Of a DNA stretch of 64,000 nt, positions 1 to 64,000 are shown in pieces. Each line of letters opens with the position of its first letter. Position 1 is the stretch's first letter. This DNA is from Blasia pusilla (lineage: Eukaryota): contig CM114271.1 of NCBI GenBank assembly GCA_050084515.1, positions 6,386,001-6,450,000 of the forward strand, written 5' to 3'. The notes under the pieces were generated by a model. The model saw nothing but the letters and a program-made list of their open reading frames with translations. It was not told the DNA's origin and did not search any database. A program made the position numbers and the translations under genes.

Positions 1-1903
1 TGTAAATTTGAAATTATCGCAAAAGAAGGGTCAGCTTATCCATACTATGTCTGTATTGTACAAAAATTAATGTGCTATAGGGTTTTCATTACTCCTTTCC
101 TATGAAACGTCGTAAATCTTATGATCTTTTTTGCAATGGCAGCATTTTTTTTCGGGAGCATACATAACTTAGGGAGCTATTTGTTAATGAGAGATATGGA
201 ATTTCAACATATGCAAAACTCACAATTGAGACAATAAGTTTTCCTTTATTGTTTCCCTATTTGAGAGGGTTTTTTACTGGTCAATGTTCATTCAATGAGT
301 ATTTGAGTAGCCGTACAAAGCAGTTGTTTAGTGTGTTTACACTATACCAGCCATATATGCTTATAATGGACTATCTTCGACAATATTTTGCCTTAACTTC
401 TTCTAGTCATTATTTTCTTCTGAACAGAGAAATTGACCAGCTGAAAAAGAGATTTCCCCACCTTCATGACGAGGACCTTTATACACACCTATCTAGGTAT
501 GTTGTTATTGTGCACATCCTTGGTAGTCCATCGTGGCACAGACGATATTTAAAGGATCTTAAGGAAATGGTGAAAAAGTAGGGTATGCCCGACGTGTTTC
601 TCACCCTCACTTTTGATGAAGTATCAGATTCCAGATGGCATGAAATTGACGACATGGAAGTCATTCTCCGTAGGCTTAACCCATCTTTCACATGGAGAAA
701 GATGGGTTATTGAGTAATAGAATATATTGACTCTAGTCCTCCACATAGAAGAACCATCATGTATAAAAATGCCAGTACGCTTTGCAAACATCCAACAATC
801 TTATATTGCCATCAACCTGAATGCCTGTCAATTTGACGTTCTTTAAGTTATGGAGTTCTTATGAAATCCTTGCAATAGGTACAAGAAGCTAAAAGAAATT
901 TGTGGCACATGACTCCATTGGAAACTATGTATATAAAATGGACAGACTTGTCTGATTCACTAAATATCACCCATTGCATTAGTTGAACGAATTCTTCTAC
1001 AACATACTCCTCATCCACATTACATTGAGGTTGAAAGGTGAGATTCTCTCCATAGAATCTCCTAATTGGACATATTTACATGAGTGCATTTGTCGAGATA
1101 TTTTTTCGTGATCCTTCATCCATAGTTGAGGAAATTAAAAAACATGATGTATCTAATCTATGGAGTGAAGTTCATGCGAGTGAAATTGTAACAAAAGTAA
1201 TTGACTTTATTGAACCATAGTTACTGTTTGATGTAGACCCCAATACATTTTGTATCAGCGAACCACATAGCAATGACACTACTAATATACCCCAACCACA
1301 TGGTAGCACGGCCTTACCCTTCAATATGTCGAACTCTGAACAACTATAACTTTATGAGACTATCAGTAGACTCTCAGCTGGTTTGGTAATGATAACTGGT
1401 CCACCAGGATCTGGCAAGACATTCTTTATCTATTTCATTCAAAAAAATTGGCTTGCTAATTCTGTGCCAACCATGTTGACTACAACGACAGGTATTGATG
1501 TTATAAGGCTTCATGAACAAGCTACAACAGTGCATTCTGCCTTTGCCATCCCTGTGAAAGGAGATCTACCTACAATGCACACTGCAAGTGATCACTACAT
1601 TTGCCTTTGGGATACTAAAGTAATAGTCATAGATGAATGCTCACCCCCGATTATTGCAGATAATTGCTATGAGATTACAGGAGGTTTGCCCATCCTCCAA
1701 TCTTAGTACCTTTTCAACAAAACTTGTTATACTTTTAGGTGACCTTTTTCAACTACCTCCAATTTGTTGGCATAACCTTGTTCCAATGTGCCTAGTGTGC
1801 CACATATCTTCATCCCCACTTTTCAGCTCACTGCACAAATATGAACTTTCTGCTATTATGAGACATGGTAGTGATACTCAACTACTCACATTCTTGTCGC
1901 AAA

Positions 1904-2503
1904 TGTCGTGCGCATACACATCGTTGTCACCGAACACACACACAAACACGCATGATCACATGCTAACTCATGGCATCCAAACACAGAGGCGAGAAGTACC
2001 AAAATATCTCCAATAAAGTAAGATCCAATCTCTCTTTACACCATCTCACACCATAGCTCTCAAAGGTGTGCACTCTCTCTCATGTCTAACCAAATCCTCT
2101 CTCCTAATGAGAGGTTTGGATTACACTCACAAGACAAGGGACCATAGCTCCGTCGCCTCATGCCAAGAGGTTCAACAAAGAGAGAATGAGCTCTCAAGCT
2201 TTCTCTCCCTGAGCTATACCCCTCCCCTCGCCCAAGCTCTCTCCAAGGTAACTTATTCTCCTACGTCATCTCCTTGGCTCTTGACCTGATGTAGGAGGTC
2301 AAGGTCTACTTGCCAAAAATAGAAAGTTGGTCATATACGCATAATGGTACTGACCTAAAATAGTAAGTTACTCAATATGGCTCCAAATGAGCCGAAATGA
2401 AGGGGAAACCTCAGCAGGTCATCCTCAACCTACTTAACCTGGCCTCCACTACTCACAAAGGCGCTCTACTAGATCTCACCGATCTATCCTAAAAGACGTG
2501 ACA
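1904..2503 (-). mobile_element. Solo LTR (600 bp) inserted in the Helitron helicase
   Basis: Ends are TGTCG...GTGACA, flanked by CAAA on both sides (1900-1903, 2504-2507). Removing it rejoins the helicase frame (FLSQ|IKIR*PTQQEI...IICSHR). Its termini resemble the LTRs at 52715-53307 and 24963-25967. Confidence 0.8.
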
Positions 2504-2871
2504 CAAATCAAGATCAGATAGCCAACGCAACAGGAAATTACAACCTGTCTTGGTAAGTGTTTTGTTGACGAGGATGTTGGTATAGATTCTGTCCAAGAAG
2601 ACACTCATATAATCTGTTCTCATAGATGTGACATCCAATTATTTAATGTTGTGGCGCTGCAAAGGTTGTATGGATCTACTTCTATTATTATCGTTAATGT
2701 TTCTACAAATGCACTCTGCTGACTCTCACTTTCATGATTGGATATCCGATTCCTCCTTCCACCAGTTGCAATTTTTTGCAATTGGTTGTAAGGTGTTGCT
2801 CACATGTAATATTGATAGAAAAAATCAAGCAACGAATGGTGCCTCTGCAACAACACTAGAATGCAACTATA

Positions 2872-3031
2872 AGTCACATGAATTTTTGTCTATAACAATA
2901 ATGTTGCACTCAAACAACAGAGTATGATAAGTATGACAAACTTTGCTACTCTCCGAAGTTTGTCATACTTATCTTTATGACTCTATTGTTTGAGTGCAAC
3001 ATTATTGTTATAGACAAAAATTCATGTGACT
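2872..3031. repeat. Fold-back inverted duplication, ~72-bp arms, ~12-nt loop
   Basis: AGTCACATGAATTTTTGTCTATAACAATAATGTTGCACTCAAACAA...GATAAGTATGACAAACTT is followed by its near-exact reverse complement. Confidence 0.95.
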
Positions 3032-6000
3032 CCGAAATACAGAGACCAGTTACGCATTATTGGAAATCTAGTGCCTGCAAATTTTAGTGTTTTTGGCCAG
3101 GTAATGTAACAATATGTTTCCACAAAATCTATCACTAACTGGCCATGATTGTAGCTAACATGTCAACCAGCAAAGGATCAACAAAAAGTCGGGCAAGGAG
3201 GGCAGCTACTTCACATGTAGGAGCAACACACTTAAGTCCAACTATTGCTACATCTCCTGTTGTACAACCACCCACTATCTTGCTCAACGACACTACTTCA
3301 GATGGTTACACTCATACTCCGACAACTCAACAACAATCAACACACAATACTGGAATCCAAAATGAGCGCTATACCCAGGTTTGTGCATACTACCACAACT
3401 CACACCCTAATTGGTCACTTGAGAACTGCGAAGTACACAATTGTAGTCCCCACACTTCATGCAACCAATTTTATATACGTACCAACTCTTTCAACTATCT
3501 CTACTACCACATTAGGTCCTCATACTGATAATGTCTTTATCAAGTACCAAAGTCATATGTAGACTTTGCCCAGATGATATTGGATGATATGCTTGAACTT
3601 CCTGAAGAGACTAATATTCAGGTGGTCCCACCAACCGACGCCCAGCTGAAATATGCTAACAATTTAGGGCTAGATCAGTCTCATTGGGAGGCCATGTTTC
3701 CAGCCGAGAGATGTGTCGAATGATTGATCAAAGGAAAGTCTGGGCAACAACATTTCATGAGTTAAAAAACCACCTGCAACATGTATGCAAACTTCACAAT
3801 TTGTACACTTCATGAAATCTGAATTTATACAACACTTCACATTCACATACATGCTTGACTTTTTTTGGGTGGATTTTGCCAGGCACTTAGAAAGAGGTAA
3901 TGAGACACAAGGGGGTTCCATTCAATGAAAATGATTTAACTAGGCAACAAGTTGCCATTCATTATGCACGCCTGACGGATGGCATAAATCCTGATCAATT
4001 TCAGGAGTTACGGTTGATCATGAAGTTGCCATTGGATATGTTGATCTCTCACAGTTCAACTAAAGCAACACATTTGCTTACACGCCTAAGGACAATCCGA
4101 GACAACATCACACTTTCAACTATGGCAGACTTAGGGATCACCTCACTCGCTGCCCTTCAACATGTACATGCCACGCAAACCCATGCTGAAAGAGGTCTAT
4201 CAACGTCCTGGAAACCAGAGTACCAGTTCAACAATGACAACTTGTCCTATGTTGGATCGTCGCTTCCTGAGTCTCCAAACAAGAGAAAATGTCCATAATT
4301 GTTCAACAAAAGTTTAGGTTTGTTAAATTATTACATTGTCTTTGTAACCATAGTTGTTTGAAAAGTGTTATTTTGATCTAATGGGTATTCATAATTTGTA
4401 GTGTCGTTTGTTGGGTTTTGATGTGAATAGGGATCTAAATGGCTATGTGGTGCCATTCCATTCACACATAGCTCTAGTGTGATTTATGTGCAACTTCCAA
4501 CATTTAGTTTTTTGGCTCTTACCTTGAAGCATAATACATCTATAGTTCACAACTGGTTATACTACTTCCAATAATGCTTTTGTTATCTGATAGGATCTTG
4601 CTTTATACCTTACTACAATATATTTTTGTTGCAACTTGAAAATATTTTCCATAATTTTCCGGCAATATACTCTTATGTCCACTTCATGCTTGCTAGTTCT
4701 AAGTCAGTATTCATATCGTGTGTTCCACACATTAGCTCATATAGGAAAAATTGAGTGCAACTTCTTCATGCAGCAAAATTTTGGCTACAACTACGATGGT
4801 TTTGTTAAAATATTACTGTTCTTAGAATTAAGTGTTGAACTTCAATACTTTTTGTCTATTTGAGGTTTATATCAGCAAGTCAATGTTGTTGGTCGATTAC
4901 ACAATGGTGGCAAGTTTCATTTGTATACTTCTCCTAATGAATTGTATCTACTGAATTTACCTATTTAGTACTAAACTTTTAATTCCATTTTATCGGTGCA
5001 CCGATCATTGTGTAAATATAACCCACTCAAACAACGGCCTTACACCTACCCAATATCTTTGCAGCTTATGGTGTATCACATTGTTTGCATTATATACTAC
5101 ATATTTATCCTATTGCATATATGTTGTAGTAAAATATATACTCAAATGCCGTTTGTCATTTTATTCAAACTCCAGAACTCAATATTGCTCACACTTAGCG
5201 TTAACTCTTGACTCTAGGATTCCTGCTCTCATTGTTTGAATCTTTACATTTAGTACCATAACTTGTTCATTGCATTAAATATAATATTATGAACAAGCCA
5301 TGCGTTCTACTAAATGAAGTTTCAAATTGTGGCCATGCAGAAAAGAGATATTCACGACTCCACATCTAGCAGTGCTTACCGGACTCCACTTGCTAATACA
5401 CCTTTTGAGAGACTTGGTCAACAGAAGAAAGAGCAGAAAAGATGCAAGTTAACAATATCGACGACAAGCAACAATGTTGTTAATGCACCGAGTTCTGCTG
5501 ATATTGTATCATCCTGTTTATTTGATGTTGCACTTGAGAACATTGCACTTCTTCGAAACCAGCTCAAACTATGTGAGGAACGACATTCCATACTACGAGA
5601 AGTTATGGAATACGTTGGCAAGGACGATGGACATCGCGTGCAGAAAATAATTGATGTATATGAGCAACCGAGGTCAATTATTGAAGAAATATCAGTGTTG
5701 AGCAAACATTGTGCACACCACCATCCTAAGGATGAAGAATTGGCCCTGTCCATTAAGTAGTTACAATAATTGGCAGTTGTCAAGTAGTTTACATCATGTG
5801 TAGATGTGAGAATTGTGACCTGAATGAAACTTTTGTGTTGAGCAATATGTTCAATGTAGTATGTTGCTTTTAATACAAAATCGTACAGCTAGTTAGTTTT
5901 GGGTACCCGTGGCCTACAATTTTGTACGTGAATTAACTGCTCAATTTTAGATGTGAGTTACATGAATAATTGTTTCAATTTTGTACAATGGCACCTCTCC

Positions 6001-6299
6001 AAACCAAATTATCAACTTGTTGTACCAATTCACTAGGCTATTATCCGGGATGCATCATCATTCATGCACACTGGGTCTGTTATAAAATCAGCATTCCATA
6101 CTTACCCGCATAAACTCGTTTGGTACCCGTAATATTGTCGGGCATCCTCATCGACACAAGTCCACTCCTCGCATACTTTACACACATACAATACCTACTA
6201 TTGTGCAACCGGGCATACAAAAAGTGTCAAGGACCGATATTTAAGAGTATTTCCACCCGTGTACTTCCTTCACACGTTGTACATACGCCCATTGTACAA

Positions 6300-7505
6300 A
6301 CGCCTACCAGACCGATGTCCTACTTGTTTTACGGTGCTTCCGTATGGAAGCTGCCATGAATCGTGCGCTCCTCCCTCTCCACCCGTAAAGAACGCGACGT
6401 CGACGAGAAAAGAAGTTGCGCCTGCTTGTCCAACTGCCCACCTCCCACCCGCAAGGTGCCACGCGTATATACACACGGCAGTAGCTGCTGAAAGTGGTGG
6501 TGGGGGGAGGCGAGTGGTGTTACAATGGTCAAGGGCTTTTGAAATACGGTCTCAAACCCGCTCGCTCGCTCGCTCGCCCGCCCGCCCGCCCGCGCACGGC
6601 ACCCGCGGTTGCTGCTGCAGCCACGGCACACCAACAACAATCAGTAGTCATATGTAGTCGTCGACTCTGGGATCGCAGAGTTCGTGCTTGTGAAGACACT
6701 TCCAGCGGCGCCCCGGGCTTCTCTCTTCCTCAGGTTGGTGTGCTTCCTTCCGCGTCAAGTTCCCGAGCGAATTCTAGAAGAGTCGGGCGGGGCGATCCGG
6801 AGGGCAGGAGAGGGGAGGGGCCGGCTTTTATTGCGGACGGCCCGGGTAGTGTCTGCCGATCTTGCGAGCGGTGGGAGTTGCGGTTGGAGGAGGTGTGTTG
6901 AACAGGAGGAATTGAACGCTTCACAGGGGAATCAGTGCCGGATCGTTTCTTCCCTTCCGCACAACAGTTCGGCTGGGCAATGTCGGTGGGCTAGGGTTTT
7001 TAGGGGAGAATATAAGAGGGCAGAGATTTCGATGTCGTGTTGCGAACGAGAGGGCATAGTCACTTATTAGGTATGGAGAACTGGCTTCCTGGTGTGTATG
7101 TGTGGGGTGGAACTTCAGGCGGGCGGATCCTGTGTTGTATGTTAACCTCTTTCTCAGTAGTGGGTGGAAGGGAAGGGAACCCACATTTGTCAGGTTGCAG
7201 GTCACGGGTGCTCTCTGCTCATGATCACGATTGTGAAGGGAGTTTCTTGGAATAGTGGTCTCTTGTTGTGAAAGCAATTCGACAAATCCTTTCTTTGCCC
7301 TTGACTTGTGAAATCTGATCAATCGTTAACTGAGTTTTCTTGAAATTGGTGCGTCGGCCGGCCTGCCTGCTCCACCGCTGGAGATACTAGTGGCTTAATA
7401 TCCTCGTGGTTTCTTGATGGTGTTGGACAATACAGGAAGCGACGACCACTGTATTGAGAACTGCGCGATCAATTGGAAGAGAGGAGTTGGTCGAGGGCGA
7501 TTGTC
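6300..7505 (+). promoter_or_regulatory. CDC48 promoter and 5'UTR, probably with a leader intron
   Basis: CpG-rich stretch with (CGCT)n(CGCC)n at ~6559-6592. Candidate donor CAG|GTTGGT at ~6733 and acceptor ATACAG|GA at ~7435 lie upstream of the ATG at 7506. Confidence 0.55.
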
Positions 7506-12761
<5,256 letters not shown>

Positions 12762-14976
12762 TCAGGTTTGTATGTCATGAGGAAGTTGGCAGGGCCATGG
12801 ACTGTGGGTCAAGTTGCACTGCAGGTGAACAGATTCTTTCCTAGGATTCATGAATCCCTTACTTATATGACAGCCAATTCTACTGCCAGCAAAGTGTCCT
12901 CTTATGTAGATCCACGTACCAAGATCTTGATCAGAGAACACATTGCTGAAGAAAGCAAGACTTTTGAGTGCTCATCAAGAAGCCTTCTTGACAAGTGCAG
13001 AGGCTAATGTCAAGAGAGACCTTGTTTCATTGCCGTCTGCTTGCTGGAGGGGTCTAGATTTCGCCTTAGAGTAAATGTGCCCACCCGAGGCAGTGCAACT
13101 TGGCCTTAGGCTTGGCCATCATGATTAGGTTGTAAATTGATGTCCATACCAAGTTTCCCCTTGATGCACGACGGGGTGACAATTCAGGCCGCTCATTCTT
13201 GTAATAAAAATGTTCGGAGGAATTTTCTTCATCACGGAATAAGAGCTCTATTCTTCAATGACCGAGAAACTCACTCGCATGTTTCCATCGAGTCTGAAAA
13301 AGATTTCTTTGCGATCGCAGGAAGGCCTGGCCTAACTTTTCTCTGCCCACATCAACACCACCCACCAGGGATTGGCTGATGTCACAGTCGCACAACATCC
13401 CGTGCCATATGTTATGTCCCGTCTAACACTGCCGCACACAAGTTTCACACCATGTGTGATATCAGAGCATTTCTGCTGTCCCCTGCGTTCAGAATTGGAG
13501 ACAGCTTCCTGTCAACCCGTTACCAAGCGTCGGGCCTTACCAGGGTATCTGCTAGGAAACTGAGTGGGCAGATATCGGCTCTGGTTGTCTTGGGTGTGCG
13601 CATAGATCCAACCACCCTAAGTGCAGATTGATATATGTGGTCGAATCTAAGAGTGGGGCGATTCTCACTAGTGAAGGTCCATAGCACGGGCATCTACAGA
13701 AAGACTGGCTGTTCGAACTCGGAACTTATATATCAAGTGGCCCTGAAAATGAGTAGCAAGGGACTTAATTACGTAGCCAGTGAAGGTGGACTTGCACGCT
13801 CCTCTTAGGTTAATAGTGCACGGGTAGGTAGGTAGGTACACACACCCGCGAGTCTTGGACAGAAAGTCCATTCTGGTTCGGCAATCTGCTAGTACCACTG
13901 TGCATCTTTCCCAAAACATTCCCTGATTTGATGTTATAGCGTTCGCCCGAACTTTCAGATTCCTAGCAGAAAATGCGAAATTCTGTCGGCCAGCTTTACA
14001 AAGAATGCTGGCACTGGGCGAGGTGTGATGCCCCCGCACTCCTCTCAAGTAAATTCTAATGCATGTGAAGATTATTGCCCGCATTTTCTTATTGTCGAGG
14101 GTCAAGTGCCAAACATATATGTAGTAAGAAGGCACTCTCCAATAATAATGTAAATTATTAGAAATTTTTTTATATTACAAACAACACTATTGACTCTTAA
14201 AGATGAGGCCGGATTATATCTTCACCCTAATTGTTTAGGGGCATCAAGTGGAGTCTATGAGGATCCTACTTGTCGGGTCAAACCGCACCGGGATGATTGG
14301 TGCTAAACCCCACGCAACATAGCAAAACAATCAAAGTAAGAGGAAGTTTGGCGCATAGTCAGAAGATTTATTGCCAAATCAAAATGAATAGTGGAGGTTC
14401 TTTCTAAACGCCCCACTCCTCCCATCCATTAATTCTCCAATACTCAAGTGTCACTTCTTCCAATAATGGGACTTCCCTTCCCCCAATGATTATCATTTCC
14501 TTGGCCTCTACAAACAAACCACTTACCAAGGAAAAAATAGTACGATATTATTTTGTTTTATTGCGTCACTATTTTGTCTTATTGTGCATGGAAGGTTTGT
14601 CATTATAATATAGGTTTTGTCCAAATAATATGGGATGCCCATAAAGGTTTAGGGTCTTTGGTCTCCATACTCCATCTTCTCTCCAATGAATAAAGAAAAC
14701 CACATTAAGAGAGCAAAAACTTGATATGCTCCGATCAAATCTTTACAAGGACCTAACTCCTCCCTTTGAAACTATGCAAATGAATCGTAGACTTATAGAA
14801 GAATGTCACTATTATAGGAGTAGCACCACGCCCAGCAAAAAACTCCCATTCTCAAGGAAGAAACTCCCCTTCCTCTAATGATTGATAAGCATGCCATGCA
14901 CGGAGATGTGGAAGTAATTGGAACCTTTTATTGTAAAGTATGTCATTTAATATAAAATACAGATTTTACCATACGA

Positions 14977-15058
14977 GTCGCTTTGGCCGAGTGGTTAAGG
15001 CGTGTGCCTGCTAAGTACATGGGGTCTCCCCGCGAGAGTTCGAATCTCTCAGGCGACG
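14977..15058 (+). tRNA. tRNA-Ser(GCT): tRNA-Ser, anticodon GCT (82 nt, long variable arm)
   Basis: Acceptor stem GTCGCTT/AGGCGAC with discriminator G. A-box TGGCCGAGTGG, anticodon loop CT-GCT-AA, variable arm GGGG-TCT-CCCC, T-arm GAGAG-TTCGAAT-CTCTC. Confidence 0.97.
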
Positions 15059-16251
15059 ACTCGATGGCGGCTATATGATACACTTGGTTGGATTGTGTAT
15101 TCCAAACCTAAAAGTCTTGTCCGCTCTTCTGTAAGAGAGAGGAATTAGAGGCTCTACTTATTGCCTGCAAGCGCTCGCGAATGGGGACGGGAGGTTTTGG
15201 CTTTAGGGTTGGTTGGTTGGTTAGCAGTATGTTCTGGAAGGCACGATTCAGAAGTTCCAACCGATTCTCGTATCGCTCGCGTTTTCTACGAGGATCCGGT
15301 TCTTTGTCCGGTGATATGGTGGCGAGCAACTTCTGCGAGACGTGAAAATCGATGGCAAACGTCTGCCATCGACTTTAGTTGCAGCTTCCGTCAGAAAGTA
15401 GTGAACGGACTCCTTTGATATCTTCCAATCGAGTGCGGCGTTTACCAATCGCAGTGAGAAGTAGATTCGAATGGCTGGGTTTTGGCATTACATCCGGAAC
15501 AATCTTAAGGTTCGCTGACTCCTGTCGCTGCTACTTTTCCAGTCTTGCATAATCGGCCAACATACGAACTGCAGAGAAGTGCTGAATCTCGGATTTCAGG
15601 TCCATGCGGCCCTCAGATGTGTGTGACGGTGGGCGTCATCCTCACCTTCGCGTGGTTGCGGACAAGCTTAGACCTGCAGATCCAAAATCCCCACTCCTTG
15701 GTTTCTGTCCCGCCTCCAGTGAGTCCTACAGGTACCTTCTACGGGTCGGTGGCCGATTGCAGATCAGGTAGTGAGGTGAGTAGGAAAGGCTTGGGTCGGA
15801 CTTGTGGGATGCATAGTAGTTGGTTACGATCGGCGGTGGAGACGTCTTTTCGTGGAGAGGTCGATGGTCATCGCTCTACTAATCATTTCGATGAAGGTCT
15901 TCGGCGGCTCCTCAACATGCAATACAATGGCAGTGAAACTCGTTAATTTTGATTCGGAGTTGATGAAGTTGAAATGAAGTTGATGAGACGATTTCCGGAG
16001 AAGGGAAACTCGGAGGAGGTCCAGGATTTTAAACCTGCGTTTGATTTCGTTTGAAAAAGTTGTGCGAGTAAGTGCTGAGGACTATTCGGGATGTGGCGAG
16101 CTTCCATGATGAAAATCGTGAACGGAGGATGAGCACACCGGTGTGACCAGCTGTAAGGCTCCATGAATGCCAAATGGGGTTTAGCCAACGGGGTGAGAAC
16201 TCCCCAAGTCTATTATATAGTTTTCACCATGGATGCTTCACTAGAGCAAAT

Positions 16252-17142
16252 TCACCAATACTGCCGCTGCCCAGTGAGCAAGACCCAGCAATTGACGGTC
16301 ATTCTACAGATGGCAAGTGCCCAAATACCGTCCAGAAACTGCCCTCTCCTACCTATGACCCAAAGAGAAGCAAGACCTGCAAAAGCACTACTCCTCCACT
16401 CCTTCCCATTGTAAACGGCAAACGCAGCATTACATGCGATCCACGCGAGCCAGTTCCAGTCGCTGAACGACACTTCTGTATAGCTCGTGTGTGAATTCCC
16501 AGTCAGGTGCTGCACTAGAGCTCGGTACAGCCACGAGTAGTAGAATAGCCCATCCTGTACCGGAGTTGTGAAAGCCCCCGCGATTCTCATCGCATCCAAC
16601 AACCACCCACATGCTCTGGACTGATAGTCATCTCCTGGGCTCCAACAGATCCTCATGTCGCCATGACTATTCTCGTTGAGGTGTACCGTCACCAGTCCAC
16701 TCAGAGCACCCACAATCAGTCCCTCCATTGTTCCCAATCCTGGAGTGAAGTTCTCGTAGTTCAGTTCAGGCAGATGGGGGTAAACGAGGGCAATGCACGT
16801 CGCGGCAAGTCCACAATGAACGACATGAATCTTGTAGCGGGCCCTTCTCATCGGAGGAGATTGCATAAGGTTGAAAGAGAGTCGCTCATGCTCATCTGCT
16901 GAACTGCCCGGGAATCGCCTCCCATTCGTTGCAGCTGCAGTTTCCATAAACTCCTGGTGGGCCTCTCGTCTGGCGATGAAAAGGGATCGGTAGTGGATCA
17001 CATTGGCGGACACCGTGGCTAGCAACCACGGCAGGATGCGGAGAAGTGTGCCCACTATTTGCACCATTCGCATGTGTAGAACGATGTCGCAGCGACTCGG
17101 CAGCAGAGGGAAGGCCACGGGCAGCCACAGATTGACATCCAG
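16252..17142 (-). CDS. Multi-pass membrane protein resembling CAAX prenyl protease-related (CPBP/type II CAAX, TIGR03008-like) proteins with degenerate catalytic motifs; main coding exon
   Basis: Uninterrupted ORF of ~296 codons with several hydrophobic segments. LRILPW..., ALVYPHLPEL, MRIAGAFTTPVQDGLFYYSWLYRAL and terminal WVLLTGQRQYW parallel my recalled family pattern (ARVLPF..., WR.YPEL, RLLGA.LVVPVMEELFWRSFL.R, WVL.TG.WQFW). First in-frame ATGs are at 17073 and 17067. Confidence 0.72.
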   Translation of the reverse strand: MDVNLWLPVAFPLLPSRCDIVLHMRMVQIVGTLLRILPWLLATVSANVIHYRSLFIARREAHQEFMETAAATNGRRFPGSSADEHERLSFNLMQSPPMRRARYKIHVVHCGLAATCIALVYPHLPELNYENFTPGLGTMEGLIVGALSGLVTVHLNENSHGDMRICWSPGDDYQSRACGWLLDAMRIAGAFTTPVQDGLFYYSWLYRALVQHLTGNSHTSYTEVSFSDWNWLAWIACNAAFAVYNGKEWRSSAFAGLASLWVIGRRGQFLDGIWALAICRMTVNCWVLLTGQRQYW

Positions 17143-17272
17143 CTACCCACAGAGGCCAAACACCTGCTTCAATGCCCGTCTTCGCCACCGATCCAGCTCG
17201 CCAGCGCTGTGATCATGGCGATGGGCCGTGACATCTTTCTGGAGATGGTCGGCTGAATGCACACCGACGCAC

Positions 17273-18009
17273 GGGCACTACGCGTTGTTGTGGTATTTGC
17301 TCCCAGCGTAGAGAGAGAAATCGACGAAGGGCTGCAAATCGAAACATTCTGGTGAAGTAGAAGTCCTCGCCCCCTCGCCCCAGAGTCACACTTCCTCTGC
17401 GATGCCTGACCTACCCCCTTCGCGTCCTGCGATTCCAGGAGCAGAGGAGCTAAATCCTAAATCCTAAATCCACCCATGGGCCGCGCGCTCCTTCAGCAAC
17501 AGCTGAGAATTACCCGCATCACTCTGATGTACTTCACGTGCAGCTGAAGAAAGAAGCAGAGCCACAGAATGGGCTCCATCTCAGGGACGCTGAAGCGGGA
17601 GGAGCAGTAACCGCTCACTCTCCGCTTGTGCAGATCTTCTAAACTCCGAATCTCGCCCCACTTTCCGTGACGCCGATCTACAGCCACGAAATCCACAGGA
17701 AGAAGCGATCAGTGGCACGACGGGAAACGGCTGAGGCCGGAAACTCTCTCACGCTCACATGCGGAAGCGGGTCAGAGCGAGAAAGCCATCATCAAATTGC
17801 GGATGAAGATGCACCAAAAGCATTCCGGTGAGAACAGGAGCAGAATAGTCATAAAGGCCATCGATCACTCTCCCTCCCTCTTCTCCAACGGCTCCTGCTC
17901 CTGCTGCTACCGCAGAAATCCTCGCGAGCTCACTCACAATCCTCGCCTCTGCAGCGGATAAGACTCCATAAGCTCGAGTGGAGTGCTCGCACCACCACCT
18001 TCTTCCCAT
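17273..18009 (-). CDS. Candidate 5' exons of the CPBP-like gene: 17969-17938 (or 18009-17759), 17677-17619, 17543-17514, 17331-17273
   Basis: A chain of GT-AG sites (ATT|GTGAGT or CAT|GTGAGC, CTGTAG|, AGA|GTGAGC, TTCAG|, CGG|GTAATT, TTGCAG|, CCC|GTGCGT, GGGTAG|) stays in phase into the 17142 exon. No homology support for the encoded N-terminus. Confidence 0.4.
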
Positions 18010-18182
18010 TCGTTCGAGATGGGGTTTTTTTTTCCTAAAAGGGTACTTTTAGGGCATTAATTAATTATAAATAAATAAATATCTTTATCTTTTATAGGCC
18101 AATCAATGACAAACACCTATCCTTAGAGTGGTCTCTTATTGCCACATTGAGGTATACTGTTAGCTAAAGGATCAAGAGAGGA

Positions 18183-18328
18183 CTAGTATTCATCCCTTGG
18201 AGTGAAGGGATTAATGATGCTCCACACAAATTAAATTATTAATTTTTTCATAGCATTGGAAAATATTTTCTTTCTGCCATCCATACTTATGTTTGCAAAT
18301 GAAGAAGGCACTCCCCAATAATAATAGA
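18183..18328 (-). mobile_element. Non-autonomous mini-Helitron (family also at 21040-21204 and 34232-34391; 5' fragment at ~14082-14154)
   Basis: On the minus strand it starts TCTATTATTATTGGGGAGTGCCTTCTTCATTTGCAAAC and ends CTAG|T. A 7-bp hairpin ATCCCTT/AAGGGAT lies just inside the 3' end. Confidence 0.65.
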
Positions 18329-19563
18329 AATTGGGTGGGTTAGGGAAACTGTCTTTTTGACACTCGTCACAGCTCTTATAACATGTGCACTTGACGTTGA
18401 TACTTGTCAAAGCTCTTATGATGTAGACACATGTTTAAGGAGTACTTAAATTAAAAGGACCAAAGACTTCACGGTTATCAAATTTTTTTTCCCTCACATG
18501 TGCATAGTACATGCATCATCTAGTGTCTTATGAGTTGGTTGGCCATATCTAACTTATCTAGAGCAAACATTTACATCTTTTTATAAGCTTTCACTAGTTC
18601 TAATAATGGAAGAAATTTTTTTCCTCGTAGAGTTTCACTTTCTTCTCTTAAAATTTGATTAGAGATATATTTCTCCCAATTCATTTGGGGCTCATAATTG
18701 GGGTCAGGGGTAATGAATTGAAGCATTCCACATTAAAGTGTGGAGTGTATTATACAACCGATTACTTAGTTGCTGACAGAGGAAGCGGAGAGAAGCCTCT
18801 ACTTTTGGTAGGACTACTTTAAGGATCGCCTTATAAGTTTTGTAGTGTCTAATACAATGATCAACGTCATAGTATTCAATTTGTTGTACAATCCAAAAAT
18901 ATCACGATTTTTTTCTGTACATCACATGGGTATCTTTTTTACTTATACTCTTGGAAAATTTGTTACTTACTAGCCCCTAAGGATAAAATGACATGGAGAA
19001 TTCAAAATTTTACTTTTTTCCCCTATGGCCCTAGCAAGAAGCACAGTAGCCCCATGGGCCCTATCAAGCAAAAGATGTGCTTGAAGTGTGAGGAGTTTTG
19101 GTCATGTGGATGCCTCTAGGATGATACAAGGCAAGCTATCTGCTTGGCAACAAAAAATTTACGCAAGTCTTCATGGAGGATAAAAAAATGATATTGGATG
19201 ATGTCATTTTTTTCTTTCATTGAATTGGATAATAATCTTGGGTCCTTTCTAAGATGTGTTGAAATATGTTAAGCTAAGTTGTTAAACTTCACGAAAAGTG
19301 CAATGTGCACGGTTACGTATTTACTATAAAACTCATGTTCCATCCAACATCACATTACTAATCTATACCCTTTGCAAAAAAGAAGAAGAATGTTACATGT
19401 ACATCTTTTGAATTTTTTTGTTTGGAAAAAAAAAACTAGTGTAGAGCACATGCCATGTGAGGAGTTAATAGTTATGTCTCCTATTACGGTATTTTCTTGC
19501 TTTCTTTGTCAGGAAGTTTTTTCTTACCTACTCAAGTACCACGAGTCAATCAAGGAGGATAAA

Positions 19564-19618
19564 TTTATAAATATAATCTATCTATAAATGCTATTATTAG
19601 ATAGATTATATTTATAAA
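19564..19618. repeat. Perfect 21-bp inverted repeat with 13-nt loop
   Basis: TTTATAAATATAATCTATCTA ... TAGATAGATTATATTTATAAA. Confidence 0.9.
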
Positions 19619-20311
19619 AGTGGAATGAGGAGTTTCTTTCTAAAATGTTTCTTTCTTTGTGAACTATTTTATATTATAATTGGAAGAGGGTGCTGCAACA
19701 ATGGATAGAAAAAAATACGAAAAAGATGTCAACGCAACCACATATCATTACACTTATCTTAAGAGTCTTAGCTTCCTTGGCCTAAATTACATGAGTATGA
19801 TATGCCAAAGGCAATGGAGAAAATTCAATGCCTAATTGGATATTTAATTGGTAATGATCGCATGGTTCCTTGATTTTGGATCGAATAATGACATCTCCAA
19901 CTAATTATATATGGTTGAAAGAAACTTGTTCCTTGCAAAATAGTTAAGAGATATGCATATACTTATTCCTATATGATATGTTAGGAGATTATTTACTTTA
20001 TTGATTTGACTGATAAGAGCATTATGTCATTGGAAAATATGAGTCATTTGTAATGTTCGCTAAAGTTTGCAATTTCTAAAATAAAGCATTCTCTAGATAT
20101 ATGAGATATGAGTCAAAAATCCTATATTTGTTTTTCACATCTTATAAATCTAATGGCATAGAAGTATTTTACAATGCAAAGTTAGAAGGAGGTCAAAATT
20201 GGATTTTGTGGTCGTTTATTCGGTAAGGGGTTGCATCAATTTGCTATAGGAACTCGTCAAATATAGGAAATGAATTATTTTTTACTGACCTAACACACAA
20301 CCAATTACACA

Positions 20312-20313
<2 letters not shown>

Positions 20314-20355
<42 letters not shown>
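20314..20355. repeat. (GA)n microsatellite
   Basis: About 21 uninterrupted GA units. Confidence 0.98.
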
Positions 20356-20358
<3 letters not shown>

Positions 20359-21039
20359 TGAATGTACCAATGATTTCTACTCTAACTAAATAGTTATTGT
20401 ATTAACATCCCTTTTAAAGCTCATATTTGATAGAGCTTAAAATATATAAAATTCATTCATTTCTAACCTTTGTTTTGGGTAATATACATACAAAAATATT
20501 AAAATCTCAAACTTTTCCTAAAAGAAAACTTCTATGAAGGCATCACCAATGTGATCTTTCATATTCACACACTTAAAATGTATCTTTCTTGCTAACACTT
20601 TTTGATGAAACAAGACTGAGTAATAATGCATCTTTATGTGTTTAATCCTAACAATAAATATAGAATTATTAGCCAGCTTCATGCCACCTATAGATTGGAG
20701 AATCGGCTGGCCAAAATCTACATAAAACTACGCCAAGTTCATGCGCTTAATTTGAAACTCCTCTTTGCTCCCCCTTCATGGAAATGCCATGATTATGAGT
20801 TTATTTCTTAACTTGAGATTGACATATACACTCCCAAAATTAAATAAATGACATGTCGTAGAGAAAATACCCGCTCAATTTGGATGTGTCAAGCCATAAA
20901 GATCAAAATCTAATGTCCATGTGAAGTCAAGTCCAAACCTAGTACATATATTATATGCTTTATTATTTTGAAGTTTTTTCTCTCACTACTACATTTAGCG
21001 GCACAAACATGATTGTGGGGATTCTCTAGAAGGTGCAAA

Positions 21040-21204
21040 TCTATGTTATTATGGGAGAACGCCTTCTTGATTTGCAAACACCTCTCTGTTTGACACGTGG
21101 CAATTGGGAGCAAGAAAATGTTTCACATGCTACAGACAGCAAGGAAAAAGTCTGAATTTGTCTGTAACATCATTAATCCCTTCCCTTCACGAGCTATACA
21201 CTAA
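21040..21204 (+). mobile_element. Non-autonomous mini-Helitron copy
   Basis: A|TCTATGTTATTATGGGAGAACGCCTTCTTGATTTGCAAACACC...GCAAGAAAATGTTTC...CTAA is colinear with the reverse complement of 34232-34391. Confidence 0.65.
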
Positions 21205-23005
21205 CAAAAACTCTTCAAACACTTTTTTTATTTCCTGTGCATCGCACGGACACCTTACTAGTAACTACAAAATAGCGCACATGAATTTGCATCTCTCATG
21301 CAATCTCAAACCCCAATTTTTGGACATCTACGCAATACCAAAATTCATTTAATTATTTACAGTTGTCGAACCTTTTGAAACTTGTAAATGGGGTTTTTTG
21401 GGTCATTCTCTCTCTCTTGGAATGTTTTGAATTTTGTGGGGCTATTGAAACTTTCAATGCAAGCTTGCAAACTTATATTTATAGAGGAAATAACACGTTG
21501 GATATCACACAAAATTAAAATCTTGTGTGATATCCAAAAATGGAGAAATATTTGTAAAGGTGTGAAATATCTTTTACAAGGGTGGCTTGCTTGTAGATCT
21601 CCATAGATATCCTTTATCATCTATATTACTATGCATATGGCGGACTACATACTAGCTACATCCTTGGGTACCACTAAATTGAAGACTAGCACATACTATC
21701 TATTAGTGATCTTCAATCTAAAGTGCAACAACGTTGATGGGATGACCAAGATTGACTTCACCGTTGTAGTAGTGAAAAGCTACTCACACACCACTCTTAT
21801 GAATATCCTCTCAATGTTTGGTCTCTGAGACCCATTTTTTATCCTTGTCTTTGTAGGCCGGATTTATATTTGACTCCTTGTATTGCTTGTTCGTTTATGA
21901 AAGAAACTCACATATTGAGATGCAACATCTTGTGCTATACAAGGTTCGCTCTTCGGATTTGTGGGCCAGTTGGTTGATGGATTGGATCTGCTCCTTTATA
22001 ATTGTTACCCCATTGGGTTTGGGTATGCTATATTCTAGGATTAAAATATTAGTAAGTGTTCTAAAAATATTCCATAAGCATCTTCAAAGATTGAATACCA
22101 TAATAACATAGAACGAAGAGGGTTAATAGGACATACATGATTATAGTCTCATATGCAAAAGATTCCAAGAAAACCCTAGAAGGAAAAGTGTTTCATTGAC
22201 TCCACATGAGAAAGATGACTCTAAATAGCATCAACTCTCCTTTTATACTCTTAAGAAGAGCCTAAAGAGTCCTGCTGCTACATTTGACAAGATATATAAA
22301 ATCATGAACCATTCATTTGGTTATGAGGGTCACAAAAATGAGGGCGGGCCCATCTACTCCTTCACGTTGGGGCACGTGTCCACTACCTTGATAGGTGCAA
22401 TTGTGTTGATGATGGGCTCCACCACATACCCAACAAATAGCTCCAGGCACATGCTGCTGACCTGCATATGATGGCATGGGTCCCTATGGCACGTGCTCAC
22501 GATAACCTCCTTGACATGAGCTCACGGTGACACACTTCTCTCTCAAAATCCACATTGCTACAATGGTGGCGCATGCAGGCGTGATTGCTCTTGCGTGTGA
22601 CTCATGGCTGCTACACTCTTCTCAGCCATGTTATGTTCAATGCACTTCCCCATCTAAAAAACATCTCTTAAGGTAGGTGAGTTACGCATTAGGAGTACCG
22701 CATCCCTCACCCATTTTCGCAGGTCTCGTTCCAACATACCATACCATGCCTAAATAGCTTGGGCCTTTGTCCCCACTTGAGTGACACTAATCAAACGTCG
22801 CATGCGAGTAAATGCCTCCCGCAAACTTTCTCATGTGTGCCTATGGAAGTCGTGGATGCTTTGCAACTTCTCAATCCGTACCCCTTGGTAGGTCCTCCTC
22901 AACTTTGCAAAGAACTCAACCACAGGGTTGAACCTAAGACGAACCCGACTGGAGGATGCAACTGCCCTAATCTGACTCACGCTCACAGACTCTTCCTAGT
23001 GCCAG

Positions 23006-23550
23006 AGAAAGTAGCCTCCTATGGCTCCTCCTCCTCATCCGGAAACGGCTCAATTCATGACATGTACTGGGGGTCATATTAGAGTCTACATGCCTTAATA
23101 TCGGCTGTGTACGTATGGGAGAACTCATGGTAATCCTCCATGGGTGCCCCCTCTAGGTGTTGGAACATACCGCTCCATGATGTAAAAGGGTTGAACTCTC
23201 GAGAGTTCTTTGCCTTACGAGTCACAAAAACTCCTAAACTCTGCAATGAAGTCATGCAACTCTATAGTGCCAAAGGAAGTAGGCTCCCCTAGCTCCTCCT
23301 CACTATCCGGAAATGACTCAGTTCATGACATGTAATGAGGGTCATGTTAGAGTCCCCAGACCTTAATCTCGGCCATGTACCTATGGGAGAACCGAAGGGA
23401 GAACTCATGGTAATTTTCTATGGGTGCCACCTGTAGGTGTTGGAACATCCTATTCCATGATGTAAGAGGGTTGAACTCTCTCGAGTTCCTTGCTATCTAC
23501 GAGTCACAACAACTCCTAAACTCCGCAATGAAGTCATGCAACTCTATAGT
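23006..23550. repeat. Diverged tandem duplication of an ~270-bp unit in decayed repeat DNA
   Basis: Blocks TTCATGACATGTA, TATGGGAGAAC, TAGGTGTTGGAACAT, GGGTTGAACTCTC and GCAATGAAGTCATGCAACTCTATAGT recur in the same order ~270-280 bp apart. Confidence 0.9.
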
Positions 23551-24962
23551 ATCTAGAGCTCTTAAAAACCTAGGTGGTCATCTACCCCGATCATCCATCT
23601 TGTACGCCTAAATGGTAGGACCACTCCGCGTGTGCGGTTATCCATTAACAAACTCCTCTATGCCCTCCCCGTGATCTGAGGACGACATAGAGGGAGGTCA
23701 AGATAGTCCCTCACATGGAGACTCTTGGAACCTTGCGCCACTCTGCATAAAACCTCTAGGGCTACTCTCAAGCACATCACCTCGCTTCTCAAAGTCCCAA
23801 AAGGATGCAATGATGATCCTTGTGCCTCTCACATGATCACTCTCAATCTTGCGAGTAATCCTTCACACTTAACATGCGGCACTCACTCTCCACTACCTCC
23901 TACAGAGATGTGCATAGTTCGGCAACAAGCGACGTGGTGCGAAAAATTGACACTGGTCTACCGTCTTATCGATATAGCATACCCTCAACTCTGGAAATCC
24001 CACATAGGTCTATGTCCCCTAACCACATACATTAGTGATGCTTTGAAAATCCACACAAACCCAAGTATCCCAAATAGCTACCAAATACTTGGAAATCCCT
24101 CACACGTGTAGGGCAAAAGACTAGAATGGGTAACCTGAAAATAATGTAGGTGTCGCTCTCTAGCAACGGAAGACCTCGACCCCAACTCGGTTGTGAAGAC
24201 AAAGTCCTTCAGTTAGCAAGTTGTACTCCTTAATGTTGATAATACTCAAATCAAATCTCCTTGATGTGGGATGTGGATGTAGTAGTACGGTGCGGCTCAG
24301 AACGGCTACGGCTTTAAGGAACCCTATTAAGCTTCTCCTTGATGGCCTCATCACAAGTAGGTCATTGGACTTTCTGAGTCCAATCACTTGCATCATTTGG
24401 TGAAGGGTAAACCCGCCAAGTGCTTCATAAACAATGAAGTTAGAGTTATATAGACCAATGCCATCCCACGTCCTTAAGACATGTCCCCATGAAAAGGTCC
24501 CATGGGTCCTAGACCACGGGCCCTAGTCTTGGTCCAACAAGAACTACTGCCATTTTTAGATGTTTTCCCCAGTGGTTTGGCAATATGTATAAGTTTCAAA
24601 TACAGAAAGAAAGGTTCCCACTTCAACTTTTCCACAATTGATGTAGGAAGAAAAGTATGGCCTGTTCCAAATCCCTCTATCAGAGAGGACGGAAAAACCA
24701 TAGGGTACTATAAATTATGGGAGCTTATGGAATTGCGTAAAGCGCATGTGTAACCCAAGGATCGTCCTTGGTGATTTCGCGCTGCAAATTTTGCGGTGTG
24801 GAAGGACCAAAGACCAGTCTTTTGTCCCTACAATTTTGACCTTTGATGCAAACGATAGAGGACCTCGCGACCAAAAGAAACACTCCATGAGGACATGGTC
24901 TTAAGGGATGATCCCATGGACACAAGCACAGATCGCGGCAACCTATTTTCTGTGCCCAAATC

Positions 24963-27700
24963 TGTCGCGACCCTCATAACCAAACAAGCGCCAAGCGGAA
25001 CATCCGAACTCTAGCGATCTCACGCTAGGATGGTTTGCGCTTTGGGAGTTAAGGAAACACAAGGGCGAGACGTGAGCGAGGCGAGCATTTCGAGTGTTTC
25101 GTGTAATCTGGTCGTGACCAAGAAATCGGAACCAAACACGGTACTCAGACTTGAGAGAATTCAAGTCTTGGAAGAGACGCGGCCAAGGGGTGAAAACCGG
25201 ACTTGAGACGTTGGCAGCGGTTGGGAATTTCCGACTGTACTTTTGACCATAACTTTGAGTCCCAATAAGCGTTTGGGACAAGTAAGGTAGTGTTGGAAAG
25301 CTTCTGTCAAGTCAGTTCCAACGCACCTAAAACCTTTGCAAACGCTTGCGCGAAAGTTGAGATATGGGCCAAATCCGACTATAAGAGGAGTCGGGTTGAG
25401 GGCCAAAAAGAGGGGCCCGGGTGGTCTTTCCCAAAGGTAGGGGGACCCCGGAGTTTCCCAGAAGTACTAGTAAGAGGGAAGGTCTCCAAGAGTGCTTGGG
25501 ACTCGAACTCCACTTTGGGCGCCGCGGGGCGACCCAAGGGCACGAAACGGATCGTGAGTTTGGTGTTGGGCTTCAAAACCCAAACCAAGTTCAATAGAGG
25601 GATTTCGGAGATCCCTATTGGATTCCAATTTGCGACTCATATGATTGAGTCTCGGTTAGGGTCTCATGCATGGTCCGTTGGACAGTTGGGACCGCTAGGC
25701 ACGCAAACGCCGTTTCAGGTGCCTGGACTAACTAGAAAGTATGTCCCAAGTCTCGGAAGACTTGCCTGTGTTGGGAACCTAGGAATGAGGGAAGGTTGAG
25801 CTTGATGAGATGCCGGGTTGAGGACTTGGTGGGTTGGAAGGCCGCTTGACCCAAAGCCAGACTAATGTGAGTGCGTTTGGGTGGAGGTTGGCGATGAGAG
25901 CGTGTCCTAGTGAACGTACGCTTCCGCAACACTAAGATTGACATTCAAGGAGAGTAGGCGCACGACATGTGGTATCAGAGCTAATCCTTGGTGAGTGAGA
26001 ACTTGGGGTTGTGGGAGTAACCGGACGCTTGGGGAAAACCCGAGGTAGCGTTGAGACTTAGACGCTCGAGGAGGGATGCAAGAAATGAGGAGGAGATATG
26101 AGTGTGGCGGCTTGAAGATAGCAAGCGAGGTAGATGAACCACGGAAACGCCGAGCCAAGCGACGCAAACCATAGGACGAACCGATGCCAGATCGGGAGCC
26201 GTTGGAGGAGACGCCGACTCTCGAGATGCCGAATATTAGACATGAGGGTGTCCCAAACGTAGACCCTCTTGCGGAGCCAATGGCCCCAAACTCAAGTGAG
26301 CCGGCCTTCTACGTCCAGATGGTGGATTATATGAAGATGATGACCAAACAAGTCCTCATGCAAAACAAGCGGATTGCAGAGCTTGAGTCGGACAGAGCTC
26401 CAAGTTCTAGCAAAAAGCTCTGCAAGACAAACCTGCCCACGCCATTCACCAGAGTCGCAAGGTGAAAGATTTCCTTATGGAGATGGAATATTACTTCGAG
26501 CTGCAGAGGGCAACATAACAAGATAAGGTGGCAATGGCGGTCACCTTTCTAAAGGATCATGCGCTTCAGTGGTGGACAGCGCAACGGGAAGAATATCTAG
26601 CCGACCTTCACCTCTGAGTTGGGAGGAGTTCAAGACGCTGATTGGTGACCGATTCACCCCGGAGTTCCAAGAGATTCGCAATAGAGTAGAGCTTGTGCGA
26701 CTACGGCAGACTGGGCCCTTAAGCGCATATGTGAGGGAGTTCAGCGCAAAGTTGAACTCCATTCATAAGATGGATGAGGCATCGTAGATAGAGATCTTCA
26801 TCGGTGGACTCAAACCGAGCGTAGAGAAGGCCCTGTACAGAATGCCTGAGTTTCCTAACACCTGCGTGGAGCTTTTGAGGTTGGCGGAGCGGATTGGGGA
26901 CGATGAGGTCCAAGCACCGAAGCCCTTGGAGACAAAAACTTTTTCCAAAGGTTTGAAAAACAAAGGGGCACCCAAGAGGGTCTAGATTGGGGTTGAGCGG
27001 GACCAAGGAGAGTCTCTCAACCCAACAAAAAAGTGACAAGAACGCCTTGCTAAGCCGAAGGGAGCACAACATCCGAAGTCAAGAAACGGCAAGGTGGTAT
27101 GCTACAACTGTGGCTAACATGGGCACATGGCGAAAGGATGCTCCAAACCGAAGGTTAGTAATGGGAGTATGATTGTGTTAGCTGCTAAACACTTGTCGGC
27201 GGGAGGTTTGGAGACCTCCCTTCAAGTCATCAAGAGGACGCCCAACTTGGTGTATCTAAGATCCAAGATTGCTGATCGCGATGTGCTGTTGCTCGTGGAT
27301 ATAGGTGCTTTGCACTCCTTCCTAAGCCCGAGAATCGTGAAGGAGTTGGGTGTGTCAACCTCTAAGGCGGAAGAGCCCATTCGAGTAGGCTTTGCCGGAG
27401 GCAAGTCTCAACGAACTTCCGAGTTGGTATTGGGTTTGACGATAAGATGTGGAGTATTCGAGTTGAAGGAGAATTTCACGGTGTGCGAGATGGATGGCAT
27501 CGACGGAGTCTTGGGGAACACATTCCTGGATGCGTATGAGGTGGAGCTAAGGCGAAGGCCATCGAGGTTGAGCGTCTTAGTGAAAAGCAAACGATAATCT
27601 TAGTAAATTGGCGACCCTGCACGCATGGAATCAAGCCCTTAGGGGTTAATATGATGCCTTAGAAAGGGGTCACATCAACTAGGTACTTCCTAATGGGGAC
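24963..27700 (+). mobile_element. 3'-truncated Ty3/gypsy element: 5' LTR 24963-25967, PBS 25970-25981, decayed gag and protease
   Basis: LTR ends TGTCGCG...GCACGACA followed by PBS TGGTATCAGAGC (tRNA-iMet). Gag motifs are FLKDHALQWW and WEEFKTLIGDRF...LRQTGPLSAYVREF, with a CYNCG*HGHMAKGC knuckle and protease LVDIGALHSF. No RT or 3' LTR follows. Confidence 0.9.
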
Positions 27701-28078
27701 ACTCAATACCTAAGGTTTAAGCAATAGTTCTACCTCTCTCAAGCCTTTTTCTCCTCGTTGGAAGAAAAAGGGACCACGTTTTCTTTTTCAAATTGCATAT
27801 TAAAAAAAGAAACCAAAAAGACACACATACCACACTACGGGATTTTGGAGCGCCGAGTATGGACGTCGGAGAGCGCAATTGAGACGCCCCAATAATCACA
27901 TGAACTTCCGCTTTAGACGTATTGGAGTCATGAGCAGAGAAGCAGATTCGTCGCGTTTCATCTGTAATCCTTCATTTGGTTTGCGAAGATCTATCAATCT
28001 GCTCTTATGTGTTGTGGGCCGTGATCAAATTGGCTCAGTGGCGGGCAGGGAGAGGCGTGAGAGAGCACTGGAGGTGCC

Positions 28079-31000
28079 ATGGCTTTCGCGCTCATCAGAT
28101 CGGCTGCGCGTGTGGTGAGGGAGAAAGGGCTCATGGGAGCTCTGAAGGAAGCGAAGAGCTCGGGATATTTGTAAGTTAGTCGTCCTGCTTTGAATCAAAT
28201 CTTTGCAGTTGCGCAGTCCTTCGATTTCGAGTCTGCGGTCCAAGTCGGTTTAGGTGTTCTTCCTGGCGCGGAGATTGTTGCTGGATCGCAATGTGCGATC
28301 CCCATACCATACCACTCCCCTCCCTCTTCCCCGGCCCGCGCAATTCCGAGCAATGTCAACCCTAGTCCTTTTGCCCGTGCCGATCCAACGTGGGAGCTTG
28401 GGAGGGCATGTGGAGAATTAGCTCTAGGGGATGACGGATATGAGGAAAATCGATATGGCTACTATCTTGGCGAGTGGGCTTGCTCTGAGAGGACCAGAGG
28501 CACCTCGGAGTTTTTGAATGTCAGGAGAATGACTTGGAGAAAATCGGTTCAGTGCAATTTTGGGAGCTGATCAGGAGGGAAGTACAAATGGTCGAGGTGA
28601 CCACGGATGTAATGTGGACTGCATTGGTCTTTCCGAGCGAGTAATGGCGGATGGGCTTAACATCAGAGAGACAGTGGTACCTCAAGAATTTGAGCAATTA
28701 GGAGGACGAATTGTAGAGAATTGGTTCGAGGCTGGAAGTATGTTATCATCGATCGGAATTTACTTCCCTGACTCTCTCCATCCCATCAGCCCTTCCACCA
28801 GAGGATCCAATCGTGTACAGTCTAGTTTGGGGAAGGGCCTTCGGTATGGTGAACATGTGTGAGTGGTATGTGGCTTCAAGACATTGGTCTAGTACTTACA
28901 GGACTTGGGAATGGGGGCTTACTTGAGGTTTACCGAGCAACCTATGGATGGCCGGGGAATTTCAAGTGCTGACGGAGCCAGAGACATTTGCAAAGATGTG
29001 GTCCAAAGAGTGGATTCAAAATATATCACCACTAGTCACCAAGGGCTTGGAGAGTTGAAGTCGGACTCTTTTCCAAAAGTTCTTCTGTCTCTCGTCTAGA
29101 GAGAAAGTCGTGTGCGCTTTGTTAGCTCTGGTGACTTTGTGGTTTTTATGTCTGAAAGTGGTCGATGTTTGGATTAAGCTCCCGATGATCGTGGACACAT
29201 GCTTCCTTGCTTTTACTGATTATGGACATGTGTGCTAGTAAATCTGAAACTTGTCTATTGCAAGTATAGTGCAAGCATCACTCTCTCAATGCAGTTACGT
29301 CTTCATGTGGGACTTAGGACACGTTGAACTATCAGGTGGAAGTAGTGGCTGTCTTGGGTTCTCGAGGCTGGAGGTTAGTGAAGGATTTTCAAATCGCAGA
29401 TGTGCATCAAGTTGACTGTGGGATGGCCTTTGCGTATCCTTTTCATGACAGAGATCACCTTACTATCTCCAAGCACAGTGTCACAACGGATAATTTTTGC
29501 AATCAGATTTTGCTGCTCTTCGTATGCCCTTAATACCATGAAATATGAGGCTCGTGTTTGTCTACCTACCATTCTATCTGCCAATTTACAGTAGGCAAGA
29601 TGATCTCTCGCTCAGGGTGTATGTATATAGCAAGTGCCTGTATTAACCTAACCATTCCACACCACCCTGACGACTGAGCCCTTCTGGCAGCTGTATTGAT
29701 CTGGCCTTCCCCTGCATTATTCTTCTTTTGTCAGCTATCCAGAGTCTGTTTCTACTTGATCTTTGAACGCTTAGCTACGAAACTTTCTGTTGTTCCATTT
29801 TGCAGTGTATGTTTGCTGTCTAGATCTGGCTAACTTTGCAACTCGTATCTGTGTTTTAGTGTGGTTACAGTCGATTTCACCTGCACTGACTGGACTCATA
29901 AACTTCAATTCTAATCCTTGTCTTTGGTGGATGCTTGCAGGCGTGTCCTTCTGGATGGAAATCTTGCGTAAGTATCTTGGTGTCCTCCTGGAGCCCTCTG
30001 GGCCGCTTTTGAAGGTTTTCTTATCTGCTAGCGCTACTGGGCATGGTGCTTGTGTCTTTCAATGCCTTCAGTATTTCAATGAAAAGGAGAAATAGTCTTA
30101 ATGAAGAGGATGCTAATCAGTGTTCTGGTTCTGGAGTACTCTTGTAATGGGTGATTTGGTGATGCAGTAACTCAAAGTTGCGACTTGATGGGGTAACACT
30201 GGTGGGTGTTGATAAAGCTGGGAATTGCTACTACGAGAAGATGGCCAATACCCAATATGGTTGGTGTATTTATATAGATATTTTTAATAGAGTAATACTT
30301 TAAAAGGAGATGATTGGAGAGAGTGTATGAGATGAGGAGCTGAGCTAGTAGATCCTATTTATCAGCGTTATGAAATTCGTGGTCATCCTCCCTAGCTTCT
30401 CTTCCATTGAGTGGTCCCTAGGATCCCAACCCAATCAATAACACAATGAGAGCAGTAATCACTTAATGAAGTTAAGATGTTCTCCATGCTGGATAACTAC
30501 CAGGCTCATTTTGATTGACTATTAACAAAGCTTGAAAGTTAAGGATCCCCAGTTGAGCTTGTTTATGTCTCATTCAAGTGAAGTGGAAGTTTGGGAATGC
30601 AGTTTCTCATGTCGGTTTTGTTTGTTTGAATCAGGAAGACACAGGTGGGTAGTTTATGCAGACAGGGAGTACAACGCATCTTCTGTTCCACCTGAATGGC
30701 ATGGTTGGTTACACCACATTACAGATCGCACACCTGAGCAGGTGAGGTCTTCGGTTGTCAGGCCATTTTACCTTTTCTGAAACCGTGCTTTGGCTGTTGG
30801 TTTGTGCATTAGATTGTTTAAAGTAAGTATTAACATGTTTTCCAACTTGCTGTTTTTGCAAACAAATAGAAAAAAAAGGTTTTTTAGTTTTTTGGTAAAT
30901 GAACCTGGTCAGTTGAGGACAACAGCCCTGGAGCAGGTGTTGTCCCTAGTACATTGGGCAGCTCTGTAGTAAAAAACTGATAACCCATTATGATTGGGCT

Positions 31001-31626
31001 CATCCAGAGATAGTTTCATCCTAAAAGATGTCATGGACAGAGTTATGCCTGTCATAGCCTTGCAATCAGAGACCTGGAAGAATGACAATGATTGACCTAT
31101 TTCTCATTGATGCACGTAGATCGAGGGTCCCTGGAAGGTAGTCACATAAGCTGTTTTGATTGAATTGTGGTTCTTATCACTCCTATTGAGTGGTTGGAAG
31201 AGTCTTCGGATGTCCTCTAACATTTGGTATCAAACTTTGGAATTATGTCGCCTTGGCACATACTTGCTGAGGCTGAATATTTCCACGGCATACAAATGCT
31301 GGCTTAGGTTGGGTGAGAAGAAATTTCTGGAAAGTTTTCTGTTAAGCTAGGTGCTGACAGAGAACTTTGTGAGGGCTATGTCTTGCTGTGGATATTGTGA
31401 ATGTCTCAAAAGTGCTCAAACTGTCAGAGAATGAAAGACTGATATCTGTTTCCTATTGCTGCCAATTCAACAGCTGGAAGCCCTGAAGCCCAGCAGGTAT
31501 GGAGTTGAGCACAAGAAGAATAGAACAGGTGAAGGAGAGGAGTATATTTATCATGCCAAGGGTCATGCTCTGAATCCAAATCAATGCAATTGGAAGCGGT
31601 ATGAGCCATGGAGTGGCAGCAAGTGA
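28079..31626 (+). CDS. NDUFA12: NADH dehydrogenase [ubiquinone] 1 alpha subcomplex subunit 12 (B17.2). Exons 28079-28170, 29941-29967, 30168-30259, 30635-30741, 31474-31626
   Basis: Spliced [23 protein letters not shown]...LLDGNL...[15 protein letters not shown]...[29 protein letters not shown]...[35 protein letters not shown] matches plant B17.2. All introns are GT-AG and in phase. Confidence 0.95.
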
Positions 31627-34231
31627 GCAAGATATCATACCACACTTTTTTTTTGGAACTCTCATGTGTTGAAGGTTCCGTATCCATCTTGTCTATGTAT
31701 CTCTCTGGTGTCATGGTTGATTTTCCATCAATAAGGTTGAAAACGGCGTAGGCGACCTCTACAACTTCGGAGTGTCGCCACTGGTGAATAATGGGTCAGA
31801 GCACCAAGTACGGGTCTTTCTGGATTGACAATTGGAGCCATCGTATATGTCATCAAACATTTCTATGAATCACTTCAGCTTAGCTGCAGGGTGATTGTGA
31901 CTTAGAAAAAAATGTATTACCTTGAAATTTATTGCAAGGAAAGAATCTTTAGGCAATCCAAAGTAGATATCATACATTGAGGGTTCCTCAACCATCTTGT
32001 CGAAAGTTTTTTCAACAATTTTCTTGTGGTTGGACTTCAAGTTTGTCCAAAACAGTTAACTTATCTGTACTCTGAGCCTCTTCAGTTCTTCCTCAGTGAT
32101 CTACGAGCTGCCTCTTGGGTATGGGTGAAGATGTGGTCATTGGGAACGCTAATTGGAGTGTGCCAATTGGATGGTGACATCAATCTACTCTCCTACACTA
32201 GGAATTAACCAGAATAGTCCATACAAATTGCTGCCATTCTCCATCTTTGAGTCTGTCAAGTGTACAAATTACCGGACAGGATTCCTTGAAAGTGATCTCT
32301 GAGAGATCTTGTATGTAGCAGGATCACTTGCCGTTGGGGGTTTTGGTGTAATCTGTCGGAGATCCTGTCACATGAGTAATAGGTATACATGTGTTGTGGT
32401 CTGTATTGAAAACAATGTTCAGCTACGTTTTACTCTCCTGAATGCGTCTGGCATCATGATAGCCTACCCTAGAATGAGTGCTGTCCTTATTTAGTAAGTA
32501 AAATCGCTCATAGGATGACCATGAAAAGCAGTGGAGGATGAAGCAGCACCATATGTGGAACATTAAGTTTGTTCAAGAAGCGTTTGACCAATCGTAACAA
32601 TGGCTCATCTCAATGGAGAGGTTGACGATTAACCTGCGTTTTTTAAGTTCGCTCACGTCAAAATGGACGATTCTGTCTTCTTGAATGCTGTTGCCACATG
32701 GAGTCCTTTGAGTCCAGACACTAGACATTTCAGATTTATTTTCACCATTCAGTTCCATTGGAAATGCAATCCTCAGTCCTTACTGCAGTCCTGAGGCTCA
32801 GATATTTTTGATCAATTTTTTCCTACTCATGATACCTGGAACCAAGATGTGAGACTGTAGTTGAATATCTGATCATCACTTCGCCTCTGGTTTTCACACA
32901 AGATGCACACAAAATAAAGAAGGTAAGGAATGTGCCTACTGGTAACAGACATGGAGGTGTCGCACACTGATTTGTAGCTCATGATTCTAATCTTGGTGGG
33001 TATGGTTGAAACTTTCCATTCTCGTGAAAGTGGGATAATAAGCGTGTGTGCAAGGAAACATTGGTTCTGACTACGGCTTTAGCTGTAAGTTCCTCCCTGT
33101 ACATATCAGTGGGTTCTACGTTCTGGATCGCACTCCTACGAACTAACAAAGTGTTATGGAAGAAATTTGAAGTCAATATGCATGCAAAATAGTGGGGTGT
33201 GACTTTGTCAAAAACCTAAACCGCCAAGTTATAATGGGTATCACCACGTGAGACGAAATTGCAGCATGTTTGAATTCATCCAAGATAAAATAAGAAAATG
33301 TTTGAATTCTTATTAGATGCGTAGAGAAAATGACTTTGAATGGAAGAGGAAGATGTTTTTATTAATTAATGATTAAATTCATTTACACTATAATGATTGA
33401 GGCAAAGTATAAAATAATGCGAAATAATGGGACAAGAATTTGGAATTTGGTTTTTAATTCTTATTTGATGGGCAAAGAAAATGAATTTTATTGGGGAAGG
33501 AATAGATATTATTTAAATTTTATGAAAAGGTGAAATTATTTAGGGGAGTAGAGAATCATTTAAATTTTAATTGAGAAATGGAATTACTTAGAAGAGTGGA
33601 ATGTTATTACTCTTCTAAAAATAAAAAATAAAAAATAGATTAAAATTTTGAAATATATAATATTAAAATTTAAAAATGATCATATTCATTAATATTTGAT
33701 ATTTTGGGAAAGGAAAATGAATATAAATGGAAAATGGGAATGGTTTCATTAATTAAAAGTGCATGTTATTGTAGGGGGTAGAGTGGAAGGGAAAGAGTAG
33801 GTATTGTTTAAACTTTTAAGGAGGAATGAAATTATTTAAGGAAGTTGGATATTATTTTAAATAATATCTCTTTTCCCTAATAATTAGAGGTAAAATTCTT
33901 TTAAAAATCACACGCTATTATTATTTTAAGATTTTAAAAATTAGAAATTATACTTATATTTCGAAATGAAAATAATTAAAAAATTATTTTTGTACTCAAA
34001 GCTCAACATGCTAATTAATCTCTTATAATAAGAGATCTAGCAATCAACCAAAATTTGCTAGTAGAGTGCTGCATTTTACTTGTATAAATGCTTGCATTTA
34101 TATATGATATCCCGTTAAACCAATTTCATTCTTACAATATTTGGTTCTTAACATGAAAGACTTATAAATTCGTCCAAAGGGATGATGTATTTCACGAAGA
34201 AACCCTAACGGCATATGTTCAATTAATGATA

Positions 34232-34391
34232 CTAGTATAGAGTGATGTAAGGGACTAAAATGTTGGCCACAAATTCAATTTTTTTTCTTGCTGCCTATAT
34301 TATGGGAAACATTTTCTTGCTACCCAGTCACCGCGTGTCAAGTATACGGGTGTTTGCAAATCAACAAGGCACTCTCCAATAATAATATAGA
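34232..34391 (-). mobile_element. Non-autonomous mini-Helitron copy inserted at an AT dinucleotide
   Basis: Minus strand reads A|TCTATATTATTATTGGAGAGTGCCTTGTTGATTTGCAAACACC...TATACTAG|T. Confidence 0.7.
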
Positions 34392-34519
34392 TGTTTCATG
34401 GGAACGATTTAGTTGAGTGGCGATGTGTCTACTCTACCGTAAAGGCCTTATTGAATGATTTTCCTCGCACATCGTCGTGTGAGATATCATGAGGAATTTC
34501 TTCTTAGATTTGCAAACAC

Positions 34520-35900
34520 CCTTTTAAGAGTCTAAACCCCCCCCATCATAATGAAGTCATCTTTTATGGCCAACTTTATGAACCTTTGGGTCCATAAAAG
34601 TGTTTGCATGATGTCCTCTTTTGCATAGGTGTTATAGCTTTCTTTCTTCCATTCTTCGCTAGACCTCTTATATGGGTCATCTACCCCATAGACTAGTCGG
34701 CCTAGCCGTTTATGTATCATCAAAATTTGAAAGAGAGAAACACATAAATAAAAGGGTCAAACTCCAACTAAATATCTTCCTATGAGATCATGGGAATGGG
34801 TAACAAAAGGGTCCTATTGAATATAATTCGGTCCATAAGCCGTGATGTGCAACAAATCCTTCCATCAAAGCTCTTTGGCCATTTCATGGGCTACATATGC
34901 TTCCAGTTGCCATCTCGAATAATCCCAATAATGGAATCGCCATAACTTCCTGGGAAACTAGAAGACAAGAAAACAAGATTCCCTTGCCTTTGACTTGAGT
35001 AAAAAGACATATTGGAAAGGGGAAGGAATCTCCCAAGAGTTGGTAGCAGCTCTCGTGGTGCTTTGACACGCTCTACATAAAAAGCAGGCCATGGCTATAA
35101 ATAACATGCGATTTCTACGAAGGAAAAGGGGATGACCAAATTTGATAGATCTAATCCACTTTATTCTAATAACCAACCTCAACAGTTTGTGAGATTTTCT
35201 TCCCAAACCATGTAATGCCCACACGTAAAGATTTCTGACCCATGTCTTAAAGCATTCGGTTTTATTTAATCGCTTAAAACCCATTTTAAAGATCGTGATC
35301 AAAACATACTCTTAAAATAGTCAATCATGCAAGATAAAAAAACCCCAAAGGGGATTTGTGCATGAGGAGGTTATCTATAAGATGTCAAAGTCCCATTTTT
35401 GTCATGTTGAACGAGTGACTAGAGATCGTTACAAATGAAAGTATTATAAATATTGATTTTGGAAAAAAAAGAAGTTCCTATGGAATTAAACTTCAACTAA
35501 CAATCATGAATAAAGAAAACCCTTAGAAAATTTCGACACATCACAACTTTGCACTTACTCTTACACCTTGTAGGAGTGGAACGCGTTATGCACTAGCTTA
35601 GTATCGGAATTCTTCAATGGACATTATCCAGTTTTTATGCTCGAGAATTGTTGCTCGAATGCATTAGATGCTTATCGCAAGAGTGGAGAACTTGGAGGTA
35701 AATTCCAAGGCATACAGTGCTCCATTTGATGTATTCACAACTTGAAGAATTATGGATTTTTTTTGGAATCTAGTGCTATGGATTGCCTAATGACAACCTT
35801 CATGCTACCCCACAACATCTATGGCAATGTACCTCATTTTGGGATCCACCTTGAGAGGAAATTGCTGAAGAGGTAGATTATTGTGGAAACACTCCTAATC
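34520..35900 (-). mobile_element. Highly decayed DNA-transposon remnant, possibly MULE-like
   Basis: Broken frames contain a SWIM-like segment (GHPLFLRRNRMLFIAMAC) followed by a knuckle-like HLCKRGHHANT. Weak, by eye only. Confidence 0.35.
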
Positions 35901-35940
35901 CCACATACCTCCACAAGAAAGAAAAAATTATTTAGTTAAA

Positions 35941-36118
35941 CTAGCCAGTGCCGTGCTATAAGCATCAGCTAGTTTTTTTCTTTCTTTTATCTCTCTTTAA
36001 TTCAACTCCCCCTCTCAAAGTGACATATGTGGACACCATAGGAGCGCTTAGAGGACATGTGTCAGCACTTGACCTGAGGAGGGTTTCCTCAAACCCTGTC
36101 CTCTTTTAATTATATAGG
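35941..36118 (-). mobile_element. Possible short non-autonomous Helitron (different family)
   Basis: Plus strand reads A|CTAG...CCGTGCT-ATA-AGCAT (imperfect subterminal hairpin) ... TTTTAATTATATAGG|T. The terminal GA expected for a TC start is GG. Confidence 0.4.
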
Positions 36119-36464
36119 TTCCGAATTCTTTTTATTTTGCTTTCATTCCGATGAACAAATAAATCCCACTCTTCAAACTTAACTTCTATTTTTTTTTACC
36201 ATTTTTTCAATACACCCTTACTAGTGGCCCATAAATTGTGTTTTCGAGGAGCTAAATAGATGATAGCTGTAACTATACTAATTTTATACATTCCCTATGA
36301 TAGCTACATAGGGAATGTATAAAATGCATGTCATAAAATTAATATAAGTAGCATTTTATTCCCACAAATTGCTCTCCATTTAAGACTTTCCTTTTTCATT
36401 CCAGGTTAAAATTCTCTTAAGTAAAATTTTACAAGAAAGAAAGAAATAATATTAAAAAAAGATT

Positions 36465-36552
36465 TTATTTAAGGGTCGATCAGATTTTTCCTATTAAGGA
36501 AAAGTCTGATCGACCCTTAAATAATAGGAAAAATCTGATCGACCCCTAAATA
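36465..36552. repeat. 28-30 bp unit present three times (one inverted, two direct)
   Basis: TTATTTAAGGGTCGATCAGATTTTTCCT / AGGAAAAGTCTGATCGACCCTTAAATAA / AATAGGAAAAATCTGATCGACCCCTAAATA. Confidence 0.95.
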
Positions 36553-37465
36553 GGTACTGTGTGTAGAATAACTTAAGGAATATCTGGCACGACTTGAGCG
36601 TCTCCTTCGCTCTACGTGAAAACGCGACGCGTGTCTCGGCGCAGCTCTCTCAAGGACGCCTCCGAACGTCATCTGCATGTCCGCGAATTGCGATGTGGAT
36701 GTTCTACGTCCGTGATTTGCCTGACCGAGTCACGGCCAAATTGGCCGGTTCTCCAGATTCGGGGGAGAATTCTCACCGCTGTATCTGGAGAATAGGCCAG
36801 TTTGGCACGGACTTAGTGGAGGCCATGTCCTAGGCGAAGTTTCAGTTCTGGCGCCACGAAATTGGATTTAAATGCGCCCAGAAATAAACGGTTTAATTTT
36901 CTTGGGTTTCCCATTGAGGTATTGTTGTTCTCCACTTTTTGAGTCACTCATTTCTTGCATCTTTTTTTATTCAAGTTTTTTTAATTTGTTTTTTGAGAGA
37001 AGAATGCAATTGTTGCCATACTGGTTGTTTGAGGTATCCTAGTCTTTTTGTTGGTAGATATCCACGTTTGATTGCATTTAATTTTGTTCATATCTTGAGT
37101 GTTCATGTCGGTCCCTTCGCTTTGGGATGTGTTTTGATAGTTGTGATCCATGTACAAATCTTGTGATGCTCTCCATGTTTTTGTTTCTCAATGCCCTCCT
37201 TTTTCTGTCGCGTGTTCATACTCGGATCCGTGTCCATATTTTCTTCTTGGGAATGCTCCATCCATGTGTGTGATCTTCTTCATTTTTGCTAGTGGTAGCT
37301 AGTTTGGGGTTGACTGAGTTTATGGTGGGGACCAAATGACTCTGCACGCATAGTCATTTCATGTAACTATGTGTGAATAAAATATTTAATAGCCTTCTCT
37401 ATGTTCTAATTTAAAAAAATAGGATTACTTATCTAGTATTAAATAATTGAGATCTCATAATAGGC

Positions 37466-37829
37466 AAGGTTGCAAAGAAACGGACAAGCCCAATGGGTCC
37501 CCTGCCTGCACCCGAGCCCGTAATGTAGACCCGAGTTTGGCCAGCCCGCAACCATTTTGTAACCGGCATGAAGCCCACATGGCAGGTTGGGACCCCATGG
37601 GACAGGCTCACGCCCACTCAGGGCCCGCGAGCTGAGCTTGCCATGGCCCGCCCATCCTACAAGTCTATGGCTGAGCCTGCCATGGCTTGCCTCGCAGACC
37701 TGCAGTGGGCTAAAAAATGGGTGCGGGCTAGCCGAGCCCGGGTCTACCTTACGGGCTTAAGGGTGGGCCACGGGTACTCGGGCCCACACAAACTTGTCCG
37801 TGGACACAAATTTTTTTCGCGTGCACCTT
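37466..37829. mobile_element. GC-rich fold-back MITE-like element
   Basis: Long imperfect inverted arms: AGCCCGTAATGTAGACCCGAGTTTGGCCAGCCCGCAACCATTTT versus AAAATGGGTGCGGGCTAGCCGAGCCCGGGTCTACCTTACGGGCT. Ends are AAGGTTGCA / TGCACCTT, in an AT-rich context. Confidence 0.7.
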
Positions 37830-38559
37830 ATTAATAGGATGATGAGATGTCTTTTGCCTTTCCTATATAAATTTTTTGTACACATTGATAATGTGACTTC
37901 CATATTATTATTACTATTATTAGGTTTTAGACAATGTAAATTTTTCATTGGATGCCATGAGTCCTTTTTTACATTTTTGCTTCCTAAGCACACACTAGGC
38001 TGAATATATGTTCTTTGTCTTGTGGAGAAGGCCTATTTAGCTTCTCCTCTCTAGAGTGAGGGTAGGACTCCTTCTAACTTCCTTTCCTCTTTCTCTCTTT
38101 CAGCTTCTTCAATTGTCCCCTCCTTCCTTTTCCACTTCTATGGTGTATTTCCATCCCTCCATAGAGGATAGGAATGGAGATGGAAGGACAAAGATTAACC
38201 TTTCTCTCTCCTATTCATCCCTCTAGAGAGTGATGTGGATGGTCAATCCTCTTGTGTTTTGGAGGAAATAAGAGGATTCTCCGCATAGTGTCAATTCCTC
38301 TTCTCCGATAGTCTCATGTTTTGCTATATCATCTCCCCTCCCATATTGAAAATTTTCCTTATTTTTCCTTCCCTCTCATATTGAAATTTAACACTAAAAC
38401 AGAAATAAGTTATAAAACCCTATTGAAAATTAAATATAGAAAGGCCACGTGTGGATTCCTCCTTCATTGAAACTTGTACGAACATTTCTATGACACGGAA
38501 AAGAAAAAAACATATTCTCGTAATATGATTAGTTAGGATTAGTTGACACCACATAGGCG

Positions 38560-40155
38560 GAAAGAATAGGGTGGACTCGCGTGTGGAACTTGTGGACGGA
38601 AGCCCACAAGTTCACGCGGTGCATGATGACGTTCATACTCTGAGCGACGTGCTGGGATCAGATTCCCCCTTCGGCCAGAGAACGTCTTCGCTGGACCACC
38701 TGCGTTGGCTGATCGACGTCTGTCCAGCTACCGCTGTTGGTTCCAGGTTTGCGGGAGCGGGTCCCCACGCAGTAGTCTTCTGCCGGTCTCGCACTACAGG
38801 GAAGTGGGTCCCGCCCGGAACATCTCCACCCGAAGCTTTTAAGCTCTGGGCTGGCGGCCGCGCATCATTAAAACTCACTGTTTGGACGAGGATTCTGTAC
38901 GCTCGCTCGCTCGGCTTTGAGAGAGAGAGAGAGAGAGATGATGCAGACAGAGGAACTGAGAATTGGAAAAGAATTGGACAAATGCTGAGCTGATCGTCAT
39001 AATCAGCGTCGTCTGCTGACCGATTCTTATGAGACAGAGACGATGCGCGTGCTTTAAGAGAAGAGGAGCAAAGGGAGTTAGTTCATCACGAGGTGAGCTC
39101 AGGTGGGAATCGATCTTGGCTGGCTGCACTCGGACGATTCCCAGCGATGGTGCTGGTTGCAGAATGGATCCTATAGGCTTGAACCACTCTTGAGAAACAA
39201 AAAAAACGCCCTCACGCCACACTGCTTCTGGAGGGACGCCAAGTCGTGATAGAAGCTGACAGAGTGTCGTTGAAATATCATAGCTTGCAACCACACCTTT
39301 GTTGTTGTAGTCAACCCCGAGACCAATTTCTGAAAAGTCTGTCCAGCAATCGCCTGCTTTTCTACTCATGACTAGATCTACTTGCTCGCGAAAAATTGGA
39401 CCAGCTCACCTGCCATTCTGCTGCATTCAGCGATGCGGATCGCAGGTCGTTGAAATAGAGGAACGCAAGCTGTGTGTGTACGTAAGTAAGCACACTGTCA
39501 TTGCCAGGTCCTCTGAAAAGCGGTGGGATTGTTTGCATCCTTCTAACAGGAGCGCCAATTCTGCTGCGAATTCAGGCGGTGGTGCTGTGTTTGCCTCCGT
39601 GTGACAGACACTCTTAGCTCTGGAGCTTCCTCCTCGGTGAGCTAGTAACTTCCATAGCAGTTTTGTAAATGAGTAGACGGAATCTCCGTTCCAGGTCAGG
39701 TGCACTAACTAAGCGTGGTCGGTCGCATTCAGAGTGGGGCCACACTGGTCCCAAGACAAGCACGGAGGTGCTGGCAGTTTCGCAGATGGACTCGAGAGCT
39801 TGGATTTTGTGTCTGGCATCGGGTGGACATTCTCGGCCTTGGAATTTCAGAGTAGCTAATCGTAGTTGGAGTAGGTAAATTCTTACCTCTGTGATCGAGA
39901 TCCAGAGACAATTTGTAGGCCATGTCCACCTTTCAGCTGGTTTGGATTGGCCAGTGTAATCCATCAGGTGTCAAACGATGCACCATCCTGTGCCTTGTGA
40001 GTTTTCTCGAGGTGTCTATTCTACTCAGACGATTGACGATGGTGGTCCCTTGAGCTGACCTGTTTTCGAATTTTCACGACTTCTGAAATTTCCGCACCGT
40101 GATGACGCAGGATTTCATGCCACCGGCTCGCCTTGGTCTCCGGTGAAACTCCACA
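38560..40155 (+). promoter_or_regulatory. Ureide permease promoter and spliced 5' leader
   Basis: CpG-rich region with (GCTC)n and (GA)n at ~38900-38938, several candidate splice sites, and an acceptor GACGCAG|GA at 40110 just before the ATG. Confidence 0.5.
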
Positions 40156-43100
40156 ATGTACCTGGTGCAGGATAAAGGAGGTGCTGTAGCCTTAATGCTG
40201 GCATCCCTAACCTTTTTGGGGACATGGCCTGCTATCATGAACTATCTCGAGAGGCGTGGCCGTCTACTGCAGCACACTTATTTAGACTACTCGATTACCA
40301 ACTTGCTCGTTGCAGTTGTGTTCGCACTCACACTCGGTCAATTCGGGAGCAGCACAGCGCATAGTCCAAACTTTCTGACTCAGCTTGGCCAGGTATGAGA
40401 ATCCAACTTTTTGCTCTAAGTTCCCCCTCTGTGCTCGGCCCTGATGCATCTCCTCTTCTGCATCTAAGTGCCGTTTTAGAGATTCGAAACAGTGAATAAG
40501 GAGCTGCGCACTTCACCTCAGTGGAGATGTCAAGGGAGTGGAGAAACGTTGTGTAGGCGCTCATTTTTACGGGGCTACTCTCTGTGCTCTTCTTTACATC
40601 AAACAAGCAACTCTCAGAATTCAACGCGCTGGTACAGGTGAGTGAACGCCTGAGAGATATCCTGGTATACCCAATATGAGGACCTGATCCACCTCCTTGC
40701 CAATCGAGATCCTCATGTCCCACTGTAGAACATCTTTTCCCTTCTTGTCACCCAAGTTTGGCGAGGTATCAGGTCCCAGAGCTTCTTCCCGGTATCCTCT
40801 TTACCATGAAAGTCATCAGCGAATGGCAAGGATTGGAATGTCAACAACCCCAATGTGCACTCCACTACCCTAATTGCGTCCAGTCGAGGGTTCAGCAACA
40901 TGTTTAAAAAGAGTTTGATTAGAGACGCCAGCCTTGTATCACTCACTGGTTGATGCGAAAAGAACCAGGCTTCTAGCCATGGACGGGAACTTTACCATTT
41001 GTGTTGTGATACTTCTTCTCCGGCACCATCAACACTTTTCCTGTGCTTTCTGCTTCCACGACGACTATGAAGGGCGATCCTGCCATAACAATGTTATGAG
41101 CCTTCTTGAGGTCTAAGAAGAAGCTGTGTGTGAGCTTACTTTCTTTTCTTCTCTCTTGTTTGATCTGGCTCAAGGTGATTAGCGATTTCCTGTGAACTGC
41201 CTGACGTTCCTCGATCTCATCGTTATGTACTTCAGGTGCAAAGAAACTTCATACATCTTTCCGAGAACGCTCAGTAATTTGTTCACCTAAAGCTACCAAG
41301 GCCCTATGCTCCCTGTCTTGAAGAGATTGACAATGACAAGCACCCTCCAGTTCCTCCAACTATGGTGGAGGAACTCAATAGAGAACAATCATAGCAGCAA
41401 AACCACGTCATGGATTCACTAACCATCCCATGGCGACCGCGAGTTTTTGAGTCCAAGAACTGTTTGATAGCCACACTTACACCCCCGAAGACATCCTATC
41501 AGTGTACAGGTTGCCCAGCTGAAAGCCTCTTCTACAATTCTCTCGCAGATTCTTGACGAATTCTTCCACCATTCTCTCGAAAATTCTACCAGTCAGCAGG
41601 GCGGCAGATTGGTTTGATGCCTATCTCCTTCTAGTAGTGGTCGTAAGGACTCGACAAATCTGGTCGGCAGCGCTCCCCAGCCCACCATTTTCCCCTTACG
41701 AGACGTTTACATCATTTCTAACGTTGAACTTGCTCATGTTCTGAACTTCCGTCCAAAACTTCCCGAGATAATCAGCAACATTGTGATGGGTGGCAGTGCA
41801 TATCTCTTGATACAGCTGCAACCAACGCATTCTTATCATCTTTCGAGAAAGATATGATGCACCCTTCCAATAATTGTCATTGTGCGCCAAGGAGGATTTC
41901 GGCGTAGAAGGATACACACAAAATTTAAGCCCCCTGTTCTAAACTTTTAACCCACACTAGCCAAGTGAAGGAACCCGAATTCATACCACCCTCATGTTAC
42001 TGACCGAGCTTCACAACTAGGAAGCCCTGCTGTTGAAATGAAGGGTTTTTTTGAATTTCAACTAAAGAACTCAACCGAAGTCAGGGGACCCTAATGGTAC
42101 CACCCTTATTTTTTCTGATGCGCTGCACACCTTGGGAGATCGGATGTTGGGAGCCTCTATCACCAGATGGGAAAGAGGGGCTCATGCAGCACAAAGAAGA
42201 ACAGGTGCAATAAGGCTGACACGAAGAGGGTCTACCTGACTTCGTGTGGGTTCTGCGTCCAATCGTCGAAATCTAAAGTTACAGAATGCCGACTGACTGC
42301 AGAACTCATAATTTGCTGGTAGTTCTTAGGAGATGAAAATGTAAGAAGGACTAGTTCTGTTGTTTGACCGAAGTCCTTAAAGACATCCTAATGAAGTCGT
42401 TATGTCCTGTTTCTTACTGTGCCTCAGGACAATGGGCCTTCTGTGGCTTTTGCATTAGCAGGTGGTTTGGTTCTGTCAATTGGAAACCTTGCCTGCCAGT
42501 ACGGGTGGCCATTCGTTGGCCTTTCTGTGACTCAGGTGGTTTCATCCAGCATAACAGTCGTCATAGGTACTTCACTCAACTGCTCCTCATTTTCTCCTTA
42601 CCTCGAGTGCTTTAATGGCATGTTCATCTGCTTCCTCATCTTCCTTTCTCGTCTCTTCAATTCTTCTGTCGTTCCTAAGAATCCTTTCTCGATTTCCTCC
42701 TGGGTGGTAGCGAAAGAACTTAGCTGCTTTATCCGGTTATTTCTAGAACAATGACAGAAACCCAGTCTGCTGATTTGGTTCATGCATTACCGGAAATCGT
42801 TGTCGGGATCTGAGAAGGTCAGTGGTCGATGGACTCTGGCTCTTATTGTTCCTCGGATTTCGGATCGGTCTTAGGCCCGTCACGCATCTGACTTACCAAG
42901 AGTTCAGCAAGCATTTTGCTGCTATCTCTAGATCCATTTCTTTCAATACTGCAGTTTGGCAAGGAATTCTACCTAGCTATGGATGAATGGCATCCGGCTT
43001 GTCTTTAAGTTAGGGGTTGCAATGACAGCCTCCAACTTCAGAACTATCAAGGTGAATTTACATATGACCAAACCTCACGCCGTGCCTATGGAACTGAAGT

Positions 43101-46100
43101 TCAGAAATTGGGTTTATGACATGAGGGCCCAGGCTGGCTTAAGGAACTCAGAGAATAGAGCACCTCCTCACACTCTTGGTACTCGTTGAGTAGATATCGA
43201 AGGAGCCAAGACCAAACAAGTTGTTTTGCTGTTTTGAAGTTTCAAAATGGCATTTCACACAGTTCCATGGGTCTCTCCTTTGGAAGCGGCTAGAGGAATG
43301 AGACGTCCCTACCCATTTTCTCGTTGCAATCGAAGTGCTGCATGTCCAAGGTCACCACCGGGAATCAGATAAAATATCCTCAAACGTGGAGGATAAACAA
43401 GTCTTTTGGACTATACATCTATGATCTCGAAGAACTATTTCATGCGGTCAAACGCGAAGACCCAAATTGGCGCTCTTGATGATCCCATTGCTGCCGTAGT
43501 TTGCATATGGCCTTGGCCTTGCTAGCGAGAACAGAATCTGGTCACCAGCTCTACCTCCGTAAATTCTGGGGGTTAGGCACTCCGTGTTTATTCAGAGGCA
43601 CGGGCCTGCTTCTGCTGTTGAGATCGTGCGAGAATACATGTCAAGCGTGTAGTTCAATCCCAAAAACCAGTGGCAGTCGAATGGCATTCGAAGCAAAGAT
43701 AATGCAGGGACGAGGTTTCTTCACCTCTTCAAATCCAGCTGGGAGAAGGGAAAGGTGGCGCACACCTTACCAACTCCAACTCTTCAATGCTGCAGTCGAC
43801 ACTCCATGGCTCTGAACTTTGGGATCCCAGCTCTCGCAAATGATTTAAGATCTTGGATAGGCCACCCTTTATGTGCTAATGCCTCCGCATCAGGAAAAAC
43901 CACCTCACTTGGCGTTGTCTTCTCAGGGAGGTCACACTGGAGATACATTGTCTCAAAGGATTCATCAATCTCTTCTCTCGAACACCTAGATGATATCAAC
44001 GATGAGAAACAGGATGCAAGGAAGTGGAAAAAGATGAAAATGTACCATGCCCTTCATGAAAGTTGAGAGATTAGCTGAACAAATGACTAACCTCTCAGAC
44101 CCTCTGACTACAAGCAGTATCGACCACTTGTCAGATGTGGTTTGTAAGGCTTAAGAGTAAGCTTTCACTCATGAAAAGGGAAGCCAGACTCGGTAGACAC
44201 TTCAATTTGGAAGACTCCTTTCCAAGTAAAGCTTCCATGAGAGAATTAGAGGGTACTTCCCCAATGTTTTTCAGGATGCTCCTGTGAGTCCTTTCGTGTC
44301 TTGTAAGAACCAGGTTCAATTTAGTGAACTTTTATATCAATTTTTGGGTGCTAGAGTGGAACTGTTAGCTTCGCAATAGAACAATTCACTTTTATTTCTG
44401 TCAATGTCGAAGTCTTGTATGATCTGGCCCACCTAATTATTGCAAATATCCTAGGAACTTTCAATTCTGATGGCCAATGACCCAGTTGATTCTTTCCTTC
44501 TTCCTTTCTAAAGAACGTCCTTGGATCACTCAACTCCATGCGGATAGCTAAGTCAGTGGTTTTTTCTCATGAAGAAGACTCGTGCTACCTAAACTCACTC
44601 AAAATTCGTTCCTCTGACGACTGGGCCTTAATTTTTCTGATCTCTGCAGGCACAACTTTGAACTACTTCCTGGATGGGCGCATTAACCGCGCTGAGATTT
44701 TATTCCCAGGGGTTGGATGCTTTCTGGTAGCAGTTGTCTTAGGCTCCTTTCTCCACAGATCCAATTCTGCAGATAACATAGAAAAGCTCAAGCTGGCCGA
44801 GAAAGAAGGCACAGGTCAGGACGTGGAGGTCCAAGGGTCGCGAGCAAACCTTGAGAGGTGAGTAAATGTTTTCAATCTTTTTAATCTTTGATTCATGGGT
44901 TCATTCTTTGAAAATCATGGGGTAAGATTAATGGGTTTATTCTTCGTAAAGGCCACCAAAGGAACGGGACCATGATCGTAGGAAACGATCGGGATGAACC
45001 CTCCTCTTGTTGAATCTGTACTGCCACAACTTGGTTATTTCGATATCAAGCTCCCATGGAGAAGTGCGTGTGCGAAGCTTTTGCGTTTTTCCTGGCACGT
45101 GCTGGTGGTATTCCCTCGATCATACACACGACAAAGGCCATTTTATGTACACGATGGGTAATGCCACATTAGTGGATCTGAGAGAATTGTATCATATGTG
45201 TTCTCAAGGTAGAAGAGGTCAGAAACTGAGCTCACATTTCACTCATAATGTTTTGATTTTTTCTCTCTGTGAATCAGGTCCACTGCACAACGTGGAGAAC
45301 TTCCACCAGGTAGGTCGTTTCAAGATGCACGGACTTTCAATCGTACATCTTCGTGGGGAAGTAAATTGCATGCCCAACTTCTGAACTCACCAGACTAGGT
45401 GCTGCATGCTGCCTACGCAGGGTTGGCAGGTGTGAAAGCTGTTGCAACGCCTGATACTAAAGCCGCGACAGGCAGTGCTGCTTTCTTGCTGGAGTTGGAA
45501 GAGAAGAGAGCTGTGAAGGTTTGTGAGAGATTCAAGAGAGCTGTGTACTTTGATGGTTGATGATTCAGCAAGTGTTGCATAGTTGGAAGCTTTGAGTGCT
45601 AATGAGTGAATGTTTGAATGATATTCATCTGCATGTCTACGATCTAAAAAACTCCCTCCCTTCTCATTTTGAAACTTGGTAAACCCCCTTCCCAGCCCCT
45701 AAATCCCTTCCTCATCTCTCCTTTCATTCGAACCCGCCTGTCTTCTCCTTCATTTCAGAAAAAGATATAAGATTCTCATTCGGGAAAAGAATCCTCTCAA
45801 ATCCCACCTCCTTGTTTGAAAAGTAAATCCCCTCTCTTTTAACCCCCTCCTATGTAAAATCATTTCACACATCATCCGTTCAAAATTTTGTAGGATATCT
45901 ACATCTGCACTTTTCAATAATAATAATAATAGTAGTAGTGATATGAAGGATGTCCACTCGCAGGCTGGCAGTGCTAGTTACTGGTTTGGACTGTCGATCG
46001 TGTTCTTCTCAGGCTTGTGCTTTTCACTCTTCACTCCTGCGTTCAACTTGGCATCCAATGATCAGTGGAAGTTGCTGAAGCCTGGAGTGCCTCACCTGGT

Positions 46101-47101
46101 GGTGTACACGGCGTTCTTCTACTTTTCAATTGCAGCCTTCGTCTTTGGATTCGGCATCAACCTCTTGTTTCTATACCGTCCCATGATAGGTCTACCGAGC
46201 TCATCCTTCTCAGCTTACTTGTCAGATTGGAAGGGTCGCCCTTGGGCTCTCCTGGCAGGTGTACTCTGTGGTCTTGGCAATGGCTTTCAATTCATGGGTG
46301 GTCAAGCAGCTGGTTACGCTGCAGCAGATGCAGTGCAGGTATCATTATGCCCAGATCGGTTCATTGTTTCTCCAACATGTGAAGTCCTTGTGTCTATGTG
46401 AGAGTCCATGGGAGCCGATCATTATCCACCACCCGATTGGTCATTGTTTCTTCAACATGTGTGGGCCTTTTGTCTCTGTGAGATTCTATAGAAAGTAGAA
46501 GCTGATCAGTAACCACCACCAGATTGGTCATTACTTCTTCAACATGTGAGGCCTTTCTGTCTATGCCAGATTTCTGTAGAAGCTGATCAGTGTCCACCAT
46601 CAGATAGGATTATTTCTTAAACATGTGAGGGCCTCCTGGCTACGTGAGATTCTATAGAAGCTGATTATTATCCACCACCAAATTGGCCATTTTTTCTTCA
46701 ACTTTTAAAGGGCTGCTCTCTACTCGAGTTTCTACAGAACCTGATCAGTATCCATCCCCAAATTATCATTGCTCCTTCAACGTGTCCTCGAGGGCCTTCT
46801 GTCTAGGTGGGATTCCATAGAAGCTGATCAGTACACACCCCCAAATCGGTCACTGTTTGATAAACATGCGAAGGCCTACTGTCTACTTGAGATTCTACAG
46901 AGGCTGATAAGAACCCACCCACCTGACTGTTGCTGCTTGCAGGCCCTGCCCCTGGTGAGCACGTTCTGGGGAATCTTGATATTTGGAGAATACCACCGAT
47001 CATCTCGAAAAACCTACGTACTTCTGGCAACGATGTTGCTCATGTTCGTAGCTGCAGTAGCTGTCTTAATGAGCTCGTCTGGACACAGAAAATCATCGTA
47101 A
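40156..47101 (+). CDS. UPS: Ureide permease (UPS family). Exons 40156-40392, 42428-42566, 44650-44857, 45278-45309, 45421-45518, 45964-46338, 46943-47101
   Basis: MYLVQDKGGAVALMLASLTFLGTWPA...HTYLDYSITN, GNLACQYGWPFVGLSVT, GTTLNYFLDGRINRAEILFPGV, AAFLLELEEKRAVK, FNLASNDQW, QFMGGQAAGYAAADAVQALPLVSTFWGILIFGEY...SSGHRK match plant UPS proteins. Intron phases are consistent. Confidence 0.96.
40600..41920 (-). mobile_element. Decayed non-LTR (LINE, RTE-like) reverse transcriptase in UPS intron 1, antisense
   Basis: RT-like fragments in order: WKGA...YQEI (41696-41917), FFLDLKKAHNIV...NTNGKVPVHG (40973-41173), SFRINQ*VIQG, LFLNMLLNP and SLPFADD (40713-40946). Confidence 0.7.
42950..44540 (-). mobile_element. 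Decayed L1-type LINE 3' fragment in UPS intron 2, antisense
   Basis: zf-RVT-like 'EETSSLHYLCFECHSTATGFW' at ~43660-43725, preceded by 'LAHKGWPIQD'. Boundaries are approximate. Confidence 0.55.
46345..46925. repeat. About 7 diverged copies of an ~80-bp tandem repeat filling the last UPS intron
   Basis: The unit CCAGATTGGTCATTGTTTCTTCAACATGTGAGG.CCTT.TGTCTA.GTGAGATTCTATAGAAGCTGATCAGTATCCACCA recurs at ~46351, 46432, 46519, 46600, 46678, 46758 and 46841. Confidence 0.93.
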
Positions 47102-47600
47102 CTGCAGCCACATCTGGATGAGGATGAGCTCATCCTCTGGACTACACAAGAACAAAACTCTAACGATTTGGTCGTAGGATTCCTCCGTTCAGCCTCTTGA
47201 CCATCATTCTTCTACTGATGGCCAAGAGGCTGGGCCATGATGAGTCTTCCTGTACATAACCAGTTAAATACGATTCATAGCGCTCGAACCACAACGAAAA
47301 CGTGGTTGAATTTAGGATGATGGATGAATGTCGTCTATCAATGTCGGTTTGTTTTGACGATTTGGGAATGGATTCGGAAGGAAGTTCGGCATTTAATATC
47401 ATTAACGAAAAAAATTGTTTATGCTATAGACTCTTTTAATTTGTATTGACTGAAAATTATCATTTCGTTCATCTCTTCGTAAATGTGTTATTTTCCTTCA
47501 TGGAGAGAATTCTCCCTAATCCAATACTTCGATGGTTATGGCCCCATCTTAAACGTCCCAAAAAAATATCTCGACTTAAAAGTTAAGTTAAAAATTTTGA

Positions 47601-47656
47601 GCAAGGAGAATGAGTAATTGTTCAAGCATGCTTGAGCAATTACTCATTCTCCTTGC
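47601..47656. repeat. 56-bp loop-less palindrome (1 mismatch)
   Basis: GCAAGGAGAATGAGTAATTGTTCAAGCA|TGCTTGAGCAATTACTCATTCTCCTTGC. Confidence 0.95.
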
Positions 47657-50600
47657 AGTTGTCGATTGCACGAGCACATCTTCATTGTGATGCATTGGAC
47701 AATAATGTAGGAAGTCTTGTAGCTCAATGTAATGTCAAGTCATCATTTTGTATTGGCATTCTCAAATCGTGGAAACCAATGAGCCATCATTAAAACAATC
47801 CAAAGCTCTTGTTTTCTCAATAGTGCTGGTGCTATCTTGCTCCAATATAGTTGTTTTGAATGGACCTCTTTGCAATGCATAAACTCCCCTTTGCTTGGAA
47901 AAAAAGGTTTTTCATGATCCCATCTTAACACCCCAAAAGAATTTATGACCTTGAGAATGTATCATCTATCCGAAAAATCGCTATATGGGTGTCACGTTTC
48001 ATTTCCCCAAGCATGCAAGAGTTTTAGGTGTTGGTCGCTCAATCTGGTTAGTGGCTCACCCTTCTTGAAACACGTCAAAGAAACAAAGGATGTGATTTGT
48101 TATCTGTGGGGAGCTTAGAGACATCACATGGAAGATAATCCTATCCTAAGCCTCATTGAAATAATCAAACTTGATTGTACTTTAGATGATCACATTAGTG
48201 TAGCTCTACATCTACATTTAATTATCTATTGTGGCTCAGTCATCACAATCATCTTGACCCGATTCACAATTTGGTCACATATTGTGATGATTTTCCTATA
48301 AGTTCTTACAAGAGACATGGTAGACTATGGAGGAAGTAGAAATAATGTACCAAATACACTTACTTTTTTTTTGCAAGAATATTCCTAGAGGTTGTCTATT
48401 ACATGCATCACAAGTAGTAACCCCATATGAACTCAATCCATAAGTTATAGCTCCAAGGAAATTTGAGCTCAAAGTTGTGAGGAAAATATCAATACCACAT
48501 GCACTCCACTAGCTAGTTATTAATGTTGTCCTTTCATGAATGAAGTTTAATTTATATACTACTAGCTCTCCATCCAACCTAACTCCACTTATGTATTTGA
48601 GATTTTGCCCATAACATCAAAAATCCAATGATTAAATATCAAGAACCATCAAAAATTTATTTGTGATTGGTCAGAGTCTCATTTAAGGGACCTCCAACTT
48701 TCAATCCTAACTACACTAAACGAAAATACTAAGTGTGCTTCCTCCATCAAAATTGATATCCACTACCTTGTCCTATGATTTCTCATTCTACTCAACATAT
48801 ATCGACTGTCATCTACATTTCTAAGATTTTTCAATGTTATAAATCCTAGAACATATCTACACAAATAACTAGGCACATCTCAATTAAAACGAATCTTTAG
48901 ATAAAACTCCATCTTTAAGCATGATATGCTAAAATTCCACAATGCATGAATATTAAGTACCATGCTTATAGTAAGAGATATGAAGTGGAGACTCCACTAA
49001 GCCAATGGACTTAGCCCATGATTCTACTATGGCCTTGATTTCTTAACTTGATCTCTCCATTGTGCCCCATCTCATCAATTTGAATTGTATAGGGTTTGGG
49101 GATTACCATGTATAGTTAATTTTCTTATTTCCAATATATATATATATATATAAAAACTTGATGATCGAGGATCATCATAATTAACCCCCATCCTCGTGTG
49201 GATTTCTCTATTATTCAGATAATGACTTTATTTGAATCATTAATTTTACTGGATAATAATAAGTTCTACCACAAAACCAAAAAACTGTCCGACAAAACAA
49301 AGGGCACTTACGACCTCTACAGCATTGGCATACCTTTTATAATCTAGCAACTCTTGGCCTCTTTCAAGGCCCTCTTGAGGGCGCACACCAGTAACTTCTC
49401 TCCGATCATCAAGTTAATATATATATATATATATGTGGATGGTACTAGAGTATAGTAGAGGTGCACTTGGGAACTCCTTTGGAATCCTTAGCTTGCAATT
49501 TTGTTGTCCTATTGCTTAGCTCATGCCCTATTTGTATCTTCTAGATTAAAATATAAAAATTCATGATTTTGTCCTCACCTCTCTTCTTCCCACTTTAGAT
49601 TCACTAATGGCATTAAAAACCAGAAAAGCTATCTGTATGTGGCAAACTTATCTCGTCAAAAGCCTTTTCAAAGAAACCACATCTCTTTCACCATATTTTC
49701 AACATGCCCTACCTCTTAGTCAAATGGTCGTCCTCCAAGTTCTATATTTACCTCTAATAGTTCCTCAAAAGTTGTCCTATCCGATCTGAATTTTTCTATG
49801 TGTTGGATTCTATTTGTCTACTTTATGACATGATTTCTTATCCCTCGTGTTTAATCTATAAATCAAATAAAAGACAAGAAACACACAAGTGCTCGTTGGG
49901 ATGGTAGGATCGTGAGGCATTATCTTTGTCCATTTAGGTAGTGATAACTTAAGAAAATCGTCCCCAAAATGATAAAAGTTTTAGAAAAGTTGGTATATAA
50001 ACATATAAACACCATATAAACACGCTGAAAACTCTAGAAACTAGTAATATGGACAGTATTAAATAAATTAAGATATTTATAAAAGATTCATATTCCAATT
50101 GGCGATGAGTCGACGTTTCTCCGCCCGCCCGCCCGCCCGCCCGAGCCTGCGACGAGAAAAGAGAAGGAGCCAAGCGGTACTATCTCGACCGGATCCCGAC
50201 TCGGGGCCGGTGATTTCCGCGGACGGGCCGGAGGGAGATCCAGTCGCTATCTCGACCGTGGAATCTCGCCTGGAAACGTGATATCCCGAGGCTCCGATCG
50301 GGAATTCTTCGCGTAACTCGGTGGGTCCTTTTTCCCCCTACTGTACAGAGCGAATGATCCTCTCATCATAAAAGCAACGGTCACTATCGGTCTGACTGGG
50401 TCCACCGCTTTTCTCCCGTATGGTCCAGGTGGCGTCTGGAGGTCGCCCATCAAGACCCGTTCCGGGTTCCGGGACGACTTTAAGGACTTGTACTGCTGCT
50501 ACTGCATGCTGGTATCTGCGTGCCATTGACTTTCGGTACATAGTGCTCGGCCATTAAAAAGACGGCCGTTCGAATGATACGATACTAGTTTCCACGCTGC

Positions 50601-52714
50601 CCGCTACGGCTTCTACCACGACGGGCTAGCGGTGGTATCCTTCCGGGGCCCACCTTACCTACGGTGCTTCAGTTGAATTCTGAGGGGCGACGTTAGCTGT
50701 AGGTATCCTCCGTGGTGGCGTGGCGTCCAGTTTGGAACCTATCTAGTCTCGTTAGAAAGAGAAGATGCACTTCGATAAAAACGAGTGATGGAAAACCCAT
50801 CGGAAGTGCAAAAGAGGGGGGCTCAAAGAGTCAAAACATGAAGGCCACAACAGGACCAGAAAAGGAAGAAGGGGGCATTCCCTCTCCTAATGACGAAACT
50901 CACCAACAGCAGAGACAATATCAGCAACACCAAGAAAGCTATGACTACTACTAAGTGGGGAGGACTTCTTCTTCTTCTTCTTTTTCTTTTGGTTTTGCCA
51001 TGTCAGTCTCGTGACACGTGCCTCCAGGATTTTAAGGGTGGGTTTTGTTTTTACTGCAGCTCTAATTGCTTCCACAAACACAAAATTCATTTTTGGTAAA
51101 TTCTTTTAAATGTCAAAAGGGATGAAGTGGAAGAGAATCCTAGGATTTACTTTTCGAGTCTTCATTATTTTTTCAGAAATAATGAAAATAAATAAATTAG
51201 AAGGTAGATAAGATTTCCTATTGAGAGTAGAAGACTCTATTCCTGCTTGCAATCCTAAAAAAAAACCTTGCCCATAGTAGAATACTTTGAAAGCATGGAG
51301 AAGACTTGAAAAGCCGATGCTTCTTCAAAAAAGCAAGTCAAGGTCTAGTGTTCATGGATGGATGGTACCAAGGATGATCACCTTTCTAAATGGAAAGCAC
51401 TTTGGCACGAAAGAAGAAAAAAAAGGGACAAATATATCACATGGAAATAAAGGGCCACATATGTATAGGTCTTTAAAAACATTTGATAAGTTATCTTGAG
51501 GGCCTAAAAAAATAAAAACTTGGAGGACTCAAATGTTCAGCCATTGGAAGAAAAAAAATTTCTCTCCTTGGGGTTAGCCACTATCCATAGCTCCTAATAT
51601 CCAATGATAAGAATGTTTTTTTTTTACCTTGCCTATGCTAAAACATTTTCCTGTTGCCCCATTGTCATACGTCAATTAGATAAGTGTTTGTGAATCAAGA
51701 AGTCATCCTCCCTTAACAATATAGATGGCTTAGACTTATGATGTTTACAACCCCTCCTATCAACACCATAAGGTATGCAAAGGTGATTGATAATTTGCAT
51801 GGGGCATGAATTTGACATAATTTTAACCCTTGACGAATAACCTTATGCATGCAATTTTTTTCTACGCACTTTAATGTGATGCTTCAAATCTCATATAAAT
51901 ATATTTTCATGCCATACGTAGGAGAGGCTATCACCATATCATAGTTTTATGCAATTGGGAATGATGGATAGAATGCATCAACAAACTTTCCAAGGGAAAA
52001 ATTCTATTTGAATGGACATCCGAAATATATGGAAGCTAGGAAATCTATGCTTGAAGACTTATTCACATGAATCACACCTCTAGAATTTTCTTATCTTGAC
52101 TAGTCGTGAGAATTATAATCCATATATGTTAATACGTACATCTGGTTTTGCACTAGGAGCAATAATATCCCAAGATTATAAAGAAGGAAGAGAGTATCCT
52201 CTTCATTTTGCCGATAGATAACTAAATGCCTCAAAGCATAATTCTAGCATTAAGGAAAGGGAAGCATTGGGGGTTTATCAAGTTTGGTCTTTATCTATTG
52301 GCATGGAAATCCACCATCTTTGTGGAACACATTGCAATCAAGGACCTGCTACAAAAGTTGGACTCAAAAAAAATGAAAAGATTGCGTGTTGGATAATGCT
52401 TATAGAAGAGTTTGACACAAGAATCATCTACAAATTCATAGCCAAACGTACCTGGAAATGCAAAGAGGATGTTGCACATGTATGGACCTTTAGGATAGGA
52501 TTTAGATTCAATTCTAGATAACAAGGTTGCTCAATTGCTTGAAGTACAGTGATATGAGTCCATAGTCATAGTTTTGCAAACTCAATAGGTCCCTACAAAT
52601 TTAGAGAGAGTGGAAAAATAAAATTTAGTACATACCACTTTATTTGACATACTCATCAAGGGTATATTATACCAAAGGGAAAAAGATGATTTTCTACATC
52701 ATTGTCTCCAACCT

Positions 52715-53307
52715 TGTCACATCTGAGTAGCGGATAGATCGAGATCTATTGTGGATAGGGCATAGGAGCCAGCGAAATGTCTTAAGTGTAACTTTGTCCC
52801 GAGGTGTCAAATGAGGTTGAGGATAGGTCCGTTGTGTCAAGAACATCGTTTCTTTCAACTTTCCTGTTGAGGTCTTTCACAGCCAGGTGACTTGTTGAGC
52901 AGGTAATCCGCCCCTAGTCACGTGTGCGGGCAGGTTACCAAGAGGATAGCTATTTTCCTATCCTATATAAGGGAGGAAGATGACTTTACCAAGCCATCTT
53001 TCTCATGTTGGGCCGTTGGAGTACCATTCTTGCTTGTGTATGAGTTAGGACTAGGTGCTAGCGTTTGGATTCCTTGATAACACGGGATGAACGAGGCTTG
53101 ATATGCCGATGTAGATTGAGTAGTGGAGTTTTAGGTCGGGTGTGCCATTTTTATTACTCTTTATTTTTGTTGTGTGATCTCCATGTATATGTATTAGTTG
53201 ATTTATGTACATGTGTGGATCTACCCATGTGTAGGGAAGATCGGTGTTATGTGGTGTGGATGTGACCGAGCAATGTATGTTATGTAGCAATGTGTATGTG
53301 CACGATG
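52715..53307 (+). mobile_element. Solo LTR (593 bp) with 4-bp TSD ACCT
   Basis: Starts TGTCACATCTGAGTAGCGGATAGATCGAGATCTA and ends TGTGTATGTGCACGATG (decayed CA). ACCT occurs at 52711-52714 and 53308-53311. Both termini resemble the reverse complement of 1904-2503. Confidence 0.75.
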
Positions 53308-53502
53308 ACCTTTTGGAAGTGTCATTGACTCAACATTCATACAAGCTTGTTGAAGTTACATCTTTCATACGCTTGTAGAGATCACTTCTCTCATAGAGTT
53401 GCTATATGGAAAACCTTTAAGCTTGAGTAATATTGGCCTAGCTACTATAGGGCAATATATCCAAAAATATATCAAATGTTTTTCGTAGCTACCATAAGGT
53501 AG

Positions 53503-56500
53503 TGTAACTCTCCAGCTCACGGAACCTCTCTAGAGTTGCTCAAAGGTGGAATGCCCTCAAGGCCTCTCCTCTTCCTTTATATACTTAGAGATAGGTAAAA
53601 TGAACACAAATTAGCTCTATCTATCCTTATGCCACATGTCCTACTCTCATAGCATGAGAGGATCTTCTTTGGAGTCTAATCTCCCAACCTTATCTTCCTC
53701 AACCTCATTCTTATCTTCCTTTTCACCAATCTATGGCCCCACTCTCATCTTTATCTTATGTATCTTGTCTTTTCTCTTTTTGGTTGATTCTTTCCCACTT
53801 ATGCCCTTCATGTCATAGATTCTAACTTAACTATGACTAACAAAGGATGGTTACAAACCTCCTCTCATTTAAGACATAACGTCCTCGTTGTGAGAACTTT
53901 CAAACTCTTGCACTATTAATGGTGCATTCGCCAAGTTGGTTGAGGGTTCCCATGTGGCCTCAAATAGTAGATATCCTTTCTATTGGACCAAATATTCAAC
54001 TTATTGGTGATGAGCTCCTTGAGTGCGTTTCTTCAAGATGCATTCCACTTCAAATTCTTCATGATCTCCGACTATTTGAGATAGTGGTGGAGTGAGAATA
54101 TTGTCCTTAAATCTCTTAGGTCATGGAATAAACGGTCGAAGAAGAGAGACATGAAACACAGAATGGATTTTCATATGCATCAGTAGGTCTTGCTTATACA
54201 CCACAACGCCCACTTTTTGTAGGATAATGAAAGGCCAAATATGGCGAGGATTAAGCGTATGGACTTTCACTAATGATAAATTGGTTGTTGCTAACCAAAC
54301 CTTGTCTCCTTCAAAAAACTCGACATCTCGACGATGAGCATCTACATGTTGTTTTTGTCGATTTTGAGTTGTGGCCAACTTCTCCTTAGCAAGTTGAACC
54401 CCTAACTGAATGTGGTCCACAAACTCATTAACTACATCTACCTTTGTAGGTTCCCTCAGACTTTTCCTTATTCGAGTGAGACTAGAAGGAATTGAGGGAT
54501 GCTTGCCGTGCATTAAAAAGAACGGTGTGGTCTTAGTGGAAGAGTTCATGGAGTTATTGTATGAGAACTCTACTAAGGGTAACAATGAGTCCCATCCTTG
54601 TTGATCCTCCAATGTTAAGGCGCGTAGCATATCCTTAATGGTACGGTTGGCCCTTTCAGTTTGTCCATCAATTTGAGGGTGATAAGTCGTAGACATGGCT
54701 AGTTTAGTTTGGAGCAATCCGAATAAAGCCTTCCAAAATAAACTCGTGAAATGGGTTCTCCTATTAGTGATAAGTACTTTAGGAAGACGATGATGGATAA
54801 AGACTGCCTCGATGTAGATCCTAGCTAACTCTGGTGCGGTCATAGTCTTCTTGGTCGGACGAAGGTGTATCATCTTGCTTAGTCTATCCACAAAGACCAA
54901 AATAGAGTCATATCTGTGATCGTACATGGTAGCTCACAAACAAGATCCATAGTGTCTCGTTCCCAATGTTTTTGAGGTATTGGGATCGGCTGCAACAATC
55001 CTGTTGGTTTTGTGTTACTAGCCTTGATTTGTTGACAAATCCTACAACTCCTTATATATACGTCAACATCTTCTCTCATTTTGGGCCAATAGCATGCCCG
55101 TTGTAATCCCTCTTAGGTTTTTTCAACTCCCATATGACCCGCAATGACTATGTCGTGAGCTTCAGATAATACTTCAGTGCGTAATTATGGATCTTGTGAG
55201 ATCCATACTTTACCTTTATGGAAAACCAATCCCTAAGCCTTGTATACTCTGTTGGCATGAATAGCAACTACAATTTCTTCATTCTCCTTTGTGGCTTTGG
55301 ATAACTTTTTCCACTCACTAGAGTGAATCTCCACTTCAGATATGTTATTCATCTGTAATATACGAGTCAAGGCGTGTGCCAACTGCTTCTTTCCTTCCAC
55401 ATAGACAATTTTCATCATGAATTGTTGTCGCCATTCTGCCCATCGAATTTGACGTTTGGAGAGCTCCTTTTGGGACTCTAAGAAGACCAAGGGCTTGTGA
55501 TCAATCTCCACTACAAACTCCTTATCGCCCCAGGAATGTTTCCAATGCTTGGTTTCCAACACAATAGCAAGTTCTTCTCGCTCATTTATATGGTAGTTTT
55601 GCTCCGCTGGCAATAGCTTGCAAGAAAAGAAGGCAATAGGATACCATCCATCCTCCCATTCTTGTTGTAGTACTCCTCCAATATTAGTACCTGAAGCATC
55701 TATGGCCAACTTGATGGGTCGATTAGGATCATACCACTTCAAAATAGGGGCTTTGATCAAGACATCCTTTAATGATTGAAAAGAAATCTCTTGTGATGTG
55801 CCCTAATTCCATTTTTGTCCTTCCCCTAGTAAAGCTGTTAAGGATTGTGCAATTTGGACAAAATCTTTAACAAATCTTCAATAGAATCCTATTAACCCCA
55901 GAAAACTCTTCAATTGAGTTTGATCCTCAGATGCACTCCATTTTTGGATCGCTTCTACCTTCTCACTCATCACTTAAATACTTTCTGCGCTTACTCGATG
56001 CCCTAGATAATCAACTTCTATCTTACCGAACTCATATTTTGAAGCTTTAGCATACAACTCATTATCTCTTAGGATTTGAAGGACTTCTGGTAGATGATTT
56101 ATATGCTCCTCTATCGTTTTACTATAGACTAAGATATCATCTAAGAATACAATAACAGACTTATCTAAATATGGACGAAAGATATCATTCATTAGGCCCA
56201 TAAAGATTGTAGGGGCATTAGTAAGACCAAATGGCATGACTAAGTATTCAAAGTGTCCATACCTAGTACGAAAAGCAGTCTTGTGCACATCTTCATTTGC
56301 AATTCGAATTTGGTTGTAGCCTCTACAAAGGTCAAGTTTGGTGAAGTATTTTGCTCCTTGTAGCTGGTCGAAAAAATCATCCATTCTTGGAGATGGATAT
56401 TTTTTTTTGACTATTTGTTGATTCAGTGCTTGATAGTCAATTCACAATCGCATGCTTCCATCCTTCTTTTTCACAAAAAGGACCGGGGCTCCATATGGCG

Positions 56501-58337
56501 AAATGCTTGGTTGGATGAAGCCTTTCCGCAACATCTCCTCCACTTGGGCTTTGCATTCTTCTAATTCTCTTGGAGTTAAGCGGTAAGGAACCTTACATGG
56601 TGATGTGCTTCTTGGAAGGATCTCAATCTTGTGGTCTACACTCCGTTTGGATGGTAACCCTGATGGTAAATCATTTGGGAATACATCTTTGTATTCTTCT
56701 AATATTTCTCTCAACTCGTCTAGTATCTTTGAATAATTTTTCAAACCACAAACATCTCTTATTAAACCTAGGAAACATACATCTTGATGTTTGATGGCGG
56801 TTTTTCCTATTGCATATAAGGGTAGGGTTCTAAGACGTGATCTGACTCTATCTGTGTAAAGCTTCCACTCTCGGGTCTTCACAATCTTTTTTCTCCAATC
56901 TACCTTTGGATTATAGTGTTCCATCCAAGGCATTCCCAAGATAACATCATAACGTGCTAACCTAATGACCTTCATCTCCAACTCTTCCAGATACTTTCCT
57001 ATCCTCAACTCTACCCTTTGAGGAAGCTTCTCAATCTTTTCTGTTTGCCCGTTTGGTAATCCTACCTCTTCTTTTTGATCCCTCTCTAAAGCTAAGCCCA
57101 ATTTCATAGTTATGGCTCTTGAAAGGAAGTTTTCTGTTGCCCCAAGATCAATCAACACTCTAACTTCGGATCCTTCTACTTCCCCATCTATAACAATGAG
57201 ACGTGTTTCTCCTCTCTTCAAACCATTTACCTCCACATGTTTTTGTCGACCCTCACCTTTCCTCCTTTTGTTAGAACCAGTATATTCGCGAGGCACGATT
57301 ATTGGTGGTTGGCATTTCCCTGAGGTCCGCCTTCTTTGTCATCTTCTTGTATATGTCCTCCTTCAAGATGATTAAGGGGGAGACGATATGGCCTATTTTT
57401 TAGCCTACAAAGATGATAATTCATGGCTATATGACCATATTTACCACACTCAAAACATTGGCGTGTATCTCTTTGGACTTCGAATTCTCTCCCTCCTCTA
57501 GGAACCCCGACCCTGTCGGTTTGAGGAACAATCCCTTGTATGTTAGGATTCCGATCTCTCTCCATTGGCAACCTTCCATTATACCTTCGCGGTGCATAAT
57601 CATCTCGTGCTCAAAGGTTATCCAACTCCATGGATGTGGGTCCGTAGTGGTTGTTCATGGAAGCAACCACCTCTCCTCCTCCTTCGTACACATTTGCCAT
57701 ACGTTGGGCACATGTGATTGCTTCATTGATATCTTTTGGATTGTCTCGAATCACCTCTTGACGCGCCTTCCTCTTCAACCTCTCTTAAACAGATTGAGAG
57801 CTTTTGGCCCACTCATGTCACGGATTTGTATCTGCAAGTCACGAAACTCTTCGATGTATTCCTCCATAGTGCCTTTTTGCTCCAGTCGCCATAATTTTAT
57901 TCTATCAGTGAGGATTGGATCCACAGCTTGGAAATTTTGCAGCAACCCTTGCTTCATTCCGCTCCATGTGATTTGTTGAGTTGTTTCAATCAAGGATCTC
58001 TCCCATCCTTGATACCATGTCAATGCTCGATCGATTAACCAAGATCTTACAAACATCCCTGCAATATGATCATCAATGTTGAAAAGGGATAAATGGATTT
58101 CCATCCGAGTGATCCAACCCTCTAATACACCTATGGCTCGACTTCTTTTGTACGGTTCTACCTTGCATGTCTTTATCATTTTCAATATTAATGATGCTTG
58201 AGCATTCATCTCTGTCACTCTTTGTGCTGCTTGGGCCTCCAATGCTCATGCCCTTAAGGTTTCGTCACTCTTCCCAGAAGTCACGACACTCGTGGTTTTC
58301 GTCTCCATCCCACCTATCGGAAGAACACACACACACA

Positions 58338-58376
<39 letters not shown>

Positions 58377-59479
58377 CTCATATTTCTGACCGAAGCAACT
58401 TCTTGCGCTAATTCTTGGACTTGGTTTTGACTTTGATCAAATGCAACTCTCAACTCTCTCAATTCATGAATCATATCCCTCAAATTTTCTTCCATGATCG
58501 CTCCAACTTTTCCTTGACCATTTACTATCACTCTAATATAAGATCAAGATATACACCTGCCAATTTCGCACAATAGGAACTACAAAAGGCAATGTTGACG
58601 CAATGACTTTATCATAATACTCTTGGCCAAACTTCCTCACCATAAACTCTCTATATGCTATCTTAAGTTGACAAACCACATGGACTATACATCGAGTGTT
58701 AAAAAATACTTGTGGGGGCCTATTCAAATCCATTCCCCATATCTCTTCTAAAATAATATATAAATAGTGCAATCCCACACACGATCATATGTAACAATAG
58801 GGAGGATCAACGGATAGCGAGACTCCATCACTTGCGTCATGAAAACTTCACCAAAGTGATATACGAGGTATCTCGTGAACCAGTGTCTATCTACATATAA
58901 GAGTTTGATGATGAACGGATTAAGAAACGGGAAATTATGATCCACTCTCGCTCCTCCTCCATCTATTACCTGCAAAACAACCCTTCCTCCTTTCTCTACT
59001 TGCAGCTCAATAGCCACTGCCAGCCTCTAACAACCTATCTACTCTAAACAATATATCATTTCTTGGTCATCCTTCCAAGAGGGATAATCCACTCTCGTTG
59101 GAAGAGCAACCTTGCTTTGATACCATTGTAACTCTCCAGCTCACGGAACCACTCTAGAGTTGCTCAAAGGTAGAATGCCCTCAAGGCCTCTCCTCTTCCT
59201 TTATATACTTAGAGATAGATACAATGAAGAAAAATTAGCTCTACCTATCCTTATGCCATATGTCCTACTCTCATAGGATGAGAGGATCTCCTTTGGAGTC
59301 TAATGTCCCAACCTCATCTTCCTCAATCTCATTCTTATCTTCCTTTTCACCAACCTATGGCCCCACTCTCATCTTTATCTCATGTATCTTGTTTTGTCTC
59401 TTTTTGGTTGATTCTTTCCCACTTATGCGCTCCATGTCATAGATTCTAACTTAACTATGACTAACAAAGGATGGTTACA
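53503..59479 (-). mobile_element. Full-length but inactivated Ty3/gypsy chromovirus: LTRs 59127-59479 (5') and 53503-53855 (3'); gag-PR-RT-RH-INT-chromodomain
   Basis: 353-bp TG...CA LTRs (about 19 mismatches by manual count), TSD GGTAG at 53498-53502 and 59480-59484, PBS TGGTATCAAAGC (59114-59125) and a polypurine tract next to 53855. Motifs are [42 protein letters not shown] and HPQIDGQTER. The chromodomain EEFEVECILKKR...YLVQ*KGY....TWEP lies at ~53900-54060. Many stops and frameshifts. Confidence 0.97.
58325..58372. repeat. Compound (AC)n(TC)n microsatellite inside the chromovirus gag
   Basis: ACACACACACACACAC followed by about 16 TC units. Confidence 0.95.
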
Positions 59480-62400
59480 GGTAGGCCGAATTTGATGGCA
59501 TGCCACTTATTTTAATTTGATCTCTCCACACCCTTTCTAAAATGGGGGATTGATTTTCTTTTGGACCTATCAAATCCAAAACATCTCGTTGCCATGAATA
59601 CTTGATCATGACTAGAGATTATATTACAAAGTGGTCAAGGAAAAATCGATGGCTTCCATTATTGTAGTAGCTACCACAAAATTCCCCTTTGAAAATATTA
59701 TCTCTCAACATGGTTTTCCTTTTGAGCTTGTTAGTGGCAGAGGTCAATAGTTTAGGAGCTACGTAGTTGATCAACTTACGCAATTTTATTTCATCAAGCA
59801 TGATCATTTGACTTGGTATTACCCACAGGAATATATATATATATATAGTCTTATGAAAGATTGCATAAAGAAAACCAATTTTTCTTTCTTTATTGCTATG
59901 CTTCATTCACTTAGTGTGTCAAGTTTCAAATTTGTGACGCATCTCTTCATCCTTGCTAGTGCTTTCTTACTCACCCTTCCTTATCATCAAAAGTCCATAA
60001 TTCAATATTAGAAACATGCCATCAAGTGTCTATACGGAGACGTTGATAATGGGTTTGCCAAAAAGATCAATATCTCATATGGTCCCTACTCATAGACTAT
60101 AATTTGTTCAATTATTTCTACGCGGGCAAAGTCGATTACAATCTTATAGCTTGCAAAGTGCTCTCAACAAAAAAGAGACACTAATTAACCGCCAAAGGAT
60201 GAAAGATTACAAAGATGGTATGAAAAAAATTGGGATGTGTTCTTGGCCTCTTGAATGAAGTCAATATTCTCGTACATCCTACTTCTCCTCCATTTGTGTT
60301 ATTTTGCTCCGTGTGTGAATTTTCAATATTTTTTCAATGCACTCCCCCATCCACTCTCCTTTCTCCTCTCCTCCCTGAGTAGCTCAAGCTCCGTCGTATT
60401 ATTCTCCATCCACCCCCATTTGCTCGTGTCCTCCCTTCCTCTCTTTTCCTTGGATGAGCTTTGAAACCATATTTGTTTTTTCTTCCCAAGGCTTGCATTT
60501 CTCCTCCTTCCATGTAGGTATATATATATCTTATGTTTTCCCTTCTCCCCTCCATGTCTCTTTGTACTTTCCTTTACCATCCACTCCTCCGTGTACTCAG
60601 TCATCCAACACATAACTTTTTGTAAAAATAAGAATTTTAAATAAAATTTTCACAAAATATTCATTATTATGATAAAAAAATTTAATTATAAAACATTCGC
60701 TATATTATCCATAAATATAACCCGGGCCGCATAATGATTACCGGGAGATTCCCACGAGTATCTCTCACTGGGTATCTTGTTATTATGCCCTACGGGCTAT
60801 TCCCATTCCGATCCTCGGGCATCACCGGGCTGCCCCACAAGCCCAACATGACACGCCTCAGTAAATAAACCGGTGGGAGAATTCGGGACCGAGGTCCTCC
60901 GTCCTAACAGGAGAGGCGACACAAACTTTCAACCGGTCGTCCCAGGAGTAAAGGCTGAAGGCTCTTCATCTGAACTTCTATAAGTGGAAAGGTGGCCGTT
61001 TCTTCCTTTCCTCTCTCGGTTGTCCACGTACTCCCCGCTCTCTCAGGGATCTGTTCCGTGGCAGATCTTTGTTGCCAGCGAGGCAAGCGGGTAGGTTAAG
61101 AAGACCAGAGCTCGAATCTGAGTCACCGCAGCTGACTCAGAGAAGATTTACACCATCGCCTTCGGTCGTAACAAAGCTTGCTTACTTACGTGCTAATTGG
61201 CAGGTCCGGTTTACGAGGCCGTGCCGTGTGAACTGATCTGCTGCTGCTGCCACGGGTCAGCCGTAATCGTATGGGGAAGTGCCGTGTGACTGACTGCGGC
61301 ACTCCCTGTGCCCGGTGTTGATGATTTCAGGCCAAAAGGATGGGAATGATTTATTTATTTCAAGAAATATAAAAATGAAAAATAGGTCATCTGAAAGTAC
61401 AAATGAATGAAAGATTCGGAAAGATTTTCATTTTCACCGGAGAAATACAATTATATACTAGAGCCTTTAGATTCCGACATATGAGATTTTCTTCCTAGAC
61501 ATTTTTGGTTTAGGGTTACTGGTAAAAATATTACCGGACTTAAAACTTCCAAATTGATGAAAAAGTACCTCGTGCATGAACGCAAACAATTTTGAATGCT
61601 TAGTAAAGAGTGGAAATAAAGGGCATGGTGAGTACCTCTAGGGAAAATGGAAATGGAATTATGTGAAAGAAAGTTGAGGGAGATAGTATGCGATCACAAA
61701 ATGTATAAAAATTATTTTAATACACATTATAACTTGATGGGATAAAATACTTGGAAGGAAGATGTCAAAGTAACACATTTGTGTACATTAGCAATGTGTA
61801 CAATGTATGGTATATTAACAACTTCTTATGAAAATCTTCTTATACACAATATTTTGTATTAATCACCTTCTTCGTTTGAATGCCTCTCACTTCCATTCAC
61901 CGCATGGATGGAACTCTTTTGACCTTTTTGAATGTAAAATACTAGAGAAAGTTGTCATAAGTAAAAGTCATCAAAGGTACAACTGAATTTCAATAAATGA
62001 AAACGGGCTACAACCCTTATGAGCTTACAATGCATGTCATGATGCCCTTGGAAAGGGGATATTGCCCTCTTTCTAGAAATATTAAGTTTCTAATTAAAGA
62101 ATATTTTTAAAATAAGAAATATGGAGTAAAATCTGCGTGTGTAGCATGAGGAATTTTGAGCTACCCAACTTTGCAAGAAGTTTTCATCCGCCCTACCATC
62201 ACTTGAATTTTCCAAGAGGTATCACTATCATCATGTATCATCTATGTTTATAAGTGATATTTTACCTTGTTTTCAAAACAAAAAAAACCCCATCTCTTCT
62301 TGGTCTAGTTTATCCTTGAAAGTTTTCATTTTGATAACCCAATAGGGGCACCCTATGTCTCCCTATCCACTCAAGTTCATGAACAAGGGATTAACTGTGA

Positions 62401-64000
62401 TGCGTGTTTGACCATGTTTCAAGTTTGATTTAAAGTACTATATGAGATGTACCTTGAAGAAATAATCAACGTAATCTGTTATAGATAAGTGATTGTGGAG
62501 AGGTTGGTCGAGGCTTACGGAAGAGGCTTCCCAAGAAGATGACACACACTTGAGAAGACTAGGACCCGACTAGAGCTTGGCGGCTTCTTGACTACTAATG
62601 GAATGCGCAAAAGGTCGAGTCTCAAGATCGACTTTTTCCTACAAATCTCAAGGTCGAGAGTGCTTTGAGATGAAGCAAGGAGGAGTAGAAGTTGTCCTAT
62701 ATGATGGCGAGCGACTTGGGGGAGATTGGTCAAGGTTGACTTCCAAGGGAGATTGTACGCACTTGGAGAGGCTTGGACTTGATTATCACTTAACAACTTT
62801 TCAAATACCTATGGAACTTGCAATGGGTCGAATCTTTGAGATTCAACCCAAGACTTCTACTTCCAAAGCTTAAGAAGGTATGTTTAAAATTAGTAGGTGC
62901 ATTTTTTGTTATTTCTAGAGTGTTGGTCTTCATGGACTCCATTAACTAAGTGACATTTGTTCCTCTAACATTGGAGGTTCTCTAATTTCCACAAAGCTTC
63001 CAATAAAACTGTATTTGAACCCCTTTTTTTTTGTATCCACGAAAGGTGATAGTGAGATGAGATAAGATAAGGTAAGATGAGGTGACAATCTGCTTGTTTG
63101 AGAAAGGATAAGTACCCCAATTGAATTGGAGGACGAGAAGTTGACTAATAGAATTGCCAAAGTGGAGGTTGATTTGAGAAATCAGAAGTCGTGAAGCTAC
63201 TTTAATGTGTTGGATGAAGCTGTCAATACTTTTAAGGGAAAATATGTTGGGAAGGTTAGTTTTTCCTTAGCTTACGTCTACTTTCCTTGCCTTAGCTTCA
63301 ATATTTTTGTCAAACTCTTTTGGAAACTATCTTTGGGAAAATAGCAATGGGTTGTAACTCCAAGCCTAATATCTTTAGAGGTATAGCTTCTCAAATCTGA
63401 AATTGAGAAAGCTAGAAATTTAGTAAGTGCATATCTGAATCTCTCTCGCTTTCTTCAAGCGATTGCTTTGACTCCCAAGACGTGCTAGATTACATGGATC
63501 CTCTTGGACCTTCGATACGCAACTCGTGTTTCAAGCCCACTCAAGACTCACGAGTCTTTCTTTGCTCTCCATCGTCGACTAAAGCCGAAAAAATTATCTT
63601 CTTTCGTTCCTTATCCAATCCATAAGGAGAAATGTGAAGAGAGATGTGAAGTGCATAGCAATAGCAAATTTTTTTGCCTTACATACAATTTCCTCTAATA
63701 CTTTTAGGTTTGCTAGTTCGACCTTAAGCTATTGAATTTCTAGAAAGCAAGGCATATAAGTAATATGCATGTAGCGATTTAAGTTTAAAAAACTAGAAAA
63801 AGAAATTCCATAAAAAATGAGTTTACATGACTCACTTATTGAGTTTTCGGTCATACTTTTGAATTGTGCTACTTGACGCGAGTGCATTGCAAGGGTGTTC
63901 TCACTAGTACACTTTACTAGAGATAGTTCCCTCTTCTTTAAGTGTAGGTCTTGAATAGAGTTTGTAATTTAATAATGATGCTAACTTGGACTTATGTGCT

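What the first reader, a model, noticed from the sequence alone, without database searches (positions are those of the whole stretch)
16252..17142. Bacterial-type CAAX-protease-related (CPBP) gene in a plant genome, apparently a catalytically dead pseudo-protease
Seen: an intact ~290-codon membrane-protein exon between a tRNA and TE DNA, with no stops or frameshifts although nearby TEs are decayed. Established: CPBP/type II CAAX proteases use EExxxR, FxxxH and HxxxN motifs, and the TIGR03008 subfamily is bacterial, associated with exosortase/PEP-CTERM systems, and ends in ...WVL.TG.WQFW. Inference from an alignment by eye: the protein follows that subfamily end to end, but EELFWR becomes DGLFYY, FGLEH becomes FAVYN and HAVTN becomes LAICR. 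It also carries an ~50-aa hydrophilic insertion after the first TM segment. This suggests a horizontally acquired domain kept as a non-catalytic membrane scaffold, receptor or binding protein. It is the best candidate for undescribed biology in the window.
Basis: partly seen in the sequence, partly recalled or inferred. Interest (0 to 1): 0.72.

Follow-up and report, generated by a model that had tools for sequence, protein, structure and literature searches.

The report
Inactive bacterial-type membrane protease in liverwort
An expressed, intron-free liverwort gene encodes a membrane protein descended from a bacterial-type intramembrane protease family, but it has lost every catalytic residue while staying strongly conserved, so it most likely works as a non-cutting binding or scaffold protein.

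Summary
A stop-free frame at 16252-17142 (minus strand) encodes a 271-aa membrane protein, probably starting at the ATG at 17067. RNA-seq reads of the same species label cover about 16170-17930 with no splice joints.

It matches NCBIfam TIGR03008, the PEP-CTERM/exosortase-associated CPBP protease, at E 2e-11, below the family cut-off. A profile-profile comparison with bacterial members gives 99.9% probability and runs to the last residue. The AlphaFold model (pLDDT 93.6) best matches SpdC and Rce1.

All six canonical motif residues are kept in 118 of 119 bacterial relatives. The window keeps none: D/G/Y, N and L/R.

The gene is not a one-off. Orthologues occur in Spirogloea, Sphagnum, Selaginella, ferns, Ginkgo and liverworts, and none was seen in angiosperms. 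Catalytic residues are lost stepwise: intact in algal-type members, motif-2 His lost in all land plants, more lost in liverworts, and all lost in Marchantiopsida.

Bacterial ancestry by ancient transfer is favoured by the trees, but the AU test does not prove it (p 0.42). A non-catalytic scaffold or binding role is inferred, not shown.

I rate it a new variant of a known kind, of moderate interest.

The parts
16252..17067 (-). Coding sequence: 271 codons plus a TGA stop at 16252-16254. The likely start is the ATG at 17065-17067; an in-frame ATG two codons upstream at 17071-17073 is also possible.
   Evidence: ORF and translation. The start was chosen by alignment to 273-274-aa Marchantia and Riccia proteins.
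16170..17930 (-). Approximate transcribed region. It is single-exon, with a 3' UTR of about 80 nt and a 5' leader of about 860 nt.
   Evidence: Raw RNA-seq reads of three runs have depth about 6-40 across these bins and near 0 beyond 18042. First mates lie mainly on the + strand. No joints were reported.
17068..17930 (-). Long 5' leader containing upstream ATGs.
   Evidence: Read depth. There are 14 ATGs in 863 nt, the last being the in-frame ATG at 17073. Twelve open short uORFs of 1-44 codons, and the ATG at 17138 runs out of frame into the coding sequence.
16849..17067 (-). Streptophyte-specific N-terminal part (residues 1-73): a hydrophobic helix carrying invariant N22/H25/Y26, a hydrophilic linker and a short amphipathic helix.
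   Evidence: Hydropathy and model helices 2-46 and 57-67. It is not aligned to bacterial profiles. N22/H25/Y26 are present in 18 of 18 streptophyte rows.
16255..16848 (-). CPBP core (residues 74-271), homologous to bacterial TIGR03008-type proteins up to the last residue.
   Evidence: hhalign probability 99.9%, E 1.7e-34, residues 74-271 against bacterial 33-232. TIGR03008 E 2.1e-11.
16537..16557 (-). Remnant of motif 1 (EExxxR): residues 171-177, QDGLFYY. The first Glu is Asp, the second Glu is Gly and the Arg is Tyr.
   Evidence: All 119 bacterial rows have E, E and R at these positions.
16408..16422 (-). Remnant of motif 2 (FxxxH): residues 216-220, FAVYN. The His is Asn.
   Evidence: Of 119 bacterial rows, 118 have His.
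16303..16317 (-). Remnant of motif 3 (HxxxN): residues 251-255, LAICR. The His is Leu and the Asn is Arg.
   Evidence: All 119 bacterial rows have H and N.

Best explanation
This is a real, expressed, single-exon nuclear gene of a complex-thalloid (Marchantiopsida-like) liverwort. It encodes a multi-pass membrane protein of about 271 aa with the CPBP (Rce1/SpdC) fold.

Shown:
- It belongs to a streptophyte-specific family whose nearest relatives are bacterial exosortase/PEP-CTERM-associated CPBP proteases. These are the standalone TIGR03008 form and the exosortase E fusions.
- The family carries an extra N-terminal helix-plus-linker of about 73 aa with invariant N22/H25/Y26.
- The canonical catalytic set was lost stepwise. 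Algal-type members keep it. All land-plant members have lost the motif-2 His. Liverworts also changed the catalytic Glu to Asp, lost the buried Glu and changed the oxyanion-hole Asn to Arg. Marchantiopsida also lost the last His. The window copy additionally changed the motif-1 His (the ancestral Arg position) to Tyr.
- Sequence conservation, the intact frame, tree branch lengths and transcription all indicate continued constraint.

Inferred:
- The liverwort protein no longer cleaves peptides.
- It uses the retained intramembrane cavity and the streptophyte-specific polar residues to bind a partner. The partner could be a transmembrane or C-terminal segment of another membrane protein, or a lipid-linked ligand. 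The protein would then act as a non-catalytic scaffold or regulator, as shown for the CPBP proteins SpdC, Abx1/CflP and plant BCM1/2.
- The liverwort-wide pair D172/R255 may form a salt bridge that fills the former active site.
- The N-terminus looks like a signal anchor rather than a plastid transit peptide, which suggests an endomembrane or plasma-membrane location.
For: Homology:
- TIGR03008 matches at E 2.1e-11, 44.1 bits, profile positions 38-222 of 222.
- All 9 of 9 family members match TIGR03008, best E 4.4e-18.
- hhalign of 18 streptophyte rows against 23 bacterial rows gives probability 99.9%, E 1.7e-34, to the last residue.
- A profile search of 1.84 billion representatives gave 370 hits at E<=1e-3. 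Beyond the plant family the hits are about 230-aa standalone forms and 510-565-aa proteins matched at the C-terminus. Sources name these 'exosortase E/protease (VPEID-CTERM system)' or 'CAAX prenyl protease-like'.
- The Verrucomicrobiota relatives L017 and L006 score 146.8 and 144.3 bits on TIGR03008. Each lies two genes downstream of an XrtA/PEP-CTERM ATPase gene (TIGR03015).

Fold:
- The AF2 model has pLDDT 93.6 and pTM 0.88.
- Of 48,161 chains, the two best are SpdC 6u0o_A (Z 8.4, rmsd 3.7, 134 aligned) and Rce1 4cad_C (Z 7.2, rmsd 5.0, 171 aligned). The next is Z 5.1.

Loss of catalytic residues:
- 118 of 119 bacterial rows keep all six motif residues. The window has D, G, Y, N, L, R at those positions.
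- The gradient across 18 streptophyte rows is tabulated.
- Residue roles come from passages of PMC13692083. The first motif-1 Glu plus the motif-2 His form the dyad. The motif-3 His and Asn form the oxyanion hole. The second Glu and the Arg form a buried salt bridge.

Constraint and expression:
- Identity to Marchantia, Riccia and Calypogeia orthologues is 57-64%, with no frame disruption.
- The liverwort clade is supported at 100/98, and its root-to-tip lengths are similar to those of other land plants.
- RNA-seq depth is about 6-40 over the gene in 3 runs of one study, on the strand of the ORF, with no introns.
- Of the fixed differences between reads and window, 1 lies in the 813-nt CDS and is synonymous (GGC>GGT). 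Seven lie in the roughly 860-nt leader.

Non-catalytic CPBP precedents (passages read):
- SpdC (10.1101/2020.05.21.109470).
- Abx1 and CflP (PMC13692083).
- BCM1/2 (PMC7083845).
Against: - No experiment bears on activity, partner or location.
- The window protein alone does not reach Pfam PF02517. It is below the TIGR03008 cut-off of 81.05 bits.
- The structural Z scores (8.4 and 7.2) lie in the range the tool warns can be generic for helical bundles. Foldseek found nothing at E<=1e-3.
- Asp at the catalytic Glu position and the many conserved polar residues (H25, E132, N133, R139, D147, E223) could support some other chemistry.
- Non-liverwort land plants have kept Glu, His and Asn without the motif-2 His. 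This argues that these residues still matter there, so 'dead' may not hold for the whole family.
- dN/dS could not be computed because no orthologous nucleotide sequences were available.
- The RNA runs come from one study.
Confidence: 0.6

Rival explanations
1. The protein is still an enzyme with a rebuilt active site. D172 would act with streptophyte-specific residues such as H25 on the added N-terminal helix, and the protein would carry out proteolysis or another membrane reaction.
For: - D172 is present in all 6 liverwort rows and N22/H25/Y26 in 18 of 18 streptophyte rows.
- Many conserved polar residues sit in or near membrane helices.
- CPBP-fold proteins take part in non-protease chemistry, for example LnsB in lipoprotein N-acylation (PMC7387801; search listing and abstract only).
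Against: - Both oxyanion-hole residues and the dyad His are gone.
- H25 is also present in algal members that keep the full canonical site, so it did not arise as a replacement.
- No alternative His lies in the three motif helices of the window protein (sequence).
Confidence: 0.12
2. The family is not a horizontal acquisition. It would be an old eukaryotic or plastid-derived CPBP lineage that survives only in streptophytes and merely resembles the exosortase-associated bacterial clade.
For: - The AU test does not reject a tree with all 52 bacterial ingroup rows together and the streptophytes outside. It gave p 0.417 against the careful tree and p 0.721 against the quick tree.
- The streptophyte stem is long, at 1.56-1.65 changes per column.
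- A cluster on the bacterial side carries a Gloeobacterales cyanobacterium name.
Against: - The careful ML tree nests the streptophyte clade within a 99/98-supported group of standalone bacterial TIGR03008-type proteins. Three of these rows are named Verrucomicrobiota (P0019, L017, L006), with P0019 as sister at 94/83.
- No other eukaryotic protein appeared among the rows listed by the profile searches.
- The best NCBIfam model for 9 of 9 members is TIGR03008, not a general CPBP model.
- The gene is intron-free here.
Confidence: 0.27
3. The window copy is a decaying relic or pseudogene that is transcribed by chance.
For: - The window copy is the most degenerate at motif 1 (Q171, G173, Y177).
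- It has a somewhat longer end branch (0.30) than Riccia (0.22).
- Its leader is full of upstream ATGs.
Against: - The frame is 296 codons without a stop.
- Identity to orthologues is 57-64% across liverwort classes.
- The only fixed difference from the RNA reads within the CDS is synonymous, against 7 in the leader.
- AF2 confidence is 93.6.
- Transcription is strand-specific.
Confidence: 0.03
4. The locus is bacterial contamination of the assembly.
For: The best non-plant matches are bacterial.
Against: - The window also carries plant-type gene pieces: a CDC48-like AAA exon, a ureide permease exon and Ty3/gypsy fragments.
- The closest proteins are liverwort proteins at 57-64% identity, against about 20% for bacteria.
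- RNA-seq of the same species label covers the gene.
Confidence: 0.01

Closest known systems
TIGR03008 'pepcterm_CAAX' (CAAX prenyl protease-related protein of PEP-CTERM/exosortase systems) and the CPBP domain of exosortase E/protease fusions (TIGR04162)
   Same: It is the best-matching curated family for all 9 members tested. The core is collinear to the very last residue, with the same terminal ..TG....W ending. P169, R182, W224 and W271 are shared.
   Different: - The score is below the family cut-off, 44.1 against 81.05 bits.
- All catalytic motif residues are replaced.
- There is an extra N-terminal part of about 73 aa.
- The host is a eukaryote, and no exosortase context could be tested here. 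The bacterial relatives lie two genes downstream of the PEP-CTERM ATPase gene.
SpdC/LyrA of Staphylococcus aureus (PDB 6U0O)
   Same: It is the best structural match (Z 8.4). It is a CPBP-fold membrane protein whose known roles are non-catalytic scaffolding of a partner, SagB (passages).
   Different: Sequence identity in the structural alignment is about 10%. SpdC still carries putative catalytic residues that are dispensable, whereas here they are absent. The partner here is unknown.
Rce1 (type II CAAX prenyl protease; M. maripaludis structure 4CAD)
   Same: It is the second-best structural match (Z 7.2, 171 residues aligned). It belongs to the same superfamily, with the same three-motif architecture (passages).
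   Different: Rce1 is an active glutamic intramembrane protease. The window protein lacks the Glu/His dyad and the His/Asn oxyanion hole. No Pfam PF02517 hit was found for the window protein.
Abx1 and CflP (Group B Streptococcus) and plant BCM1/BCM2
   Same: These are CPBP or CAAX-type membrane proteins that act as protein-interaction scaffolds independently of catalysis. CflP naturally lacks the catalytic Glu. BCMs show no CAAX protease activity in yeast complementation.
   Different: No detectable close sequence relationship appeared in any search here. BCMs are chloroplast proteins of angiosperms, whereas this family was not seen in angiosperms and has no obvious transit peptide, which is an inference.
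Myxosortase MrtX/MrtJ (NF040593, NF040914)
   Same: These are CPBP intramembrane proteases that process C-terminal sorting signals (passages). Two of 9 family members give weak hits to these models.
   Different: They are active enzymes with the full motif set, they are bacterial, and the match is much weaker than to TIGR03008.

Membership tests
CPBP superfamily (Pfam PF02517, Rce1-like glutamic intramembrane proteases) | Significant profile match to the CPBP domain | tested here: met
   The window protein alone gives no PF02517 hit. However, 4 of 9 orthologues hit PF02517, best E 1.3e-6. TIGR03008 matches at E 2.1e-11. hhalign to bacterial CPBP members gives probability 99.9%, E 1.7e-34. Homology is met; the Pfam threshold is not reached by this copy.
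CPBP superfamily (Pfam PF02517, Rce1-like glutamic intramembrane proteases) | CPBP helical-bundle fold | tested here: met
   The AF2 model has pLDDT 93.6. The top two of 48,161 chains are the two CPBP structures, SpdC (Z 8.4) and Rce1 (Z 7.2), with the next at Z 5.1. The Z values are modest for helical bundles, and Foldseek gave nothing at E<=1e-3.
CPBP superfamily (Pfam PF02517, Rce1-like glutamic intramembrane proteases) | Motif 1, EExxxR (catalytic Glu and buried Glu-Arg salt bridge) | tested here: not met
   The window has D172, G173 and Y177. All 119 bacterial rows have E, E and R.
CPBP superfamily (Pfam PF02517, Rce1-like glutamic intramembrane proteases) | Motif 2, FxxxH (dyad His) | tested here: not met
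   The window has F216 and N220. Of 119 bacterial rows, 118 have His. All 15 land-plant-type rows lack His at this position.
CPBP superfamily (Pfam PF02517, Rce1-like glutamic intramembrane proteases) | Motif 3, HxxxN/D (oxyanion hole) | tested here: not met
   The window has L251 and R255. All 119 bacterial rows have H and N.
TIGR03008 (pepcterm_CAAX equivalog) | Score at or above the curated cut-off (81.05 bits) | tested here: not met
   The window scores 44.1 bits. The true bacterial members L017 and L006 score 146.8 and 144.3.
TIGR03008 (pepcterm_CAAX equivalog) | Collinear core ending in ..TGxWxFW at the extreme C-terminus | tested here: met
   The alignment runs to the last residue. The window ends ..TGQRQYW. 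The terminal Trp is present in 115 of 119 bacterial rows.
TIGR03008 (pepcterm_CAAX equivalog) | Genomic association with exosortase/PEP-CTERM system genes | not testable with these tools
   No whole genome is held for the window, and the host is a eukaryote. Within the 64-kb window, the 13 ORFs of 150 aa or more that were scanned gave only AAA/CDC48, ureide permease and retroelement domains. The bacterial relatives lie two genes downstream of TIGR03015.
Non-catalytic CPBP scaffolds (SpdC, Abx1/CflP, BCM type) | Function independent of catalytic residues; stable binding of a membrane partner | not testable with these tools
   Only the absence of catalytic residues is shown. No partner is known and no complex job was sent.

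The most novel reading that the evidence does not exclude
[quoted passage not shown] It gained an extra N-terminal helix. At the origin of land plants it was converted from an enzyme into a pseudo-protease that has been kept for more than 400 million years. Liverworts went furthest, replacing the active site with a D172-R255 charge pair. The protein would be an undescribed membrane receptor or scaffold of non-flowering plants, lost in angiosperms, with the still-intact algal copies as the active ancestral state.
Probability: 0.3. Interest if true: 0.65.

Novelty: new variant of a known kind. Interest (0 to 1): 0.5.

Why it matters
Pseudo-proteases of the CPBP fold have recently been recognised as membrane scaffolds and regulators in bacteria (SpdC, Abx1, CflP) and in chloroplasts (BCM1/2). 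This family would add a plant lineage whose nearest relatives are bacterial exosortase-system proteases.

It offers a natural series running from an apparently intact enzyme (algal-type members) to a fully stripped active site (Marchantiopsida). That makes the enzyme-to-pseudoenzyme transition directly testable in a tractable model, because Marchantia polymorpha has an orthologue, MPTK1_1g07130.

The family was not seen in angiosperms, which would explain why it has not been studied. It may also be a further case of ancient bacterial gene gain near the origin of land plants, although this is not proven here.

No paper in the searched library mentions the Marchantia gene or this connection. Supplementary gene lists of plant HGT surveys were not searched and could contain it.

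Tried and rejected
- Pfam scan of the window protein gave no CPBP hit, only a sub-threshold VQ motif.
- A profile search of PDB sequences gave only spurious WD-repeat designs (Tako8, E 0.17).
- The first AF2 run used a 7-sequence alignment and was unusable (pLDDT 47.1). The 136-row alignment fixed this.
- Foldseek against PDB found nothing at E<=1e-3. SpdC came second, with probability 0.66.
- No whole genome is held for the window, so paralogues, exosortase genes and synteny could not be examined.
- The look-up of sequencing runs listed no RNA holder from the index. The evidence for transcription comes only from laying raw runs X8-X10. The X2 contig spans 15000-17969 and may be DNA, so it was not used.
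- The earlier-findings index returned nothing in 3 look-ups.
- P0018, P0020 and P0062 (880-2541 aa, 6-14 repeated stretches) are repetitive bacterial surface proteins that match a short low-complexity part of the profile. They were discarded as spurious.
- Nesting within bacteria appeared in the quick and careful trees. It failed the AU test (p 0.721; p 0.417) and is therefore not claimed as shown.
- The first attempt to scan genome contigs with the 23-row alignment had no conserved stretch. A 6-row alignment worked. Its ranking is biased towards relatives of the Verrucomicrobiales query.
- dN/dS was not possible because no orthologous nucleotide sequences were available.
- The D172-R255 and H25 positions in the model could not be measured, because coordinates are not exposed.
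- Contamination and pseudogene readings were considered and rejected (see rival explanations).
- No complex prediction was sent, because no candidate partner exists.
Full report
**1. What is in the sequence**

On the minus strand a frame runs without a stop from 17142 to 16252, which is 296 codons. It is the second-longest open frame in the window. Table-11 ORF listing starts it at a GTG at 17118, giving 288 aa. Alignment with annotated 273-274-aa liverwort proteins places the start at the ATG at 17067 (MVQIVG...), giving 271 aa. A second in-frame ATG lies two codons upstream.

The window is plant nuclear DNA. It also holds a CDC48-type AAA ATPase exon (9619-10431), a ureide permease exon (45820-46398) and fragmented Ty3/gypsy retroelement ORFs (27118-27594 and 54124-57338). 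tRNA-Ser(GCU) lies at 14977-15058. No whole genome is held for the window.

**2. Transcription**

Three raw RNA-seq runs carrying the same species label, all from one study, were laid on 15000-18500. They gave 238, 173 and 280 reads.

- Mean depth is about 6-40 across bins 16170-17924.
- Depth is 0-4 across 15117-16169 and about 0 beyond 18042.
- First mates lie overwhelmingly on the + strand. In the usual stranded libraries this means the RNA comes from the minus strand, the strand of the ORF.
- No joints were reported, so the transcript is unspliced across the gene.

The transcript is therefore about 1.75 kb, with a short 3' UTR and a leader of about 860 nt. The leader contains 14 ATGs, the last being the in-frame ATG at 17073; 12 open short upstream ORFs, and the one at 17138 runs out of frame into the coding sequence.

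The reads differ from the window at fixed positions. One is in the 813-nt CDS (16660, GGC>GGT, Gly, synonymous). Seven are in the leader (17133, 17254, 17414, 17426, 17486, 17642, 17670). Two low-frequency non-synonymous variants were also seen:

- K222T: 3 of 28 reads with the first mate on + (0 of 2 with it on -) in X9.
- V128L: 4 of 24 reads with the first mate on + (0 of 1 with it on -) in X10.

**3. Family assignment**

- Pfam gives no CPBP hit for the window protein.
- NCBIfam TIGR03008 (pepcterm_CAAX) matches at E 2.1e-11 and 44.1 bits, below the 81.05 cut-off. The match covers profile positions 38-222 of 222.
- All 9 of 9 orthologues match TIGR03008, best E 4.4e-18. Two of 9 also touch TIGR04162 (exosortase E/protease) and the myxosortase models. 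Four of 9 reach PF02517.
- A profile of 18 streptophyte sequences against a profile of 23 bacterial standalone proteins gives probability 99.9%, E 1.7e-34 and 185 aligned columns. Window residues 74-271 align to bacterial residues 33-232, up to the last residue.
- With a 136-row alignment, AlphaFold2 gives pLDDT 93.6 and pTM 0.88. A 7-row alignment had given only 47.1.
- An exhaustive structural comparison with 48,161 PDB representatives ranks the two CPBP structures first. SpdC 6u0o_A has Z 8.4, rmsd 3.7 and 134 aligned. Rce1 4cad_C has Z 7.2, rmsd 5.0 and 171 aligned. The next hit has Z 5.1.
- Foldseek alone found nothing at E<=1e-3, and the Z values are modest for helical bundles. The fold argument therefore rests on the combination with the profile evidence.

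**4. Catalytic residues**

According to passages of PMC13692083, the residue roles are:

- The CPBP motifs are EExxxR, FxxxH and HxxxN/D.
- The first Glu and the motif-2 His form the catalytic dyad.
- The motif-3 His and Asn form the oxyanion hole.
- The second Glu and the Arg form a buried salt bridge found in both catalytic and non-catalytic members.

In the 136-row alignment, 118 of 119 bacterial rows carry all six residues. The window carries D172, G173, Y177, N220, L251 and R255, and retains only F216. HMMER, MAFFT and hhalign agree on the register. The three motif helices of the window protein contain no alternative His (sequence).

**5. The family in plants**

Sequence searches found orthologues only in streptophytes:

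- Marchantia paleacea, 64% identity
- Riccia fluitans and R. sorocarpa
- M. polymorpha (MPTK1_1g07130)
- Calypogeia fissa
- two Sphagnum species
- Ginkgo biloba, Selaginella moellendorffii, Ceratopteris richardii and three copies in Spirogloea muscicola
- two Adiantum species
- several unnamed records

No angiosperm, hornwort or Physcomitrium-type protein appeared in any of the four searches. This is absence of hits, not proof of absence.

The motif table for 18 rows shows a gradient.

| Group | Rows | Motif state |
|---|---|---|
| Algal-type (Spirogloea, P0013, P0014) | 3 | Keep E, E, H, H, N; P0013 also keeps the Arg |
| Moss, lycophyte, fern, Ginkgo type | 9 | Keep E, E, H251 and N255 (Ser in one); Asn at the dyad His, Lys in Ginkgo |
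| Jungermanniopsida type | 2, plus P0006 | D, A/S, N, H, R |
| Marchantiopsida (including the window) | 4 | D, C/G, N, L/M, R |

The motif-1 Arg position is His in 15 of the 18 rows, Arg in P0013, Asn in P0014 and Tyr in the window.

All 18 rows share N22, H25 and Y26 on an N-terminal helix that has no aligned bacterial counterpart. In the gene tree the streptophyte clade has 100/100 support and the liverworts 100/98. The window is sister to Riccia plus Marchantia (100/92). The order of branches broadly follows the species phylogeny. Root-to-tip lengths of liverworts are similar to those of other land plants.

**6. Origin**

Outside the plant family, the profile searches return bacterial proteins. 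There were 370 hits at E<=1e-3 in 1.84 billion representatives. These are mostly 510-565-aa proteins matched at their C-terminus, together with about 230-aa standalone proteins.

Of the 120 rows listed, 6 are streptophyte-type. The other 114 carry PF02517, most of them with the exosortase domain PF09721. Where a source gives a name it is 'exosortase E/protease (VPEID-CTERM system)' or 'CAAX prenyl protease-like', apart from one 'hypothetical protein'.

A scan of bacterial genomes with a 6-row alignment found 370 relatives. Among the 80 kept, 72 titles name Verrucomicrobiota-type taxa. The ranking is biased by the Verrucomicrobiales query. In two of these loci the gene scores 146.8 and 144.3 bits on TIGR03008 and lies two genes downstream of an XrtA/PEP-CTERM system ATPase gene. 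Fusions of EpsH-like and CAAX-protease-like domains were already noted in 2006 (PMC1569441, passages).

Tree 1 had 87 rows.

- Rows: 14 streptophyte, all 38 standalone rows that passed a coverage filter, and 35 of 106 fused rows.
- Left out: P0005, P0008 and P0011 as partial or mis-modelled, and P0159, P0160, P0161 and P0169 as near-duplicates.
- Result: a monophyletic streptophyte clade on a long stem (1.58).

Tree 2 had 71 rows.

- Rows: 14 streptophyte, 34 standalone including L017 and L006, 18 fused and 5 outgroups.
- Left out: six near-identical standalone rows.
- Outgroups: other CPBP paralogues of three Verrucomicrobiota genomes, one of them only 26% filled.
- Result: the streptophytes sit inside a 99/98-supported group with standalone bacterial TIGR03008-type proteins, of which P0019, L017 and L006 are named Verrucomicrobiota. 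They are sister to the Verrucomicrobiales protein P0019 (94/83).

The AU test, however, does not reject a tree that keeps all 52 bacterial ingroup rows together. It gave p 0.721 against the quick tree, where the constrained tree was better by 15.18 log-likelihood units. It gave p 0.417 against the careful tree, where the constrained tree was 3.66 units worse.

With long branches on both the streptophyte stem and the outgroups, nesting is favoured but not demonstrated. I put an ancient bacterial-to-streptophyte transfer at roughly 0.65-0.7 and an old vertical or plastid origin at roughly 0.27.

**7. How it most likely works**

Shown: CPBP homology and fold, absence of the whole catalytic set, conservation, and transcription.

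The following points are inferred.

- The liverwort protein does not cleave peptides. It retains the intramembrane cavity as a binding site and acts as a scaffold or regulator of another membrane protein, or of a lipid-linked ligand.
- This is what is documented for other CPBP proteins. SpdC scaffolds the hydrolase SagB, and its putative catalytic residues are dispensable (10.1101/2020.05.21.109470, passages). Abx1 and CflP regulate the kinase CovS independently of catalytic residues (PMC13692083, passages). Plant BCM1/2 are annotated as CAAX endopeptidases but act as scaffolds without CAAX protease activity (PMC7083845, passages).
- In liverworts the changes E172D and N255R co-occur: 6 of 6 liverwort rows, against 0 of 12 others. 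This is a single phylogenetic event. Both positions belong to one active site in Rce1, so a new salt bridge filling that site is plausible but unmeasured.
- The buried Glu-Arg pair of motif 1, said to be kept even in non-catalytic CPBPs, is also gone here (G173, Y177). This is unusual.
- The N-terminus is a hydrophobic helix followed by basic residues and has no Ser/Thr-rich presequence. I read it as a signal anchor rather than a plastid transit peptide.

**8. Known or new**

Non-catalytic CPBP proteins and ancient bacterial gene gains in streptophytes are both known kinds of thing; the latter rests on my recollection of the plant HGT literature.

The following appear unreported in the library searched:

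- the specific link of a streptophyte family to the exosortase-associated CPBP clade
- the added N-terminal module
- the graded loss of the active site across land-plant phylogeny

The supporting searches were:

- The Marchantia gene id gave 0 papers.
- Combinations of CAAX or CPBP with HGT, land plants, Arabidopsis, Zygnematophyceae or exosortase gave only unrelated or bacterial papers.

Supplementary tables of plant HGT surveys were not examined and may list the family. Database names for the orthologues are 'hypothetical protein' or an automatic 'CAAX prenyl protease 2/Lysostaphin resistance protein A-like domain-containing protein'.

**9. Verdict**

The horizontal origin is favoured but unproven, and the scaffold role is inferred. 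I rate it a new variant of a known kind, with moderate interest (0.5).

Noticed in passing
window 17068-17930 (minus strand): The transcript has an unusually long leader of about 860 nt. It contains 14 ATGs, the last being the in-frame ATG at 17073; 12 open short uORFs of 1-44 codons, and the one at 17138 runs out of frame into the coding sequence. Either translation is strongly regulated or the true mRNA start lies closer to the CDS.
   Followed up: partly
window 14977-15058 (+): tRNA-Ser(GCU) was found by ARAGORN and Rfam. Reads and contigs show variant letters at 15026 and 15039 and loose ends at 15055-15060. This is consistent with a multi-copy tRNA family.
   Followed up: no
window 9619-10431 (+): An open frame with AAA ATPase (E 9.5e-49) and CDC48 domain 2 matches. 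It is probably an exon of a CDC48-type gene.
   Followed up: no
window 45820-46398 (+): An open frame matching ureide permease at E 8.4e-64, profile positions 194-315 of 359. It is an exon of a plant ureide permease gene.
   Followed up: no
window 54124-57338 (-) and 27118-27594 (+): Ty3/gypsy-type retroelement remains. Integrase/SH3, RNase H, reverse transcriptase and aspartyl protease lie in four separate open frames. A lone aspartyl-protease fragment lies at 27118-27594. The elements are broken into pieces.
   Followed up: no
window 16403 and 16686: Two low-frequency non-synonymous variants appear in the RNA reads. K222T is seen in 3 of 28 reads with the first mate on + (0 of 2 with it on -) in X9; Thr is the residue found in Calypogeia at this position. 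V128L is seen in 4 of 24 reads with the first mate on + (0 of 1 with it on -) in X10.
   Followed up: partly
window 18042-18500: Transcription stops abruptly. The tool reports a skipped repeat at 18053-18092, and G+C drops to 0.33 over 18001-22000. This may be the edge of a repeat or TE upstream of the gene.
   Followed up: no
proteins P0018, P0020, P0062: Large repetitive bacterial surface proteins (880-2541 aa) match profile positions of about 187-254 in 6-14 tandem stretches. This is a compositional false positive of the profile search.
   Followed up: yes
proteins P0010 and P0157 (Selaginella), P0008 (Sphagnum magellanicum), P0005 (Riccia sorocarpa): Some database gene models of the family look mis-predicted. 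Selaginella has a C-terminal extension replacing the conserved ending. S. magellanicum has an internal deletion of about 55 aa. R. sorocarpa has a divergent N-terminus.
   Followed up: no
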